This document shows, in pieces, positions 1-64,000 of a stretch of DNA of 64,000 nucleotides (position 1 is the first letter of the stretch; the number at the start of each line of letters is the position of its first letter). This stretch comes from Candidatus Babelota bacterium (GTDB lineage: Bacteria; Babelota; Babeliae; Babelales; Vermiphilaceae): the NCBI GenBank assembly GCA_049325595.1, contig JBMOLF010000012.1:1-64000 (forward strand), in the 5' to 3' direction. Under the pieces are notes generated by a model. It was not told where the DNA came from. It made no database searches and saw nothing but the letters and a program-made list of their open reading frames with translations. The translations under genes were made by a program, and so were the position numbers.

Positions 1-72
1 ATCCAACAATGGAATCGCGGCATCAAATTCTGCTGGACAAAGACTAAAGATTCTTTTCTGGCTCTTTGCCAA

Positions 73-339
73 TTAGCTTCTGCAATTCATAATTTTAGGC
101 TCGTGGGAATTTTCGGATAAGCTCTTATATTCTTCAGCTTTCTTTTTTTGACGTTCTAAATTAAAGCCATATGCGGTTAACATATTTTTAGCATCAGCAT
201 AATTGGAAACATCTCCAGGAAGCACTACCTTGTTTAATGCGCGGTAATTATCATGAATTTTTTTGCATAATTGAGTATCTTTGTCCATGGCAAAAGTAAT
301 AGCGGGTAGACACAATGCTAGCATGAGAACTTTTTTCAT
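73..339 (-). CDS. small secreted hypothetical protein
   Basis: Likely start MKKVLM at 339 with AGGAG RBS; signal-peptide-like N-terminus ending TFA-MDK. Confidence 0.7.
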   Translation of the reverse strand: MKKVLMLALCLPAITFAMDKDTQLCKKIHDNYRALNKVVLPGDVSNYADAKNMLTAYGFNLERQKKKAEEYKSLSENSHEPKIMNCRS

Positions 340-519
340 CTCTTTCTCCTTAAGTAACATTTGTTGCGGCATATTTATAGCGCAGATAAAAAGTTTGCTC
401 GGTAGCCTACTATAGCTTGATTTGTTTATCAAATAATTTTTTGTTACCCAACTCTATGATCTGCTTTTATATAAATTTTATTATCAAAAAGTGTGCGTAT
501 AAAAAATGAGGAGGGTTTA

Positions 520-1539
520 ATGAAATTAATTGATCCATTGTTTAAAAATTTAAGCCTGGAGTTTAAAAAGAAACTTAAAAAATCGGCTCCTGCATTTATA
601 AAACCAATGTTGGCAACGTTGACCAAAGATTATTTTTCAAGCAAAGAATGGATTTATGAACATAAGTTTGATGGCGTGCGTTGCATAGTAATAAAAAAGG
701 GTGATAAGGTTTCTCTTTTTAGTCGTAATCACAATTCTCTTAATGAAGAGTATCCAGAAATAGTGGCTGCTTTTGAAAAACAAAAAGCGACTGATTTTGT
801 AGTTGATGGTGAAATTGTAGCCGTGAATAAAAAAGGAATATCAGATTTTCAAATGCTGCAGGGCCGTATGAACTTAAAAGATCCACACCGTATTGCGCGA
901 GATTTAAAATTGTTACCGGTGTACATTCATATATTTGATGTGCTATATGCCCATGGCTATGATGTTATGCATCTGCCACTTCTTGTGCGAAAAAAAATTT
1001 TAAAAAAATTATTAGCATATACCAAAATTGTTAAATATACCGATCATAAGACAGGTGATGGCATAACATATTATAAATATGCATGTAAAAAGGGATGGGA
1101 AGGGCTTATTGCCAAAAAAGCCGATAGTACCTATGTGCAAAAACGTTCTCGAGAGTGGCTTAAATTTAAATGTGGCCAAGGACAAGAATTAGTAATTGGT
1201 GGATATACCGAGCCACGTGGTTCGCGTACCGATTTTGGCGCACTTTTAGTTGGGTATTATGATGGTGATCAATTTAAATATGCTGGTAAGGTAGGAACCG
1301 GCTATTCGCAAGAAACGTTGCAAGAACTTGGCAGAAAAATGCGCGCACTCGAAATAAAAAAATGCCCTTTTGTCGATTATGACGGCATTTCAAAAAACGT
1401 GCATTGGATAAAACCAAAATTGGTTGCTGAATTTCAATTTGCACAATGGACAGCTGGTGGCAAATTGCGCGTAGGGCGCTACAAAGGGCTGCGTGAAGAT
1501 AAAAAAGCTAAAGATGTGGTTAAAGAAATTCCAAAATAA
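520..1539 (+). CDS. ligD: ATP-dependent DNA ligase (LigD-type ligase domain, stand-alone)
   Basis: PMLATL, EHKFDGVR (KxDG), DGEIV, FDVL, EGLIAK, WLKFK, GKVGTG, LREDK motifs; GAGGAGG RBS before ATG 520. Confidence 0.9.
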   Translation: MKLIDPLFKNLSLEFKKKLKKSAPAFIKPMLATLTKDYFSSKEWIYEHKFDGVRCIVIKKGDKVSLFSRNHNSLNEEYPEIVAAFEKQKATDFVVDGEIVAVNKKGISDFQMLQGRMNLKDPHRIARDLKLLPVYIHIFDVLYAHGYDVMHLPLLVRKKILKKLLAYTKIVKYTDHKTGDGITYYKYACKKGWEGLIAKKADSTYVQKRSREWLKFKCGQGQELVIGGYTEPRGSRTDFGALLVGYYDGDQFKYAGKVGTGYSQETLQELGRKMRALEIKKCPFVDYDGISKNVHWIKPKLVAEFQFAQWTAGGKLRVGRYKGLREDKKAKDVVKEIPK

Positions 1540-1571
1540 TGCAGAGAAGAAATTTTTAAAATAAAAAAATC

Positions 1572-1600
1572 TTGTTGTCTACCTTTTATCGTGGTATAAC
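1572..1600 (+). promoter_or_regulatory. putative sigma70 promoter of toxin gene
   Basis: TTGTTG-17nt-TATAAC with extended -10 TG, about 40 nt upstream of ATG 1640. Confidence 0.35.
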
Positions 1601-1639
1601 ACTCTTCATTGCAAAAAAACGTTAAAAGGTAATACATCA

Positions 1640-4600
1640 ATGATTTTCAACAAAAAACGTTCTGTTTTGTTGAGCAGTTTGCTCATTCTTTTTTTTATTC
1701 AATCAACTCAGATATTTTCAATGGCCCAGGTTTTAACCCAAACATGGGTTACCTATTTGGCGCCTGCTCTTGGACATTTGGCTATGGCATTAGGTGTTGC
1801 TTTTTCAAAAAATCGCACTGATTCTGCGGCCTTAGATTCATTAAATCAATATGTTCATCAAATTGCACAGCAGCAACAGGCAACACAACAACCAGAACAA
1901 ATAACTAATCCTGCATCAATTAGTCAAGGTGCTGCTCGATCAATTGAAGTGGTTCAAGCAGTGTCGCAGCCTATTGCCACTAATTTGCCAGCAGTAGAAG
2001 GAATTGAATCGGGTGGAATGCCCGGCATTGCACCTGGTGCTATCTCGTGCCCGGGAGAAAAAATCAAGATTATAACTCCTGATCAAATGATGACCCTTAC
2101 AAAAATATTAACTGATGCAGTAAAACCACGCATTAAAGTTGTGCCACAAGAGCAAGGTTTTTTAGCAATACTTGGACAGCAAGCACATTTTGCTAATAAA
2201 TATAAGCCACAAAGCTTGTGGACTACCAATAACTCAATCCCCGGTGTTACGCGCTATCAACATGAATCGGGTCTTTTTGCACAAGTAGAAGCAAAAATAC
2301 CTCAATATAATCTTGGCCATGCATTGTATTGCCAGCAAGCACAATCTGCGTACCGACATTTTGCCTTAGTAAGAACATCACCGGAATATGTTCATTATAT
2401 ACGTCAACGTCTCGATCAGGTGCTGCAAACAACTATCAAATTTTCAAGTGCATCAATAACTGATCGAGTACGTGCCTTTTTTGAACTAAATGCATCGCAT
2501 GATTCATGGTGGGTGCAAGGAAAAATCGATCCTTTGGTGCGAGATATAAACAATTTTGCAACGTTGGGTGATTATGAATTAACTTCAGTAAATTTTCAGC
2601 ACAATTTGCATGGCATTGTCACCAATTATTTAAAAGATATTGGCAATAAAAGCGATGTAAGCGGCTTGGTTAAAACTCTTGGACTCTCTGATCAAGGGAG
2701 TGAAAGTTGGACGTCGTCTATTTATAGATTTGCACGCAATGCTACCCATTGGTATCCAAACCAAGAAAAGGTTTTTGCACATCCCACCAATCAAAAATTA
2801 TTAAGGTTAATTGATGCCTGTGATCGTTATGATATGACACAAGTGCAAAATATTATGACCGAGTTGGCAGACAATCACCTAGGGCAACAAATCTACAAAG
2901 AATTTTGCGATCAGTATCATAACATGCTTTATACCAAAGAAGGAATTTATCGATTATATGAAAATGACCCTGTTTGGCAAAAGTTATCGCTCGATCAAAA
3001 GAATGAAATTGCACTAGATGCGATCAAGCGACAAGAACTCAATCATGAGTTAGCATTACGTCATATCGTAAAAGAAAATATATGCAAAGCATGGAGCATT
3101 CCTCAATCTGCATTACCATCAGTACATCAAACGGTGTACAAAATAGTTGATCAGCCAGAGTTGTTAACATCACCGGCAAAATTAAGTGAATTTCTTGCTA
3201 AAGAAGCAACAACTATTCCAGCTCATGAATATGAAACCTGGATGAAATCGTTCTTCTGTAAAAATGGGCTGATTGCTGATTTTGTAAATTGGCCAGAAGC
3301 TACGCAATACGGTATGCCACTTACCATTCATAAGCAAGAAAATGTTTTGCTGCGCCATTCGTTTAATAATGCATTGTCTTTAATACACGCTAACCATGCG
3401 CAAGCGCCAGTAGCAAAACAAATTATCTGTTACATTGAGCGTGCGCTTACTACGCAAGATGTTCAACTTGCTCAATCGTATAAAACTATTGTTAACTCGC
3501 TTGAACATTCAATTGCAAACAGATACCCCTTAGCTAAAATAATTCCTGATTTTAGTACACAATACTCGCGCCCTATAGCGATTCGCTTACAAAATTTGCT
3601 CGTTAAAATGACAAGTAAGTTGCTTGAATCACATAAAGCTGCAGTAGTCGCTCGTGCTGCGTATAGTACCATTCACCAATTTAGTGATGCGCTGCGCGCA
3701 TTAAAAGATTTAGTGCACGGCCAACAAGAGGTAACAGGCGATAAAATTGAAGAGCTCATTAAATCTGGTCCGTATCAAGATCAGGTTAAAGCTGAATTGC
3801 TTGATGAACTTAATCAAGCATTGCACGCACAAGCTATTGCACAAGAATGCGGTGCCCACCTACCGGCATTAGAAGATTTGCCAAAACCAATTACCTTGCC
3901 ATGGGATGATCCAGATCGAAAACCTTTAAAAGGAGGGCAGATTATTGCTCCTCGCCCACCAGAAATGGGTGGCAAGGTAATTGGTGGGTTACCGGAGGAA
4001 AAATTTCTTAAAGGTGATGATTGTAGCCCTATAAAATTGCCTGATCCAGAGCCATGCAACTGGAGTAAAGGGTATGGGCGATTACCATCATTTAAAGATC
4101 CAAAGCATGTAGATACTAATAATCCACAAATGCCACCGCCCAATGAAGAAATCGGTAAAGGTGCCGAGATTGGAATTGATAGTATTCTTGGCGGTGGCAT
4201 TGGTGAATTAGATGGCCAAGCACAATCTGAAGATGGTACTAAAGCGAAAGATGATGCAGTTACTCTTCCGCAAACAGAAATTGAAACAAAGCCTGTAGCA
4301 AAGCCGGTTTCAGAAACTCAAGCACCAGCGAAGGCAGAAACACAATCACCGGCTGATGCTAAATCAAAGGTAATTGACCCAGCAACCGAGCAAGAAAAAG
4401 CTGAATGGAAAGCGAGAAAAGAACTTACGGTGAAGTTGCTAAAAAAAGCTCTTGATGTGTTGCGTAACAAATATGGGAAAGATAGCGAAGCATTCCTAAA
4501 GATGCAAGAAGGAGTAAGAAAAGTAATACAGGAGCTTAATAAACCTGAATGTAAATATCACATAGATACGACAACAAAAGGCGTTCATAATATAGTTCCT

Positions 4601-5143
4601 AAAGAGCTAGAAAGATTTATTCCTTCTGCAAAAGAATTAGCCGAGTTAGAAAGACTTTTAGATATTCTTGATGAAATTAAAAAAGTTAGTGGCAAGGAGG
4701 TGGATAAATTGATTGAAAATTTGATACACGTATTTGCACCTGAAGTAAAAGTTAATTGCGAAGAAGGAAAAGTGGGTACGCAAGGAGCTCATTATTATCC
4801 TATTCTTGAGCTCTTGGAAAAAGAGGGATTGATAAAAATAGATACTAAAGTTTTAAATCCTGATGGAACCTATATTATTGAATGGTCTTATCACGGTTCA
4901 AAAAGCAAGGAATCGACATGTTTCCCCCTAGAATGGACAGAAGAAAAAATTATTCAAAAGATTAATGAGGCTGCTAAAAATATTACTAAAGAAGAGTGGC
5001 AAAAAGATGGACGTTTAGAAATAATTGGACAAACAACAGAGGGAATCAAAATAAAAATGGTTTTTGAATTTCAGAAGGTGGAGGAAAAAACTATATGCAA
5101 AATGATTAGCTGTTATCCCTACAAAGAAAAAAAAGGAATTTAA
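1640..5143 (+). CDS. secreted polymorphic toxin with C-terminal bacterial EndoU-type nuclease domain
   Basis: N-terminal signal peptide; Pro/acidic linker; C-terminus HVF...GAH...SKESTCFPLEW...GQTTEGIKI...ISCYP matches the EndoU_bacteria pattern; immediately followed by a small gene. Confidence 0.85.
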   Translation: MIFNKKRSVLLSSLLILFFIQSTQIFSMAQVLTQTWVTYLAPALGHLAMALGVAFSKNRTDSAALDSLNQYVHQIAQQQQATQQPEQITNPASISQGAARSIEVVQAVSQPIATNLPAVEGIESGGMPGIAPGAISCPGEKIKIITPDQMMTLTKILTDAVKPRIKVVPQEQGFLAILGQQAHFANKYKPQSLWTTNNSIPGVTRYQHESGLFAQVEAKIPQYNLGHALYCQQAQSAYRHFALVRTSPEYVHYIRQRLDQVLQTTIKFSSASITDRVRAFFELNASHDSWWVQGKIDPLVRDINNFATLGDYELTSVNFQHNLHGIVTNYLKDIGNKSDVSGLVKTLGLSDQGSESWTSSIYRFARNATHWYPNQEKVFAHPTNQKLLRLIDACDRYDMTQVQNIMTELADNHLGQQIYKEFCDQYHNMLYTKEGIYRLYENDPVWQKLSLDQKNEIALDAIKRQELNHELALRHIVKENICKAWSIPQSALPSVHQTVYKIVDQPELLTSPAKLSEFLAKEATTIPAHEYETWMKSFFCKNGLIADFVNWPEATQYGMPLTIHKQENVLLRHSFNNALSLIHANHAQAPVAKQIICYIERALTTQDVQLAQSYKTIVNSLEHSIANRYPLAKIIPDFSTQYSRPIAIRLQNLLVKMTSKLLESHKAAVVARAAYSTIHQFSDALRALKDLVHGQQEVTGDKIEELIKSGPYQDQVKAELLDELNQALHAQAIAQECGAHLPALEDLPKPITLPWDDPDRKPLKGGQIIAPRPPEMGGKVIGGLPEEKFLKGDDCSPIKLPDPEPCNWSKGYGRLPSFKDPKHVDTNNPQMPPPNEEIGKGAEIGIDSILGGGIGELDGQAQSEDGTKAKDDAVTLPQTEIETKPVAKPVSETQAPAKAETQSPADAKSKVIDPATEQEKAEWKARKELTVKLLKKALDVLRNKYGKDSEAFLKMQEGVRKVIQELNKPECKYHIDTTTKGVHNIVPKELERFIPSAKELAELERLLDILDEIKKVSGKEVDKLIENLIHVFAPEVKVNCEEGKVGTQGAHYYPILELLEKEGLIKIDTKVLNPDGTYIIEWSYHGSKSKESTCFPLEWTEEKIIQKINEAAKNITKEEWQKDGRLEIIGQTTEGIKIKMVFEFQKVEEKTICKMISCYPYKEKKGI

Positions 5144-5581
5144 ATGAAGTTTACAATACTTAAAAAAGATGGGGAAGCTTATTACTCTACTGATGTAGTT
5201 TCCAATGATGATTATTCATATATTTTAATGAGAATTTTTACCGATCGAATATCCTTTGCAAAAAATATTAAGAAGGACCTTGAAAACCCTAATGCGACAG
5301 GAAGAGCTGGAAATGAGATGGATATTGATATAAATAATTCTTATGTAACTATAAGTTATTTATATGCTGAAGATGAATACATAGTCATTAATCGTCAAGA
5401 ATTAATAAAGATACTAGAAAAAGGCATTGCTTTAATGGAAGCTAATGCACCCTATATTTCATTGATACGAGAGAATGAGAATGCTCCAATTAAAGTCACT
5501 GATCAACTGCCAGAAGGAATGGAGTTTTTTGTTGAAAATAAACAATTAAAAGCTAGATATAAAGGAAAAATTTATACCTAA
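5144..5581 (+). CDS. putative cognate immunity protein (Imm1)
   Basis: ATG abuts toxin stop (TAAATG); 145 aa, acidic, no signal peptide; paralog of six downstream genes. Confidence 0.8.
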   Translation: MKFTILKKDGEAYYSTDVVSNDDYSYILMRIFTDRISFAKNIKKDLENPNATGRAGNEMDIDINNSYVTISYLYAEDEYIVINRQELIKILEKGIALMEANAPYISLIRENENAPIKVTDQLPEGMEFFVENKQLKARYKGKIYT

Positions 5582-5718
5582 CAATAATTAAAAAATAGTA
5601 ACCCATGACGATGGAGCGTATCTCATTAACTGGTCATATAAAGGTTCTGAACCCAAAAATTCTACTTTTTTTCCAGCCGATTGGACGCCTGAGTAGGTAG
5701 TTGAGGCTATAAAAGAAG
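5567..5718 (+). repeat. 152-bp direct repeat copy 1 (copy 2 at 7298-7449)
   Basis: Manual alignment with offset 1731; mismatches seen only at 5640/7371 and 5694/7425. Confidence 0.9.
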
Positions 5719-5891
5719 CTCTAAAAAATGTCGATGAAGTAATTGTAAATGATTTAGATTATGACATTGTTGGCATAGCAAAAAATGGTATGAAAATATT
5801 TTTTAACGCACGAATTATTTTTGATTCATTTGGTGGAAAATCATATCTAAAAATTACAACTGCTTATCCCCATAAAAAAAGAGAAAATTAA
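5592..5891 (+). pseudogene. orphan EndoU toxin C-terminal fragment 1
   Basis: Translates KIVTHDDGAYLINWSYKGSEPKNSTFFPADWTPE*VVEAIKEALKN...GIAKNGMKIFF...KITTAYPHKKREN*; no start codon, internal TAG at 5694, stop overlaps next ATG (TAATG). Confidence 0.9.
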
Positions 5892-6328
5892 TGGAATTCG
5901 CGATTATAGAACGAATTGGAAAACAGTCGTATTTTTCAGGACCAAATAATTCTTATTACCTTATGTTTTTATCAAAAGTATTTACTGATGACTTAGTAAA
6001 TCGAGTAATTGAACGACTATCGAAAGCAGATTTTCGAGGCTTTGCCGGAAATATAACAACCGTACGGCCAGGAACTAATAATGACAAGGTAGAAATTGGT
6101 GATGTGTATTGGTACGAATATGATACAGAACCAATCGAGATAGATAAACAAGAATTATTAAGAGTAGCAAAAGAAGGTTTATCATTAATGGAAAAAGATG
6201 TTGCTTACATTGTTTTAACTCGTAAAGATGAGAAAGCTCCAATTACTATTACTGATCAGCTGCCCCAGGGAATGGAACTTTATACCGAACATAAGCAACT
6301 GAAGTATAGATTTAAAAATGAAAAATAG
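5891..6328 (+). CDS. orphan immunity protein paralog (Imm2)
   Basis: Shares FTD, GN, IDKQELL, YIVLTR, TDQLP motifs with the other array members. Confidence 0.8.
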   Translation: MEFAIIERIGKQSYFSGPNNSYYLMFLSKVFTDDLVNRVIERLSKADFRGFAGNITTVRPGTNNDKVEIGDVYWYEYDTEPIEIDKQELLRVAKEGLSLMEKDVAYIVLTRKDEKAPITITDQLPQGMELYTEHKQLKYRFKNEK

Positions 6329-6423
6329 AGTTTAGTCAATATATGCATAACATAGTTAGAATAATTAATTAACTTTGTGTTCTATGACAATAAACACATA
6401 CAAATCTTTATTAGGCTAATGGG

Positions 6424-6858
6424 ATGGAATTCAAAATATTAGAATTAACTGAATCGGGGACATATTTTTCAGGTCCAAATAATTCTTATTATCTTATGTT
6501 TTTATCAAAAATTTTTACTGATGGCCAAAGCTTTACAAATTGGATAATCGAGGAATTAACAAAAAAAAGCTTTAAGGGACTCTCAGGCAATATGATCACG
6601 GTCAATCCTGTAAATGATAATAAAATACAAATTGGTGATGTGTTTTGGTACGAGTATGATACAGAACCAATCGAGATAGATAAACAAGAATTACTAAGAA
6701 TCGCTAGAGAAGGCTCATTGTTAATGGATAAAGATGTTGCTTACATTGTCTTAACTCGTGAAGATGAGAAATCTCCAATTGCGATTACTGACCAATTACC
6801 TGAAACTATAGAACTTTACACTGAACACAAGCAGTTAAAATATAGAGTTAGAAAATAA
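6424..6858 (+). CDS. orphan immunity protein paralog (Imm3)
   Basis: Same family motifs; most like 8056-8499. Confidence 0.8.
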   Translation: MEFKILELTESGTYFSGPNNSYYLMFLSKIFTDGQSFTNWIIEELTKKSFKGLSGNMITVNPVNDNKIQIGDVFWYEYDTEPIEIDKQELLRIAREGSLLMDKDVAYIVLTREDEKSPIAITDQLPETIELYTEHKQLKYRVRK

Positions 6859-6862
6859 CAAT

Positions 6863-7312
6863 ATGGAATTTGCAATCATAAGAAGACTTGAAGGCGGGGG
6901 TTATTTCCTGGGGCCTGATAGCTCTGATTATTTGATATATCTAGGTCATATTTTCACAGATGGTCAAAGCTTTACAAAAAAAATTATACAGGAATTATCA
7001 AAAACAAATTTTAGAGGCTTTGCCGGGAATATAACAACGGTACGGCCTGGAACTAATACTGATATGGTTCAAATAGGCGATGTGTATTGGTATGAGTATG
7101 ATACCGAACCAATCGAGATAGATAAACAAGAATTATTAAGAGTAGCAAAAGAAGGTTTATCATTAATGGAAAAAGATGTTGCTTACATTGTCTTAACTCG
7201 TGAAGATGAGAAATCTCCAATTGCTATTACTGATCAATTACCCGATGGAATGGAACTTTTTGAGCAGGGCTATGAAACAAAAGCTAGGTATAAGGGGAAA
7301 ATTTATACCTAA
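6863..7312 (+). CDS. orphan immunity protein paralog (Imm4)
   Basis: Same family; near-identical to 8504-8953; ends KARYKGKIYT. Confidence 0.8.
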   Translation: MEFAIIRRLEGGGYFLGPDSSDYLIYLGHIFTDGQSFTKKIIQELSKTNFRGFAGNITTVRPGTNTDMVQIGDVYWYEYDTEPIEIDKQELLRVAKEGLSLMEKDVAYIVLTREDEKSPIAITDQLPDGMELFEQGYETKARYKGKIYT

Positions 7313-7449
7313 CAATAATTAAAAAATAGTAACCCATGACGATGGAGCGTATCTCATTAACTGGTCATATGAAGGTTCTGAACCCAAAAATTCTACTTTT
7401 TTTCCAGCCGATTGGACGCCTGAGCAGGTAGTTGAGGCTATAAAAGAAG
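7298..7449 (+). repeat. 152-bp direct repeat copy 2
   Basis: Matches 5567-5718. Confidence 0.9.
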
Positions 7450-7618
7450 GACTTCAAAATATAAAGAGTATAGAACTTGAAAATGGTAAATATCAAATTA
7501 AAGGAGAAACCAAGGCTAGAATGAAAATTCTTTATATCGGGAAAATTGTTACAGATACAGTCGATAAATCTTCATTTTTAAAATATTAACTGCATATCCG
7601 GATAAACGAGGGTTGTAA
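7323..7618 (+). pseudogene. orphan EndoU toxin C-terminal fragment 2
   Basis: KIVTHDDGAYLINWSYEGSEPKNSTFFPADWTPEQVVEAIKEGLQN...GETKARMKIL...SSFLK, then an apparent 1-nt deletion in the A-run at 7580-7583; continues LTAYPDKRGL* in another frame. Confidence 0.9.
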
Positions 7619-7619
7619 T

Positions 7620-8054
7620 ATGGAATTTAGAATTTTGCGTTTAACAGATTCAGGAACATATTTTTCGGGACCTAGTGATTCAGATTATCTTAGAATATTA
7701 TCGCATATCTTTACAGATGGCTTAAGTTTAACAAGATGGATAATAGAGGAGGTACCTAAATCTAATTTTAAAGGGTTATCTGGTAATATCACCTCTGTTA
7801 GAGCCGTAAGTAATAATCTAATACAAGTTAATTATTTGGATTGGATTGATTGGGATACTGAAACAATAACAATTTGTCGCAATGATTTAGTCAGAATAGC
7901 AAAAGAAGGTTTATCATTAATGATAAACAATGTTCCTTACATTGTTTTGATCCGCGAAAATGAAAATTCCCCTATTGTTATTACCGATCAACTTCCCGAA
8001 GAAATAGAACTCTATACGGAAAATAAACAACTGAAATATAGACTGAAAAATTAA
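7620..8054 (+). CDS. orphan immunity protein paralog (Imm5)
   Basis: Same family; begins 2 nt after the orphan fragment 2 stop. Confidence 0.8.
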   Translation: MEFRILRLTDSGTYFSGPSDSDYLRILSHIFTDGLSLTRWIIEEVPKSNFKGLSGNITSVRAVSNNLIQVNYLDWIDWDTETITICRNDLVRIAKEGLSLMINNVPYIVLIRENENSPIVITDQLPEEIELYTENKQLKYRLKN

Positions 8055-8055
8055 T

Positions 8056-8499
8056 ATGATAATGGAATTTGCAATTTTGGAAAAATTAGATTCAGGCATG
8101 TATTTTTCTGGGCCAAATAATTCTTATTATCTTATTTTTTTATCAAAAATTTTTACTGATCGTAGAAGCTTTACAAATTGGATAATCGAAGAATTAATAA
8201 AAGAAGGCTTTAGGGGTCTTTCAGGTAATATAATATCAGTGCGATCCGCAAGTAATACTAATCGAATACAGATTGGTGATGTATTTTGGTTCGATACAGA
8301 TATTGAGCCAATTGAAATTGATAAACAAGAATTATTAAGAATAGCAAAAGAAGGCTTATCATTGATGATAAACAAAGTTCCATACATTGTCTTAACTCGT
8401 AAAGATGAGAATTCTCGTATTATTATTACTGATCAAGTACCTGAAACTATAGAACTTTACACTGAACACAAGCAGTTAAAATATAGAGTTAAAAAATAA
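8056..8499 (+). CDS. orphan immunity protein paralog (Imm6)
   Basis: Same family; start may be MEF at 8062. Confidence 0.8.
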   Translation: MIMEFAILEKLDSGMYFSGPNNSYYLIFLSKIFTDRRSFTNWIIEELIKEGFRGLSGNIISVRSASNTNRIQIGDVFWFDTDIEPIEIDKQELLRIAKEGLSLMINKVPYIVLTRKDENSRIIITDQVPETIELYTEHKQLKYRVKK

Positions 8500-8503
8500 C
8501 CAT

Positions 8504-8953
8504 ATGGAATTTGGAATCATAAGAAGACTTGAAGATGGGGGTTATTTCCTGGGACCTCATAGCTCTGATTATTTGATATATCTAGGTCATATTTTCACAG
8601 ATGGTCAAAGCTTTACAAAAAAAATTATAGAGCAATTATCAAAAACAGATTTTAGAGGATTTGCCGGGAATATAACAACGGTACGGCCTGGAACTAATAA
8701 TGACAAGGTTCAAATAGGTGATGAGTTTTGGTTTGAGTATGATACAGAACCAATCGAAATTGATAAACAAGAATTATTAAGAGTAGCAAAAGAAGGTTTA
8801 TCATTAATGGAAAAAGATGTTGCTTACATTGTCTTAACTCGTGAAGATGAGAAATCTCCAATTGCTATTACTGATCAATTACCCGATGCAATGGAACTTT
8901 TTGAGCAGGGCTATGAAACAAAAGCTAGGTATAAGGGGAAAATTTATACCTAA
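8504..8953 (+). CDS. orphan immunity protein paralog (Imm7)
   Basis: Same family; near-identical to Imm4. Confidence 0.8.
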   Translation: MEFGIIRRLEDGGYFLGPHSSDYLIYLGHIFTDGQSFTKKIIEQLSKTDFRGFAGNITTVRPGTNNDKVQIGDEFWFEYDTEPIEIDKQELLRVAKEGLSLMEKDVAYIVLTREDEKSPIAITDQLPDAMELFEQGYETKARYKGKIYT

Positions 8954-8980
8954 TGTGAATTAAAAAAATTGCTAAATATG

Positions 8981-9532
8981 TTAGATTTTTCTAGTTATTT
9001 TTTCTTCGTATTCTTTTAATTTTGTTAATATTTGCTGATTATCGTGTATGCGAGCATCAAGGTGTCTATTTAGCGTTGCGTATTTCGTAGCTGCTTTTAT
9101 TCCAGTAAGGCTCAATAAAAAACCTGCTATTGCTGCGGCTGACCCAAGTGCTATCAGAGCATATCCCTTATTGCTATCTTGATGGCAACCGATGTAATCA
9201 CGGGCAAAATGTATTGAAGCAGCAGCAGTTAGTTCAAACAGTAAGCCTGGTACTGCATAAAATATTGTTTTTTTTAATAAATTTTTTTTGTAAGTCGAAT
9301 TTTTTTCTTTTTTTTCGGTTACGTGATGAATATGGTTTTCGAGAACTTTTTTGTACAAAGGTATGTTATAAGCAGATAATCCCCATGTTTCAGGATTTTC
9401 ATCCTGTTTTAAGCGATAATAAAGATATTTTCGTTGCCCATCACCTTCTTTAGGAGGTTTATCTTGAAAAAAATCCATGCTCAAAGAATTAAGCGGTATG
9501 GTTAAGATAAGGCTAATAAACATTTTTTTCAT
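8981..9532 (-). CDS. signal peptide + two-TM hairpin protein (family A)
   Basis: Signal peptide, basic helix, two hydrophobic segments; paralog of 9556-10167. Confidence 0.75.
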   Translation of the reverse strand: MKKMFISLILTIPLNSLSMDFFQDKPPKEGDGQRKYLYYRLKQDENPETWGLSAYNIPLYKKVLENHIHHVTEKKEKNSTYKKNLLKKTIFYAVPGLLFELTAAASIHFARDYIGCHQDSNKGYALIALGSAAAIAGFLLSLTGIKAATKYATLNRHLDARIHDNQQILTKLKEYEEKITRKI

Positions 9533-9555
9533 AAGAATTTAACTCCGTATTGTCA

Positions 9556-10167
9556 TCAGCTAAATTTTTTGTAATTTTTTTCTTCATATTTTTTTAAAAG
9601 AGATAATACGTTTTCATCATTCTGAATGTGACTATCAACATGTTTGTTGAAAGTAAAATATTTTACCAGTTGCTCGCCACTACTCATAGTATACACGCAA
9701 CCAACAGGAGCGGCACAAAGACTGGCAGCTAATAATGCTGTTGTGTTAATTCCTTTTGGGGTAAATAGCATATCATATATCATATCATTCAATGTACTGC
9801 GCAAATTAATTTCAATTTTGCTAGTAGCTAAATATATAGCAGCACCTGCCACAACAAAAAACGAAATCCCAGCCAGGCCAAAATAAGCTGCTTTTTTTAG
9901 GAAATTTTTTTTATAAATGGGTGCGTTTTGTTTTTTTTCCTTTAAATGTTCAAGATGTTTTTCAAAAAGGTTTTTATAATCAGGAAAACTTTTAGCTGAA
10001 ATATAGCTACTTAAATCTTTTTCTTTAAGAGCGGCGTAATAAAGCAAATTTCTTGAACCAGTACCTTCTTTTTTTGTCTTTTCAAATACAAATGGTTCAA
10101 ACATCATAGAAAAACAGTTAACAGAGACAAGTAACGAAAATAAAACTGAAAAAAATGTTTTTTTCAT
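9556..10167 (-). CDS. signal peptide + two-TM hairpin protein (family A)
   Basis: KEGxGxRxxLYY, YKKNxLKK, YEEK shared with 8981-9532. Confidence 0.75.
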   Translation of the reverse strand: MKKTFFSVLFSLLVSVNCFSMMFEPFVFEKTKKEGTGSRNLLYYAALKEKDLSSYISAKSFPDYKNLFEKHLEHLKEKKQNAPIYKKNFLKKAAYFGLAGISFFVVAGAAIYLATSKIEINLRSTLNDMIYDMLFTPKGINTTALLAASLCAAPVGCVYTMSSGEQLVKYFTFNKHVDSHIQNDENVLSLLKKYEEKNYKKFS

Positions 10168-10296
10168 TATAACCCCATTTAAATGATCAAACTGAAGCTT
10201 TATGGCTTCTACTTATTAGCTAAAATACCATAATTTTAAATTTTTGTCTTGCGTAGGGAAATGGTATTAAATTTTTTAATTTGATGAATAAATATT

Positions 10297-10320
10297 AAAA
10301 ACGGGAGGGGAACCTCCCGT
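10297..10320 (-). terminator. intrinsic terminator
   Basis: ACGGGAGG-ggaa-CCTCCCGT perfect stem, with a U-tract on the minus strand just past stop 10326. Confidence 0.8.
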
Positions 10321-10325
10321 ATGCA

Positions 10326-10895
10326 TCAGTTATTCATCGCAGCTTTATATTCTTCAAATTGTTGTAACATATCCTGATCACGGTTCAAATTATGTTGCAT
10401 CATTCTATCATGCTTAAAGTATGAATTTACCAGTGAATAATTGCTCATAAAGCTCAATACTCCTAAAAATCCAGTTATCATTGCAGATAAAACATATCTT
10501 TCAGATACTATGCTATACCGATCTTTATTTGATTCATGGACAAAAAGAATAGTTGCAGCCCAAAGAATGGTATTGATAGCGGTTGAAGCTACAGCTTTTT
10601 TTAGTTTTAATTTCTTTATCGGATTTTGATTTTTATCTTTATGCAGTAAATAGTTATAGTGATTTTTTACCATTTCATGATAATAATTAAAATTTGATAA
10701 AACTTCATTGCTGCTGGTGATTGAGCGATTTTGAGCATAAATCCAATTGAGCCATTTTCTTGTTAATTTATTGGGCACACGTTTGCGATTGTTTAAGGGA
10801 ATTAAAATTACTGATGTTATAGTTGCCTCAAGCATTGTTGATGTTTGACAGGCAAATAACAAAAACAGTGCTAATAATTTGCTTTTATTGTTCAT
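10326..10895 (-). CDS. signal peptide + two-TM hairpin protein (family A)
   Basis: RKWLNWIYAQN, YYHEMVKNHY, RDQDMLQQFEEYK motifs. Confidence 0.75.
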   Translation of the reverse strand: MNNKSKLLALFLLFACQTSTMLEATITSVILIPLNNRKRVPNKLTRKWLNWIYAQNRSITSSNEVLSNFNYYHEMVKNHYNYLLHKDKNQNPIKKLKLKKAVASTAINTILWAATILFVHESNKDRYSIVSERYVLSAMITGFLGVLSFMSNYSLVNSYFKHDRMMQHNLNRDQDMLQQFEEYKAAMNN

Positions 10896-11494
10896 GTAGT
10901 TTCCTGTTTAACTGAGCGATTTTGTGTGGCCATTGTAGCTTTATATTCTTCAAATTGTTTTAGCATGTGCTCATCTCGTTTTATATTACGACTAAGCGCA
11001 AGATCGTGTTTTCGATAAGAATCGAAGAATAAACAATTAAGCATTAAACTAAAAAGCCCTAGCGTCATGCTTGATACGCTAAGAGCAAGATGCAATTCTT
11101 CGCTTTGGTCGGAGCAAGTCAGAGCTTTTTTTAAAAAAACGAAACCCGCAGTCCAAATGCTTGCATTTATGCCTGTTGATATTAGCAATCTTTTCAATTT
11201 AACTTTTTTAATCTGATCATTATTTTGTTTTTTATAAAGTAAGCGATCGTAGTGATTTTTTACCATTTCGTGGTAATAATCAATGTTTGAACGTATTTCA
11301 TTGATGCTCGTAATCGAAGGGTTTTGAGCATAAAGCCAATTTAAACTTTTTCTTGATAAGAGCTTGGTTGCTGAATTGTCAATAACTACTGTAGATGACA
11401 TAAACATGAATGGTAAAAATGGTAAAAGCATAGCATCTATTTTGCTAAAAAATACTGTGCAAAAAAGTGTAATGAGGAATCTATTAATTTTCAT
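10892..11494 (-). CDS. signal peptide + two-TM hairpin protein (family A)
   Basis: Same motifs; ATGA overlap with next gene. Confidence 0.75.
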   Translation of the reverse strand: MKINRFLITLFCTVFFSKIDAMLLPFLPFMFMSSTVVIDNSATKLLSRKSLNWLYAQNPSITSINEIRSNIDYYHEMVKNHYDRLLYKKQNNDQIKKVKLKRLLISTGINASIWTAGFVFLKKALTCSDQSEELHLALSVSSMTLGLFSLMLNCLFFDSYRKHDLALSRNIKRDEHMLKQFEEYKATMATQNRSVKQETT

Positions 11495-11607
11495 ACTAAT
11501 CCATGTGCTTAAGTTTGTTGAATAGCATTAAAACAGCCAGAGTGATCCCAGAAATAAATTCTCTGAGGTCACTAAGAAAAAATGCTCTATAGTTTTTGCA
11601 GAATTCA

Positions 11608-12189
11608 TTAATTTTGGTTTATTGCAGCTTTATATTGTTCAAATTGCAGCAGCATATGCTGATCGCGTTGTAAATTACGATTTAATATTCGATCATATTT
11701 TTGGTATGAATTTACCAACATGCAATTAACAATAAAACTGAAAAATCCCATAAATCCGCTCGCGCTACAAAGAAAGGCATATTTATCCTGTCCATCATAA
11801 CTCGGGGTAGATTTACCTTTATTAAAGAAATAAACGGCAGCAGCCCAAAGACTAGCATTAATACCGGTAGATATTAATGCTCTTTTTAATTTTGCTTTTT
11901 TAATTTGATCTCTATTTTGTTTTTTATAAAGCAAATAATGGTAGTGATTTTTTATCATTTCATGATAGTAATCAATGTTTGATCGGACATCACTGCTACT
12001 TGTTATTGAAGAGTTTTGAGCATAAAGCCAATTTAACCATTTCCTACTTAATGTATCTGGCACGGTATTTGGAATTATGACTGTTGAAGGTATATACATA
12101 GGCATATAAAAAGGAAAAAACATAGCAGATGCTTTACTAATAAATGCTAAACAAAAAAATGTAAGTAGTATTTTGTTTTTAGTATTCAT
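11608..12189 (-). CDS. signal peptide + two-TM hairpin protein (family A)
   Basis: Same motifs. Confidence 0.75.
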   Translation of the reverse strand: MNTKNKILLTFFCLAFISKASAMFFPFYMPMYIPSTVIIPNTVPDTLSRKWLNWLYAQNSSITSSSDVRSNIDYYHEMIKNHYHYLLYKKQNRDQIKKAKLKRALISTGINASLWAAAVYFFNKGKSTPSYDGQDKYAFLCSASGFMGFFSFIVNCMLVNSYQKYDRILNRNLQRDQHMLLQFEQYKAAINQN

Positions 12190-12779
12190 GTAGTTTCCTG
12201 TTTAACTGAGCCATTTTGTGTATCCATTGTAGCTTTATATTCTTCAAATTGCTGCAACATGTGTTTGTCTCTACGTATATGATGAGCCATTTTAGCGTCA
12301 TGATGATTATATGAATGCCAAGCTTTAACTGCAGCATATAAACTAAATAAAGTAAACCCGGTGAAACACAATGCAGGCCATAAGTTTCCTTCTAGTTTTT
12401 TAGTTTTACATAATAATTGATAACTCCAGCAAGTAAATCCTCCCTGAAAAATTACTGCTAAAGCTGTTATATAAATCGAGATTTTTTTTATTTTCAGAAT
12501 AATTTCTCGTGAATTGTTTTTGAACATTAAGCGATCGTGATGATGTTTAATAATCGCATGAAAATAATCGATGTTGGATATGACATGCGGATTATTAATA
12601 ACGAAATTATCATACCTATATGTTACATTTAGCCATTGGCGATCTCTGTTTTGTGAAATAGTTGATCTAATATTGTTGAGGTAATTACGTAAATTTTTAA
12701 AAGATGGTAAACAATCAGTTGTAATTGTATTTAAACCAATAGTTACACATGCAAGATAAAATAAATTTTTAATTTTCAT
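12186..12779 (-). CDS. signal peptide + two-TM hairpin protein (family A)
   Basis: Likely start MKIKN at 12779 (AGGA RBS); SNIDYFH, RDKHMLQQFEEYK; ATGA overlap. Confidence 0.75.
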   Translation of the reverse strand: MKIKNLFYLACVTIGLNTITTDCLPSFKNLRNYLNNIRSTISQNRDRQWLNVTYRYDNFVINNPHVISNIDYFHAIIKHHHDRLMFKNNSREIILKIKKISIYITALAVIFQGGFTCWSYQLLCKTKKLEGNLWPALCFTGFTLFSLYAAVKAWHSYNHHDAKMAHHIRRDKHMLQQFEEYKATMDTQNGSVKQETT

Positions 12780-12798
12780 AAAGTCCTGTCCAAAAAAA

Positions 12799-13986
12799 TT
12801 ATTTGTAGTAACCGACTCCAGCGCCTCCAGCTGAACCAATTGCAAAACCTGCGGCTATACCCCCGGGAACAGCTGTTGAAAAAGTAGTTGCTGTAGTTGT
12901 AGCTGCAACTGTTACTCCGCCTGCAGATGCAGCAGTTGCACTTAATTTTGCTGCAACAAAAGGAAGAGCGGGAGGGAAATAAATGGCTGTTATGCCTACT
13001 CCTACCGCAGCGCCTATTATACCTCCAATTGCAGCGCAGGTTTGTATATTTTGTCTACGCAAAGTTTTTAACTGTAAATCTAATAAGTCATCTTGTTTTC
13101 TGCGGCGTGCTGCTTCTTCGCTAACATGGGCTTCATACTTTTTGTGGTTTTTAATGGCTCTATCAAGTTCGCTTTTTACTATATTATCATCAATAGCCTG
13201 ATTAGACTGTTTGATAGCTATTTCATTTACCAGTTGTTGTAAATCTGCGGAGCAAAATCCTTTAGTTTTTTTAACAACAAGATCAAGCATTTTGTCTGAA
13301 AGGTTTATTTTATCACTAGTAAAATAATGCCGTAAAATTTCTTTGCGATCAGCATCATTAGGGTTACCAATTTCTACTTCTTCCAATCGTTTACCTCTTC
13401 GGATGCGAGAATCAAGAGACTTTAAGAAATTAGTAGTTCCAATTACGGTAACCGAATTATCTTTTGGAAGACTGTCTAATAATTTTAAAAAATGTCCAAC
13501 AGTTTTTGCTTGATAATCTGCATGAGAATCATTGCTGTTATTAGTAGATCTAAGTAGGGCATCTAATTCGTCAATAACAATAACAACAGGATGATCATAT
13601 TGTGCTAAATGTTTAGCATGTTCAAATAGACGATCCAATCGTTCAGTATTGGTTCCGGTATATGGTCCTTCGACAGAACCGGTTATTCTAAGGGTAAAGG
13701 CCTGTATTTTTTTGGCAAAATCGGTTGCTATTGTTGATTTACCATTGCCAGCAGGACCATGTAAAATAAAGCCCTTGTTGCATTTGCCTGTTTTATTATT
13801 TACACAATCGACAAATTTATTAAATTCTTCAAATATTTTACCTTTAAACTCTTGTGTGTGATTTTGATAATCTGTATAGCTTTCTTCTTCCCAACATTGG
13901 TAATAATTAGGATCGTTTAAATTACCATGGCAAATCATGGTATTAGTTATAATTAAACTTAATAAAATTACTAAGCTTTTTTTCAT
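12799..13986 (-). CDS. AAA+ ATPase with signal peptide and C-terminal Gly/Ala-rich hydrophobic tail
   Basis: GPAGNGKS, VIVIDELD, GTTN, RIRRGKR; tail IGGIIGAAVGVG...GGAGVG. Confidence 0.85.
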   Translation of the reverse strand: MKKSLVILLSLIITNTMICHGNLNDPNYYQCWEEESYTDYQNHTQEFKGKIFEEFNKFVDCVNNKTGKCNKGFILHGPAGNGKSTIATDFAKKIQAFTLRITGSVEGPYTGTNTERLDRLFEHAKHLAQYDHPVVIVIDELDALLRSTNNSNDSHADYQAKTVGHFLKLLDSLPKDNSVTVIGTTNFLKSLDSRIRRGKRLEEVEIGNPNDADRKEILRHYFTSDKINLSDKMLDLVVKKTKGFCSADLQQLVNEIAIKQSNQAIDDNIVKSELDRAIKNHKKYEAHVSEEAARRRKQDDLLDLQLKTLRRQNIQTCAAIGGIIGAAVGVGITAIYFPPALPFVAAKLSATAASAGGVTVAATTTATTFSTAVPGGIAAGFAIGSAGGAGVGYYK

Positions 13987-14029
13987 GGAATCTTCCTCTG
14001 CTTATGTGGATTGTTTAAAATGTTTTCAA

Positions 14030-14989
14030 TTATAAATTGTGTGGTTCAATTGTTGCACATTTTTGTGCAGTAATTTGATGTAGTGTTTTTGTATATTTTT
14101 CTTTGAGTCGGGCTTGATACTCAGCAGCTTGTTTATTTTCTTTTTCAATTTTAGTTACTTTATTAAAAGCTTCATTTAAGCTTTTTTCATTAATTGAACC
14201 ATTTACTGAAGCAAATTTTGCCATTGATTTAAATGAAGCAGAGCAAAATCCTTCGCTGTTTTTTGAGATGGTATCAAATAATTTTTCTTGAATAGTATTG
14301 GGATACTGACTTACATAGTGTTTTAAAATAGCTTTTCTACTTTCCTGGTTAGGTGATTTTATTTCTATAGTTTCTGCTCGGCCTGGTTTATTTAATTGTC
14401 CATCTATGCTGGTTATTCTATTGGTTGTCGCAATTAATATGATTTGGTTGTTTGCTGGTAAAGAATCAATGCAATTGAGTAACTTATGGTAAGTTTGAGC
14501 ATATTGCATTGTGCAATCATCAAGATTACTTATAGGATTTACTACGAGGCTATCGATGTTTTCTATGGACATTACTACCGGCACGTGTTTAGATATTTGA
14601 ACTGCTCTTTGAAAAAAGTGTTCCATCCGTTTAGGACCTGTTCCTGTGTAACGGCCTTCAAAGTCAGAGCTCGACATGGAAAGATAAACACCTTCAACTT
14701 CTTTAGCTACAACTTGTCCTAACATAGTTTTACCATTTCCTGGAGGTCCATAGAAAATGTAGGCAGGAGAGCAGTTACCTGTTCTCTTTTGCATACATTC
14801 AATTATTTTTTTTATTTCTTTAGGAATTTCGCCTTTAAAATTATTTAAATCTGCCTCTATGTCACGATAAGAGGTTTCTTGCCATCGGTCATAATAAGCA
14901 TCTTTTTCTGTTTGAACAGGAATTTCAGAGGTATTTGCGATTTGAAAAGAGAATAAGAGTAATGCAATATATAAGTGCTTGATATTCAT
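14030..14989 (-). CDS. AAA+ ATPase paralog with degenerate Walker B
   Basis: GPPGNGKT; MSIENID in place of DEID; ATTN; LNKPGR. Confidence 0.8.
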   Translation of the reverse strand: MNIKHLYIALLLFSFQIANTSEIPVQTEKDAYYDRWQETSYRDIEADLNNFKGEIPKEIKKIIECMQKRTGNCSPAYIFYGPPGNGKTMLGQVVAKEVEGVYLSMSSSDFEGRYTGTGPKRMEHFFQRAVQISKHVPVVMSIENIDSLVVNPISNLDDCTMQYAQTYHKLLNCIDSLPANNQIILIATTNRITSIDGQLNKPGRAETIEIKSPNQESRKAILKHYVSQYPNTIQEKLFDTISKNSEGFCSASFKSMAKFASVNGSINEKSLNEAFNKVTKIEKENKQAAEYQARLKEKYTKTLHQITAQKCATIEPHNL

Positions 14990-15012
14990 AAAAAAAGTAT
15001 CCTTCCTTGTTG

Positions 15013-16050
15013 TTAATTAATTCTGAAAATGTATGATTTTAATTTATCTTTTGTTGTTTGAGGTAATTCTTTATATACGTGATAGGCAAGGGAAGTAACC
15101 GTTGCGGTAATGCCTATTACACTTGCCCACCAGCCAAGGCGGGCGTTTGAAAGATTAATTTTTTCTAAAGCTTCTCTTCGTTTTTCTCGTTCATCTTTTT
15201 CGTTAGTGATTTTTTGTACTTTGCGATGTGTTTTGAGTGAGTCTTGTACTATTGATTCAAAGCTTTTATGGTGTCGACTGGTAAGTTTAGCTGCGGTGAC
15301 CAGAAGATCTTCTAGTGCAGCGTGGTTAAAGCCATGTGTTTTTTTTGCCAGCGCTAATTGTTTATCTTTGGGTAAATCAAATGCTAATTTGGTGCAATAA
15401 AAATCTATAATTGCTCTGCGGCTTGCAAGATCGGGAAGCTGTACTTCAACCAGTTTGCACCGGCCAGCGCGAATAAGTGCAGGATCTAATTTTTGTTCGT
15501 GATTGGTCGCACCGATAATAATTAATGGTATTTCACTGGGGATTGACGAAATTTGTGCAATCAGTTTATCAAGGGTTCTAATTTCGTATTGTGAGCCATT
15601 TGCTTCGGTGCTGCTGCGGGTGCCCACTGCTTCAATTTCATCAATAAAAATGATAACGGGCATAAAAACGGCTAATTCATAGGCGCGTTTAAAAAGCCGA
15701 TCAAGTCGTTCTGGTCCGGTGCCGATGTAAGGCCCTTCAAAATCAGAACCTGCTATGGCAAGACAAATACCGCCTACTTGGCCAGCTAATGCCCGAGCAA
15801 AGGTAGATTTACCTGTTCCGGGCGGACCATAAAAAATATATCCACGTTTGCCAGGGTTGGTAATGGGATCTTTAAGAAACTCAACAATTTCTTGTAGTTC
15901 AGAAGGTAAACTTCCGGCTAAGTCGTCTAGGGTAATGTGGGAATCTGAATATTCTACCCATTTTTGATAATAAGCATCATCTTGTGCTATGCAAAAAAAG
16001 CTAAAAAAACCGCTAAAATAAAGCAAAAATCTTAATTTTATTGCATGCAT
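15013..16050 (-). CDS. AAA+ ATPase with signal peptide and C-terminal TM
   Basis: GPPGTGKS, IFIDEIE, GATN, LDPALIRAGR. Confidence 0.85.
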   Translation of the reverse strand: MHAIKLRFLLYFSGFFSFFCIAQDDAYYQKWVEYSDSHITLDDLAGSLPSELQEIVEFLKDPITNPGKRGYIFYGPPGTGKSTFARALAGQVGGICLAIAGSDFEGPYIGTGPERLDRLFKRAYELAVFMPVIIFIDEIEAVGTRSSTEANGSQYEIRTLDKLIAQISSIPSEIPLIIIGATNHEQKLDPALIRAGRCKLVEVQLPDLASRRAIIDFYCTKLAFDLPKDKQLALAKKTHGFNHAALEDLLVTAAKLTSRHHKSFESIVQDSLKTHRKVQKITNEKDEREKRREALEKINLSNARLGWWASVIGITATVTSLAYHVYKELPQTTKDKLKSYIFRIN

Positions 16051-16167
16051 GTAAATGTCTCCAGAAGCTGATATACGTAAGTTGTCGAAATGAAAAAGAA
16101 GTATAGCTACTGCTCAAAAACATGCAATCTTTTTTTTAATTTAGTTATAACTGAAAAAATTAGTTTT

Positions 16168-16776
16168 TCAGGTGCCAAAGTAGCGGTCACCAAAATCACC
16201 TAAGCCCGGGACAATAAATTTTGAGCTATTGAGTTGTGAATCGGTAACACCAAGAACAAACGTAATGTAAGGGAATTTGTAGCGAATAGCATCTAGGCCT
16301 TCGGGGGCGCAAAGCATACTCACGTATATTATTTGCTGTTGGATAATGCCATTGTCTGTTAACCGTGTAAGCAATTCTATACCAGTACCGCCAGTTGCGA
16401 TCATGGGATCAAGGATAATAATGCACTGATTTTCATGTAACTGAGGTAAATTGCAGTAATACCAATGCGCTTGCGCAGTAATTTCATCTCTTTTTAGGCC
16501 AACAACACCAACGGTTGCCTGTGGTAGGTACTGTAAAAATATTGGTAACATTGCCATGCCAGAACGCAAAATAGGAACGAGTACTATTTCTTGGTCAAGT
16601 ACGGTACCAATGGTGGGCGCATTAGGTGTTTTTATTGGTAGTTCTTTGGTTTTTAAGCGGGCTAATGTTTCGTAAGCAAGCAAATGAGAAAGTTTGTCTG
16701 CTGCGTGTCTGAATGATTGAATTGATGTTTTTTCATCCCGAAGGGTAGTTATATACAATATTTTGGGATCAATCAC
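16168..16776 (-). CDS. upp: uracil phosphoribosyltransferase
   Basis: VPILRSG, LDPMIATGG, IVPGLGDFGDRYFGT. Confidence 0.95.
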   Translation of the reverse strand: MIDPKILYITTLRDEKTSIQSFRHAADKLSHLLAYETLARLKTKELPIKTPNAPTIGTVLDQEIVLVPILRSGMAMLPIFLQYLPQATVGVVGLKRDEITAQAHWYYCNLPQLHENQCIIILDPMIATGGTGIELLTRLTDNGIIQQQIIYVSMLCAPEGLDAIRYKFPYITFVLGVTDSQLNSSKFIVPGLGDFGDRYFGT

Positions 16777-16841
16777 GTGTTTTCCTTTTTATTATTTTAC
16801 CGTAAAAAAGTTTACTTATGTTATTCAATATTTTTAGCGGA

Positions 16842-17588
16842 TTATTTTTTTCTGAGCGATATGGGCTTATAGAAACGAGCAACGTCAAGAAAAATAGTTC
16901 TAATAGTGGGGTTGTGATGATTTTTAATTTCTTGAAGCTCTTGACTTGAGAGTTTTTTGTATACTTCATAAGGGAAATTATAGTGCAAGTCTTGATTGCA
17001 TTTCAAAATCGTTTCAATGGTATTTACATCTTGATGTTCAAGTGCAAATTCCAATAGTGTTTGTTGGTGGGCATTTTTTAAATCTAGAACATTTATTTTT
17101 TTGCGGGCAAGTTCAAGAAGAACCGATTTAAACATATGTGTTAATGGTGCTGAACCAGAATTGGTAAGGTTTTTTTCTTGTATTTTTTGGATGATCATCC
17201 AAGGAATAGCTGTCAAGTGTTCTTTGTCGCTGATTTGTTTTATTAATTGTTTTATATATAGATCTTTATGTGGCTTTAGATATCTTTTTTTTGAAAAATA
17301 AGCTTTGATTGCTTTTGAAAGTTTAACCCCTATTTCTTCAGCTGAGTCTGAATCTTCGTCGTCTTCAATAATCACCGTTGCTTGTTGAGATTTTGCAACC
17401 TGGTCTGATGCGTTATTTCTGTTATTAAGATGGGTAAAAGCATGTTTATTAAAATAGGCAATAATTTTACGATCATAAAAATTATAGGGAAATGGTTCAA
17501 CTGGTCTTGGCTTATTTAATTCCATGGTAAAAGATAGGCAATTAACTAACCATAAACAAATGCATAATGTTAATAAACTGTTTTTCAT
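16842..17588 (-). CDS. secreted protein with a single ankyrin-like repeat (family B)
   Basis: Signal peptide; KNAHQQTLLEFALEHQDVNTIETIL. Confidence 0.6.
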   Translation of the reverse strand: MKNSLLTLCICLWLVNCLSFTMELNKPRPVEPFPYNFYDRKIIAYFNKHAFTHLNNRNNASDQVAKSQQATVIIEDDEDSDSAEEIGVKLSKAIKAYFSKKRYLKPHKDLYIKQLIKQISDKEHLTAIPWMIIQKIQEKNLTNSGSAPLTHMFKSVLLELARKKINVLDLKNAHQQTLLEFALEHQDVNTIETILKCNQDLHYNFPYEVYKKLSSQELQEIKNHHNPTIRTIFLDVARFYKPISLRKK

Positions 17589-17680
17589 TTCCGATTTCTC
17601 CCCATGTCGGTCTAAAATATAATACTATATTTTGCTCGAACTAATTAAGATAAAGATAATATCAAAAAAGGAGTCTTTTC

Positions 17681-18316
17681 ATGATATTTAACGATCGAAT
17701 AGATGCAGGAAATAAACTTGCCCAGCATTTGATATCATATAAAAATAATCCTGCTGTTGTTGTTGTCGCATTGCCAAGAGGGGGTGTTATTGTAGCTAAA
17801 GAAATTGCTTCTCTATTAAATGCTCCGCTTGATATTGTAGTTACCCGAAAAATAGGCTTACCATTTATGCCCGAACTTGCTGTTGGCGCAGTAAGCCAAG
17901 ATGGGTCCTATTTTTTAGATAAACAAATAATGAAGCAACTAGCAGTAAGAAAAGATGAACTTTTAGACACTATCGATCTTGAGCGAAAAGAAATTAATCG
18001 TCGTCTTAAAACCTATAAAAAAGACATGCCCGCCTTAGATGTTAAAGACAAGATAGTAATTTTAGTCGATGATGGTATTGCTACCGGTTCTACGGTGCTT
18101 GCGGCTATTCAAACCATTAAACATATGAAACCAAAAAAAATTATTCTTGCGGTACCGGTGTTACCACAAGCTGCGGTAGGTTTAATGCAAGCACAAGTTG
18201 ATCAATTAGTTTATCTTCAAGCTCCTGAATATTTTGTAGGAATTAGTCAATTTTATCACGAGTTTCCCCAAATAACCGACCAAGAGGTAATTGAAGCATT
18301 AGTCTCTAGTCGGTGA
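17681..18316 (+). CDS. phosphoribosyltransferase family protein
   Basis: FNDRIDAG, ALPRGG, ILVDDGIATG. Confidence 0.9.
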   Translation: MIFNDRIDAGNKLAQHLISYKNNPAVVVVALPRGGVIVAKEIASLLNAPLDIVVTRKIGLPFMPELAVGAVSQDGSYFLDKQIMKQLAVRKDELLDTIDLERKEINRRLKTYKKDMPALDVKDKIVILVDDGIATGSTVLAAIQTIKHMKPKKIILAVPVLPQAAVGLMQAQVDQLVYLQAPEYFVGISQFYHEFPQITDQEVIEALVSSR

Positions 18317-19162
18317 TTGTTCGGATTGAAGCTGTAAAATTGTTTGTTTAAATTGAGCATTATTTGCTACAACAACAAAAGCTAAGATTTTATTGAGATA
18401 CTTAGATTGTTCTTTAGTCAGATTATACGATGGAAGTAAAGTAAAATGATCAGTTCGTATGCCTTTTAGATCATTATTTATTATTAATAAGGCTTTGAGA
18501 GCGTTATCATTTTTTGTTTGTAAGGCTAATTCAAATAACGTTTGACCATTATTATTTTTAAGAGCAAATAAATCTATATTACACGTGAGCATTTTTCTAA
18601 AAATTGATATTGTTCTTTTTATTACTAATGCGTTAGCATGAACAGTACCAATCTTATCGATGATATCCCATGTTATCGAACTAATAATTTTTTTATCTTT
18701 TATATTGTTTAATCGACGAATATGAAGGGTTATTTTATCTTTAAATTTCTTGCCTGAGTCGGTGATTGGCTGTTTAAAAAAGGTGTCAAATTCATCTAAT
18801 ATGCGAGATCTAATAGTTGCTAATTTTTTCTCATCTTTGCTAGCAAATACATTCGGTGTTGCATTAATTAAATTCTCGCTAAAATTACCGTCAAGCGGTA
18901 ATGTATTACTCGCTGTATTGTTTTCTAGTGGTATAGTGAGGTGATAATTAAAAGCAGATGGAATAAAATTAGTTGTGTTACTAAATGCGCTTTTATTTAA
19001 ACGATTAAGCATCTCTTGGTCAAAGCTGGTTAAGCGAATCTTTTTTGATGCAACAAATAATTGATTAGTCTCTAATGGCCTTTTCAAGGTATTACAATCA
19101 CTTGCATGGCTATTAATACCCGTAAAAAAGCCAAAAGTAACAAGTAATTGCAAGCTTTTCAT
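18299..19162 (-). CDS. secreted protein with a single ankyrin-like repeat (family B)
   Basis: Likely start MKSLQ at 19162; KNNNGQTLFELALQTKNDNALKALL. Confidence 0.6.
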   Translation of the reverse strand: MKSLQLLVTFGFFTGINSHASDCNTLKRPLETNQLFVASKKIRLTSFDQEMLNRLNKSAFSNTTNFIPSAFNYHLTIPLENNTASNTLPLDGNFSENLINATPNVFASKDEKKLATIRSRILDEFDTFFKQPITDSGKKFKDKITLHIRRLNNIKDKKIISSITWDIIDKIGTVHANALVIKRTISIFRKMLTCNIDLFALKNNNGQTLFELALQTKNDNALKALLIINNDLKGIRTDHFTLLPSYNLTKEQSKYLNKILAFVVVANNAQFKQTILQLQSEQSPTRD

Positions 19163-19234
19163 AACTATCCCAAATAGTTGGTGTAAAAATATAATTTTGC
19201 CAGAAAGTTTATTATTTTTTGCAAATAATAACAA

Positions 19235-19942
19235 CTAATGTTTTATTTTTTTATTTCGTAAAAGACTAGCTTTTTTTTGATAATTGTTCTTAAATGCCGA
19301 AGATGGTAAATAATTGGCGTTGAGCAGTTCAAGCATTGTTTTATCAGTTGTAAGTTGCTTGAATGAATCGAGTTGTGTATTAGAATAACACGTAAAATTA
19401 CTGTTGTTTAGAGAAAGAAGATTTGAATTAAATTGAAGACATGCTGCAACAAGCGGATGATTATTCTTTTTTATTGCATGCTCTAAAATAGTATCGCCTT
19501 CATTATTTGTTTCTTTAAGAAAATCGATTTCATAGGCAATAGATCGATTTAAAAATCGTTCGATGGTTTTTTTTGTATGCTGGTTATAATCAATAAGGTT
19601 TGTTGTTTTATCACAAATGGTCCAAAAGATTTGTTTTATAATTTTTTTATCTAGAATGAGTTCTCTTTTTTTATTATAAACGTAATAATCAACTCTTGAT
19701 GCAAGAATCCCATGTTTTTTTGGGAGTTTATGTTGCCATGATGAAAAAAAATCATCTATACGGTCATAAAGTTTCTGTATAGTTTGTTCTTGGCTATTGT
19801 CCATGCTGGTTTTTGCCAGACAACAAAGCCCTAAAGCTGCATCTTCAATAGCTTTTGGTAGGGTAATAATATGAGGAATTGCATATCGCTCTGCTCCATA
19901 AATTGATATGAAAAATAATAATAATGTTGTGTATAGAAACAT
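19235..19942 (-). CDS. secreted protein with a single ankyrin-like repeat (family B)
   Basis: TNNEGDTILEHAIKKNNHPLVAACL. Confidence 0.6.
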   Translation of the reverse strand: MFLYTTLLLFFISIYGAERYAIPHIITLPKAIEDAALGLCCLAKTSMDNSQEQTIQKLYDRIDDFFSSWQHKLPKKHGILASRVDYYVYNKKRELILDKKIIKQIFWTICDKTTNLIDYNQHTKKTIERFLNRSIAYEIDFLKETNNEGDTILEHAIKKNNHPLVAACLQFNSNLLSLNNSNFTCYSNTQLDSFKQLTTDKTMLELLNANYLPSSAFKNNYQKKASLLRNKKIKH

Positions 19943-19974
19943 AGCAATTACCCATTAACAGAACATAATAAATA

Positions 19975-20008
19975 AAACAATGGCTGTAAAGAATTACAAC
20001 CATTGTTT
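19975..20008 (-). terminator. probable terminator hairpin
   Basis: AAACAATGGcTGTAA-agaa-TTACAaCCATTGTTT downstream of 20029 stop. Confidence 0.55.
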
Positions 20009-20028
20009 AGGAGAAAAATTTAATACCA

Positions 20029-20376
20029 TTAACGGTTAATATGTTTATTCATTTCTGATTCAACTTGCGCACGGAAATCTTTTTTCATGCCTTCTAAAAC
20101 ATCAGCAGGAATGTTTGGATCTATTTTTTTGATTTGTGCTGCCATATTTTCCCATTCTCTATCATAGTCAAAAGCTGGCATAGTTGTCGGTTGAGGAGCT
20201 GGTTTTGTAGTTGCAGGCATAGGAGCTTTTTTTACGACTTGTTTTTGAGGAGCTGCCTTGGGTGCTGGCATAGAACTTTTTTTTACCATTTGCTTTTGTG
20301 GCGCTGCTGGACAATATTTTGCTAATGCAACACCATTTGCCAAGCAACATGTCAGTAATAATAATTTATAATTCAT
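20029..20376 (-). CDS. small secreted Pro/Ala/Lys-rich protein with internal tandem repeat
   Basis: Start MNYKLL; AAPQKQ(M/V)VKKxxMPA occurs twice. Confidence 0.7.
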   Translation of the reverse strand: MNYKLLLLTCCLANGVALAKYCPAAPQKQMVKKSSMPAPKAAPQKQVVKKAPMPATTKPAPQPTTMPAFDYDREWENMAAQIKKIDPNIPADVLEGMKKDFRAQVESEMNKHINR

Positions 20377-20587
20377 CCTAATCCCCTTTTTTTGTAATAC
20401 CGGTTTATCTGAAAGTAAATGTAACAAAGGGGCAAATTATAAATCAATAATTGTAATAAAAATTAAATATGCAATTGGTTTAACTAAGCTTTAGTAAATC
20501 TGAAAAATAGAGGTGAATTGATGGTTTTTTATTTTTCTCGTATGCTGATACTGAACGTAAAACTTTTTGTTGTTAGGGCTCTATTGT

Positions 20588-22906
20588 ATGAAGCTTTCGC
20601 TTTCTTGGATTTTCCAACATATTTATGCTGATTGGCGTACAGTTGATATCGAAAAATTAGTCAGCCAGTTTATTAAGACTACTGCTGAAATAGAAGGATA
20701 TGAAAAATACCATATTGCGATTGATTCTTTTGCCATAGCTCGGGTAACTCAGATAAACGATGCTCGCATGACGCTTACCTGCGCTGAGTGGGGCCAACAT
20801 ATTACTTTTCCTGCGGTTGCTGATGCTCACATAAATCAAACATATTTAATTAAAAAAGAAGGTAGTAAGATACGACTTGCGCATGGTGGTGATTTTGGCT
20901 CAGCAAAAGATAGTATTTTACCTGCTTTATCTTTGGTTGCCGAATTAGAAGATGGATCTTGGAAAAAGCACATTGAATTAGATGATTATATTATCCATCT
21001 TGATAATAAATCGATTAATCATCGTCCAGATATGTGGGGACATCGTGGCGTTGCGCGCGAAATTGCCGCTATATTGCAACTCCCATTTAAGCCGTTAGAA
21101 AATGTAATAGCCCCTTTAGAAGTTGAATCATTTGAAAAGCAATCAAAAATAACGCAAGAAAATCCATTTGAGCTTCGTATTGAAAATCCTTCTGTTTGCC
21201 CACGAATAGCAGCGGTATACGCTAAGGTACAAGAGGTACAGGCTAGCCCGCTCGCCTTAGCATTAAAACTTTTAAAAGTGGATGCTCGACCAATAAATGC
21301 ATTGGTTGATCTTACCAATTATGTAATGCTTGATATTGGCCAGCCAATGCATGCTTTTGATGCTCAAGCTATATCTTCAAACTCATTAGTAGTTCGTAAT
21401 GGTAAACAAAAAGAAGAATTGATATTGCTTGATGGACAAATAGTTTCACTAACACCTGAAGATATTGTAATTACTGATGGTATAGATCCCTTATCGCTTG
21501 CAGGTATTTCCGGTGGCCAAACATCGGGGGTTAACGAGCAAACAAAAGAACTTATTTTAGAATCAGGTTCATTTGATGCTGCTACCATAAGACGTACGGC
21601 TTCCCGGTTAAAAAAACGAACTGACAGTTCTGCTCGCTTTGAAAAAAGTTTAGATCCAAACCAGAATGTGATTGCATTGAAACGTTTTGTTTTTGCAGCA
21701 CATGAATTTGGCATTTCGTTGCAAACAGCGCCATCGATAATTTCTGTGGGCAAACAAATAACCTCACCAACTATTACCGTTAGGCATGAGCAATTAGAGC
21801 GAATGATTGGCACAACTATTAATCCTGAATTTGTAATTACCACATTACATGCTCTTGAGTTTACTGTTGTTCAAGCTAACGGCATGTATACTATTACCAT
21901 TCCGACATTCCGTGCTACAAAAGATATTTCAGCAGCTCATGATATTGCAGAAGAAATTGTTCGTTTTATGGGATATGAAAACATTCCTCTTTCATTACCG
22001 CAACGCGCTATGAAACCGTTTGATTTAACCACCGTTGAACGTATTCGATATATAAAACGTCAACTTGCATTTGGTGGGTCTATGCATGAGTTGTACACAT
22101 ATGCCTTTTTTGACGAATCATTTTTACGTATTTTGCAATGGGAACCGCGTAATACTTTGCAAGTACAAAGTGCGGTGTCAGAAAACTGGCAACGTTTGGT
22201 TACCTCGTTAATACCTAATCTTTTAAAAGCAGTACAACAGGAACTTGCTTTACAAGATCATGTGCGCTTTTTTGAATCAGCTCGTGTTTGGCATGCAGGA
22301 CAAGCAGTTTCTGAAAAACATTCGCTTGCTGGAATTATTGCTGATCGAAAACAGTCGGTTGATTTTTATGAAGGTAAATCTATTGTTGAAAACCTTCTTC
22401 ATTCATTGGGAATAAAAGCGCAATGGATTAAGGTGACAGAGCCAGAAGTTCCTTGGTATATGCCGTATCAAACAGCTCACTTAATAGTAGGCAACAAAGT
22501 AATTGGTACAGCAGGAAAAGTACATCCAAAATTTTATGAACCAGTAGCATTAGGCCAAGCATTTATATTTGAGCTTGATACTGAGTTTTTGCTTAATTAC
22601 AAACAAGAAGAAAAAAAAGTAACGCCACTTGCTAAATATCCATGTGTAGAACGCGATATTAGTATGTTAGTGCCTTTATCAATTACCGTAGATGAGCTAC
22701 AAAAGCTTATCGCTTCTGCCGATACAAAAATAAGTTCAGTTTTCTTAATTGATTTCTTTGAAAAACCTGAATGGCACAATCAAAAATCACTTACGTTTAG
22801 ATTTATTATTACTGATCCAGAAAGAACATTAACTCATCAAGAAGCAGATGCGATTTGGGATGTGGTTTCTCAGTTGATTACTCAGACTGGTGGAGTGGTA
22901 AGATGA
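20588..22906 (+). CDS. pheT: phenylalanine--tRNA ligase beta subunit
   Basis: NHRPDMWGHRGVARE, NYVMLDIGQPMHAFD, SARFEK, DIAEEIVR, C-terminal RDIS...KSLTFR. Confidence 0.95.
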   Translation: MKLSLSWIFQHIYADWRTVDIEKLVSQFIKTTAEIEGYEKYHIAIDSFAIARVTQINDARMTLTCAEWGQHITFPAVADAHINQTYLIKKEGSKIRLAHGGDFGSAKDSILPALSLVAELEDGSWKKHIELDDYIIHLDNKSINHRPDMWGHRGVAREIAAILQLPFKPLENVIAPLEVESFEKQSKITQENPFELRIENPSVCPRIAAVYAKVQEVQASPLALALKLLKVDARPINALVDLTNYVMLDIGQPMHAFDAQAISSNSLVVRNGKQKEELILLDGQIVSLTPEDIVITDGIDPLSLAGISGGQTSGVNEQTKELILESGSFDAATIRRTASRLKKRTDSSARFEKSLDPNQNVIALKRFVFAAHEFGISLQTAPSIISVGKQITSPTITVRHEQLERMIGTTINPEFVITTLHALEFTVVQANGMYTITIPTFRATKDISAAHDIAEEIVRFMGYENIPLSLPQRAMKPFDLTTVERIRYIKRQLAFGGSMHELYTYAFFDESFLRILQWEPRNTLQVQSAVSENWQRLVTSLIPNLLKAVQQELALQDHVRFFESARVWHAGQAVSEKHSLAGIIADRKQSVDFYEGKSIVENLLHSLGIKAQWIKVTEPEVPWYMPYQTAHLIVGNKVIGTAGKVHPKFYEPVALGQAFIFELDTEFLLNYKQEEKKVTPLAKYPCVERDISMLVPLSITVDELQKLIASADTKISSVFLIDFFEKPEWHNQKSLTFRFIITDPERTLTHQEADAIWDVVSQLITQTGGVVR

Positions 22907-23364
22907 CGCAAAAAAAAGCATTATTGCCGGCTTTGCTAGTAGCCATTGTTATAATTGGTATTGATCAGTTAACAAAATATTGGGTGCTCAATTATGTTAC
23001 TGATTGGTATGTAGTTAATAACTATCTTTCTTTTGAAGTGGTTTTTAATAGAGGTGTTTCTTGGGGCTTGTTTCATTCAGCCTATTATTGGCCTTTTTTA
23101 TTGGTAAGTATGCTGAGCGGGGCATTTATTGTGGGAATGAGCTTATTTACCTGGTGGCAATGGCGATTTGGTTATTCAATATTAGCAGAAACAATGGTGT
23201 TGGCTGGTGCAATTTCTAATATGATTGACAGAATAATCTACAAGGGAGTTGTGGATTTTATTGCTCTTACGTATAATGGATGGTCTTGGCCAGTATTTAA
23301 TATTGCCGACTGTTGTATTGTTCTTGGTACTTTTCTTATTTTTGTAAAGCTCAATAAACAATGA
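22903..23364 (+). CDS. lspA: lipoprotein signal peptidase II
   Basis: DQLTK, NRGVSWG, GAISNMIDR, VVDF, FNIAD. Confidence 0.95.
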   Translation: MTQKKALLPALLVAIVIIGIDQLTKYWVLNYVTDWYVVNNYLSFEVVFNRGVSWGLFHSAYYWPFLLVSMLSGAFIVGMSLFTWWQWRFGYSILAETMVLAGAISNMIDRIIYKGVVDFIALTYNGWSWPVFNIADCCIVLGTFLIFVKLNKQ

Positions 23365-23816
23365 AATCATTATCTATAGCTCTTGCAACTTTAGGGCCGG
23401 TGGGATATTTACCTGCTTCAGGCACTATAGCCTCAATTATTGCCGCGCCGTTGGTCTATCGTTTGTTTTCTGTATATTCAGAACCAACAACGCAATGTGC
23501 GTTTGTTTTACTGTTAATAGCGCTGTCATTATGGTGTATACAAGTGGCGCTTGAAAATTTTCAGCGATGGGACGATCCAAGTGAGATTGTGCTTGATGAG
23601 CTTATTGGAACATTTGTTACTTTTATTAATATTCCTCTAACACCAATGTCGATGGGAATCGGGTTAATTTTATTTAGATTCTTAGATATTCTTAAGCCTT
23701 TTGGTATTCGTCGCCTAGAATATATTGGCGGATCAGTAGGTATTGTACTTGACGATATTGCAGCTGGAGCAGGAGCTTGTTTACTGCTGCATCTGTTATA
23801 TTGGTTTATTGGCTAA
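23361..23816 (+). CDS. pgpA: phosphatidylglycerophosphatase A
   Basis: PASGT, DPSEIVLDE, FRFLDILKP, LDDIAAG. Confidence 0.93.
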   Translation: MKSLSIALATLGPVGYLPASGTIASIIAAPLVYRLFSVYSEPTTQCAFVLLLIALSLWCIQVALENFQRWDDPSEIVLDELIGTFVTFINIPLTPMSMGIGLILFRFLDILKPFGIRRLEYIGGSVGIVLDDIAAGAGACLLLHLLYWFIG

Positions 23817-23822
23817 TAATGC

Positions 23823-24494
23823 ATGCTTAATCATCTGATACATTTTTTTAAAACTAATTTTGTTCCCATTATTTTCCCTTCGTTTTGTCGGCATTGTCGG
23901 GCATTTCTTAATGGCGAAGAGGTATTTTGTAATGGTTGCATAAAACTAATTAAGCCAGTTGCATCAGTTGACGTGATGGTTACTCAAACTTATTCTTGTC
24001 CGGTCTGGGCAATTTCAGATTATCAAGAACCATTACGTTCTTTAATATTAGCAAAAATGTATGGCGACATTACTGCAGCGGTTCAACTGGGTAATTTATT
24101 AGTGGAGTTTACCCCTGTTAAGCATTATGAGTTTGATGTAGTAATTCCGATTCCATTACATTGGCAACGTTATGCAAAAAGAGGGTACAATCAAGCACAT
24201 GAAATGGCAAAAGTTATTGCCTATCAAAAAAAGATAATTTGTTGCCAAGCGCTCAAACGAATGCGAGCTACTCAATACCAAGCTCAATTGTCGGTGGAAG
24301 AGCGGATTGCAAATGTGGGCGATGTTTTTACGCTTGATGTTCGCTATCATGATTTAATAATCAATAAACGTATTTTATTAGTGGATGATTTGTTCACAAC
24401 TGGTGCTACCATAAAGTCAGCGATAAAGGTGTTAAAAAAACTAAAACCAGCATCAATTACCATTGCTGTTGCATGTCGTGTGGCGCATAGCTAA
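23823..24494 (+). CDS. comF: ComF family amidophosphoribosyltransferase-like protein
   Basis: CxxC...CxxC, PIPLH, RGYNQA, LVDDLFTTGAT. Confidence 0.9.
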   Translation: MLNHLIHFFKTNFVPIIFPSFCRHCRAFLNGEEVFCNGCIKLIKPVASVDVMVTQTYSCPVWAISDYQEPLRSLILAKMYGDITAAVQLGNLLVEFTPVKHYEFDVVIPIPLHWQRYAKRGYNQAHEMAKVIAYQKKIICCQALKRMRATQYQAQLSVEERIANVGDVFTLDVRYHDLIINKRILLVDDLFTTGATIKSAIKVLKKLKPASITIAVACRVAHS

Positions 24495-24600
24495 TGAGTA
24501 TCTTTTGATTTTTTTAACTTCTTTTATTAGAATGACAGGCACAGTTGGCAATTATTAATGAGTTTTTCTGTTAACCATACATTGCAAAAAGGGATTTTCA

Positions 24601-25671
24601 ATGAAAAACACTAAATCTACTGCAAGTTATTACAAGCTTGGTTTGTTAGTGAGTAGTATTGCTTTATTACCAGCATGTGCGCCTCTTGATTGGTTTAAAG
24701 GTCAAATGAATACCTCTAAAACAATAAATGGTGCCGATCAAGAATCCATTGCAGATGGTTCAGAAGTTATAGCAACCATTGCGGGCAAACCAGGAATGAC
24801 GGCAAACAAATTTGAAGCCGACTATAAAAATTTTGTAGAAAAACATCCGATGGGTGCGCTTTTTGCTTCTATGCCTGGAGCAAAAAAACAAATTTTTAAA
24901 GGATTGATCACGCAACAATTGATTAACAAATGGGCTGAAGATCAAAAGATTGAACAAACAGCCGAGTACCAAGAATCATTAAAACAATTGATCCAATGGC
25001 TTAACACTACTCAGTTTGAAAAAACACTCAATATACCAACACTTTCAGAAGCTGAACTCAGAAAATTTTATGATGAACGCAAAGAATTATTTGGTGACGT
25101 GTTAATTTCCTGTGGTGGGGTAAATGCGCTTGGTATTTCATTTGCAAATGAAGCGGCTGCAGCTGATTTCTTGAATAAAGTAAAAGCAAAGGGTGCAGAT
25201 TTTGCTAAAATTGCACAAGAAAAAGGGCTTAAAGATCAAATTAAAGACTTTAAATTGGTAAGTGTTCAAAGCACTGGTATTGATCCCGTATTGCAAGCAC
25301 GTATTTTAGAGATCGAAAAAGCTCCTTCAGTTGAACTTATTAAATTGCCAAACAATGTATGTTGGGTAGTTCAGGCTAAGAGCAAGGAAGCTGAAAAACG
25401 CCGTCCGTTTGAAGAAGTAAAAGCGCTGGTTGAACAACGTGCAATGCAAGAAGAAAAAGCAAAAGCATACGAAAAAGCAATTGATGAGCTTGAGAAAAAA
25501 TACAATCTTGTCGTAAATGAAGAATATTTTGCAAAACAAGATAATCAAGCGCAACCATTTATGCAATTACCTATTCAAGGTGATGCGCAAGAAATGCAAG
25601 AAGGGCAAGTAGATATTGCACTTCCAGAAGATAAAGAAGTGACCTTTGATCAACAGCCAAAAGCAGCCTAG
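24601..25671 (+). CDS. PrsA/PpiC-like foldase lipoprotein
   Basis: Lipobox LPAC; ELRKFYDE, DFAKIAQE, RPFEEVK. Confidence 0.7.
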   Translation: MKNTKSTASYYKLGLLVSSIALLPACAPLDWFKGQMNTSKTINGADQESIADGSEVIATIAGKPGMTANKFEADYKNFVEKHPMGALFASMPGAKKQIFKGLITQQLINKWAEDQKIEQTAEYQESLKQLIQWLNTTQFEKTLNIPTLSEAELRKFYDERKELFGDVLISCGGVNALGISFANEAAAADFLNKVKAKGADFAKIAQEKGLKDQIKDFKLVSVQSTGIDPVLQARILEIEKAPSVELIKLPNNVCWVVQAKSKEAEKRRPFEEVKALVEQRAMQEEKAKAYEKAIDELEKKYNLVVNEEYFAKQDNQAQPFMQLPIQGDAQEMQEGQVDIALPEDKEVTFDQQPKAA

Positions 25672-25700
25672 TATCTTTTGCTAATCAATGTTACTCTAAT

Positions 25701-25730
25701 AAGGGAGTTTACCTCAGGGTAAATTCCCTT
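25701..25730. terminator. terminator-like hairpin
   Basis: AAGGGAGTTTACC-tcag-GGTAAATTCCCTT after stop 25671. Confidence 0.65.
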
Positions 25731-25769
25731 AATTAGTATCGAGCAAGAACATAATGATACACAAGTAGG

Positions 25770-26684
25770 GTGAGCATGAATTATAGAATGAAAATAGGAA
25801 TGATGGGATTGTTGTTGGCAATTGCTTCATTATCCGTAACTAAAAATAATCAAATTTGTTCTCCGTCTAATGCGATAGTCCCCGCTGCAAAAAAACAAAT
25901 AGATACCATAAAAGTAATGATATTTGGCGCTGAAGGTACTGAAATTATTACCAAATCTGATATTGAGCGACCAGGGCTTGATGGTAAAATGCGTTCGGTT
26001 GACGAGATTGTTAAAGAACGCACTATGTACCTAAAAGCAGGAACATTGCATATGCATGCTGACCAAGATGCTATTGAAAAACAACTTGCTAATGTGATGC
26101 GGGAAAATAAATTAACTCCTGAAGGAATGGATCAAATTTTTATTTCATCAGGCTATACTCCTGAAGAAGGCCGTCGACAATTTGGTATAATGATTGCCGT
26201 AAATTCATTGATTAGCTTTAAAATAACCAGTCGTCTTATTGTTCCAGATAAAGATGTACTTGCCTATTACAATGCAAATCCTGAGATTATTGAAGCTGAA
26301 TATCAATTGCAACGTACCGTGATTCCATACTCTACCGTGCAAGATAAACAGGCACAACAAAAACGAATTGAGGCTATGGCTCGTAGCGGCAAATTAAATT
26401 CTGAAGTTACCTGGAGCCCAGCATTCTGGATTACTGATTCTGAATTAGCAGATGAATTGCGCCCAGTAGTTCAACTTAACCCAGGGCAAATTGGACAACC
26501 GCGAGAGATTTTTGAAGGGTTTGAAGTTTATAAGTTAGTAAACAAAAAACCTGAGCAATTACGATCATTGCAAGAGCGTTATCGCGATATTGTTAATATT
26601 TTACGCCAGCCCAAATTGCAAGAAATGATGGAAGCATTTGAAAAAGAATTGCTCGCAGAGGTAACAATAGTATACCTTGACTAA
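25770..26684 (+). CDS. SurA-like chaperone
   Basis: IDTIK...IITKSDI, DVLAYYNAN, LNPGQIGQP resemble SurA N-domain/PPIase. Confidence 0.65.
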   Translation: MSMNYRMKIGMMGLLLAIASLSVTKNNQICSPSNAIVPAAKKQIDTIKVMIFGAEGTEIITKSDIERPGLDGKMRSVDEIVKERTMYLKAGTLHMHADQDAIEKQLANVMRENKLTPEGMDQIFISSGYTPEEGRRQFGIMIAVNSLISFKITSRLIVPDKDVLAYYNANPEIIEAEYQLQRTVIPYSTVQDKQAQQKRIEAMARSGKLNSEVTWSPAFWITDSELADELRPVVQLNPGQIGQPREIFEGFEVYKLVNKKPEQLRSLQERYRDIVNILRQPKLQEMMEAFEKELLAEVTIVYLD

Positions 26685-26710
26685 AAGAACCTTTTTGTCA
26701 AAAAGGAAGA

Positions 26711-27514
26711 ATGTTTGTAATTATTTGCTTAGCTATAATTCTTTTTCCCAATCAAAACTATGCCATGACAAAAAATTTTGATTGGGAAATTTCATGGCAA
26801 ACCGACGATAATGGAACTATTACAACATTTAATTATGCGATAGTTCCTGGCTCATACAAATACAAATTTAAAGATATTCTCAAGGACAAGTGCGATAGCT
26901 CAAATGATTTTTGGCTTCTTATCGGCAATAAGGAGCTATTAACTCAAAGTAATTTTGTATTTAATATGACTCAATTGTTTATGGAATGCTCAATTCACTC
27001 TTTGCATAAACGATTGCTAATGCTTACCGAATCTTCATTGTTTCATCGACGTGAGCGTTCTATTTTGCAAGAAATTTTTTTTCTGCCTCGCATCGATTTG
27101 CACAATTATGAAGATGAATTTCAAGAAATTTTAGATATGGTTGACCCTACTAGTAACACGAGTCGTCTTGTGGATGAAATTCTTAAGTTAAATATAAACC
27201 AATGGCGATTAATAATAAAAAAATGTTTAGCGAAAGATAAACTTGTATTACATCAAAAAATAGTTTTGGCTTGCATGTATGATATTGCTATTAAAACTGA
27301 TGAAGAGATTGAAAAACTAAAATTATGTGCACTGCAAAATTGCTTAATTACTAAACAAAAGCATAAACAGGAACGTCGATCACTAAAGCTACAAGATTGT
27401 TTGAGTGATTATTTGTACGAGCACTATCAAGCAAAAAAACAAAATAATCAAAAAATTCATACTATCTTGAAATCCACCGACAAAACGATTAAAAAATCAA
27501 ATTATAAAAAATAA
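26711..27514 (+). CDS. hypothetical secreted protein
   Basis: 267-aa ORF with RBS and hydrophobic N-terminus. Confidence 0.6.
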   Translation: MFVIICLAIILFPNQNYAMTKNFDWEISWQTDDNGTITTFNYAIVPGSYKYKFKDILKDKCDSSNDFWLLIGNKELLTQSNFVFNMTQLFMECSIHSLHKRLLMLTESSLFHRRERSILQEIFFLPRIDLHNYEDEFQEILDMVDPTSNTSRLVDEILKLNINQWRLIIKKCLAKDKLVLHQKIVLACMYDIAIKTDEEIEKLKLCALQNCLITKQKHKQERRSLKLQDCLSDYLYEHYQAKKQNNQKIHTILKSTDKTIKKSNYKK

Positions 27515-27517
27515 CTA

Positions 27518-28756
27518 TTATTGTTGTTCTTGCTCATCATGCTCATTGAGTAATTCAAGAGTTTTACTAATTAAAGTTTGTTTGCGTATTTGATAGTCAG
27601 GACGAGAAGAAAAATACGCATCTAAAATAGTTTCAAGACTCATGTCAACTGCCACTTGTGTGCGCCGTTCGCGAGTTTCTGGCTTGCGTACGGGAATAAT
27701 TCCTACCACGTACATAGCGCTATTGCAGGCACGATGAATAACTCGCAAGTCTACTGAATCTTGTTGAGCGGTTGGTATATGATATAAAATTTTTATTACC
27801 GCATCGGTAATGGTATAGGTTTCTAGTTTTTCAAGAATTTGTTTAGTTTGATCTTTATCTGGTACCAAATGTACTTCAATTTGTATAAAGGGACGAGTAG
27901 GGGTTTTGATGAATTCATAGGTAGTTTTTTGTTTGTTATTGAGAGTAACTAAACAAAATCCTTTTTCCTCTTTACGTTCACCAAAGTCTACGCGCTCTAA
28001 AGAACCAGAATAAACGATAGGCGGATTATTCCCACTATTTAAATCTTGAAAACGATGTAAATGACCCAATGCTACGTAATCAAAAGGAGAAATTGCTAAT
28101 TGTGATGGTAATAAAATAGGATCAGTGCCGTAAATTGCACGTTTTTCTGACCCCGAAAATATACCTGAACTGACCGTTAAATGGCCTACCAAAACTGCGG
28201 GAATTGTTTGATCAACTTGTGATGCCAGGTCTTTGATAATGTCAGCCACTGCTTGTGAGATATATTGAGTAATGTGAGAGCCCGATTTTAGTAACTGTGT
28301 TCCAAGGCTTAATGTATTTCTGGTGGGCCACGGCATACCTACAATAGAGCAAGGGCCATTTTTAGTTTGTAATGTTATAATCCCTGGTTTTGCAAATACG
28401 TGAAAACCATTTAAGGGAAGATCGGCAAAAATATCAAGACTGTGAGCTTTACCAAAACTTAATGGATTATCATGATTGCCAATTACCATGACAACAGGAA
28501 TATTTGCTTTGAATAACCGCAGGAGACATTTTAAAAATAATTTTTGTTGCGTAGGGCTAGGATGTGCTGTTTTATAGGCATCACCAGCGAACAAAAAGAA
28601 ATCAACATTTTGTTCTATTGCAACATCAATGCAAAAATTAAAGGCGCGCTCAAAATCCAAAAGACGGGTATGTATCCCCGTCTTTGGATCAATTTTACCA
28701 TAATTTTCCATGCCGAAATGAATGTCGGCGGTGTGAATAAAGCGTATTACTGACAT
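27518..28756 (-). CDS. sbcD: SbcD/Mre11 family exonuclease
   Basis: HTADIHFG, AGD, GNHD, YVALGHLH, YSGSLERVDFGE. Confidence 0.93.
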   Translation of the reverse strand: MSVIRFIHTADIHFGMENYGKIDPKTGIHTRLLDFERAFNFCIDVAIEQNVDFFLFAGDAYKTAHPSPTQQKLFLKCLLRLFKANIPVVMVIGNHDNPLSFGKAHSLDIFADLPLNGFHVFAKPGIITLQTKNGPCSIVGMPWPTRNTLSLGTQLLKSGSHITQYISQAVADIIKDLASQVDQTIPAVLVGHLTVSSGIFSGSEKRAIYGTDPILLPSQLAISPFDYVALGHLHRFQDLNSGNNPPIVYSGSLERVDFGERKEEKGFCLVTLNNKQKTTYEFIKTPTRPFIQIEVHLVPDKDQTKQILEKLETYTITDAVIKILYHIPTAQQDSVDLRVIHRACNSAMYVVGIIPVRKPETRERRTQVAVDMSLETILDAYFSSRPDYQIRKQTLISKTLELLNEHDEQEQQ

Positions 28757-30303
28757 GAGTTATTTTTACTTTTCAATGTGCCCAGAAAACCTGCAGCAGT
28801 AAATTCTACCTGCGGCTCTTGTTGCGACTTTCTTAGTTTTTCTGCATAACCTTCTTTATTTGTTTGCTGAGTGCGTCCAATTGCTAAAGCAGAATCTGGT
28901 ACATCGTCGGTTATAACTGATCCGGCAGCTGTGAATGCTTTATTGCCAATAGTAACGGGCGCAATGAGGGTATTGTTGCTTCCTATAAAAGCATCATCAC
29001 CAATTTTTGTTTTATGTTTATGGGTGCCGTCATAATTACAAATAATAGTCCCAGCGCCAATATTTACGCGATCACCAATTTCCGCATCTCCAAGATATGC
29101 AAGATGTTTTGCTTTAGAAACGCGCCCCATAGTTGTTCGTTTTAATTCAACAAACTTACCAACCTGCGCTTTTTCTTTGACTATTGAATTATCAATATAC
29201 CCAAAAGGGCCAACTTCTGCTAACGATTCAATAGTAGAATTTTTAACAATTGATTGAGGGTGAATAACAACATCATCGCCCATGGTTACATTTTCTAATG
29301 AAACAAATTCATTAATTTTGCAATTTTTTCCTATTATTGTTTTGCCTTGCAAATGTACTCCACAACCAACATAGGTTCCTGATCCAATAGTTATATTTAG
29401 ATCAAGATGGACACTTTGCGCTGCTGAAAAATGAACACCATGATCCATCCAATATTTGAGAAGTTCACATCGTTTGACTTGCTCGGCTGCCCATAATTCT
29501 TGAAAATTATTTATCCCACGAATACGATCAAATGGTGCATTTATCGTTGTTACTACTAAATTTTTGTCACTTGCAATTTTTACTAAGTCGGTTAAGTAAA
29601 ATTCTTGGCTTTTTTCATTTAATTTTAAGGTGCCAATAGTATCTTCTAAAAAAGAACGACGTATCAGATAAATGCCCGCATTAATGCAACATTCTTCAGT
29701 TGGATCACCTTCAAAATCACGTGCTTCTACAATAGCAATGCTGTTATCTTTTTTTATGACACGGCCATAACCGCCGCATGAAGGATCTGGATTATGAGCG
29801 GTGACAAATGAAATTTCAGCATTAGTACGGGTATGTTCATTATATAAATGCTCAATAATATCGGGCGTAACTAATGGTACATCACCATTCATAATTAATA
29901 AATGATCGCGGTCCCAATGTTGTTGAGTGCAAAGAACTGCGTGTCCAGTTCCTTTTTGTTGCTCCTGTACACAATACTCAATTGATGAACCATGATAGTT
30001 ATCTAATACCTCTTTAATTAATTCTTTTTGGTAACCAACAACCACAAGTGTTGGAATATGCAATTGTTCTAGTAATCTTGTGGCGAACAAAATCATTTCT
30101 TGGCCACATATTTTTTCGACTAATTTTGATCTGCCTGTTTTAAAACGAGTTCCTTGCCCGGCAGCAAGAACGACTCCTTGTACTTTAGTAGATAACATGC
30201 AATCTCCTTCCCTTTGATCATCAGTTGTTGGGTATGATGTCTTATTTGCCATAGCTAAAATGCATAAAAAAACTAGATGAGCTTTTTTAAATAATTGCTT
30301 CAT
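28747..30303 (-). CDS. glmU: bifunctional UDP-GlcNAc pyrophosphorylase/glucosamine-1-P acetyltransferase
   Basis: LAAGQGTRF, QKGTGHA, GYGRV, EFYLTD, KHLAYLGDA, NYDG, hexapeptide repeats; alternative start at 30198. Confidence 0.95.
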   Translation of the reverse strand: MKQLFKKAHLVFLCILAMANKTSYPTTDDQREGDCMLSTKVQGVVLAAGQGTRFKTGRSKLVEKICGQEMILFATRLLEQLHIPTLVVVGYQKELIKEVLDNYHGSSIEYCVQEQQKGTGHAVLCTQQHWDRDHLLIMNGDVPLVTPDIIEHLYNEHTRTNAEISFVTAHNPDPSCGGYGRVIKKDNSIAIVEARDFEGDPTEECCINAGIYLIRRSFLEDTIGTLKLNEKSQEFYLTDLVKIASDKNLVVTTINAPFDRIRGINNFQELWAAEQVKRCELLKYWMDHGVHFSAAQSVHLDLNITIGSGTYVGCGVHLQGKTIIGKNCKINEFVSLENVTMGDDVVIHPQSIVKNSTIESLAEVGPFGYIDNSIVKEKAQVGKFVELKRTTMGRVSKAKHLAYLGDAEIGDRVNIGAGTIICNYDGTHKHKTKIGDDAFIGSNNTLIAPVTIGNKAFTAAGSVITDDVPDSALAIGRTQQTNKEGYAEKLRKSQQEPQVEFTAAGFLGTLKSKNNSCQ

Positions 30304-30594
30304 TTCAATACCCTTTTTTGATGAAAAAAAGCGTTAACAATTTCAATAACGTTACTTAATAAATTCAATTTTTTTATTATTAAAAAACAATCCAAATTGT
30401 ATCACAACCAGAGGCCAAGTCTACTTTTGATAAAGATCTGACAATGCGAAAAGTGATAGTGTTTTTTTATTGTCGTGATATCATGTTCGGCATGCATTGA
30501 TTGCATGCTTTAAAAGTTAAAATGCATATTCAGAACAGCTTTTCAAAAATGCAGAATAAGTTATTATAGATACAAGTACTTGTTTTTGCAGTTT

Positions 30595-30686
30595 GGAGAG
30601 ATGGCTGAGTGGTTGAAAGCGGCCGCCTCGAAAGCGGCTATCCCATGTGAATGGGATCGGGGGTTCGAATCCCCCTCTCTCCTCCA
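30595..30686 (+). tRNA. tRNA-Ser (CGA)
   Basis: GGAGAGA/TCTCTCC acceptor stem, GCCGC-ctCGAaa-GCGGC anticodon arm, long variable arm, GGGGG-TTCGAAT-CCCCC, encoded CCA. Confidence 0.96.
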
Positions 30687-30854
30687 TGCTTCGTTCTGCG
30701 AACTTCGCATGGCGTAGCCAGCGAGGAACTTTGATAACGAAGCATGCCCTGTGTAGCCTTTAGGCGAAGCGTGGGCAGACGACTGGCATCCTTCTTCGCT
30801 TATCCGGGCCATCAGGCTCGGCAAGCTACGTAGGACAGGGGCCAGAAGAGATGG
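30685..30854. repeat. GC-rich nested palindromic element downstream of tRNA
   Basis: CATGCTTCGTT (30685-95)/AACGAAGCATG (30736-46); GCCC...GGGC; CATCCTTCT...AGAAGAGGATG. Confidence 0.65.
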
Positions 30855-30921
30855 ATTGCAAGATGCAACAACAAGTAAGCAGGATGCACTTTATGATCAT
30901 AAGATTCGAGCAGGATTAGTA

Positions 30922-32154
30922 ATGGCTATACAAAAACGTACTATTATCACGATCATAGTAACGCTACTCATTTCCTATAATGCGTATGCATCTTTTTTTG
31001 ATAATCGATTTTTCCCTCCATTTGAACGTCCGTATGTAACTGTTGATTGTCGCCCATCTCACGCCGCATTTGATATTTTTGCATCAACATCTAAAACAGC
31101 ATATGGTATTAATGGCAATGAAATTGGTATTCCTCAATTACAAGGAGTTCTTGATCAAGCAGAATGGGCTCGCTCGTTTGTAACAGCAGGATTTGCAAAT
31201 CCTTTGCCTGCAGAATGGCAACTTGCAGAGCTTCCTTGGACTATGCAAGGTAAAATTCAAGCGCAAGGAATTGTACCATCATATCAACAACAAATTACCT
31301 CATGGTTTTCAGTCGGGTTTTATGGTTTATTAATGCGAGTACAATCACGTTTTGAATTTTTTCTTGCTAAAGAAACTAATATTGTACTTACACAAAGTGA
31401 TAAGTATGAACTTGAAGAAATTAGACGCTCCATGAGCGAATCTATTGGACTAAAAAGTGATCATTGGCATCTTATTGGTCTTGGCGATTTAGACTTGTAT
31501 GCACGACTTAATAGAACCTGGTATTATTTTCTGAAGATGCGTCGTATTGATGCGGGGATTCGTTTTGGATTATTGGCGCCAATTGGCAATGCAATAAATT
31601 ATTGTTACTCATCTTCAATTCCTTTTGGTGGTAACCGTCATTGGGGTACCTATGTAATGGGTGATGCAGAATTTGAAGTAAAAGAGGATTGGAAGGTTGG
31701 TGCATGGCTTCGTTTAAGTAAACGTTTTACCCGAATTCAAGAAGCTCGTATGCCCGTAGGTAAAGAGCCACAATTTTTAGGCTTGGTTGTAGGCCGCGCG
31801 TTAGTTGATCCAGGCTACACCGTATCATTCATGCCATATTTTTCATTGGAAAATTTACGTGAGGGATTGGGTGTGCGAGTATTATATACCATAACGCACC
31901 ATGAGCCAGATTATTGGGCCGATGCACGCAATGATAAATTTGTTCCTGTAAATTTAGAAGACGTAAAAAAGCGATCATCATGGACATCAGAATATGTAAC
32001 CATTATGATTTTTTATGATTTTGGTAAAACAAAAATAGAACGTGGTTTTAGTCCTATTGTGCGTTTTGCATGGGATGTTCCTCAAGTGCTCATCGCATCG
32101 CGTGATGTTCCTAAAGTCCATAAAGTTTCGTTAGGCGTGGAATTTAATTTCTAG
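30922..32154 (+). CDS. putative outer-membrane beta-barrel protein
   Basis: Signal peptide (AYA), amphipathic strands, C-terminal VSLGVEFNF with terminal Phe. Confidence 0.65.
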   Translation: MAIQKRTIITIIVTLLISYNAYASFFDNRFFPPFERPYVTVDCRPSHAAFDIFASTSKTAYGINGNEIGIPQLQGVLDQAEWARSFVTAGFANPLPAEWQLAELPWTMQGKIQAQGIVPSYQQQITSWFSVGFYGLLMRVQSRFEFFLAKETNIVLTQSDKYELEEIRRSMSESIGLKSDHWHLIGLGDLDLYARLNRTWYYFLKMRRIDAGIRFGLLAPIGNAINYCYSSSIPFGGNRHWGTYVMGDAEFEVKEDWKVGAWLRLSKRFTRIQEARMPVGKEPQFLGLVVGRALVDPGYTVSFMPYFSLENLREGLGVRVLYTITHHEPDYWADARNDKFVPVNLEDVKKRSSWTSEYVTIMIFYDFGKTKIERGFSPIVRFAWDVPQVLIASRDVPKVHKVSLGVEFNF

Positions 32155-32192
32155 TAAGTAGCATGTTTTAACATGCACAAGGAAAAATAGGT

Positions 32193-33236
32193 ATGAAATT
32201 TTTTGCAGCTAAGAGAATATTTAGCATATTTTCAAATGATCTTGCCATTGATCTTGGTACAGCAAATACGGTGGTATATGTGCCAGGTAAAGGTATTGTA
32301 CTTAATGAACCATCAGTTGTTGCAGTAAAAGCAAATACGAATCAAGTGCTTGCTGCTGGTAAAAGCGCAAAAGAGATGTTAGGGAAAACGCCTGAAAGTA
32401 TTGTGGCATGTCGACCAATGCGTGATGGTGTTATTGCAAATTTTGAATTAACCGAAAGTATGCTGCGTTATTTTATTCGTACGGTTCACAACGATCGCCG
32501 TACCTTAGTACGCCCTCGTATGATTATTGGTGTACCTTCAGGTATTACGCAAGTTGAAAAACGAGCTGTTGAAGATTCAGCAAAACAAGCAGGTGCTCGA
32601 GAAGTTTATACTATTATAGAGCCAATGGCAGCAGCAATTGGCGCAGGGTTACCGGTACAAGAACCTGCTGGTAGTATGATTGTAGACGTAGGTGGTGGTA
32701 CCACCGAAGTTGCCGTAATTTCATTAAAATCAGTTGTATTCTGTCGTTCGGTGCGAGTAGGTGGCGATGAAATGGATCGCGCTATTGTGCAATATGTAAA
32801 GCGCAAATATAACTTATTAATTGGTGAACGTACTGCTGAACGCATAAAAATTGATATTGGTGCCGCATTGCTTGATGCTACCACAGCAGGACAATTTGTT
32901 GAAGTTAAGGGCCGTGATCTAGTCACTGGTGTTCCTAAAACTATTACCTTGAGCAGTGAAGAAGTTAATGAAGCATTGCTTGAAACCATTGCAAGTATTG
33001 TAGATGGTGTGCGCGTTGCACTCGAAAACACTCCACCAGAATTATCATCTGATTTGGTTGATAAAGGAATTATGATGGCAGGTGGCGGTTCGCAATTGCG
33101 TGGTCTTCATGAACTTATTTCCAAAGAGACCGGCTTGCCAGTCCATGTAGCTGAAGATCCTTTATTTTGCGTAGTAAAAGGAGTAGGTAAAGTTCTTGAA
33201 GAGTTAGATGTATTTAAAGATGCTTTAATGTCTTAA
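32193..33236 (+). CDS. mreB: rod shape-determining protein MreB
   Basis: DLAIDLGTAN, EPSVVA, EPMAAAIGAG, DVGGGTTEVA. Confidence 0.97.
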   Translation: MKFFAAKRIFSIFSNDLAIDLGTANTVVYVPGKGIVLNEPSVVAVKANTNQVLAAGKSAKEMLGKTPESIVACRPMRDGVIANFELTESMLRYFIRTVHNDRRTLVRPRMIIGVPSGITQVEKRAVEDSAKQAGAREVYTIIEPMAAAIGAGLPVQEPAGSMIVDVGGGTTEVAVISLKSVVFCRSVRVGGDEMDRAIVQYVKRKYNLLIGERTAERIKIDIGAALLDATTAGQFVEVKGRDLVTGVPKTITLSSEEVNEALLETIASIVDGVRVALENTPPELSSDLVDKGIMMAGGGSQLRGLHELISKETGLPVHVAEDPLFCVVKGVGKVLEELDVFKDALMS

Positions 33237-33246
33237 CTGGGGTTAT

Positions 33247-34032
33247 ATGTCTGCCTATTCGCATGGTATTGCTATAAAAAAACGCTTTGGCCAACATTTT
33301 TTGCGCAAACAGTCTGTTGTTGAGCATATGCTTGATAATGTATCGCTTGATCAACAAAGTTCGGTGTTTGAAATTGGTTGTGGGGATGGTTTTTTAACCA
33401 AAGAAATTATTAAGCATCCATTTGCACGTTTATGGATTTTTGAAATAGACCCCGAATGGGCAGAATTAGTAAAAAACACGGTGGCAGATAAACGCACAGA
33501 AGTATTTCTAGAAAATATTTTAGACGTTAATTTTGAGCGTTTTGAGCCTTATAAGCCATGGACATTACTTGCCAATCTTCCTTACCAAGTTACTTTTCCT
33601 ATTTTGCATCTCTTGCAAAAAAATCGTCATCTTCTTAAAGAAGGGGTGATTATGGTGCAAGAAGAGGTTGCGCAAAAGATTGTAAAAACAAGTGGTAGAG
33701 GGTATGGGTTTCCTTCATTATTTTTCCAATATTTCTTTGAATGGAAAATGTTAGAAAAAATTCCACCAACTGCTTTTTTACCACCGCCAAAAGTATTTTC
33801 TCGTTTGCTGTATTTTAAACCCAAAGATCAGTTGACACCAATCCCGGATGAAGCTGACTTCTGGAAATTTATTAAATTATGTTTTTTGCAGCCACGTAGA
33901 ACACTCAAAAACAATTTAGCGCAAACACATTTTAATTTAGCACTACTTTCAGAAGATCTGCTCAAAAAGCGAGCACAAGAACTTCAGTTTGAGCACTTTT
34001 TAGAAATTTGGCAGGCTTTGCGTGCACAGTGA
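33247..34032 (+). CDS. rsmA: 16S rRNA dimethyladenosine transferase
   Basis: KKRFGQHFL, EIGCGDG, EID, ANLPY, MVQEEVA. Confidence 0.93.
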   Translation: MSAYSHGIAIKKRFGQHFLRKQSVVEHMLDNVSLDQQSSVFEIGCGDGFLTKEIIKHPFARLWIFEIDPEWAELVKNTVADKRTEVFLENILDVNFERFEPYKPWTLLANLPYQVTFPILHLLQKNRHLLKEGVIMVQEEVAQKIVKTSGRGYGFPSLFFQYFFEWKMLEKIPPTAFLPPPKVFSRLLYFKPKDQLTPIPDEADFWKFIKLCFLQPRRTLKNNLAQTHFNLALLSEDLLKKRAQELQFEHFLEIWQALRAQ

Positions 34033-35285
34033 GTTGCGTACCATTGTTCTTTAACATATTGTTTATGCCATTGCCGTGCTTGATCATAGGCTGCCTGGCG
34101 ACGTTTTTGATAGTATTTGCGGGTATAAGTAGGCCGAAATTTATTAGCAAGTGCCATATAATGGTCGATTTTATCATTAATCCATTGATCACAAACAACT
34201 ATGTGTCCTTTTTTATTATCTTTGATTGAGACTACATTATGATAGGTATCAATTTTCATATAAGCAGTTTTGCATGGGTCAAGATAAGGTTCAGCTTGCT
34301 TTATGTAATGCAATAATGTTGGTACTAATGTTGCTACTGGTAGTGGACAAAAAGGTAATGAAGGACGATAACTACATTGTGTCCAGCCAAAAAACCACAG
34401 TTCTGTATGTCCTGGTGAAATGTCTCGCATTAAAAACGATTTACATGAAGGGTTAGGGCATGGTAGTTTGCGATCATTGCCACCTGCTCTTTTTAAGAAT
34501 ATTAAATTAACTTGTACCAATTTTTGCGGGAGTTCAAAGCCTTTTCGTGGTCTAAATATACGCTCAGAAAAAAAGCGCTTGCTCGTAAAAAAATCCAACG
34601 TTTGTGGCATATCAGCATTTGAGTATAAGTGATATATTTTTTGATACATAGAATCATTTATCAAATAATCAGTTTCACATTGTATCGGTGCACCAATTAA
34701 AACCATGGTATTAATAGTAAAAGGATTTATAGTAGTTTGCTCTCGTTTTATTGCGGCAAGACTCAGCAAAATATTAGCACCATGACTATAACCAACAGCC
34801 ATTAACTTTACGGTATGTCCTTGAGCGGTATGCCGCTTTATTTCAGCTGATAATTCTGCATATAATTGTTCAGCTGCTTTGTAACGCTCAGAAATACTCA
34901 GCAAACTAGACCATCCAAAGGTGTAATATTTATGTTCACATGAACTATTGTTGGCTATTTGTTCTTCAAATAAATGCGCCATTGCACCGGCAGCATAGCC
35001 GGGAATTATTTTGTTCATATCTATAGGAAGTAATCCTAGTCCTTGAATGGGCTGGCTTTGTTGAAAAAAAGGATCGGTGCGCACCAGTAAAATATTTTTT
35101 TTGTATAAGGTATTTTCAATATCATCATTAAATAAATGAATAAGCGTGCTGGTATTTAAATGGGCTTCAATATTCATAATACCATGCACAAATACGTACA
35201 TGCATATTGTTTTTTTGGGTTCTTCTGTATGCGCAGCAAAAAAGGTGATAAAGCAGCTTAACAGAAATAATCTTTTGCAAAACAT
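33984..35285 (-). CDS. secreted alpha/beta-hydrolase fold protein
   Basis: Signal peptide; VFVHG, GYSHG nucleophile elbow, GH. Confidence 0.7.
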   Translation of the reverse strand: MFCKRLFLLSCFITFFAAHTEEPKKTICMYVFVHGIMNIEAHLNTSTLIHLFNDDIENTLYKKNILLVRTDPFFQQSQPIQGLGLLPIDMNKIIPGYAAGAMAHLFEEQIANNSSCEHKYYTFGWSSLLSISERYKAAEQLYAELSAEIKRHTAQGHTVKLMAVGYSHGANILLSLAAIKREQTTINPFTINTMVLIGAPIQCETDYLINDSMYQKIYHLYSNADMPQTLDFFTSKRFFSERIFRPRKGFELPQKLVQVNLIFLKRAGGNDRKLPCPNPSCKSFLMRDISPGHTELWFFGWTQCSYRPSLPFCPLPVATLVPTLLHYIKQAEPYLDPCKTAYMKIDTYHNVVSIKDNKKGHIVVCDQWINDKIDHYMALANKFRPTYTRKYYQKRRQAAYDQARQWHKQYVKEQWYATHCARKACQISKKCSN

Positions 35286-35294
35286 ACCAAATCC

Positions 35295-35810
35295 TTATCG
35301 ATTTTCCTTACACTCAGCTGATTTATATAGCTCATCCATGCAGAGTGGTTTGAAAGGGATAGTTCCTCTACCACCAGCCCATGGTGCTGCAGTTGTACAT
35401 GAGGCACGTGTTCTCGTGCGATTTTGATCGATAGTTAATAAGTTAATACAATCTGATTTATCTGTTTGTTCGCCAAACCGAGGGTAACAATAAATACGAT
35501 AATGATAGTGTGGCCCCGTGCCTGCAGAATCAAAGCTGAATTGAACTGCTTGAGTAGGATTGTGCCACTCATAACGACCAATTTTTTTTATTTGTTTATC
35601 ACCAGAAAACAAAAAAGCTTCTAAGACAATTTGTTGAGCATGTCTATTGTATAGCGTTAAATATCCGCAAAGTCCCGTTTGCGCTACTGCGTAAATATAT
35701 GAATTACCTTCGGCATCTTCTTTTATTGTGGGTTGGTTGCAAAATAAGGAGTTATGAGCCAGTAAGCCTATTAAAATGGTAGTAATAAAATGTAAAACCA
35801 GATATTTCAT
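35295..35810 (-). CDS. hypothetical secreted protein
   Basis: RBS, signal-like N-terminus. Confidence 0.6.
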   Translation of the reverse strand: MKYLVLHFITTILIGLLAHNSLFCNQPTIKEDAEGNSYIYAVAQTGLCGYLTLYNRHAQQIVLEAFLFSGDKQIKKIGRYEWHNPTQAVQFSFDSAGTGPHYHYRIYCYPRFGEQTDKSDCINLLTIDQNRTRTRASCTTAAPWAGGRGTIPFKPLCMDELYKSAECKENR

Positions 35811-36031
35811 ATTAATCCTTGTGATTAACTAGTTACACAGAGACTATATCAATTAATTATTTCTAATTGCAATAATATAAATTATTTTAATATGCTTTTT
35901 GCTTCAGCAATGCATAATCTAAAAATATTTTAAATAAGGGGATAATGGTCTTTTGATGAAAATAATTCTTTGACAGGCAGAATATAAAAGATATTCTTTT
36001 ATTTTATTTTCCCAAAGTGAAAAGGTGCGTT

Positions 36032-37438
36032 ATGAAAAGATTAATTTTAGCTTTTATAGTAAATAGCCCATTCATGGTTTTTGCTTCTGATAAAATCCCG
36101 TCGTTAAAACACATAACCATGGAAACATTTTGCAAAGATCTTGAAAATAAATCTTCGTTAGATGCTCGAGAAAAAAGCATAACAGATTTAGCTAAAAATC
36201 AATTTTTACCTACCGATTTGCTTGGTAATCTAGACGAAGAAAATGCTATTCAAGAGCCTCATACTTTACTTGGCTATTTAGAAAATTCACGACGATGGGT
36301 AGTTGCTTCATCTATTTTATCTTGCTACGAAAGAGAAGGAGCTTATCCTATTACATTTAGTCCCGATAATAATCTTTTGATTACTGCTGAGCCCGAGGAA
36401 GTGGTGAGTGGTTTTAGTGTTAATAATTCAACAAAACGTTTAAAGGTGTGGAATATTGCTCAAAAAGAGCTCAAACATACCTATAATAATTATAGCGGTA
36501 ATGCAAAAACAGTAAGATTTTTAGATAATAATAAGTTGTTATTTGCAACTAATGACGCTCGTTTAGCTATAACTGATATACGATCAGGAAAAATTCACAT
36601 GGCACCCTGGCTCATACATCCTATAAAAATAGTTATGGCTCATAAAAATGGAGAAAAATTTGTTTCAGCAAATAATACCCTTCGTTTATGGCAAATGGCA
36701 CCTGATACATTTGCCAGAACTGAACTAAAAACATTAGATTGTGATTTTGTGTCCGCTCTTTTTTTGGATGATACGAGCTTAGTATCTGGATCAGAAGATG
36801 GAACATTATATTTTTGGGATTTAAAATCTAATAGTGAAACCAGAATTTATTACGCAGGGGCTATTCGTTCTATTGTTGCTACACCAGATGGTATGAAAGT
36901 AATAACAGATACTAATAGTAGTGTAAATATATGGGATAGACAAGCTAACAAACAGGTAATTCTTGCTCTTGAACCCAATGGTATCAAATTTTTGCGTATG
37001 TCTGCAGATGGTAAGAAAGTGGTGTATGCAACTGATAAAGCAGTTCAAGCTATTGATCTTGCTACGCTGGAACGCAATACATTGGTAACCGATGCTACCG
37101 TAAATTCAGTAATGGTAACGCCAGAGAGTAATGATGCGGTTTGCTGTGTTGAAGAATATAATCAAGATTCAAAAAAATTTGAGTCATACCTCAAAATATT
37201 TGACTTAACAACTAACATACAAATTGCAGAACATTATGCCGATCAAGCTAAAAATATGGCTATAGCCCATAACTGTTTAGCTGTAAATTCTCACCATGGT
37301 TCTATCGAGTTGCTTAAATACGGCATGAAATGGAAAGATATTTTAAAAAATATGCCAGTTAAAACTGAGGTTGGACAATTTAATGAGCAAGAAAATGAAG
37401 ATTATCAAAACGATAGATATTATGATGAATATGCATAA
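36032..37438 (+). CDS. secreted WD40-repeat protein
   Basis: LVSGSEDGTLYFWDL, LKVWN, LRLWQ, VNIWD, FSPD/TPDG repeats; signal peptide. Confidence 0.85.
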   Translation: MKRLILAFIVNSPFMVFASDKIPSLKHITMETFCKDLENKSSLDAREKSITDLAKNQFLPTDLLGNLDEENAIQEPHTLLGYLENSRRWVVASSILSCYEREGAYPITFSPDNNLLITAEPEEVVSGFSVNNSTKRLKVWNIAQKELKHTYNNYSGNAKTVRFLDNNKLLFATNDARLAITDIRSGKIHMAPWLIHPIKIVMAHKNGEKFVSANNTLRLWQMAPDTFARTELKTLDCDFVSALFLDDTSLVSGSEDGTLYFWDLKSNSETRIYYAGAIRSIVATPDGMKVITDTNSSVNIWDRQANKQVILALEPNGIKFLRMSADGKKVVYATDKAVQAIDLATLERNTLVTDATVNSVMVTPESNDAVCCVEEYNQDSKKFESYLKIFDLTTNIQIAEHYADQAKNMAIAHNCLAVNSHHGSIELLKYGMKWKDILKNMPVKTEVGQFNEQENEDYQNDRYYDEYA

Positions 37439-37608
37439 GTCTAGAAAATTCATTTATTCCATTGTAAAAAGCAAGCTGAACAAGCTAGCAACGATACGAT
37501 AGTATGGACTGTAGATAATAAGACTGAATACCAATTACTTGAAGAAAAACTCAAAAGAATGGCCGAAAAATTGGGCATTAATGATTTTAATTATGAGTAA
37601 GATTAATC

Positions 37609-37635
37609 CCCCAGCGTGTAGGAACATTGCTGGGG
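37609..37635. terminator. hairpin between convergent genes
   Basis: CCCCAGC...GCTGGGG stem. Confidence 0.6.
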
Positions 37636-37643
37636 AAATTTAT

Positions 37644-38414
37644 TTAATTATTGTTTCTTATGCCTGAAAATTGTAAAAAATCTTCTCTATTTACCGTAAA
37701 ACATTTAACGGTGCAAGGTTTAGGTACAACTTTAGTAAAACCATTTGGTAAATACACTTCCCCATGATATACAAAGGGTTTTCTTGCGTTACCTTCATTC
37801 TTTTTCATCACGCAATTTATACACCGTTCATGGTCTTTATTAATGCATAATGCAAGACCCTTTAGCTGCTTAAATTCATTGGCAACAAATAGTTTGCTGA
37901 GCAATGCATACAAAGATTCTCGTGCATATCCTTTGCCCCATTCTGAGGGTTTGAGACATAAGCCCAAATTCGGGTAATTTTTATAATGTTCAGGATCATA
38001 TTTCCTGAGTAGTTCTAAAATATTTTTATCATCAAGATTCATAATGCTTAATGAGCCAATAACTTCATGTTCATTCGCGGGTTTTTCAGCATCTGTTTTT
38101 CTTATCATCCAACGATGAAAAGTCCATTTTGAGGGCATTAAAAAAACGAGTGGTGCTACAATTTTTGTTTTAAACCAGGAATCAGCAATTTTTTTAATAT
38201 CATCCTCGCTTGCTTCAGAACAGAACATGTAGCGCGACACTTGATGATCGCTTGCTAATGTTACAAAATGTTTTGCATCGGTAACACCAGCTTTTTGAAT
38301 AGTCAAATGAGGAGTAATAATATAATTAGGATCAGTATTATTTACCAATGCTAGTTTTTCATGAGCTTTGATGAGTGCCGAAAAACAAAAGATCGTAATG
38401 ATAAATTTTTTCAT
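37644..38414 (-). CDS. GNAT (RimJ/RimL-like) acetyltransferase with signal peptide
   Basis: TPHLTI, IGSLSI, WGKGYARE. Confidence 0.7.
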   Translation of the reverse strand: MKKFIITIFCFSALIKAHEKLALVNNTDPNYIITPHLTIQKAGVTDAKHFVTLASDHQVSRYMFCSEASEDDIKKIADSWFKTKIVAPLVFLMPSKWTFHRWMIRKTDAEKPANEHEVIGSLSIMNLDDKNILELLRKYDPEHYKNYPNLGLCLKPSEWGKGYARESLYALLSKLFVANEFKQLKGLALCINKDHERCINCVMKKNEGNARKPFVYHGEVYLPNGFTKVVPKPCTVKCFTVNREDFLQFSGIRNNN

Positions 38415-39133
38415 ACTTCTTCCTCTATATTATGAGATGATAAAGCTAATATTGCTGATTTGGAAAGTGTAAAAATTCTAAACTGAGTTAGGTGTGGAAC
38501 AAGAGTAGTTCCATTTGGAAAAAGCTGAGTTCCCGTATCACTAAAACCTTCTAAAGAGCCAGCATATTTATGTATGCAATGAATCATTTTATCATTATCT
38601 TTTGCACAAGTGCCAACTATTCCGTCGGCATCTTTGTATGCAGTATGAGTAAAAACAGCTGGTAAAAGATGAGTTAGAACTTCTTTAAAATAACCTTTGT
38701 GTTGATTAGACTCGTCAAAAAAAATTGAAAGGCTTTTGTAATTATCGCTTGGTAACAAATGTTGAACGGCCGAATCTTTATTTTTTAACGCTACATATCC
38801 AATAACTTTTTGTGTTTCATTAGAGATTATTTTCCATCTAAATCCTCTTATTGGTTTGCCAAATAATGTTTTGTTTCGGGCTGCAAAATCTAAGAAAAAA
38901 TATGTTTTTGCCAATGCACTATTAAATTTAGTTTTAAGCTCTTCTGCAGTTATTTTTCCACCCACTAAATATTGGCATACCGCATCACTCGAAGTCATGA
39001 GGTCTTGATAATTATGGCGATCGTTAACATTAGCATATTGTAATGTGAGATGGGGTGTTTTTAGTAAAGAAACATGCTCTTGTGCTCTTATGGAGCAAAA
39101 AATTGGTGTTAAGATAAAAATTATTTTTTTCAT
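38411..39133 (-). CDS. GNAT (RimJ/RimL-like) acetyltransferase with signal peptide
   Basis: KTPHLTL, IGYVAL, QHKGYFKE, DN. Confidence 0.7.
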   Translation of the reverse strand: MKKIIFILTPIFCSIRAQEHVSLLKTPHLTLQYANVNDRHNYQDLMTSSDAVCQYLVGGKITAEELKTKFNSALAKTYFFLDFAARNKTLFGKPIRGFRWKIISNETQKVIGYVALKNKDSAVQHLLPSDNYKSLSIFFDESNQHKGYFKEVLTHLLPAVFTHTAYKDADGIVGTCAKDNDKMIHCIHKYAGSLEGFSDTGTQLFPNGTTLVPHLTQFRIFTLSKSAILALSSHNIEEEV

Positions 39134-39888
39134 GTACGTTCCTTGTCGTGAGCAGATTCAGTTGAATTAATTTGTTCTAAAATTTGTTGGCGTGAGATGG
39201 TGTAGGCATTCATATAAAAAAGTGAAGAATAACGATAGTGAAAATAACCTTGATCAACCAATCCATATTTAAGGCTTTGAGTTTTAGGATTTTTAATTAC
39301 TTTTTGTGCATGAATGTTATCAATATTCGTAAGTAATGTAAGTCCGGTGCATTTTTTAAATTTTTTATGGGTAAATACAGCAGGTATAAATTGAGAAAAT
39401 AATTCGGTACTTAATTTTTGTCCTTGCCAATTACGTTTGAGCACCAAAGTTAGGTTGTAATTGTTCTTGTGTGCAGCACGTAAATTTTCATTTACATTCT
39501 TAAAAATTTTATGAAGACCAACAAACCCTATGGTTTGATGTGATGTTTTATCTTCAATCTTCCAGACATGCGCATAATGCTTCATGTTTATTATTTTTAA
39601 AAATAATAAAATTCTCATTTTATTGGGCCAATAATGTAAATCATTTTTAAATTTAGCGCTACTAATGCGGCGATGGAATAAATAGTAACGCAGTACGTCG
39701 TCATTACTCATAACATCAATTAAATCGTCAATATCTTTTGTTTGTGCGGGGCGTAAAAAGCAGCGCTTGGTTTCTAATTGATATAATTTATTAAAAGAGG
39801 GAATATGCAAGATTGAGGATGGCTCGTTGGTTTTTATGATTACATGTGAAAAAAAAATTACGGTTAAAAAAAGTTTTTTCATTACCAC
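39130..39888 (-). CDS. GNAT (RimJ/RimL-like) acetyltransferase with signal peptide
   Basis: LETKRCFLRP, IGFVGL, WQGQKLSTE, DNIHAQKV. Confidence 0.75.
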   Translation of the reverse strand: MVMKKLFLTVIFFSHVIIKTNEPSSILHIPSFNKLYQLETKRCFLRPAQTKDIDDLIDVMSNDDVLRYYLFHRRISSAKFKNDLHYWPNKMRILLFLKIINMKHYAHVWKIEDKTSHQTIGFVGLHKIFKNVNENLRAAHKNNYNLTLVLKRNWQGQKLSTELFSQFIPAVFTHKKFKKCTGLTLLTNIDNIHAQKVIKNPKTQSLKYGLVDQGYFHYRYSSLFYMNAYTISRQQILEQINSTESAHDKERT

Positions 39889-39905
39889 CCTCTTTTTTAA
39901 AAGGT

Positions 39906-40394
39906 TTAAAATAACATAAGCCCTGCCATTACAGCCATAAGCAAATCTTCGCCTAAGGTAACATAGGTCATAGGAATATTAAAGAGGGCACCTAAGCATG
40001 CGCATTGGATAGTTTCACGTTTTTGTAGTTTTTTATATACCCCAATGCTTCCTATTGCCATAAGAATCAACGTAATTAATGACATAGCTTTTACCTGCCA
40101 ATTCATTATGAATGCTATACCCAAAGCGAGCTCAATAAATGGATAAAGATATCCCCACAAAGGGAATCGCTGGGTAATTATATCGTATTCGCGATAAGCA
40201 CGTGCAAATGCTTTGGTATTAATTGCTTTAAATCCACCAAAAACTAAAAAGAAAATCCCCATAAAATCGGTCATAGCGCCATGAATAGAAAAACCACGCA
40301 GCCATTGAACTACTATAGTCAATATAACCACTAAACTACCAATTATAATAAGAGGAAGAAATTTACGTAAAGACGTAGGTTTATTTGTGTACAT
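39906..40394 (-). CDS. MauE/DoxX-like membrane protein
   Basis: FMGIFFLVFGGFK, YPFIELALG, CACLG, EDLLM. Confidence 0.75.
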   Translation of the reverse strand: MYTNKPTSLRKFLPLIIIGSLVVILTIVVQWLRGFSIHGAMTDFMGIFFLVFGGFKAINTKAFARAYREYDIITQRFPLWGYLYPFIELALGIAFIMNWQVKAMSLITLILMAIGSIGVYKKLQKRETIQCACLGALFNIPMTYVTLGEDLLMAVMAGLMLF

Positions 40395-40466
40395 ACTTGC
40401 CTTTCATTTTTTTACCACGATACACTTGCTAGTATATAGTAAGTGTCAAGTAGCAAAGGAGTTTTT

Positions 40467-40820
40467 ATGGCGGTGAAACTAAATAAATTAGCCGTTGAGC
40501 ATGCAAAAAAATTAATAAAGGGGAAATTAGAGGTTGCAAAGCATCATTCAGATTGGTCAGAAGATAAGCCGACTCAAGATGAAGTGGTAAAATATTTAAA
40601 CACTCACGATATCCAAGATTACGCCTTGTGGTTTTTAGGAATTAATACTGATTTTCCAGAAGAATCAAAAGAGCGGTATGATTATCCAACTGGTGATTTA
40701 AAAATTATTCACATAAGTGCGTTAAAAGATTCTTTAAAACACGCGCGCCATCATGGTCATACAGAAATTGAAAACGCAGCAAAAGAATTAATTAATTTGA
40801 TCGAAACTACCATAAAATAA
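40467..40820 (+). CDS. hypothetical cytoplasmic protein
   Basis: AGGAG RBS, MAVKLN start; resembles a conserved hypothetical family (from memory). Confidence 0.7.
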   Translation: MAVKLNKLAVEHAKKLIKGKLEVAKHHSDWSEDKPTQDEVVKYLNTHDIQDYALWFLGINTDFPEESKERYDYPTGDLKIIHISALKDSLKHARHHGHTEIENAAKELINLIETTIK

Positions 40821-40825
40821 ATTTT

Positions 40826-41518
40826 ATGAAGTTTTGGCAACGCATTTATTTTACGATTCGTACTTTTTTTAAATTGCTTCATGTTAATTTTCAAATGTTA
40901 TGTGGGTCGTATCGCATATTTGCACTTCCAGGACCGATTGTAACTATTTTTGGTGGATCACGTTTTGGGCAAGACATTGTTTATGCAAAAAAAGCGCATG
41001 ATCTTGCCCATCGATTTGCTGAAAGTGGTATATCAGTATTAACTGGCGGTGGCTCGGGCATTATGCAGGCGGCAAGCTGTGGTGCACGTATTCATCAATG
41101 TGAAAAAGGAAAAACATTAGGTATTGGGGTAACCACTTTGCATGAGCCAAAAAATGAATGTTTAAGTGATTATTTTCAAGTTGATTACTTTTATGCACGT
41201 AAATGGTTGCTCACTCAATACTCTAGCGCGTTTGTCGTATTTCCTGGGGGATTTGGCACAATAGATGAGCTTGGTGAAGTACTTACTTTAATTCAAACGG
41301 GTACCTTAAAGCGCACACCAATCGTATTAATTGGACGAGAATATTGGCAACCTTTTATGAATTGGGTCATCAGTGAAGCATTGCCGCATAAACTTATTGC
41401 GCCTGAAGATTTAGGATTATTTACTATAACCGATGATCTTACCGAGGCTTTTTGTTTGGTGGAAGACAAATGCAAAATTGAGCTTAATGGAATCATTAAA
41501 AAGAAGGACATCAGGTAA
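40826..41518 (+). CDS. LOG family (nucleotide phosphoribohydrolase) protein
   Basis: VTIFGGSR, TGGGSGIM, PGGFGTIDE. Confidence 0.9.
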   Translation: MKFWQRIYFTIRTFFKLLHVNFQMLCGSYRIFALPGPIVTIFGGSRFGQDIVYAKKAHDLAHRFAESGISVLTGGGSGIMQAASCGARIHQCEKGKTLGIGVTTLHEPKNECLSDYFQVDYFYARKWLLTQYSSAFVVFPGGFGTIDELGEVLTLIQTGTLKRTPIVLIGREYWQPFMNWVISEALPHKLIAPEDLGLFTITDDLTEAFCLVEDKCKIELNGIIKKKDIR

Positions 41519-42177
41519 TGGCGCGCTGGACTCGATCAGACTTAGTATTGTTTGGTGCTTATATCAAGGCTGGTTGGCAGGTGATGCGAGCAGCAATTCT
41601 TATGCGGGCTACGCTAAAAAAGAAGGTGGTTACTATTTTTGGCGGAGCTCAAGTAAAGGGTGATGATACTTATCATAGTCAAGCTTTTGAAATTGCAAAA
41701 CAGTTGGCCGAACAGGAATATTCGATTTTGACTGGTGGCGGGCCAGGGGTGATGGAAGCAGCTAATTGCGGTGCTGACGCGGGCGAACGAAAAACAAAAA
41801 GCACTGCTAATTTGGGAATTGGCGTTGCAGGTGTTGATGAAGATTTTGAAAATAAATGCGGTAGCTTTATACGGGTAAACCAATTTTTTGGCCGTAAATG
41901 GCTACTCATTCGGTATTCAGTTGCTGCTATAGTTTTTCCTGGTGGTATAGGAACCGCGGATGAGCTTTTTGAACTGCTCAATGCACTCAAACACCACCAG
42001 ATAAACCATATCCCCGTAATTTTAGTAGGTGCTGATTTTTGGCAACCATTGATCAATTGGTATAATAACTCCTTACAAACTGGTTATATTGCAAAGGAGA
42101 ATGCTCATCTGCTTCGAGTAGTCGATGATACTGCTGAAATACTAAAAATAATTACTCATGCTACGACCAAGCATTGA
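41518..42177 (+). CDS. LOG family protein, second copy
   Basis: VTIFGGA, TGGGPGVMEAAN, PGGIGTADE. Confidence 0.9.
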   Translation: MARWTRSDLVLFGAYIKAGWQVMRAAILMRATLKKKVVTIFGGAQVKGDDTYHSQAFEIAKQLAEQEYSILTGGGPGVMEAANCGADAGERKTKSTANLGIGVAGVDEDFENKCGSFIRVNQFFGRKWLLIRYSVAAIVFPGGIGTADELFELLNALKHHQINHIPVILVGADFWQPLINWYNNSLQTGYIAKENAHLLRVVDDTAEILKIITHATTKH

Positions 42178-42182
42178 TTATG

Positions 42183-43520
42183 TTATTTTTTTACTGATCC
42201 AATTACATATCCAATTGCAGATACTATCAAACAAATAAGCTCACGAGGAAAAGCTGTTGGATAGATATTAAGAATAATAAAGGTGACAAATCCTGCTACA
42301 ATACTTAGATAAGCAGCTTGCTTTTTAACGTCTTTTTTAAAGTAACAAACAAGTAAAGAAATTAATAAACAACTTACTGAAAGTTCGTAACTGTTAATAA
42401 TCATACCAATAATATCTTGTGGTACTACATACGATGCACCAAGAGCAGCAAGGCCTATTAAAAGGGTAGTGATTTTGGAAGTAGCAAGTCCACTGAAACC
42501 TGGCAAAATAATATTAAAATCTTGGGTAATGTTTGCACTAATGCCATTGAGTAGCGCATCGGCAGTAGAAATAATGGCAGCTACAATTGCGCATAAGGCA
42601 AGCGCAACTATTGATCCAGAAATAGTATTATCAAGAAAAATAATAAGCGGATTACCATTGGCACTATCAAAACCTAGTAATTTGGTTGCCATACCAAAAT
42701 ATACGGGAATGCAGGCAAATAAGATTAAAAAGATACCTGCATAGAGTGCCGAAACCGTAGCAACTTTTTGGCTGCGTGACGCAAAAAAACGTTGTGCTAA
42801 ATCTTGTTGAAAGAGTGAAAATAAAGCAGGCATTAAAATAATTGAGAGCAAGCTAGTTTGCGTTGGTTGATTGGCAAATAGTATTGGTTGGTTATTAATC
42901 ATTTGAGTAAATAAGCCAGGATTTGCAAAAATACTGTAAACAAAAATACCACCAAAAATAACGGTGATTAGTGCCAATTGAATCATATCATTAATCGTAA
43001 TTGCCCGTAGCCCCCCTATCATCGTGTAACCAATTACTGATAACCAAAAAGGAATAATCAGCCAGAACGTCTCAAACCCAAGACCCGCAATGAGTGATTT
43101 AGTGCCAATAACTTGCGCCACTAAAATGCCAAAAAAGGTGATAATAGAAAGTAACGATGCAATTTTTTTAAGTGCGGCTGATTGATATTGGGTTTCAAAT
43201 AGTTGTGCAGTTGTGGTCACTTTAAATTGCTGCAAGCGTGAGGCAATGCCGGTTGCCAAAAGTAAAAAGCCAATACTCATCCCAAGTGTGTAAAAAATGC
43301 CATAAAATCCAATTGAGTAGGCAGTAGCAGCAGTACCCAATAATAAACCACCACCAAGTTGAGTTGCAATAAGGTTACAGGTAACTTGCATTACCCCGAG
43401 TGAGCGACCAGCAAGATAATAATCGGAAGCGGTTTTAACTTTGCGTGAAGCGCGAATACCTAAAATAAAATATAACGTAGCTAAAGCAGTAAAAAAGAAA
43501 AGAAATAAAGAAATATTCAT
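42183..43520 (-). CDS. sodium:solute symporter family transporter
   Basis: DYYLAGRSLG, YTMIGGLRA, QRFFAS, AAIISTAD; many TMs. Confidence 0.92.
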   Translation of the reverse strand: MNISLFLFFFTALATLYFILGIRASRKVKTASDYYLAGRSLGVMQVTCNLIATQLGGGLLLGTAATAYSIGFYGIFYTLGMSIGFLLLATGIASRLQQFKVTTTAQLFETQYQSAALKKIASLLSIITFFGILVAQVIGTKSLIAGLGFETFWLIIPFWLSVIGYTMIGGLRAITINDMIQLALITVIFGGIFVYSIFANPGLFTQMINNQPILFANQPTQTSLLSIILMPALFSLFQQDLAQRFFASRSQKVATVSALYAGIFLILFACIPVYFGMATKLLGFDSANGNPLIIFLDNTISGSIVALALCAIVAAIISTADALLNGISANITQDFNIILPGFSGLATSKITTLLIGLAALGASYVVPQDIIGMIINSYELSVSCLLISLLVCYFKKDVKKQAAYLSIVAGFVTFIILNIYPTAFPRELICLIVSAIGYVIGSVKK

Positions 43521-43588
43521 GACATCCTCAAAAATTCATAACAAAAAAAGAGTACCAACAAGATAAAGGTAAAAAATAGGGAAGACAA

Positions 43589-43675
43589 TTAGGAATGATG
43601 ATGTCGATGATGAGCACCACTATATGCAAAGAAGTGGATTGAGGTGGAAGTGATAAAAATAGCATTGAGCTGCAT
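43589..43675 (-). CDS. putative His-rich leader peptide (28 aa)
   Basis: GGAG RBS; MQLNAIFITSTSIHFFAYSGAHHRHHHS*; stop 68 nt upstream of symporter ATG. Confidence 0.75.
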   Translation of the reverse strand: MQLNAIFITSTSIHFFAYSGAHHRHHHS

Positions 43676-43714
43676 AAGTGCTCCGTTAATTAATAATAAA
43701 CTCATCATGTAATG

Positions 43715-43743
43715 AGAATAGCCTAAAACATCTATGCAGACAA
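43715..43743 (-). promoter_or_regulatory. putative sigma70 promoter for leader-symporter transcript
   Basis: TTGTCT-17nt-TATTCT on minus strand, 40 nt upstream of leader ATG. Confidence 0.5.
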
Positions 43744-43756
43744 GTTAAAAAATGTT

Positions 43757-44398
43757 TTAAGCCGCTGAAGCTTGTTTAAGAGGTGCTTGTTGAAGTTGTT
43801 TTAATAAATAATCAAATGAATTTTTAAGCGTCATATGATGTTTTTTATTCTCTTCTAAAATTTTTTTTACTTCAGACTCAACTTCTTTAACTGCAGCAAA
43901 CCAGCTTGTTTTATTTGATTTCATTTTTTCTTCAGCATGATCGTAGCAATCTTGCAAGGCAAATTGAGCGGCGGTCTTTATAGAGCTATACATTTTGCTG
44001 TTACCTTGGAGTAAGAGGACTATATTTTTTAATTTACTATCCAGAATATATTTATTTTGCGCAAGACCTTGAAGTTCAGCAATAACTGCTTGTTGAATGT
44101 AAATGGTATATTGCAAGTCTCTCATGCGAGACCGCAAGGTTTCAGCTTTTATTACTTTATCACAATATTTAGTGATTTCTGATATTGTTGAGAAAGTTCG
44201 TAAGGCATGTTGTTTGTTGATGAATGATGGAGTACCAACAGTAATGCCATTTTTTTTGTATACCGTATGTCGCACGATTGCAGAAATACGGTTATTAATT
44301 TGACTTAAAAAGACATTAATAGAATCATGCAATTTTTCCATGGCAATTATAGGAGCGCTTACTATAAAAATAAAAGCACAGAAGAAAAATTGCTTCAC
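43757..44398 (-). CDS. secreted helical hypothetical protein
   Basis: Likely GTG start at 44398 with AAGGAG RBS; signal peptide ending IIA-MEK. Confidence 0.65.
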   Translation of the reverse strand: MKQFFFCAFIFIVSAPIIAMEKLHDSINVFLSQINNRISAIVRHTVYKKNGITVGTPSFINKQHALRTFSTISEITKYCDKVIKAETLRSRMRDLQYTIYIQQAVIAELQGLAQNKYILDSKLKNIVLLLQGNSKMYSSIKTAAQFALQDCYDHAEEKMKSNKTSWFAAVKEVESEVKKILEENKKHHMTLKNSFDYLLKQLQQAPLKQASAA

Positions 44399-44489
44399 AG
44401 TTGGCTCCTTCGAATTGTTATATAAAATTTTGGCCATTAATAATTTTATGTTCGGCAGTCTAGTATCATTGCAAAAAAATCAATGAAAT

Positions 44490-44522
44490 AAAAGAGCCAA
44501 TGATTATACCATTGGCTCTTTT
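44490..44522. terminator. intrinsic terminator
   Basis: AAAAGAGCCAATG-7nt-CATTGGCTCTTTT. Confidence 0.8.
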
Positions 44523-44528
44523 TAATTC

Positions 44529-45317
44529 TTATGCTTGAACGGGTTGAACAGGTGGATGTTTTACTGCAAATTGCATTTCCTCTAATTGTTCTTTGAATTT
44601 GCGATGTTGTTGTGCATTTTCAAATTGTTTTAGTCGTAATTTTAAATGAATATTAGTTATAGTTTCTTTGTAATTATTTGTATTTTTATCTATCAAATCT
44701 ACAACTTTTTTTACTTCTTTATCGAGCTGCGCTTTGCATTTTGTTACAAATTCTTTATTGCCGAATCGATGATGTGGCGGTAAAAAAATTTCTATATCAG
44801 AATAAAGATTATTTAATGAGATTAAAAAATCATCAAAATTAGAAATATTTTTTGATGACAAGTTATTTAAAACGCCATTAAGGGTATATTCTATATCCAA
44901 TTTTTCAGATAATCTTTCTACTTCTATTGTTATTTCTTCTTCAGTAAGCGATCGTGATGATGTTAAATTCTGATCACGGCTTTCTTTTTTTAATTGTGCA
45001 AGTTGATTATTAATCGATTTTTGTTTAAGTATTCGTGAAGTCGTTAAAAGAATTAAAAATACTGCTGCTCCACCGCATACAGTTATTTTTTCTTTTGTTG
45101 TGTAATTATCATTGCGAATTGTTAGCTCAACTAATCTATTCATTCCGTTATTTAAAAATGAACCTATTGAGCTTAGCTTTTCACTGACTTTATCTTTATC
45201 AATAAAAGATGGATTAGTGATACGCTCAGAAAAATTGTTTAATTTTTCTTTGAATTTATCCATTGGTTGTATGGCATTAAAAGTTAATGCTACTAATAAA
45301 AGAATATGATAGCGCAT
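44529..45317 (-). CDS. secreted/membrane coiled-coil hypothetical protein
   Basis: Signal peptide, one internal TM, helical C-terminus. Confidence 0.65.
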   Translation of the reverse strand: MRYHILLLVALTFNAIQPMDKFKEKLNNFSERITNPSFIDKDKVSEKLSSIGSFLNNGMNRLVELTIRNDNYTTKEKITVCGGAAVFLILLTTSRILKQKSINNQLAQLKKESRDQNLTSSRSLTEEEITIEVERLSEKLDIEYTLNGVLNNLSSKNISNFDDFLISLNNLYSDIEIFLPPHHRFGNKEFVTKCKAQLDKEVKKVVDLIDKNTNNYKETITNIHLKLRLKQFENAQQHRKFKEQLEEMQFAVKHPPVQPVQA

Positions 45318-45412
45318 GCTGTCCTTCCAATTCTGTATTTAATGCAAAGGTTTAAAAAGATGGTAATTGATGGATACTATAAGCAAATTATGCAAATTGT
45401 CCATAAAATTGA

Positions 45413-47266
45413 TTAAATGGTTTCAACTTCTCGGGTTACAATAATAGTGTCTGAAATCATGCTCATCTGCCCATCACGATAATTTGCTACCGCTTGTACT
45501 TGATTATCACCTTCAGCAAGTCCGGTTACGCCAGAAATTATCCATGCATCAAGTCCGGGGATGGTGGTAGTAGTGCCGAGCAGCACACCTGTTGGTCCGC
45601 TATAAAACAATGCTATGTTTGAAGGATTTGGTGCGGTACCCATAAATGCAGGTCCGGAAAGACCGGTGGTAAAAACGATAGCGCCATTTGTCGGATCGGT
45701 AATCGTAACTGGTGTTAAAGGATTGTTGTTAATATAGCGCGCTAATCCAAATAATGACCCGTTTGAAAGTAATGGTTTAGTTCCCCCGGCTACTACAATT
45801 CTGCTATCTGGTTGCAAGGCGACGGCATTAATGTGGTCGTTAGTGCCAAAAATAGGGGTAAGTACAAATCCGTCAATAACTGCTGGATTACCGCCATCAA
45901 AATTAGGAGCAATAGGAAATCCTGGAGAAGTAGAAAAATTATTCACATCGATTTGGGGTAGGATATTAAAATCAGGAATTATAAATGGATTGGTAAGATC
46001 TGGCACTGGTACAAAAACTGGATTTGACAACGTAGGTGGATTAAATGAAACAGTATCAAGCGTGCCGCTCGGGGTAAAACGAGCTACTAAAAATTTTTGA
46101 TCGACTCCTTCGATTCCATTTGATCCACATGCTAAAATTTTACCATCAGCCTGCAACGCCATGCTTGTTAAAATGTTCTCGGTATTAGTTAGGGCAATTA
46201 CCAATGTCCCAACTTCGTTAAAAGTGGGATCGAGTGAACCATCATCTAAAAAACGTGCCAATGCAAAATCAGTACCAATGCCATTTTGATTGGTAGTGCC
46301 ACCGGCAATAATAGCCCCATCAGGTTGAATGAGCAATGCACGTAAAATATTATTACTGCCGTCAAAAAATAGACTCAATGTTCCTGGTATGGTACCTAAG
46401 GGATTGAATGTGACATCAAGTGCGCCGGTTGTCGTGAGACGCGCTAAGGCAAAACCAGTAGTGCCGGTAGCATCAGTTGTTATGCCACCAACAACAATTC
46501 GATTTAATTGATCGAGTGCTACTGCAAATGCGCGGTCTTGAGAACCAGTGCTAAATGAAGGTAAAATAACTTGCCCTCCAGTACCAAATGTTGTATCAAG
46601 AGTCCCATCGGGATTATAACGAGCAAGGGCAAAAAAGGCTTGGCTCAATGCATCGATAGTTGTTCCGGCTAAAATAATACGACCATCATCTTGCAAAACC
46701 ATTGCACGTGCTATGTCGTTAGAATTAGTAGAAAATGAAGGAGTTATAACCAGTCCATCACTGCCAATAGTTGATACATAACTGCCATCTTTTTGATAAA
46801 AAGCTAAGGCAAATTGATAATTTTGGTTAACATTGGTAAATCCACCGGCAACAATAATGGTATTAGGCTGTACATTTAAGCAGGTAGATTGGTCATCAGT
46901 CCCGCCAAAATTGGTAATAACTTGACCAGGAAATAAAAGAGTACCTGACTGAGAAAAAGTACGATCCAACACACCATTTGGTGAAAATCGTGCTAAAGCA
47001 AAAGAATTAGGACCGGTTTGGCTACTATTAAACGAACTACCTGATGTAAGAATGTTGCCATCGTTTTGTATGTATATGGCGTTTGCATTACTTGAGCTAA
47101 AAAAACCAAAGTCGGTTGTGATAGTACCAGCATTAAAATTAAATGCACCAAACTCAACATCAGGATCCCCATCTTCAGGGAAGGGAAGTAAATTCACATC
47201 ACCGGTTGCCATGCCTTGTAATGACAGTGAATAAAAGCACAAAAAAAACATACATAATTTTTTCAT
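45413..47266 (-). CDS. delta-60 repeat (DUF5122-like) beta-propeller surface protein
   Basis: Repeats of QxDGxIxxxG...FALARxxxDGxLDxTF; signal peptide; Ig-like C-terminus. Confidence 0.85.
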   Translation of the reverse strand: MKKLCMFFLCFYSLSLQGMATGDVNLLPFPEDGDPDVEFGAFNFNAGTITTDFGFFSSSNANAIYIQNDGNILTSGSSFNSSQTGPNSFALARFSPNGVLDRTFSQSGTLLFPGQVITNFGGTDDQSTCLNVQPNTIIVAGGFTNVNQNYQFALAFYQKDGSYVSTIGSDGLVITPSFSTNSNDIARAMVLQDDGRIILAGTTIDALSQAFFALARYNPDGTLDTTFGTGGQVILPSFSTGSQDRAFAVALDQLNRIVVGGITTDATGTTGFALARLTTTGALDVTFNPLGTIPGTLSLFFDGSNNILRALLIQPDGAIIAGGTTNQNGIGTDFALARFLDDGSLDPTFNEVGTLVIALTNTENILTSMALQADGKILACGSNGIEGVDQKFLVARFTPSGTLDTVSFNPPTLSNPVFVPVPDLTNPFIIPDFNILPQIDVNNFSTSPGFPIAPNFDGGNPAVIDGFVLTPIFGTNDHINAVALQPDSRIVVAGGTKPLLSNGSLFGLARYINNNPLTPVTITDPTNGAIVFTTGLSGPAFMGTAPNPSNIALFYSGPTGVLLGTTTTIPGLDAWIISGVTGLAEGDNQVQAVANYRDGQMSMISDTIIVTREVETI

Positions 47267-47318
47267 ACTATTCCTTTAAAAGAAGGTTATCAAAATTATG
47301 TATGAAGGAGCTATAGTA

Positions 47319-48701
47319 TTAGTTTCGTAATAATGCAGGACGTAATTTTTTAGAAAATTTTAAATCGCTGCAGACTGAACCAATAGCATAGCCAATCACT
47401 GCACTTGCAAGATGTACAAATTCTTTTTCTGTATATAGATATATGCAATTACCTATAATAAAGCTAATAAGGCCTGCACCAATAGCGCACCATGCAGCAA
47501 TTTTTTTTACTTCTTTTTTTACATAAGAAAAAAATAATGGAACAAGTAATATGCAGGTATACAATTCAAAGCTGACATTAAATATGCTGAGCAAATCAGT
47601 TGAGAAGAAATAGGAGACAATCATAATTAAAGAGCCATTTACCAGCGTAATAATTGATTTGCTATCAGGATGGGTAAATAAATTAAAGTCTTCTATCCAA
47701 TAAGTGCTAATGGCTAAAAACAGATAATCAAAGGTGGTAATTATTGCAATAATAATACCACAAAGTATAAAAATAACGGTCAAGTCGTTAGTAAGGTATT
47801 GTATCACCGGAATAATTGGGCTAAGGCCTGATGGAATTTCTAAATTAAGTAGGTGTGCTTGATAACAAAAATAAAGTGGGATTGATGAAAACAAAATCAT
47901 AAAGATTCCGGCACCACCGCTTGAAATTATTTGTGTGAAGCGAGACTTTTTTGAAAATAATGGATGAGTAACATCTTGTTCGCTAATACAATAAATTATA
48001 ATGTTTAAAAGACTCAATAACAAAGAAGCTAAATTAGTTTGAGAAAAAAAAGAAGTTAACTCCTGCTGTTTGAGAAAAAAAGTGATAGTGGTCCATGAAG
48101 GAGGTGCTTTAAAAAGACAATAGATAAAAGTTCCACCAAAAATGACACTAAAAAAACTTAATTGTACAAACGTTGATATGCCTAAGCGGGGCAAGCCGCC
48201 AATCGAGCAATAAAGAACAAGCAAAAACCACAGAATAATAAAAAAGAGTTCATTGGTGAATCCAAGTCCTTGCAAGAGAGATTTTGTAGCAATTAATTCA
48301 CCAACCAAAAAGGCATACATAATCATCGTAGAAAGACAGGAAGCTAATTTTTTAAGTGAAGGTGAATGATATTTTACCTCTAAAAATTGTGCGGAAGTGC
48401 TGCATTGTGCTGAACGTATACGTACTGCAAGGCCTCCTCCCAGTATTAAATAACCAATGCTAATGCCAATAATATAAAAAAGCCCGTAACAGGCTGTATA
48501 AAATGATTCATCTGAAGAGCTCAATAATAAGCTAGCACCTAACTCTGTTGCAATTAATGTTGCGGCAATTGATAAAAAACCCAAATGAGGAGATTGCTGG
48601 GGTTTATATTCAGTTTTTCTTTTTTTAAACCAGTCAAGAATTGGCAGCAAAATAATAAAAAGCCCGATGTTTACAAAAAGCATAGGAAGGTTCATAACCA
48701 T
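47319..48701 (-). CDS. divergent sodium:solute symporter paralog
   Basis: Collinear with 42183-43520 (LIATELG, LKKLAS, IGGL, SFELY, KKEVKK). Confidence 0.8.
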   Translation of the reverse strand: MVMNLPMLFVNIGLFIILLPILDWFKKRKTEYKPQQSPHLGFLSIAATLIATELGASLLLSSSDESFYTACYGLFYIIGISIGYLILGGGLAVRIRSAQCSTSAQFLEVKYHSPSLKKLASCLSTMIMYAFLVGELIATKSLLQGLGFTNELFFIILWFLLVLYCSIGGLPRLGISTFVQLSFFSVIFGGTFIYCLFKAPPSWTTITFFLKQQELTSFFSQTNLASLLLSLLNIIIYCISEQDVTHPLFSKKSRFTQIISSGGAGIFMILFSSIPLYFCYQAHLLNLEIPSGLSPIIPVIQYLTNDLTVIFILCGIIIAIITTFDYLFLAISTYWIEDFNLFTHPDSKSIITLVNGSLIMIVSYFFSTDLLSIFNVSFELYTCILLVPLFFSYVKKEVKKIAAWCAIGAGLISFIIGNCIYLYTEKEFVHLASAVIGYAIGSVCSDLKFSKKLRPALLRN

Positions 48702-48869
48702 AGTGCTCCTTGGAAAAGGGATTTATTGTGTGGAATAAAAAAAGAAAAATGAAAAATTAGAGATGATAAAAGAGAAAAAACAAGTCGTTTAAAATGGCCC
48801 GAGGGAGGTTCCTCAATAAGTATTTCCTTGATCATATAACTCCACTAGATAGAAATACAATTAATAAAA

Positions 48870-48903
48870 GTTTTTATAAGGTAATAAAAACCTTATAAAA
48901 AAC
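48870..48903. terminator. AT-rich inverted repeat (terminator or operator)
   Basis: TTTTTATAAGG-9nt-CCTTATAAAAA downstream of HAD gene. Confidence 0.4.
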
Positions 48904-48915
48904 AAGAGATTTTTT

Positions 48916-49596
48916 TTATTGGGATTTATCGTTAACTCCTAACAACTCTTTTAAAGGTATTTCTTGATAACTATTTACTATTAAATGTGCTTTTTCAGTT
49001 TGATAGGGGTTGCCACTGGTAGTAATGCCAATACAAAACATGCCAGCATTTTGTGCAGCTTTAATGCCATTTGCAGAATCTTCTATTGCTATGCATTCTG
49101 TTGGGTCAACCATAAGTTGTTGAGCGGCATGTAAATAAATTGCTGGGTTAGGTTTGCCAATATTGTTAACACAAGATATGCCATATATATGCGTATCAAA
49201 AAATTTATTAAGACATAAGCTTTTTTGAGTAATAGCCAATGTTGCATCGTTAGCATTGGTGGCTATCCCCATTTTAAGGGAAAAAGCACGAGCTTGTTGA
49301 TGAAATTCGGTAAAGCCATTAATAAAGCAAAGGTCATTTTGATAAAATGAAAGGGCCAAAGCTGTTTTTTCAGCAATAAGTTCGCTTACTGATTCTGAGG
49401 CATTTATGGTTTGTTTGATAAGACTGCAACTTTGAAAAACATCCAATCCGCTTAGTCGCTGGTGTAATGCTTGTTGTGCCTCAAAGGATAAGGTAATTCC
49501 TCGTTTTGCAATAAGGGTTGCTGTTGCTTTGTGCCATAAATGTTCCGTATTGACAATAGTACCATCCATATCAAAGATAATAGCTCGAAATTTCAT
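48916..49596 (-). CDS. HAD family phosphatase (beta-PGM/CbbY-like)
   Basis: FDMDGT, ATN, KPNP, IEDSANG. Confidence 0.92.
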   Translation of the reverse strand: MKFRAIIFDMDGTIVNTEHLWHKATATLIAKRGITLSFEAQQALHQRLSGLDVFQSCSLIKQTINASESVSELIAEKTALALSFYQNDLCFINGFTEFHQQARAFSLKMGIATNANDATLAITQKSLCLNKFFDTHIYGISCVNNIGKPNPAIYLHAAQQLMVDPTECIAIEDSANGIKAAQNAGMFCIGITTSGNPYQTEKAHLIVNSYQEIPLKELLGVNDKSQ

Positions 49597-49689
49597 ACAG
49601 TTTTCCTTATTGCTATAGTTGATAAATCCGTGTTTGTGGGTAACCTATTTATCAAATAGATTTTAGTCTTTATTAACCCGGGCACTATT

Positions 49690-50331
49690 ATGAAAACAAC
49701 CATTTTTTCTCGTTACTCGTTTATATGTAAAACTCTCTTTTTTACTAGTGTACTCAAGCTTGCTTCTTTTTTAAAAGTAAGTTTTGTTATTGGTTCATAT
49801 ATTTCCTTTTTTTCTTTTATGCCCATGATTGCTCCTTTAGCTGGCGCATTTAATGGAATTGCAAGTGCAATGTTAGTAGTTGGTCTTTCTTTTGCATTAA
49901 AAATTATGATGGGCTCCCCTATTTCTTGGGCGTTTCTTGCTTTGGCCGGGATCCCAAGCTTAATGGCATCTTTGGTATGGACAAGACATGGTAGAGTAGT
50001 TGCGTTTGCAGTTCCTGCTATATGTTTAGGGTTATATTTGTCTTGCCCTCAAACAGCAATTTCTTACGCATCTTTGTGGCTAATTCCTATGGCTTTATCG
50101 CTTAAATCTCATAACAATATATTTTTAACTTCCCTTACGAGTACCTTTGTAGCACATGCAGTAGGTGCAGTTATTTGGGCTTATTCAGTACCAATGACGC
50201 ATGCTGCTTGGGTAGCATTAACTCCTCTTGCATTGGTTGAGCGTATTATTTTTGCTGCCGGTATGAGTTTGATCTATTGTGCTATTAAAGCAACAATTGC
50301 TGTAGTAAATGCAAAAAGGTCTATTGCGTAA
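49690..50331 (+). CDS. multi-pass membrane protein
   Basis: Hydrophobic throughout, several TM segments; size resembles an ECF S component (unverified). Confidence 0.65.
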   Translation: MKTTIFSRYSFICKTLFFTSVLKLASFLKVSFVIGSYISFFSFMPMIAPLAGAFNGIASAMLVVGLSFALKIMMGSPISWAFLALAGIPSLMASLVWTRHGRVVAFAVPAICLGLYLSCPQTAISYASLWLIPMALSLKSHNNIFLTSLTSTFVAHAVGAVIWAYSVPMTHAAWVALTPLALVERIIFAAGMSLIYCAIKATIAVVNAKRSIA

Positions 50332-50365
50332 TTATCTATTAAATTCAGGCTTTGTTAGGGGTATT

Positions 50366-51055
50366 ATGATTACGCATCTTGCCTGTATTATGGATGGCAA
50401 TCGCCGATATGCACAGCAAAAAGGGCAATTGGGTTGGTTTGGGCATCGTCAAGGAATTGAATCGGTAAAGTTAGTTGCTGATTATTGTTTGAAAAATCAT
50501 ATTCCTTATCTATCTTTATATGCTTTTTCTCTTGAGAATTTGAATCGATCTGAAATCGAGAAAAATTATTTATTTGATTTACTCATTGAACAGGCTCAGC
50601 TAGGAATTGATCAATTTGTAGAAAAGGGCATACGGATTTGTTTTGCAGGAGAAAAATCTTTGTATCCCAATCATATAGTACCCGTATGTAATGAAATTGA
50701 AAAAAAGACAGCATCAGGTACTCATTTACAGATAACATTTCTTTTTTTCTATGGTGGACGACAAGAAATTATTCATGGCATAAAACGCATAATAAATGAG
50801 GTAAAAAAAGGAATTTTAACAGAAGACCATATTACTGAATCTTCTTTAAAAAATTATTTATGGACTGGTAATATTCCAGATCCTGAACTTATTATTAGAA
50901 CGGGTAAGGTAAAACGGTTAAGTAATTTTTTGCTCTATCAATCTGCTTATAGCGAACTTTATTTTTTGGATTGCTTCTGGCCTGAATTAACTGAAAATCA
51001 TTTAAATGAAGCAATAACATTTTTTAATGCATGTAAAAGGAATTTTGGTCAATGA
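50366..51055 (+). CDS. uppS: undecaprenyl diphosphate synthase
   Basis: HLACIMDGNRRYA, YAFSLEN, YGGRQE, IIRTG, RLSNFLLYQ, RNFG. Confidence 0.95.
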   Translation: MITHLACIMDGNRRYAQQKGQLGWFGHRQGIESVKLVADYCLKNHIPYLSLYAFSLENLNRSEIEKNYLFDLLIEQAQLGIDQFVEKGIRICFAGEKSLYPNHIVPVCNEIEKKTASGTHLQITFLFFYGGRQEIIHGIKRIINEVKKGILTEDHITESSLKNYLWTGNIPDPELIIRTGKVKRLSNFLLYQSAYSELYFLDCFWPELTENHLNEAITFFNACKRNFGQ

Positions 51056-52038
51056 ACTATATGACGGTACTTGGTGAAGGGGCTTGGGGAACTGCTTTTG
51101 CAACATTGCTCGCGAGCAATGGTTATAAAGTAAAATTATGGTGTCACGATCCAGCGGTAGCACGGGTAATTACCACCAAACTTGTTAATGAGCGTTATTT
51201 GCCAGGAATACCATTAAGTCCTTTGATTGAACCAACAATTTTTCTAGAAGAAGCTCTAAGTGCTTCGGAATTTATTTTTGAAGCAGTACCTGTTCCCTAC
51301 ATTCGTGGTTTGGTAGGCAAGGCAAAAAATTATGTTGATCCTTCTCATATTTGGGTGATTTTAAGTAAGGGCATTGAACAAGATTCATTATTTTTCCCGA
51401 GCCAGATTATCGATGACGTGCTTGGGTTTACTGCTCAAAAAGCGGTAATAAGTGGACCGAGTTATGCGTATGACCTTGCTCATCAATATTGTACGGCTGT
51501 TGCATTGGCTGGATCGTCAGAAAACATTGGTCAACGAATACAAACTCTAGTAAGTAACTGTTATTTAAGAGCTTATTTAACTAACGATTTATTAGGAGTG
51601 CAGTCAGGCGGTGCCTTAAAAAATGTGCTTGCCGTGGCAGTAGGGCTACTGGATGGCGCGGGATATGGCGATAATGTAAAAGCTTTTTTAGTGACCCGTG
51701 GTTTTGCTGAGCTGGTTATTATTGCACAATTATTAGGAGGCCAAAAAGATACGCTTTACGGCCTTTCTGGTATGGGTGATCTTATGCTCACTGCTTTTGG
51801 CAAGCAAAGTAGAAATGTGGCAATAGGAAGAGCTTTAGGTCGCGGTGAAAAAATAGATCTTATTAATACCCCTGTTTTACCTGAGGGTATAAAAACAATT
51901 GTTTCGGTAAAGCAGTTGCTCGATAAGCATTCACTGAATCTTCCTATTTTTAGAGGGATTCATGAAATGGTATTTGAAAATAAGCCAATTAAACAATTTT
52001 TAAATGAGTTGATGCAAAGACCACTTGAGTGTGAATAA
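51052..52038 (+). CDS. gpsA: NAD(P)H-dependent glycerol-3-phosphate dehydrogenase
   Basis: GEGAWGTA, SKGIE, SGPS, GGALKNV, GLSGMGDL, SRN. Confidence 0.95.
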   Translation: MNYMTVLGEGAWGTAFATLLASNGYKVKLWCHDPAVARVITTKLVNERYLPGIPLSPLIEPTIFLEEALSASEFIFEAVPVPYIRGLVGKAKNYVDPSHIWVILSKGIEQDSLFFPSQIIDDVLGFTAQKAVISGPSYAYDLAHQYCTAVALAGSSENIGQRIQTLVSNCYLRAYLTNDLLGVQSGGALKNVLAVAVGLLDGAGYGDNVKAFLVTRGFAELVIIAQLLGGQKDTLYGLSGMGDLMLTAFGKQSRNVAIGRALGRGEKIDLINTPVLPEGIKTIVSVKQLLDKHSLNLPIFRGIHEMVFENKPIKQFLNELMQRPLECE

Positions 52039-52063
52039 ATCATACCCAAGCGGCTTTTTTTTG

Positions 52064-52549
52064 TTACAAAATATCTTTCCAATAGGGATCGGGCTTATCT
52101 TCTTGATGTTCTCTGGTAATAATATCTTTAGCAGTGATATTATTTTTAAGGCTAAGACCGCTTTGAGTTTTACCAAAGATTCCTTTTTGTGGACGTAGTT
52201 CCTTTTTTTCCCATGCAAAATATAATGTTCGGTTAGAAGAAGAAGCAAAGGTATACGACTTTATTGCTTGCCGCGCGGTTGCAGGATTTTTGTACTGAAC
52301 AATTAATCGTAAAAAGCCTTGCTCAATATCTACTGTTTTTTGAATTGAAGGAATAACTTTTCCTTTTTTTGCAGGAACCGTAATGCTTTGGAAATAAGTT
52401 TTATTAATTACCGGATCAATTAGTGAGATGATAATTGGATAGTCATCGTGATTACGGATCTCAAAATTAATGCCTTGTTTATATTCAGCTTCGGTCAAAG
52501 CATTAAGTTTGAAAGAAAATAAGGTCAAAATAAATATTATTTTTTTCAT
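52064..52549 (-). CDS. small secreted protein (family C)
   Basis: FEIRNHD, WE...LRPQKG, QSGLSL motifs. Confidence 0.75.
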   Translation of the reverse strand: MKKIIFILTLFSFKLNALTEAEYKQGINFEIRNHDDYPIIISLIDPVINKTYFQSITVPAKKGKVIPSIQKTVDIEQGFLRLIVQYKNPATARQAIKSYTFASSSNRTLYFAWEKKELRPQKGIFGKTQSGLSLKNNITAKDIITREHQEDKPDPYWKDIL

Positions 52550-52554
52550 ACTCT

Positions 52555-53061
52555 TTATTTTCGATTTAATACATAGTCATTTTGTTGCATATTCCAAATC
52601 AAAATATCAAATGGTCGTACATTAAGATTTAAGCTAAGGCCTGATTGGGTTTGACCATTTTTTCCTGTTTGCGGTCTTAATTCATTATTTTCCCATGCAA
52701 CAAACACAGTTTTATTTGGTGCAAAGGTGTAATGTTTAAAAGCTGGTTTATTATTTTTATCAGTATATTCTACTGTTAAAAATAATGGTTCTGTAATATC
52801 TAATCTTTTAGATAAGCTTTGAACTTTGCCAAATATTTTTTTCCCCGGTATTTCTGCTTTCCAAATTATTGCATCTCTCGGACTTAAGATAAATAAAGGA
52901 TCAGCGACATTAACAAGAGGGGTATCTGTTGGTTTTAATGTGATAATAATGGGCTTAGAATCATGATTTCTAATTTCAAATCCTATGTCTTGAGGATTTT
53001 GCCATTCTATTGCTTGTATAGATAAAACCATTAATAAACTAGATAATAAATAGAGCTTCAT
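52555..53061 (-). CDS. small secreted protein (family C)
   Basis: WQNPQDIGFEIRNHD, WENNELRPQ, QSGLSL. Confidence 0.75.
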   Translation of the reverse strand: MKLYLLSSLLMVLSIQAIEWQNPQDIGFEIRNHDSKPIIITLKPTDTPLVNVADPLFILSPRDAIIWKAEIPGKKIFGKVQSLSKRLDITEPLFLTVEYTDKNNKPAFKHYTFAPNKTVFVAWENNELRPQTGKNGQTQSGLSLNLNVRPFDILIWNMQQNDYVLNRK

Positions 53062-53076
53062 TTTTTTCCCTTTTTT

Positions 53077-53562
53077 TTAATCTTGAGGCACAAATATTGG
53101 TAAATCATTTTGAGTTACATTATTGTTCAGGCTCCAACCACTTTGAGAAGTGCGTTGAAAAACTCCTCTTCCTTTTTGGGGACGCAAAGAACCATTTTCC
53201 CAAGCAACAAAAATAGTTTTACCTGGTTGTATAAGATAAAGCCGTTGTTCTGCTTGTTGTGTTCGTGAATTTGTATAATCAACGACAAGACCAAAAATTC
53301 CTTCGTGAATGTCTAATGGATGCTGAAAATGAGCAATTCTGGTTCCTTGTTTTGCAGGAACTACAATATTTTTAAATAAATGTGCTACGGGCGTAACATC
53401 ATTAGGATTTTCTGGATTTTCGGCAACTAATTGTTGTAATGATACCGTAATTGGATATCGATCATGATTTCTAATTTCAAAACCTATGTCTTGAGGATTT
53501 TGCCATGAACGGCCGAATGAAAGATTAGTGAGCAATAGAGTTAAAATAAAAATTTTTTTCAT
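53077..53562 (-). CDS. small secreted protein (family C)
   Basis: WQNPQDIGFEIRNHD, WENGSLRPQKG, QSGWSL. Confidence 0.75.
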   Translation of the reverse strand: MKKIFILTLLLTNLSFGRSWQNPQDIGFEIRNHDRYPITVSLQQLVAENPENPNDVTPVAHLFKNIVVPAKQGTRIAHFQHPLDIHEGIFGLVVDYTNSRTQQAEQRLYLIQPGKTIFVAWENGSLRPQKGRGVFQRTSQSGWSLNNNVTQNDLPIFVPQD

Positions 53563-53577
53563 ATGAGTACTTTCTAA

Positions 53578-54036
53578 TTATTGAATTTTTTTAATACCGG
53601 CTTGGGTAATATTATTTTCTAAGCTAAAGCCAGATTGGGAAGTTTTAGAGAAAATACCGGTTCCTTTTTGTGGACGCAAACTGTTATTTTCCCAAGCTAA
53701 GAATAATTTTCTGCTTGGTGAAAGTTGGTACAGAGCGCGACGAGGTTTACCCTTATCGCTATAAGTAATTTGTATAATATAACCAGGAACTGTTGGATCT
53801 ATATCATAATTAGTATAAGCAGTAATTTTAGATCCTTTTTTGCCAGATATTTCCTGATTATTAACCAAAATATAATCAGGTTTCATAGTTCCTAGCTGCC
53901 ATAGGGTAATTGCAATAGGATTTATATCATGGTTTCGTATTTCTAAGCGTGGCTCGATCATTCCATAATCAGCCTTTAGTAAAGCATTACAGCTCATCAA
54001 TGCCAATAAAGTAATTATTATTTTATGTATCTTCAT
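53578..54036 (-). CDS. small secreted protein (family C)
   Basis: LEIRNHD, WENNSLRPQKG, QSGFSL. Confidence 0.75.
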   Translation of the reverse strand: MKIHKIIITLLALMSCNALLKADYGMIEPRLEIRNHDINPIAITLWQLGTMKPDYILVNNQEISGKKGSKITAYTNYDIDPTVPGYIIQITYSDKGKPRRALYQLSPSRKLFLAWENNSLRPQKGTGIFSKTSQSGFSLENNITQAGIKKIQ

Positions 54037-54056
54037 TGCTTACTCTCCTTTTATTA

Positions 54057-54860
54057 TTATTTTTTTTTAGCTTTTTTACTTTTTTTTGTAGTTGATAAAC
54101 TTGATTGCAATGCAGCAACTAAAGTGTGATCTTCTTTAGGTTTTGAAATTTTCTTTTTAGCAGCAGTTATTTTTTTTGTTTTTTTACCTGCTTGAGCAGT
54201 TTGAATAGCTTTTATTAATTTTGCTATAAAGGTATTTTTATAACCGCTAATATCAAAAGAATTAGTGGATAACTGAGTTATTAATTGTTGTGCTAGGGTT
54301 AATTCTTTACTTCTGGCTTCCAGTTTTGATTTTTTTATTTCTGGAATTGGCTTTATCTCATAAGCAAAATTTAAAGTTGATAATAATAATATATTTTCAT
54401 GGGCACTCAAAGCACAGACATGATCACGTTCGTGCATTACAAAATGTCCAATGGCGACTTTATTAGTTTTTATCATAGCATGTAACAGAACCCCATAAGC
54501 TTTTTCATGCTTGGCAGTAGGCACTATGTAATAATGATTTTCAAGGTAAATAAAGGGAATTAATGAATGGTCTATAAATTGATCAACATCAATAGTATCA
54601 GTTTTCTCAGGTTTTAGCTTTTTTAAATTTTCTTGCGTGATTATAAAATAACTTCCATCTTTTAATTTAATTCCTTTTACTATCTCATCCCAATTAACTT
54701 CTTTATTGCAATGCTCACACCACCGTTTGTATTTCACCGGTTCTTTGCATTTGGCGCATAATAACTGAAAACCAGGAGCATGAGGACGTACTGCGGTGTA
54801 TAACCGTACTGGTATGCTTACTAAGCCAAATGAGATAGATCCTTCCCAAATAGATTTCAT
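54057..54860 (-). CDS. ku: NHEJ DNA end-binding protein Ku
   Basis: IWEGSISFGLVSIPVRLYTA, EIVKG, basic C-tail, LVAALQSSL. Confidence 0.95.
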   Translation of the reverse strand: MKSIWEGSISFGLVSIPVRLYTAVRPHAPGFQLLCAKCKEPVKYKRWCEHCNKEVNWDEIVKGIKLKDGSYFIITQENLKKLKPEKTDTIDVDQFIDHSLIPFIYLENHYYIVPTAKHEKAYGVLLHAMIKTNKVAIGHFVMHERDHVCALSAHENILLLSTLNFAYEIKPIPEIKKSKLEARSKELTLAQQLITQLSTNSFDISGYKNTFIAKLIKAIQTAQAGKKTKKITAAKKKISKPKEDHTLVAALQSSLSTTKKSKKAKKK

Positions 54861-54865
54861 AATAG

Positions 54866-55327
54866 CTACCTTACTGGATTACGAACTTCACGTACATCAG
54901 CCATTGTTACATTGCGTGACAAATTAAAACCTGAATCAGAAACGCGAGCAGGACAAATACCTTTTCCTCGTTGAGGTCGTATTCTTTCATCTTCCCATGT
55001 AATAAAAATAGTTTTTCCAGGTTTTACTTGATAGCGCTTGAGAGTGGATATTCCTTTTTTAGTTTTATAATGAATGCGTAGTTCATACTGAGATTTAATA
55101 TCTAATTGCTTTGAAAAACTTTCTTGATTTGGTGCAAGACGCTGTTTTTGTATAAGTAGCGCTTTAGTTGGTTTTATTTGATACAAAGAAAAGTAAATGT
55201 CTCCTGGACCTTTATTTTTAAACTCAAATCCTATGTCTTCAGGAGATTTCCAAATTTTGCCAGCAACCGCGGTAATTGAATTGCTCAAATTAATGAGTAA
55301 AAATAAGAGTATCATTGGATACTTCAT
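54866..55327 (-). CDS. small secreted protein (family C)
   Basis: WKSPEDIGFEFKN, WEDERIRPQRG, DSGFNL. Confidence 0.75.
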   Translation of the reverse strand: MKYPMILLFLLINLSNSITAVAGKIWKSPEDIGFEFKNKGPGDIYFSLYQIKPTKALLIQKQRLAPNQESFSKQLDIKSQYELRIHYKTKKGISTLKRYQVKPGKTIFITWEDERIRPQRGKGICPARVSDSGFNLSRNVTMADVREVRNPVR

Positions 55328-55406
55328 GTGCCCCCCTTTTAATATCCCTGCTAAGAAATATTGTTACAGTTTGGCAAATATGAAGTAAATAAATTAATCT
55401 AAAGAC

Positions 55407-55441
55407 AAAAAAAATACCGACAGTAAAAACACTGTCGGTAT
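55407..55441 (-). terminator. intrinsic terminator
   Basis: ATACCGACAGT-6nt-ACTGTCGGTAT with adjacent A-run (U-tract on minus strand). Confidence 0.85.
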
Positions 55442-55460
55442 AGAATTATTTTTTAGTAAC

Positions 55461-56075
55461 TTATTCTTTTAATGATTCAGCATCAAGAAATATTATTGAT
55501 ATTTTTGGGGTGATAGCAGCATTATTTAAATTGGTATCAATAAAGGTGCTAATTATAGAAAGCCATTGTTCAGGTAAGCTTTCATCACCAAGAATTTGTT
55601 GTGCATGGTCAACAGAACGTACAACGAAATTAAACCATTCTTGAGATATTTTGGTATTTTTAAATAAATCAAAAGATAGTACTACGATTTCTGCTGCTTG
55701 GGTATTTTTGCAACTAATAGTTTCAAGATCTAATTCTTGCATAATTAAATCAATAGATGGCTGCATTACAAAGCCCATTGCTATGGCAGATTTGAGAAGA
55801 TTCATTCCTTCATCAAGTAAAGCAGAATCCATATGAGCAGATGTGTTAATTTTATGTTTGAAGTTATCAGCAGATTTTACAAATTCTTGCCAATCGTTAG
55901 ATTCGTTTTGTGGCTTGAAAATATAAAAGGAATGATCAAATCCTGTTGCAATGTTAGATACTTCTTGCAGATATTGCATAACTTGCTCTTTAGTTGGTTC
56001 TTGTTCGTTATTTTCACATGCAATTAATCCATGTGAAAGACATAATAAAGAACTGAGTAAAAGTAGGCGTTTCAT
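55461..56075 (-). CDS. secreted acidic hypothetical protein (possible lipoprotein)
   Basis: RBS AAGGA; signal peptide ending LIAC. Confidence 0.65.
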   Translation of the reverse strand: MKRLLLLSSLLCLSHGLIACENNEQEPTKEQVMQYLQEVSNIATGFDHSFYIFKPQNESNDWQEFVKSADNFKHKINTSAHMDSALLDEGMNLLKSAIAMGFVMQPSIDLIMQELDLETISCKNTQAAEIVVLSFDLFKNTKISQEWFNFVVRSVDHAQQILGDESLPEQWLSIISTFIDTNLNNAAITPKISIIFLDAESLKE

Positions 56076-56173
56076 ATAAATTCCTTTTATGATCTAGATA
56101 GGTATATAATAGATTTGAATTCTTACTAGTCTAACAAAGGTTGCATCTAGCGTCAAAAAGATAGAAAATTATC

Positions 56174-56902
56174 CTATAAAACTCCTAAGCTGCGCAGATC
56201 TGATCGCAATTTTCTTACCGAGCTAAATTTAATTCCTATCCAGCCATTTTTGCTTGCAGCTTCGACATTTTTTTGTTTGTCATCAATAAAAATAATAACG
56301 GTTGAATTATCGGGGTTATAGCGCTGGTTATGGAGTTGAAAAAGACTGTTTTTTGGTTTGCATTCTGATGCGCATTGTATGTGCCCTGTAATACCATCAA
56401 AGATGCTAGTCTGATTGGGAATGCCATAATCTACAATGGTTCCTCCATTCATATAAGAAAAGAGCATATTTTTATAGTAAGAAGAAAATCGATTAACAAT
56501 AATTGGTAAATATATTCTTCCAATATTAGAGGCTATGCGTTGGGTATATCCTTTTTCAGATAGTTCTTTGATCAAAGAAGTTATACCTTTAATAGGCACG
56601 TAGGCATTAGCTACTTCTTTTATATAGCATGCAAGTTGTGTTTGTTTATTTTGTTCAAAATAATGAGCATATGCTTCGGCTGCTATATATTCTTCTTTTT
56701 TTGTAATAGTTTTAATACCAGATCTTAATAATTGAGCATTTTTAATAAGGGTAGAAGAATAACGAAGGGTAATAGCAGCGCATTCAGATTTTTTTTTACG
56801 TGCTATTGTTTCATGAATATCCCATGCAAATTCAATTTTTTTATGAGCAATATCAGCCGGACAAATTCCATGCGGCCAATAAATATGGGTACGTTTTTTC
56901 AT
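56174..56902 (-). CDS. HAD-like protein with atypical motif I (family D)
   Basis: AWDIHET, ASN, KP, IFIDD...NVEAA...GW. Confidence 0.75.
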   Translation of the reverse strand: MKKRTHIYWPHGICPADIAHKKIEFAWDIHETIARKKKSECAAITLRYSSTLIKNAQLLRSGIKTITKKEEYIAAEAYAHYFEQNKQTQLACYIKEVANAYVPIKGITSLIKELSEKGYTQRIASNIGRIYLPIIVNRFSSYYKNMLFSYMNGGTIVDYGIPNQTSIFDGITGHIQCASECKPKNSLFQLHNQRYNPDNSTVIIFIDDKQKNVEAASKNGWIGIKFSSVRKLRSDLRSLGVL

Positions 56903-57021
56903 AGTATTCCACCCTTAGTAGAATGTTTTTTAGTGTGGGTGACCCATATAAGTATATCAAGTTTAGTAAAAATTAAAAAAATAAGAGTTTGTGCAATTGT
57001 ATAGTAGTGTTTTGAATGCTA

Positions 57022-57795
57022 TTAACTTAAAATACCCAGTTCTTGTAAATCAATTCTTAATTTTTTTGTGGTAGTAAAATGAATACCGATCCAGCCATTA
57101 CGGTTGGCAGCTTCGATATTTTTTATTTTGTCATCGATAAAGATTATGATTTTACTATTATTACCATTATAGGTTTGATTATATGTTTTATATAAATCAT
57201 TATGTGGCTTTGGTTGTTTTGCATAAGAAAGTGGTTCTTTAGTTATTGATCGAATATCATGGATTGGTAATCCATAATCTATAATAGTTCCACCATTCAT
57301 ATGTCCAAAAAGCGGACATTTAAATTTTTGTATAAGTCTATTATTAAGAATTGCTAAATGTCTTTTACCAATATTAGAAGCTAACCGATGAGTATATCCT
57401 TTGCTAGAAAGTTCATGAAGCAAAGGCACTATTCCCTTGGTTGGTTTGTAAGCATTGGCAATTTTTTCAATAAACTGTGCTATTTTAGGTTTATTTTTTT
57501 TCCTAAAATGTTCAGCATACGCTTCACCGGCTGCATATTCATTTTCTTTTTTAATTTTTTTAATATCAGATCTTACCATGCCAATATTGCCAATTATGGT
57601 TGGTAAATGAGTTAATGTAATCCCAGCAATCTCCCCTTTATTTTTTTGACAAAGGGTTTCGTGAATATCCCAGGCAAATTCTATTTTTTTATTTTTAAGA
57701 TCTTGAGTAGTTATTCCAGGTGGAAAACTGATTTTTGCATACATGCAATTGCTCAATGTAAGTATGCATAATACTATTTTGTTTATTTTTAACAT
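57022..57795 (-). CDS. HAD-like protein with signal peptide (family D)
   Basis: AWDIHET, ASN, KP, IFIDD. Confidence 0.75.
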   Translation of the reverse strand: MLKINKIVLCILTLSNCMYAKISFPPGITTQDLKNKKIEFAWDIHETLCQKNKGEIAGITLTHLPTIIGNIGMVRSDIKKIKKENEYAAGEAYAEHFRKKNKPKIAQFIEKIANAYKPTKGIVPLLHELSSKGYTHRLASNIGKRHLAILNNRLIQKFKCPLFGHMNGGTIIDYGLPIHDIRSITKEPLSYAKQPKPHNDLYKTYNQTYNGNNSKIIIFIDDKIKNIEAANRNGWIGIHFTTTKKLRIDLQELGILS

Positions 57796-57861
57796 GTTTA
57801 TTACCCCTAATATTTTTGAACATGCTTCAAAACAAACCTTCTTTTTTTTAGAGTATTAATG

Positions 57862-58683
57862 TTATGGCAAAACACCAAGCTTGATTAAATCAGATTTTAA
57901 TTGATGAGCATTTTTAAATACTATGCCAATAAAAGAACCTTGTTTGATTGCTGCTTGGACATTTTCTTTCTTATCATCAATAAAAATAAAAAGTTTGTTG
58001 TTATCTTTATTATATTCGTTAGCATATTCCTCAAAAAAGCGTTGATCAGGTTTGCTTACTCCGCCACTTTTTACCACTTTACCTTCAAGGTTTTGAGTAT
58101 TTTTGGTAAATAAAGAAAAAACATTATTCTTTTCTTGTGATAATTGCTTTTTTAAATGTTCAAAAACAACATAATTTATATTTGAAGCTACACGTAAGGG
58201 TATTTGTTTTTCTGCTAATTGTTCGATAATCCCTGCAACGTGAGTATCAAGTTCCAACGAGTTTGCCATACTTATAAGCAAGCGAACTAATTCTGGGTCC
58301 TTTTCCTGAATGGGCTCTATAAATTTTTCAATCGTAAGTTCGGGAATTTGTATAAAGCCGCCAGCCAAAGGTCGCAGTATCATTTGTGCAAGACCAGCGG
58401 AGGCATGTTTTAATAACGACAAGCTAGTTAAGAAAGAAAATAATTTATATCGTGCTGGATCATTGGTGAGCAGATTAAGTTGTTTTTTTAAACTGCCATT
58501 TAAAATTACTTTATGAATATCAAATGCGCATTCAAGTTGTTCTGATTCATATTTTTCTTTAATGAGCTGCTTTGCTTTTTCAAAGGTCATTGCTTGTGGA
58601 AATAATATTGAGCTTTGAGCGGCACTACATAAAACAGGTATAAAAAGTAGCGTAAAAATAAGTCTAAAATGACGTAAAATCAT
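57862..58683 (-). CDS. HAD-like protein with signal peptide (family D)
   Basis: AFDIHKV, ASN, KPD, IFIDD. Confidence 0.75.
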   Translation of the reverse strand: MILRHFRLIFTLLFIPVLCSAAQSSILFPQAMTFEKAKQLIKEKYESEQLECAFDIHKVILNGSLKKQLNLLTNDPARYKLFSFLTSLSLLKHASAGLAQMILRPLAGGFIQIPELTIEKFIEPIQEKDPELVRLLISMANSLELDTHVAGIIEQLAEKQIPLRVASNINYVVFEHLKKQLSQEKNNVFSLFTKNTQNLEGKVVKSGGVSKPDQRFFEEYANEYNKDNNKLFIFIDDKKENVQAAIKQGSFIGIVFKNAHQLKSDLIKLGVLP

Positions 58684-58798
58684 AAAATCCTCCAGATAAT
58701 GTTAGTATATCAAAAAAGACTTATTTTTCAAAATGTCAATTTTTATTGTATTTAAGTAACTAAATTTTCATTGCTCAGTATGACAAAATCAACTAATT

Positions 58799-59509
58799 TT
58801 ACACAACTTCTAGTTGAATTGTTTTTAAGTTATCAGTTAGAGAATAAATAAATGTTCCTGCTAAGGGTCGCTGATTTACCACTCTACATTCCCGACACAT
58901 ATGTCCGGGTGATACGGGGTATCGATGAATAATAGTTGGCTTAAGAGAGTGTTTTTGTAAAAATTCGATTACCTCATCTACTGGTTTTCCACAAAAGCTT
59001 GGCCAAATGTAGGGCTTTTTGTTTCCATCGGATAAGAAAATAATTACCACTTTGTTATCTAAAGGTTGTCCACCTGCAGGTGATTGGCCAATACATATAT
59101 TATAAGGGGCTTTGCTTGGTAGATAATAATGCTTATATCTTATTTTTTCTGCTTGTAATACCGATATTATTTCATTAAATGATTTGTCGATTAATTGGGG
59201 TACCCTGATAACCGGTGGTTTTAATGAGGTGATGCAGTAAATAGTTTGATTTGCTTTAATAGAACTATCAGGTAAAGGATTTTGAGATAATATAGTACCT
59301 TCAGGTAAATCGCTATCTTCTTTATGACCTACCAGTTTAAGGTGTAGTTTGGTAGATGAAAGACTTTGTAGCGCATCATGAGTTGATTTACCTATTATAT
59401 TAGGAACCGTTAACTGGGGGGCTGGATACAACAGACTCATCAGATAATAGCCGCTTGCAAAAACGGTAAATGGAATAATCCAAAGTAAATTTTTTAGTGT
59501 GTAATTCAT
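58799..59509 (-). CDS. PASTA domain-containing membrane protein
   Basis: Start MNYTLK; TM, then VPNIIGKS...EGTILSQNP, VPQLIDK...QSP, WPSFCGK...QRP. Confidence 0.85.
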   Translation of the reverse strand: MNYTLKNLLWIIPFTVFASGYYLMSLLYPAPQLTVPNIIGKSTHDALQSLSSTKLHLKLVGHKEDSDLPEGTILSQNPLPDSSIKANQTIYCITSLKPPVIRVPQLIDKSFNEIISVLQAEKIRYKHYYLPSKAPYNICIGQSPAGGQPLDNKVVIIFLSDGNKKPYIWPSFCGKPVDEVIEFLQKHSLKPTIIHRYPVSPGHMCRECRVVNQRPLAGTFIYSLTDNLKTIQLEVV

Positions 59510-59532
59510 GATGTCCTGAAAAAATCTTTGGG

Positions 59533-59888
59533 AAAGGCAAACAATAAGCCGGATTCTGTACTTTGAAAAAGTTGGCAACCATTTATCTAAGCGACATACC
59601 CGCATGTTTAACCGGAACGAATAACCATACATGCCTATTTTGTCTTGCTCCAGGCAGGGTTTGCCCGTAATGATAATTTGCATTACCATACCGGGTGCTC
59701 TTACCACCCGTTTTCACCCTTACCATTCTGGGTTAAGAATGGCGGTTATTTTCTGTGGCACTTTCCATAGACTTACATCTTCCTGACTTGAGTTGCCTCT
59801 TATCAGGTGCCTTGTTCGTTAGGAGTCCGGACTTTCCTCTAAATATGCATTTGTACCTACATATATAGCGATTGCCTTGTTTGCCTTT
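59533..59888 (-). ncRNA. rnpB: RNase P RNA
   Basis: Minus strand GAGGAAAGTCCGGACT, GAAAGTGCCACAGAAAA, GGAGCAAG, ACAGAATCCGGCTTAT; ends pair (GGCAAACA/TGTTTGCC). Confidence 0.95.
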
Positions 59889-60335
59889 TTATTTATATAT
59901 CAAAGAGAAAATTAACATTACAACTAGTGTAACAGGAATAGGCAAAAAAGTGTAGGAGAAGCATTGCAAGTTATTATGAAAATAAAATGCTTGTATTATA
60001 CAAAAAAATGCAAGACTTAAGCAAGCCAAAGCATAGTGAATTAAAAGGTGATTATCAAGATGTCTTTGTGATTTAATACTAAAAAAAATAATGGGTAAAA
60101 GATAGATAAATGCTAATAAAAGTCGGCCTTGGTAAAAAAAATTAATAAGTAATATTAATACTATGTTAAGTATTAAAGGAAATAGCGAAAAATAAGGAAG
60201 CGTATATAATACAAAAAAACCAAGCTGACTATATACCATAGGTTTTTCAAAAAATGCAAACGTCGTCACATCAAGCAAGAAAAAAAATAGTAATGCAAGA
60301 TAATATATAGCAATTCTTTTTTTTGCTTGGGTCAT
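59889..60335 (-). CDS. small multi-pass membrane protein
   Basis: GAGGAGG RBS, very hydrophobic 148 aa. Confidence 0.65.
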   Translation of the reverse strand: MTQAKKRIAIYYLALLFFFLLDVTTFAFFEKPMVYSQLGFFVLYTLPYFSLFPLILNIVLILLINFFYQGRLLLAFIYLLPIIFFSIKSQRHLDNHLLIHYALACLSLAFFCIIQAFYFHNNLQCFSYTFLPIPVTLVVMLIFSLIYK

Positions 60336-60383
60336 AAGAAATCCTCCTCATAAACACATCATCATGTTATTAAATTATATTAT

Positions 60384-60815
60384 CTAAATATCTTGGGAAG
60401 TATTCTCTTTTTTTTCTAATAGAAGCGAATTAGATAATGATATAGTATAAGGAGGTTTCCACGTCGGCATGGTAAAATTGATTAACGTATCGAGTTGGTC
60501 TATATTTTGAGGACGCGCGTTAGCTCTTTTAGCTTTATAATTAATAGGTTTTTGGACCAAAGCATTTTCTGCTGATAATTCTGCGATATTTATAATAGGT
60601 ATTTGATATTCATCATAATGGAACCGCAATCCACCACATATACAAATGGCTAATATTTTTTGATGATTTGGATTATTTTCTAATAAGGTTTGAATAAATT
60701 GATTGTTGTGAATGCAATTACAATAATTTTGCTGTTCTTGATCATAAAAAAAATATTTTTTTTCATTTGACCATAGTAAGTTTTGAAAAGTTATTAAGAA
60801 GATAATAAAAATCAT
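60384..60815 (-). CDS. hypothetical protein
   Basis: 143-aa ORF with hydrophobic N-terminus. Confidence 0.5.
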   Translation of the reverse strand: MIFIIFLITFQNLLWSNEKKYFFYDQEQQNYCNCIHNNQFIQTLLENNPNHQKILAICICGGLRFHYDEYQIPIINIAELSAENALVQKPINYKAKRANARPQNIDQLDTLINFTMPTWKPPYTISLSNSLLLEKKENTSQDI

Positions 60816-60948
60816 TAGTTAATCATTTTAAAAATCCTAATTTTTATTGTTTACTATTTTATTTTTTTGGTCATTAAATCAATTGATTATAGAAATTATT
60901 CTCTTTATATTAAAAACACGCATAATTTATAGAAAATTTGAACAGCAT

Positions 60949-62835
60949 ATGATAATCAAAAAAATATTTTATTTCTTTAGTATTAGCCTTTTTCTTTTTA
61001 TATGTTTGGCATCTGGTGCAGTTTTTTTTATTATGCATAATCAAACTATAGATTTTTCATCATTAGCTCACCAAGATGTAGGGTTACCATCAATTATGCT
61101 TGACGATGAAGGTGTTGAAATTGCTCGATTTGCGCTTGATAAGCGTGCGCCTATTACCTATCAACAACTACCCAAACATTTAGTTTATGCATTTGTGGCA
61201 GCCGAAGATTGGAGTTTTTTTTCTCACGTTGGTATTTCGTGGAAAGGGATTATTCGTTCAATCTTGGTAAATATCTATCACGGCAAAAAGGTACAAGGTG
61301 CCAGTACTATTACGCAACAACTCATAAAATTATTATTTTTAAATTCTCAAAAAAAATGGACGCGTAAAATAAAAGAACAACTTTTTGCGCTTATCGTAGA
61401 ACAACAGTTTACTAAAGAACAAATATTAGAGACTTACTTAAATAATGTATATTTTGGGTATGGTATTTATGGAGTAGAAGCAGCCTCACAGCGCTTATGG
61501 GGTAAAAGTTGTGGCGATTTAACACTCGATGAATCGGCTGTGCTTGCGGCAATCATACGGTCTCCAGGAAATTACAACCCCTTTGTGTATCCACTTTCAA
61601 CTCAACGAAGAAGAAATCTTATCTTGGGTCAAATGAAAAAATTACAATTTATTTCACCAGAAGAATATGAACAAGCAGTTACTACTCCTTTACAGATTAC
61701 TCATACAGCAAATGAGCAAAATGCCCCCTATGCCATACAAATTATAAGTGCCCAAGTTGAGCGTTTGGTTGGCAAGCATCAATTGTACAGTGGTGGATTA
61801 GTAATTCAAACGACGCTTAATAAAAAAATGCAAAAAGATGCTGAACAAAGCTTTCAAGAACATATTGCAAGGCTTAAACAAAAAATGATGCCTGAAATTG
61901 ATGGTGCTTTAATAAGTATGTCGGTAAAAACAGGCGAAATAAAAGCATTAATTGGTGGCACATCTTACGCACAATCAAAATTCAATCGTGCATGGCATGC
62001 AAAACGACAACTAGGGTCTATTTTTAAAGCGTTAATTTATAGTGCTGCTATAGAACAAAATGCTCACTTTTTTAATACTGAAGTTGATGAGCCGTTAGAA
62101 ATAAAGTCGCATGGAACAGTGTGGCGACCAAGAAATTATAATTTACAGTTTGATGGTCAAATGACATTAGCTCATGCTTTATCATATTCTAATAACATTG
62201 TTGCAATAAAAACCTTATTAAAAGTTGGTGCTGAAAATGTTATCGAGTTAGCACGACAATGTGGTATTACTGCACCTATGTATCCGTTCCCTTCATTAGC
62301 ACTTGGATGCGTTGATACGACTTTAAAAGAAGCAGTAGGTATGCTTAATGTTTTTGCAAATGATGGATTGTATCAAGAACCACATCTGATTAAATGGATT
62401 AAAAATAAATGGGGAACAAAAATATTTGTCCAATCTCATACATCAAAACGAGTGGTAAGTTCCCAAGTGGCAGGACAAGTAAATAAAGTATTACAATTAA
62501 GCTTTGAACGGTATCGCAAAATTTCTGGCTCGAATTTACCAACACAGGTGATTAGTAAAACAGGAACAACAAATGAATCACGCACCTGTTGGTTTATTGG
62601 TGCTACACCAGAATTGATAACAGGATTATATATTGGGTGTGATGATAATCGATCTATGGGAGAAAATGTATTCCCCTTACGCACTGCTTTTCCTATTTGG
62701 ATATCATTTAACAGAAAGTGCGCAATTAACACACCACAATTTGATCTGAATCCTAATTTAAAAGAAATTCGCATTAATGAATGGACTGGTCAATTAGCAC
62801 TGTCGCACGAAAAAGGGATTGCGATTTTAGTATGA
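60949..62835 (+). CDS. class A penicillin-binding protein (PBP1A family)
   Basis: AAEDWSFFSHVG, QGASTITQQL, YLNNVYFG, RQLGSIFK, SNN, KTGTTN. Confidence 0.93.
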   Translation: MIIKKIFYFFSISLFLFICLASGAVFFIMHNQTIDFSSLAHQDVGLPSIMLDDEGVEIARFALDKRAPITYQQLPKHLVYAFVAAEDWSFFSHVGISWKGIIRSILVNIYHGKKVQGASTITQQLIKLLFLNSQKKWTRKIKEQLFALIVEQQFTKEQILETYLNNVYFGYGIYGVEAASQRLWGKSCGDLTLDESAVLAAIIRSPGNYNPFVYPLSTQRRRNLILGQMKKLQFISPEEYEQAVTTPLQITHTANEQNAPYAIQIISAQVERLVGKHQLYSGGLVIQTTLNKKMQKDAEQSFQEHIARLKQKMMPEIDGALISMSVKTGEIKALIGGTSYAQSKFNRAWHAKRQLGSIFKALIYSAAIEQNAHFFNTEVDEPLEIKSHGTVWRPRNYNLQFDGQMTLAHALSYSNNIVAIKTLLKVGAENVIELARQCGITAPMYPFPSLALGCVDTTLKEAVGMLNVFANDGLYQEPHLIKWIKNKWGTKIFVQSHTSKRVVSSQVAGQVNKVLQLSFERYRKISGSNLPTQVISKTGTTNESRTCWFIGATPELITGLYIGCDDNRSMGENVFPLRTAFPIWISFNRKCAINTPQFDLNPNLKEIRINEWTGQLALSHEKGIAILV

Positions 62836-63663
62836 GTCTTTTTGTTTTGAATTAACATAGTTGTTAATATTCTGAATATGCCAATGAGCTGTCCAAATAG
62901 GATCAATACTATGCTTTCTGTACAAATTTACCTGATATGTTGCTACTTTACGATCAAGCGTAGGACGCATTATATGCCTTTTTCGATCCTGATCAACTAG
63001 GTAGCTTAACACATCAGCACGATTATTTTTTTCAATGAGTTGTGCGGCTATATGGTCAGCTTCTTTTTCTAGCTCATTTACATAGTAGGTTAAAAGTTTT
63101 TTTGCATGATAAGAAAAAAAGTTATTGCAAAAGATGCTAGCGCAGGATGCACAGGCAACAATGAAATTCAATGAATTTTTTGGTGAACGAGAGGCAAAAG
63201 CAGCACCAATTATTCCTAAAACAGTTCCGATATTTGATGATTGTTCTGCTAAATGAGTTGCAACTGAACGTTTATAAGAATGATTGAATGCATAATGAAC
63301 TGCTTCATGTACGGCAATATAGTAGGATAAGGCGTTATTCATGCCCTGGTTATGTAGTAACCAAATACCATGTGATGTGGCGCAGCCATTTACTTGTAAT
63401 TCTTTATGAGCTTGTAGCGATAATTTTTTAACCGATACATTTTGGTAATTTTTTTTACCTAATTGTTCGAGTACTTGTTTTATTAAATCAATTCGCCATG
63501 CATCAGCTTCTTCAGTGCCAAGATATTGAGCTTCTTGTTCAAATGTAGAACAATGATTTGAATTTTTGTTTGTTGTTTTATCATGCGGGACTATCTTTGT
63601 TGTAAAGATAAAGCTTAGATAAAATAAATAAACTGAACTCAAAATAATCCCGCGCATATTCAT
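62827..63663 (-). CDS. M48-like zinc metalloprotease
   Basis: HEAVH (HExxH), hydrophobic segments, then EKEAD; likely start 63663 or 63657. Confidence 0.7.
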   Translation of the reverse strand: MNMRGIILSSVYLFYLSFIFTTKIVPHDKTTNKNSNHCSTFEQEAQYLGTEEADAWRIDLIKQVLEQLGKKNYQNVSVKKLSLQAHKELQVNGCATSHGIWLLHNQGMNNALSYYIAVHEAVHYAFNHSYKRSVATHLAEQSSNIGTVLGIIGAAFASRSPKNSLNFIVACASCASIFCNNFFSYHAKKLLTYYVNELEKEADHIAAQLIEKNNRADVLSYLVDQDRKRHIMRPTLDRKVATYQVNLYRKHSIDPIWTAHWHIQNINNYVNSKQKDSY

Positions 63664-63667
63664 ATTA

Positions 63668-64000
63668 TTAGCAACAACAATTGTCCAACATATTTTTGCA
63701 GGATTTAACGCATTCGGTACAAAGATTAATGCATGAAATACATGCTTGAGCACAATCTTCTTTGCCGCCACGACAGCTATCAATCATTTCTTGAATATGA
63801 TCGATACAGGCATGACAAGTTTTAATGCAATGCTCAGCTGCTGCAATGCATTCAGGATCAGCACATTCTTGCAAGTGTGCGCTACAATGTTTAATGCATG
63901 CATGGCAGGCTTCAATTGCTTCATTTCCTGCAACAACAGTTAAAGCAAGTTGTTTGGCACATTTTGTTTCTTCACTCACTGGCGCACATAAAGGAATTAA
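63668..64000 (-). CDS. cysteine-rich four-helix bundle copper-storage-like protein (5' partial)
   Basis: Repeated CxxCxxxC; reading frame stays open to the window edge. Confidence 0.75.
   Translation of the reverse strand, partial: LIPLCAPVSEETKCAKQLALTVVAGNEAIEACHACIKHCSAHLQECADPECIAAAEHCIKTCHACIDHIQEMIDSCRGGKEDCAQACISCINLCTECVKSCKNMLDNCCC

Follow-up and report, generated by a model that had tools for sequence, protein, structure and literature searches.

A predicted polymorphic toxin locus in a Dependentiae genome, with a carrier and an immunity family that are undescribed and specific to the phylum

Judged from its sequence, the locus at positions 1640-8953 (+ strand) of the window, the 64,000-nucleotide stretch analyzed here, is a true polymorphic toxin system, whose carrier and immunity family are undescribed and specific to the phylum. 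It consists of a toxin gene, seven immunity paralogs, and two toxin-tip remnants. Homologues of the toxin's N-terminal body bear different C-terminal toxin domains, and the protein is therefore a polymorphic toxin by definition. The first-pass annotation had raised the possibility of an undescribed toxin class; this holds for the carrier and the immunity family, but the kind is already known, namely, Sec-dependent polymorphic toxins, whose constant N-domains are lineage-specific (PMC3482391, section 37).

The host genome, reduced (1.29 Mb) and 95% complete, belongs to Dependentiae (TM6), a phylum infecting protists, which bears out the intracellular, protist-associated lineage proposed earlier. 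It falls in the same genus as strain Noda2021, which infects and kills Vermamoeba and is located among the host mitochondria (PMC8812299). The gene upstream of the toxin encodes an ATP-dependent DNA ligase. Other neighboring genes encode AAA ATPases and a PLA2_B lysophospholipase, with signal-like N-termini and an effector-like appearance.

Architecture of the toxin

The toxin gene (1640..5143, +) is an open frame of 1,167 aa, as first described, and has full-length relatives in P0002 and P0004, which are 63% and 54% identical to it over the searched region, aa 30 to 760. Its N-terminus (aa 1 to 27; 1640..1720) reads as signal peptide-like, with KKR, a 12-residue hydrophobic run, and "..IFS." A crude, home-made hydropathy rule, rather than a dedicated predictor, puts the KD mean of this N-terminus at 2.9. 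The rule is also passed by 43 of the 55 representative relatives and by 12 of the 19 genomic carriers; some of the failures (12/55 and 7/19) are due to the choice of start codon or to values close to the threshold. A second, borderline-hydrophobic segment (aa 31 to 57; 1730..1810; KD mean about 1.4, by hand) is kept in close relatives, with P42 invariant; it could form an N-terminal hairpin holding the protein on the cytoplasmic side. A variable A/Q/S-rich spacer follows (aa 58 to 139; 1811..2056), with 20 to 42% identity to P0002/P0004 in 50-aa bins.

The carrier body proper (aa 140 to 757; 2057..3910) is all-alpha in an AlphaFold2 model built with 60 sequences (pLDDT 85.3, pTM 0.71). Its most conserved core (aa 361 to 650; 2720..3589), where remote matches align at about aa 370 to 630, gave a domain model with a pLDDT of 93.6. 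This core probably holds an internal repeat of a helix-hairpin-helix module, the block at 375 to 470 aligning with that at 475 to 585 by hhalign (probability 83.7%, E 8e-6). The shared body ends at the junction motif LPKPITLPWDD (3878..3910), directly after which P0003 and P0005 diverge, the former into Ntox21 and the latter into a tip of unrecognised type. Next comes a linker rich in P, G, K, and E by composition (3911..4366), whose conserved Cys motif CNWSK..LP (4055-4093) is also present in distant EndoU carriers.

The cargo (4367..5140), delimited by Pfam and by comparison with P0026, combines a helical pre-toxin part with an EndoU RNase domain (H1030, H1051, K1090, S1092, T1093). EndoU_bacteria (PF14436) matches aa 1045 to 1160 significantly (E 3e-14; 53.9 bits, cut-off 25.3), in agreement with the EndoU-like ending proposed at first pass. 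The two histidines singled out there, H1030 (nt 4727) and H1051 of the "QGAH" motif (nt 4790), do not vary among the aligned EndoU carriers (12/12), and neither do G1049, F1095, W1099, and P1160. The K-x-ST motif also stood, K1090 (the Lys of "SK-x-ST," read off the alignment) being kept in 10 of the 12 and S1092, T1093, and P1096 being at least 90% conserved. According to the review PMC9086364, the EndoU catalytic center is a His-His-Lys triad, and the tip is predicted to cut RNA through such a center.

A phylum-wide carrier with exchangeable tips

The carrier body occurs in 66 of 261 Dependentiae genomes, which represent 43 of the 145 genera; one complete genome has as many as 10 places that match it. 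The tips found on the shared body include EndoU, Ntox21, bacterial RNase A, and Ntox37, and most match nothing in Pfam. Thus, among the 62 remote relatives scanned against Pfam, EndoU was found in seven above the cut-off and one just below it, RNAse_A_bac, Ntox37, and Ntox21 once each, and no Pfam family in 51. The full-length relatives P0002 and P0004 have EndoU tips, and the tip of P0003 is Ntox21 (90.5 bits). A search for body homologues with differing C-termini, suggested at first pass, thus found them.

No Pfam family was matched in the N-terminal body of the toxin or of the relatives scanned (62/62 remote, 21/21 genomic). Foldseek against the PDB returned no convincing solved structure (best E 0.24), and colicin domains were absent from the fold matches of the body in structure searches. 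The earlier description of a body (~1,000 aa) with no recognisable carrier signature is upheld; by these comparisons, the N-terminal part, of about 760 aa, is a carrier matching no described family.

EndoU tips also travel on other bodies. P0026 has a different body but matches toxin aa 893 to 1009 at 52%. The tips of P0026 and the resident toxin have the same residue at 103/167 positions, compared to 61/167 for the P0002 tip. The P0026 body is related (BLASTP E 3e-13) to a second EndoU toxin, on contig C23, which is homologous to the resident toxin over aa 951 to 1160 only.

Immunity genes and the predicted complex

The small acidic gene said to abut the toxin and its six further paralogs were all found intact (7/7; 144 to 149 aa, pI 4.7 to 5.9). 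Imm1 (5144..5581, +) starts at the base after the toxin stop codon and is predicted to be the cognate immunity gene. Of the seven paralogs it diverges most, with 38 to 45% identity to the other six. Imm2 (5891..6328, +) is paired with remnant 1, an Imm2-like sequence lying behind a P0002-type tip in a sister strain (below), and Imm5 (7620..8054, +) is the presumed partner of remnant 2 from its position (P0011 is 69% identical). Imm3 (6424..6858, +), Imm4 (6863..7312, +), Imm6 (8056..8499, +), and Imm7 (8504..8953, +) are orphan immunity paralogs by intact frame, paralogy, and pI, Imm4 being 92% identical to Imm7. The immunity genes are evidently under purifying selection, judging from pairwise dN/dS values of 0.13 to 0.40, of which only those for Imm4/Imm7 and Imm3/Imm6 are firm because dS is saturated in most pairs. 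None of the seven proteins has a signal-like N-terminus in the hydropathy test, and they are predicted to be cytoplasmic.

The pairing recurs elsewhere. In Noda2021, an immunity homologue adjoins the orthologous toxin (locus tags 09590 and 09580). An immunity HMM matched downstream ORFs in both further loci with an above-cut-off EndoU carrier (2/2) and in none of the other 18 carrier loci (0/18). Behind the C23 toxin, a 156-aa ORF is a distant member of the family (hhalign 96%, E 4.8e-9) and keeps the G..GN motif. Against PDB chains, the family had no sequence likeness (best E 0.004, to an unrelated phosphatase).

Structure prediction suggests that Imm1 plugs the EndoU active site. Three runs with tip residues 950 to 1167 and Imm1 gave ipSAE values of 0.79, 0.82, and 0.79, with at least 83% of contacts shared and partner pLDDT of at least 85; the best of three controls was 0.00. 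This score is the model's own confidence. Among solved complexes, 116 of 157 scored at or above the mark used, compared to 2 of 215 among mismatched pairs, counts that are only rough because our own alignments were used. The predicted interface joins toxin residues 1046 to 1049, 1051, and 1088 to 1093 to Imm1 residues 51 to 58.

Displaced cassettes and a sister strain

CDI, Rhs, and MafB loci are laid out as toxin, immunity gene, and then orphan tip/immunity cassettes. Here, the two tip remnants reported between the paralogs were confirmed by tblastn with the main tip as the query, and E values of 1.6e-14 and 3.5e-12 mean that they are not chance matches. Both are 3' halves that begin downstream of the two catalytic histidines. 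Remnant 1 (5592..5891, +) has an in-frame TAG at 5694-5696 and is closer to the P0002 tip (65/96 identical positions) than to the resident tip (36/99). Remnant 2 (7323..7618, +), with a stop at 7587-7589 and then a frame-shifted tail, shares 45/86 identical positions with the P0004 tip. A patch of ~125 nt spanning the spacer and remnant start (5576..5700, +) is 97 to 100% identical to 7307-7430 in windowed alignment, whereas the units around it are otherwise 60 to 70% identical. For four of the six orphan immunity genes, there is no accompanying remnant of a tip.

Run X2 represents a near-identical sister strain, in which a 95,058-nt contig has flanks 96 to 99% identical to the window. In this contig, window position 4557 is followed directly by 7362, and 7449 by 5756, so that the body is fused to a P0002-type tip, of which the window retains no more than remnant 1; behind this tip comes an Imm2-like gene, in sequence that is 92% identical to 5756-6114. 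X2 gave no coverage of 5121-5440 and a trace depth of 0.66 over 5441-5760 (together Imm1 plus spacer), and no coverage of 7681-8640 (Imm5 and Imm6). Since the X2 body carries the remnant 1 tip type with an Imm2-like gene, cassettes displace one another. The first joint lies within the cargo, near a conserved "NKPECKYH," and the other in the "WSY.GS..K.STFFP" core. Between these two strains, the body protein itself is only 54 to 86% identical, compared to 96 to 99% DNA identity in the flanks; "constant delivery module" is therefore an oversimplification.

Relation to known systems

As described in section 37 of PMC3482391 and in PMC4287609, the MafB/MafI toxins of Neisseria and the Microscilla-N and APD1/2 toxins likewise have a signal peptide, a lineage-restricted N-domain, and a variable C-terminal toxin; T5, T6, and T7 secretion markers are absent, and the immunity gene is directly downstream. 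MafB loci also have orphan cassettes, and Amoebophilus asiaticus, the source of APD1/APD2, is an amoeba symbiont as well. The carrier described here differs in being all-alpha and much larger (about 620 aa), in spanning 43 genera of one phylum rather than one genus or species, and in lacking any match in the Pfam scan, including to any model built for those families. Upstream lies the DNA ligase gene and no MafA-like lipoprotein gene, and no lipobox follows the signal-like segment, unlike in APD1/2.

The tip resembles CdiA-CT of Escherichia coli STEC_O31, for which a solved EndoU-immunity complex (5HKQ) is listed in PMC9086364: an exchangeable EndoU-fold RNase with a His-His-Lys(-Thr) center and a small immunity protein encoded downstream. 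Unlike CdiA, the carrier has no TPS domain, FHA repeats, or VENN motif, and the Imm family has no sequence likeness to solved chains. Displaced 3' toxin fragments with their own immunity genes behind the resident pair are the pattern of CDI, Rhs, and MafB arrays (PMC3482391), as is recombination within a conserved segment that precedes the variable part. The joint here (nt ~4557) is inside the cargo, not at a VENN or PxxxxDPxGL boundary, and most orphan immunity genes (4/6) lack a remnant, unlike in those arrays.

Nuclease colicins E5, D, and E3, which PMC9086364 mentions, are also soluble multidomain toxins with a long helical part before a C-terminal RNase of the BECR fold group, and the gene for an acidic immunity protein follows immediately. 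Colicins, however, lack a signal peptide and depend on a lysis protein for their release; here, the N-terminus is signal-like and no lysis gene was seen at the locus.

Proposed function and alternatives

We think it probable, on balance, that this is an exported EndoU toxin aimed at kin Dependentiae, with Imm protection and cassette turnover; the RNase activity, binding, export, entry, and target are what we infer. The toxin would comprise a Sec-type signal-like N-terminus, the ~620-aa all-alpha carrier, the "KP..LPW.D" junction, a proline-rich linker, and an exchangeable C-terminal cargo of ~200 to 270 aa. EndoU would cut RNA, probably tRNA or other cytoplasmic RNA, and cytoplasmic, acidic Imm1 would cover the active site with its invariant G-x-x-G-N loop and thereby neutralize the tip. 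New tip and immunity cassettes may arrive by recombination within the conserved part of the cargo, pushing the old tip downstream, where it would decay to its 3' half. We imagine that old immunity genes are retained because they protect against sister strains still firing those tips, and that the likeliest targets are other Dependentiae cells in the same protist host or biofilm.

Export would most likely be by Sec, followed by outer membrane passage through machinery encoded elsewhere; candidates in the genome are two secretins, one OEP (TolC-like), and two T2SSE-type ATPases. VipB and VirB4 had no match in this 95% complete genome. The earlier claim that no transporter is adjacent stands insofar as no dedicated one is linked to the toxin gene, over a contig that starts at window position 1 and so reaches just 1.6 kb upstream; a mechanism of target-cell entry is not evident.

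That no contact-dependent injection machinery was found would equally suit an effector directed at the host, with EndoU degrading amoeba or mitochondrial RNA, the immunity protein serving only to shield the producer until export, and an arms race with the host driving the turnover of tips. The obligately intracellular lifestyle, the behavior of Noda2021 in Vermamoeba (PMC8812299), the signal-like, effector-like neighbors, and the reading of Amoebophilus APD1/APD2 as host-directed (PMC3482391) all fit. Yet six extra intact Imm paralogs under purifying selection would be pointless if the cell's own tip alone mattered, and displaced tips, with the same type in use in a sister strain, are the hallmark of kin conflict. 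PMC3482391 observes that when intracellular bacteria aim toxins at their host, these usually come without immunity genes. We therefore hold a host target to be possible but rather unlikely.

It is still less probable that the toxin stays in the cell, its two N-terminal segments forming a membrane hairpin that tethers a cytoplasmic RNase acting in a toxin-antitoxin or abortive infection-like manner. The conserved second hydrophobic segment (aa 31 to 57), the lack of a linked transporter, and the predicted cytoplasmic immunity proteins are compatible with this, but the first segment, ~12 residues after KKR, looks more like a cleaved signal peptide than like a membrane span, and the second is just borderline hydrophobic; swapped tips, orphan tips, and Imm arrays are known for exported polymorphic toxins, not for toxin-antitoxin systems (PMC3482391). 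The two broken orphan tips might hint at a locus in decay that no longer functions, but this is very improbable given an intact 1,167-aa frame with all catalytic residues and seven intact Imm frames with dN/dS values no higher than 0.40 in a reduced 1.29-Mb genome.

To return to the kin-directed reading, a toxin with its antidotes and discarded tips, on an undescribed carrier, suggests that intracellular parasites may fight each other.

The toxin and its EndoU tip

The frame at 1640-5143 (+) translates into a protein of 1167 aa, and the view of the first-pass annotation that this protein ends in an EndoU-like domain was borne out. In the Pfam scan, EndoU_bacteria (PF14436) matched toxin aa 1045-1160 at 53.9 bits (curated cut-off, 25.3), with an E value of 3e-14. 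The rest of the toxin gave nothing credible in the whole Pfam library at E values up to 1, EndoU and two chance-level rows being the entire output, and NCBIfam returned chance-level rows only. The residues that had been named for the tip are real and conserved across an alignment of 12 EndoU-bearing relatives: H1030 (nt 4727), G1049, H1051 (nt 4790), F1095, W1099, and P1160 are invariant in 12/12, and S1092, T1093, and P1096 are at least 90% conserved. K1090, the lysine of 'SK-x-ST', is kept in 10 of the 12, as read by eye from the printed alignment. Judging from the sequence, the predicted catalytic His-His-Lys and the following Ser/Thr are present in the tip.

The exchangeable unit is bigger than the Pfam EndoU domain. 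The database protein P0026 matches the window toxin at aa 893-1009 with 52% identity (phmmer), and its tip shares 103/167 residues with the tip of the window's intact toxin (the resident tip), compared to 61/167 for P0002 and 63/162 for P0004, two other EndoU-bearing relatives. The body of P0026 is related to a second EndoU toxin of the window's genome, on contig C23 (BLASTP E value, 3e-13). P0026 therefore carries a resident-like tip on a C23-related body, so that one tip type rides on two distant bodies.

Between body and tip, a linker motif, 'C-N-(W/Y/H)-S-K ... L-P' (window 4055-4093; aa 806-818), is conserved in distant EndoU carriers (alignment A4). It is preceded by 'CG' motifs, and the surrounding linker is of low complexity. 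The linker Cys motif may be a processing or disulfide site.

The carrier body family

Four relatives, 47-63% identical, came out of a word-indexed search with aa 30-760. All four are collinear with the window toxin as far as the motif 'KP..LPW(D/N)D' (aa 747-757) and diverge immediately past it; the C termini of P0002 and P0004 are EndoU, that of P0003 is Ntox21 (90.5 bits), and P0005 ends in a tip without a Pfam family. Exhaustive phmmer with aa 1-1010 gave 67 proteins at E values of ≤0.001, 24 of them at ≤1e-10 and 6 at ≤1e-30 (query included), most aligning over aa ~370-630. Among the 62 of 63 further relatives taken into the Pfam scan (P0022-P0083; P0084 was left out), EndoU scored above the cut-off in seven and just below it in one, and RNAse_A_bac, Ntox37, and Ntox21 were found in one each; the tips of 51 have no Pfam family, and the body region had no Pfam match in any of the 62. 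Homologs of the N-terminal body with other C termini, which the first-pass annotation had proposed looking for, thus turned up with EndoU, Ntox21, RNAse_A_bac, Ntox37, and Pfam-less tips. On sequence grounds, this is one N-terminal family with different C-terminal toxin domains, a polymorphic toxin in the sense of PMC3482391.

The body profile matched 66 of 261 Dependentiae genomes (46 of the 189 of good quality and 43 of 145 genera), with matches confined to nine families of one order. None was found in twelve other Dependentiae families, including the two largest (0/35 and 0/12). Complete genomes have up to 10 body-matching places each. One apparent relative, in the Oscillospiraceae metagenome-assembled genome at L003, matched over 32 residues only and was taken as spurious.

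Of the loci found with the body profile, 20 were analyzed, and 18 of these had open reading frames (ORFs) matching the body HMM. In 10 of the 18, the carrier is followed by a same-strand ORF of 101-165 aa. The 21 carrier ORFs of these loci had EndoU above the cut-off in 2, EndoU below the cut-off in 3, and Pfam-less tips in 16. One locus, L022, repeats the layout of the window, with toxin, immunity gene, a 124-aa orphan EndoU tip, and immunity gene in order. At another, L030, the small ORF behind a distant carrier (6257-6559, -) encodes a DUF6980 protein (53.6 bits), which is a candidate immunity family for a Pfam-less tip.

The body appears to be an all-alpha domain. An AlphaFold2 model of aa 140-770, built with 60 sequences, is almost all helical (pLDDT 85.3, pTM 0.71), and the core, aa 361-650, modeled alone reached a pLDDT of 93.6 and a pTM of 0.85. 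Foldseek against the PDB found nothing at an E value of ≤0.001 with either the whole-body model (best, 0.24; TM ≤0.18) or the core-only model (best, 1.3). Searches independent of Foldseek returned, for both models, generic helical-bundle or three-helix rows, mostly designed proteins, that covered small parts: VIA-align wide with the whole-body model listed generic helical bundles only (Z ≤10.1, model residues 448-609), and for the core the best row, a designed binder, had a Z of 8.0 across 59 residues. An ESM Atlas search with the body gave no usable match. The modeled carrier is therefore without a fold match in these PDB searches, and absence of a match is not proof of a new fold. Within the body, a helix-hairpin-helix module seems to recur; hhalign paired block 375-470 with block 475-585 at 83.7% (E value, 8e-6), compared to only 24.7% for block 245-345 with block 475-585.

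Immunity genes and their predicted complex with the tip

Downstream of the toxin are seven intact paralogous frames of 144-149 aa, with pI values of 4.7-5.9 (Imm1 to Imm7, within 5144-8953), the first starting at the base right after the toxin stop codon. This agrees with what had been read from the sequence, a small acidic gene abutting the toxin followed by six further paralogs. None of the seven has a relative in Pfam, NCBIfam, or the PDB; in a profile search of the PDB with the immunity alignment, a phosphatase (E value, 0.004) and IQGAP3 (0.13) were both taken as chance. DUF5376 (PF17346) scored 0.88 against the family in a language-model feature search. Its own model matched 1 of 17 immunity members (E value, 0.043), none at the cut-off, and none of nine more distant candidate immunity ORFs, so we list DUF5376 as a weak lead only. 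No paper mentioning DUF5376 was found.

The family has 16 database members. One, Noda2021_09580, adjoins the orthologous toxin of 'Candidatus Dependentiae bacterium Noda2021', and several are 61-79% identical to Imm1 specifically. Two of these Imm1-like proteins, P0014 and P0019, are possibly linked with P0026, hinting at the same tip/immunity pair on another body. The immunity HMM matched downstream ORFs in both of the further loci with a carrier EndoU above the cut-off (2/2) and in none of the remaining 18 carrier loci. Behind the C23 toxin, an ORF of 156 aa belongs to the family as a distant member (hhalign 96%; E value, 4.8e-9) and retains the G..GN motif. With the HMM matching only behind EndoU carriers and a distant member behind the C23 toxin, immunity therefore follows the tip and not the body. 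What is found directly downstream of the toxin is thus a putative immunity gene that tracks the tip and is predicted to bind it.

A complex of the tip (aa 950-1167) with Imm1 was predicted with ipSAE values of 0.79, 0.82, and 0.79, the best of three controls reaching 0.00. The mark used for ipSAE is reached by 116 of 157 solved complexes and by 2 of 215 mismatched pairs, counts that are only rough where one's own alignments are used. At least 83% of contacts are shared between runs, and the partner pLDDT is at least 85. In the predicted interface, toxin residues 1046-1049, 1051, and 1088-1093, which include catalytic H1051 and K1090, meet Imm1 residues 51-58, among them the invariant G53, G56, and N57. 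The model supports a putative occlusion of the EndoU active site by Imm1.

Pairwise dN/dS among the seven intact paralogs is 0.13-0.40. The least saturated pairs are Imm4/Imm7, with 0.38 (dS 0.09), and Imm3/Imm6, with 0.26.

Orphan tips and cassette displacement

The two toxin-tip remnants that the first-pass annotation had placed among the paralogs were both recovered by tblastn with the resident tip, at E values of 1.6e-14 and 3.5e-12. Remnant 1 (5592-5891) and remnant 2 (7323-7618) each start downstream of both catalytic His; the former has an in-frame TAG at 5694-5696, and the latter has a stop at 7587-7589 and then continues in another frame. Two 3'-half tips and six extra immunity genes, that is, displaced or orphan tip and immunity cassettes of the kind that mark polymorphic toxin loci, therefore lie downstream of the toxin.

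The immunity/remnant array (cassette DISPLACEMENT) is a mosaic duplication, with 6424-7326 and 8062-8967 88% identical and 5396-6322 and 7127-8054 70% identical. A patch of ~125 nt (5576-5700 versus 7307-7430) that takes in the spacer and the first part of each remnant is 97-100% identical, whereas array units are otherwise 60-70% identical. The patch suggests, at the level of sequence, either that gene conversion took place recently or that recombination prefers a site in the coding stretch for 'WSY.GS..K.STFFP..WT'. Remnant 1 is nearer to the P0002 tip (65/96) than to the resident tip (36/99), and remnant 2 is about equally near to P0004 (45/86) and P0002 (44/84).

The strongest evidence for cassette displacement comes from contigs of X2, a public metagenome run that samples a sister strain. 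Its 95,058-nt contig is 96% identical to the window over the flank at 125-1812, and a second contig is 98.8% identical over the flank at 8858-9600. In the 95,058-nt contig, window position 4557 is connected with 7362 and 7449 with 5756, and the match then continues at 92% identity through 5756-6114; the sister strain therefore has the body fused to a remnant-1-type tip, followed by an Imm2-like gene. X2 coverage is nil on 5121-5440, of trace depth (0.66) on 5441-5760, and nil on 7681-8640, and no X2 contig covers Imm1, Imm5, or Imm6. The older tip has been displaced, in the strain of the window, by a new one together with Imm1. Contigs from X2 and from another public run, X1, match only ~4505/4515-5073 and differ from the window on both sides. 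The loose sequence upstream of the match is of P0026 type in one frame, and the resident tip type is therefore also present on another carrier in the same samples.

Divergence is not limited to the tip. The body is 54-86% identical in protein to that of the X2 strain, though the flanks are 96-99% identical; aa 1-50 are 92% identical, and window 1813-4140 is <85% identical in DNA. The whole toxin gene is thus a divergence hot spot. As a speculation, such divergence of the body between sister strains fits a receptor-binding part under diversifying pressure.

Genomic setting and proposed export

The genome (1.29 Mb, 24 contigs, 95% complete) has the window as the first 64 kb of its contig JBMOLF010000012.1, so that just 1.6 kb of the contig precedes the toxin gene. 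Among full-length relatives with a name, Noda2021_09590 is the closest; it comes from Noda2021, a genome (G246) ranked in the same genus. The Noda2021 locus is syntenic: an ATP-dependent DNA ligase and the toxin are followed by one immunity gene and then by convergent genes for small paralogous membrane proteins and for AAA ATPases. Orphan tips are absent there, as are extra immunity genes. Upstream in this complete genome, nothing was seen but small ORFs, housekeeping genes, a gene of aquaporin type, and, at a distance of 5-7 kb, ABC-2 transporter genes. Noda2021 was isolated on Vermamoeba vermiformis, kills its host, and lies among host mitochondria (PMC8812299); the genome announcement does not discuss the toxin gene.

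In the window, the ATP-dependent DNA ligase (493-1539, +) is directly upstream of the toxin, and a Ku protein (54057-54860, -) is encoded 50 kb away; together they make up a pair for end-joining repair in a genome of just 1.29 Mb. Among 20 other carrier loci, only one has a ligase homolog. The Ku gene is flanked by five paralogous small proteins (52064-55327, -; 152-168 aa, 26-41% identical) with signal-like N termini, a shared 'GFEIRNHD' motif, and no Pfam family.

AAA ATPases (PF00004) with signal-like N termini adjoin both EndoU loci and the Noda2021 locus (window 8981-16050, -; C23 locus L001, 3856-6785; Noda2021 locus L002, 14048-21016). The same clusters hold small paralogous membrane proteins of 175-219 aa that share the C-terminal tail 'R.(I/L).RD..ML..(F/L)(E/Q)'. 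An AAA match was found in 13 of 20 other carrier loci (BLASTP, 1e-4). As a defined transporter link, the AAA ATPases were rejected: in five complete genomes, adjacency to the toxin was seen only in G246 and for one of seven AAA copies of G232, being absent in G228, G121, and G122. Scanning 1300-9200 for promoters and terminators gave no more candidates than expected by chance (39 versus 33.5±6.3 and 5 versus 4.8±1.9).

The second EndoU toxin, on C23, has 975 aa (53.7 bits) and is homologous to the window toxin by BLASTP only over aa 951-1160. By profile, its N-terminal part joins the body family (hhalign 92.4%; E value, 5.3e-7; genome search E value, 9.2e-12). Its locus (L001 6851-13308, -) runs from a PLA2_B lysophospholipase (633 aa, signal-like N terminus) through the toxin to the 156-aa immunity-like ORF and a 346-aa ORF resembling the latter's tandem double.

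The window toxin starts with a stretch that resembles a Sec signal: KKR, a run of 12 hydrophobic residues, and '..IFS'. Under a crude signal rule of our own, 43 of the 55 representative proteins and 12 of the 19 genomic carriers scored positive, and none of the 7 immunity proteins did. A second conserved segment, aa 31-57, is borderline hydrophobic. Elsewhere in the genome are genes for two secretins, a TolC-like protein, and two T2SSE-type ATPases; VipB and VirB4 had no match in this 95%-complete genome. The genome-wide search for ShlB (two-partner secretion) is uninformative because the control itself had no match in any genome.

Discussion

Which of the known systems, if any, does this locus belong to? 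The first-pass annotation had recognized no RHS, FHA, LXG, PAAR, or MafB signature in the body, and the Pfam scan likewise gave no such match. MafB proteins carry a MAFB-N (DUF1020-like) domain after the signal peptide, where the window toxin has no match within the Pfam library, and have a MafA lipoprotein gene directly upstream, where both the window and Noda2021 have an ATP-dependent DNA ligase. In CDI (CdiA/CdiB, type V), a TPS domain, FHA repeats, and an adjacent CdiB are expected; the window toxin has no such Pfam match or neighbor. Rhs/PAAR/T6SS toxins have RHS repeats or PAAR, again without a Pfam match here and with VipB absent from the genome, and LXG/T7SS toxins have an N-terminal LXG or WXG, likewise unmatched, whereas the N terminus here is signal-like. 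APD1/APD2 effectors combine a signal peptide, a lipobox, and an APD domain; in the window toxin, no Cys-containing lipobox follows the hydrophobic run.

Sec/T2SS-dependent polymorphic toxins whose constant N-domains are lineage specific are already on record: section 37 of PMC3482391 covers MAFB-N with MafA, Microscilla-N, and APD1/APD2 of Amoebophilus and predicts that more exist. In CDI, EndoU tips paired with immunity proteins have been described (PMC9086364). The suggestion of an undescribed toxin class accordingly stands for the carrier and immunity families, which appear to be new, and falls for the kind of system, already described in PMC3482391. In an excerpt of the Chromulinavorax paper, endoU is mentioned only as a cytoplasmic endonuclease. 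Literature searches found no paper combining 'Dependentiae' with 'polymorphic toxin', nothing linking Dependentiae to immunity proteins, and nothing closer. Also new is a full system of toxin, immunity, and orphans across a quarter of the sampled Dependentiae genomes.

The family supplies a large, confidently modeled carrier domain without a known fold match, together with a new EndoU immunity family. Since 51/62 and 16/21 of the scanned tips are Pfam-less, new toxin domains can also be drawn from the carrier family. The predictions made here are testable, since Noda2021, which grows in Vermamoeba, has an orthologous toxin with a single immunity gene.

The retention of orphan immunity genes, together with the replacement of tips from strain to strain, points to conflict among kin; an effect on the host is a less likely alternative. 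Going beyond such conflict, we can imagine, as a rather doubtful possibility, that the all-alpha body works by itself as a delivery module specific to the phylum and, after Sec export, binds and carries the RNase cargo into neighboring Dependentiae in a shared protist host. If so, there would be bacteriocin-like warfare among obligate intracellular parasites without type V, VI, or VII machinery, and the fast divergence of the body between sister strains would be an arms race over the receptor.

Dependentiae are a widespread, barely cultivated phylum of protist parasites, and their interactions with one another are, to our knowledge, almost wholly undescribed. Taken together, the swappable tips, retained antidote arrays, and cassette replacement of a toxin family present in about a quarter of the sampled genomes speak for direct competition of these reduced intracellular bacteria with their kin. 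According to a portion of PMC3482391, intracellular bacteria mostly have no immunity genes, Odyssella being an exception, and competition of this kind among Dependentiae would therefore be unusual.
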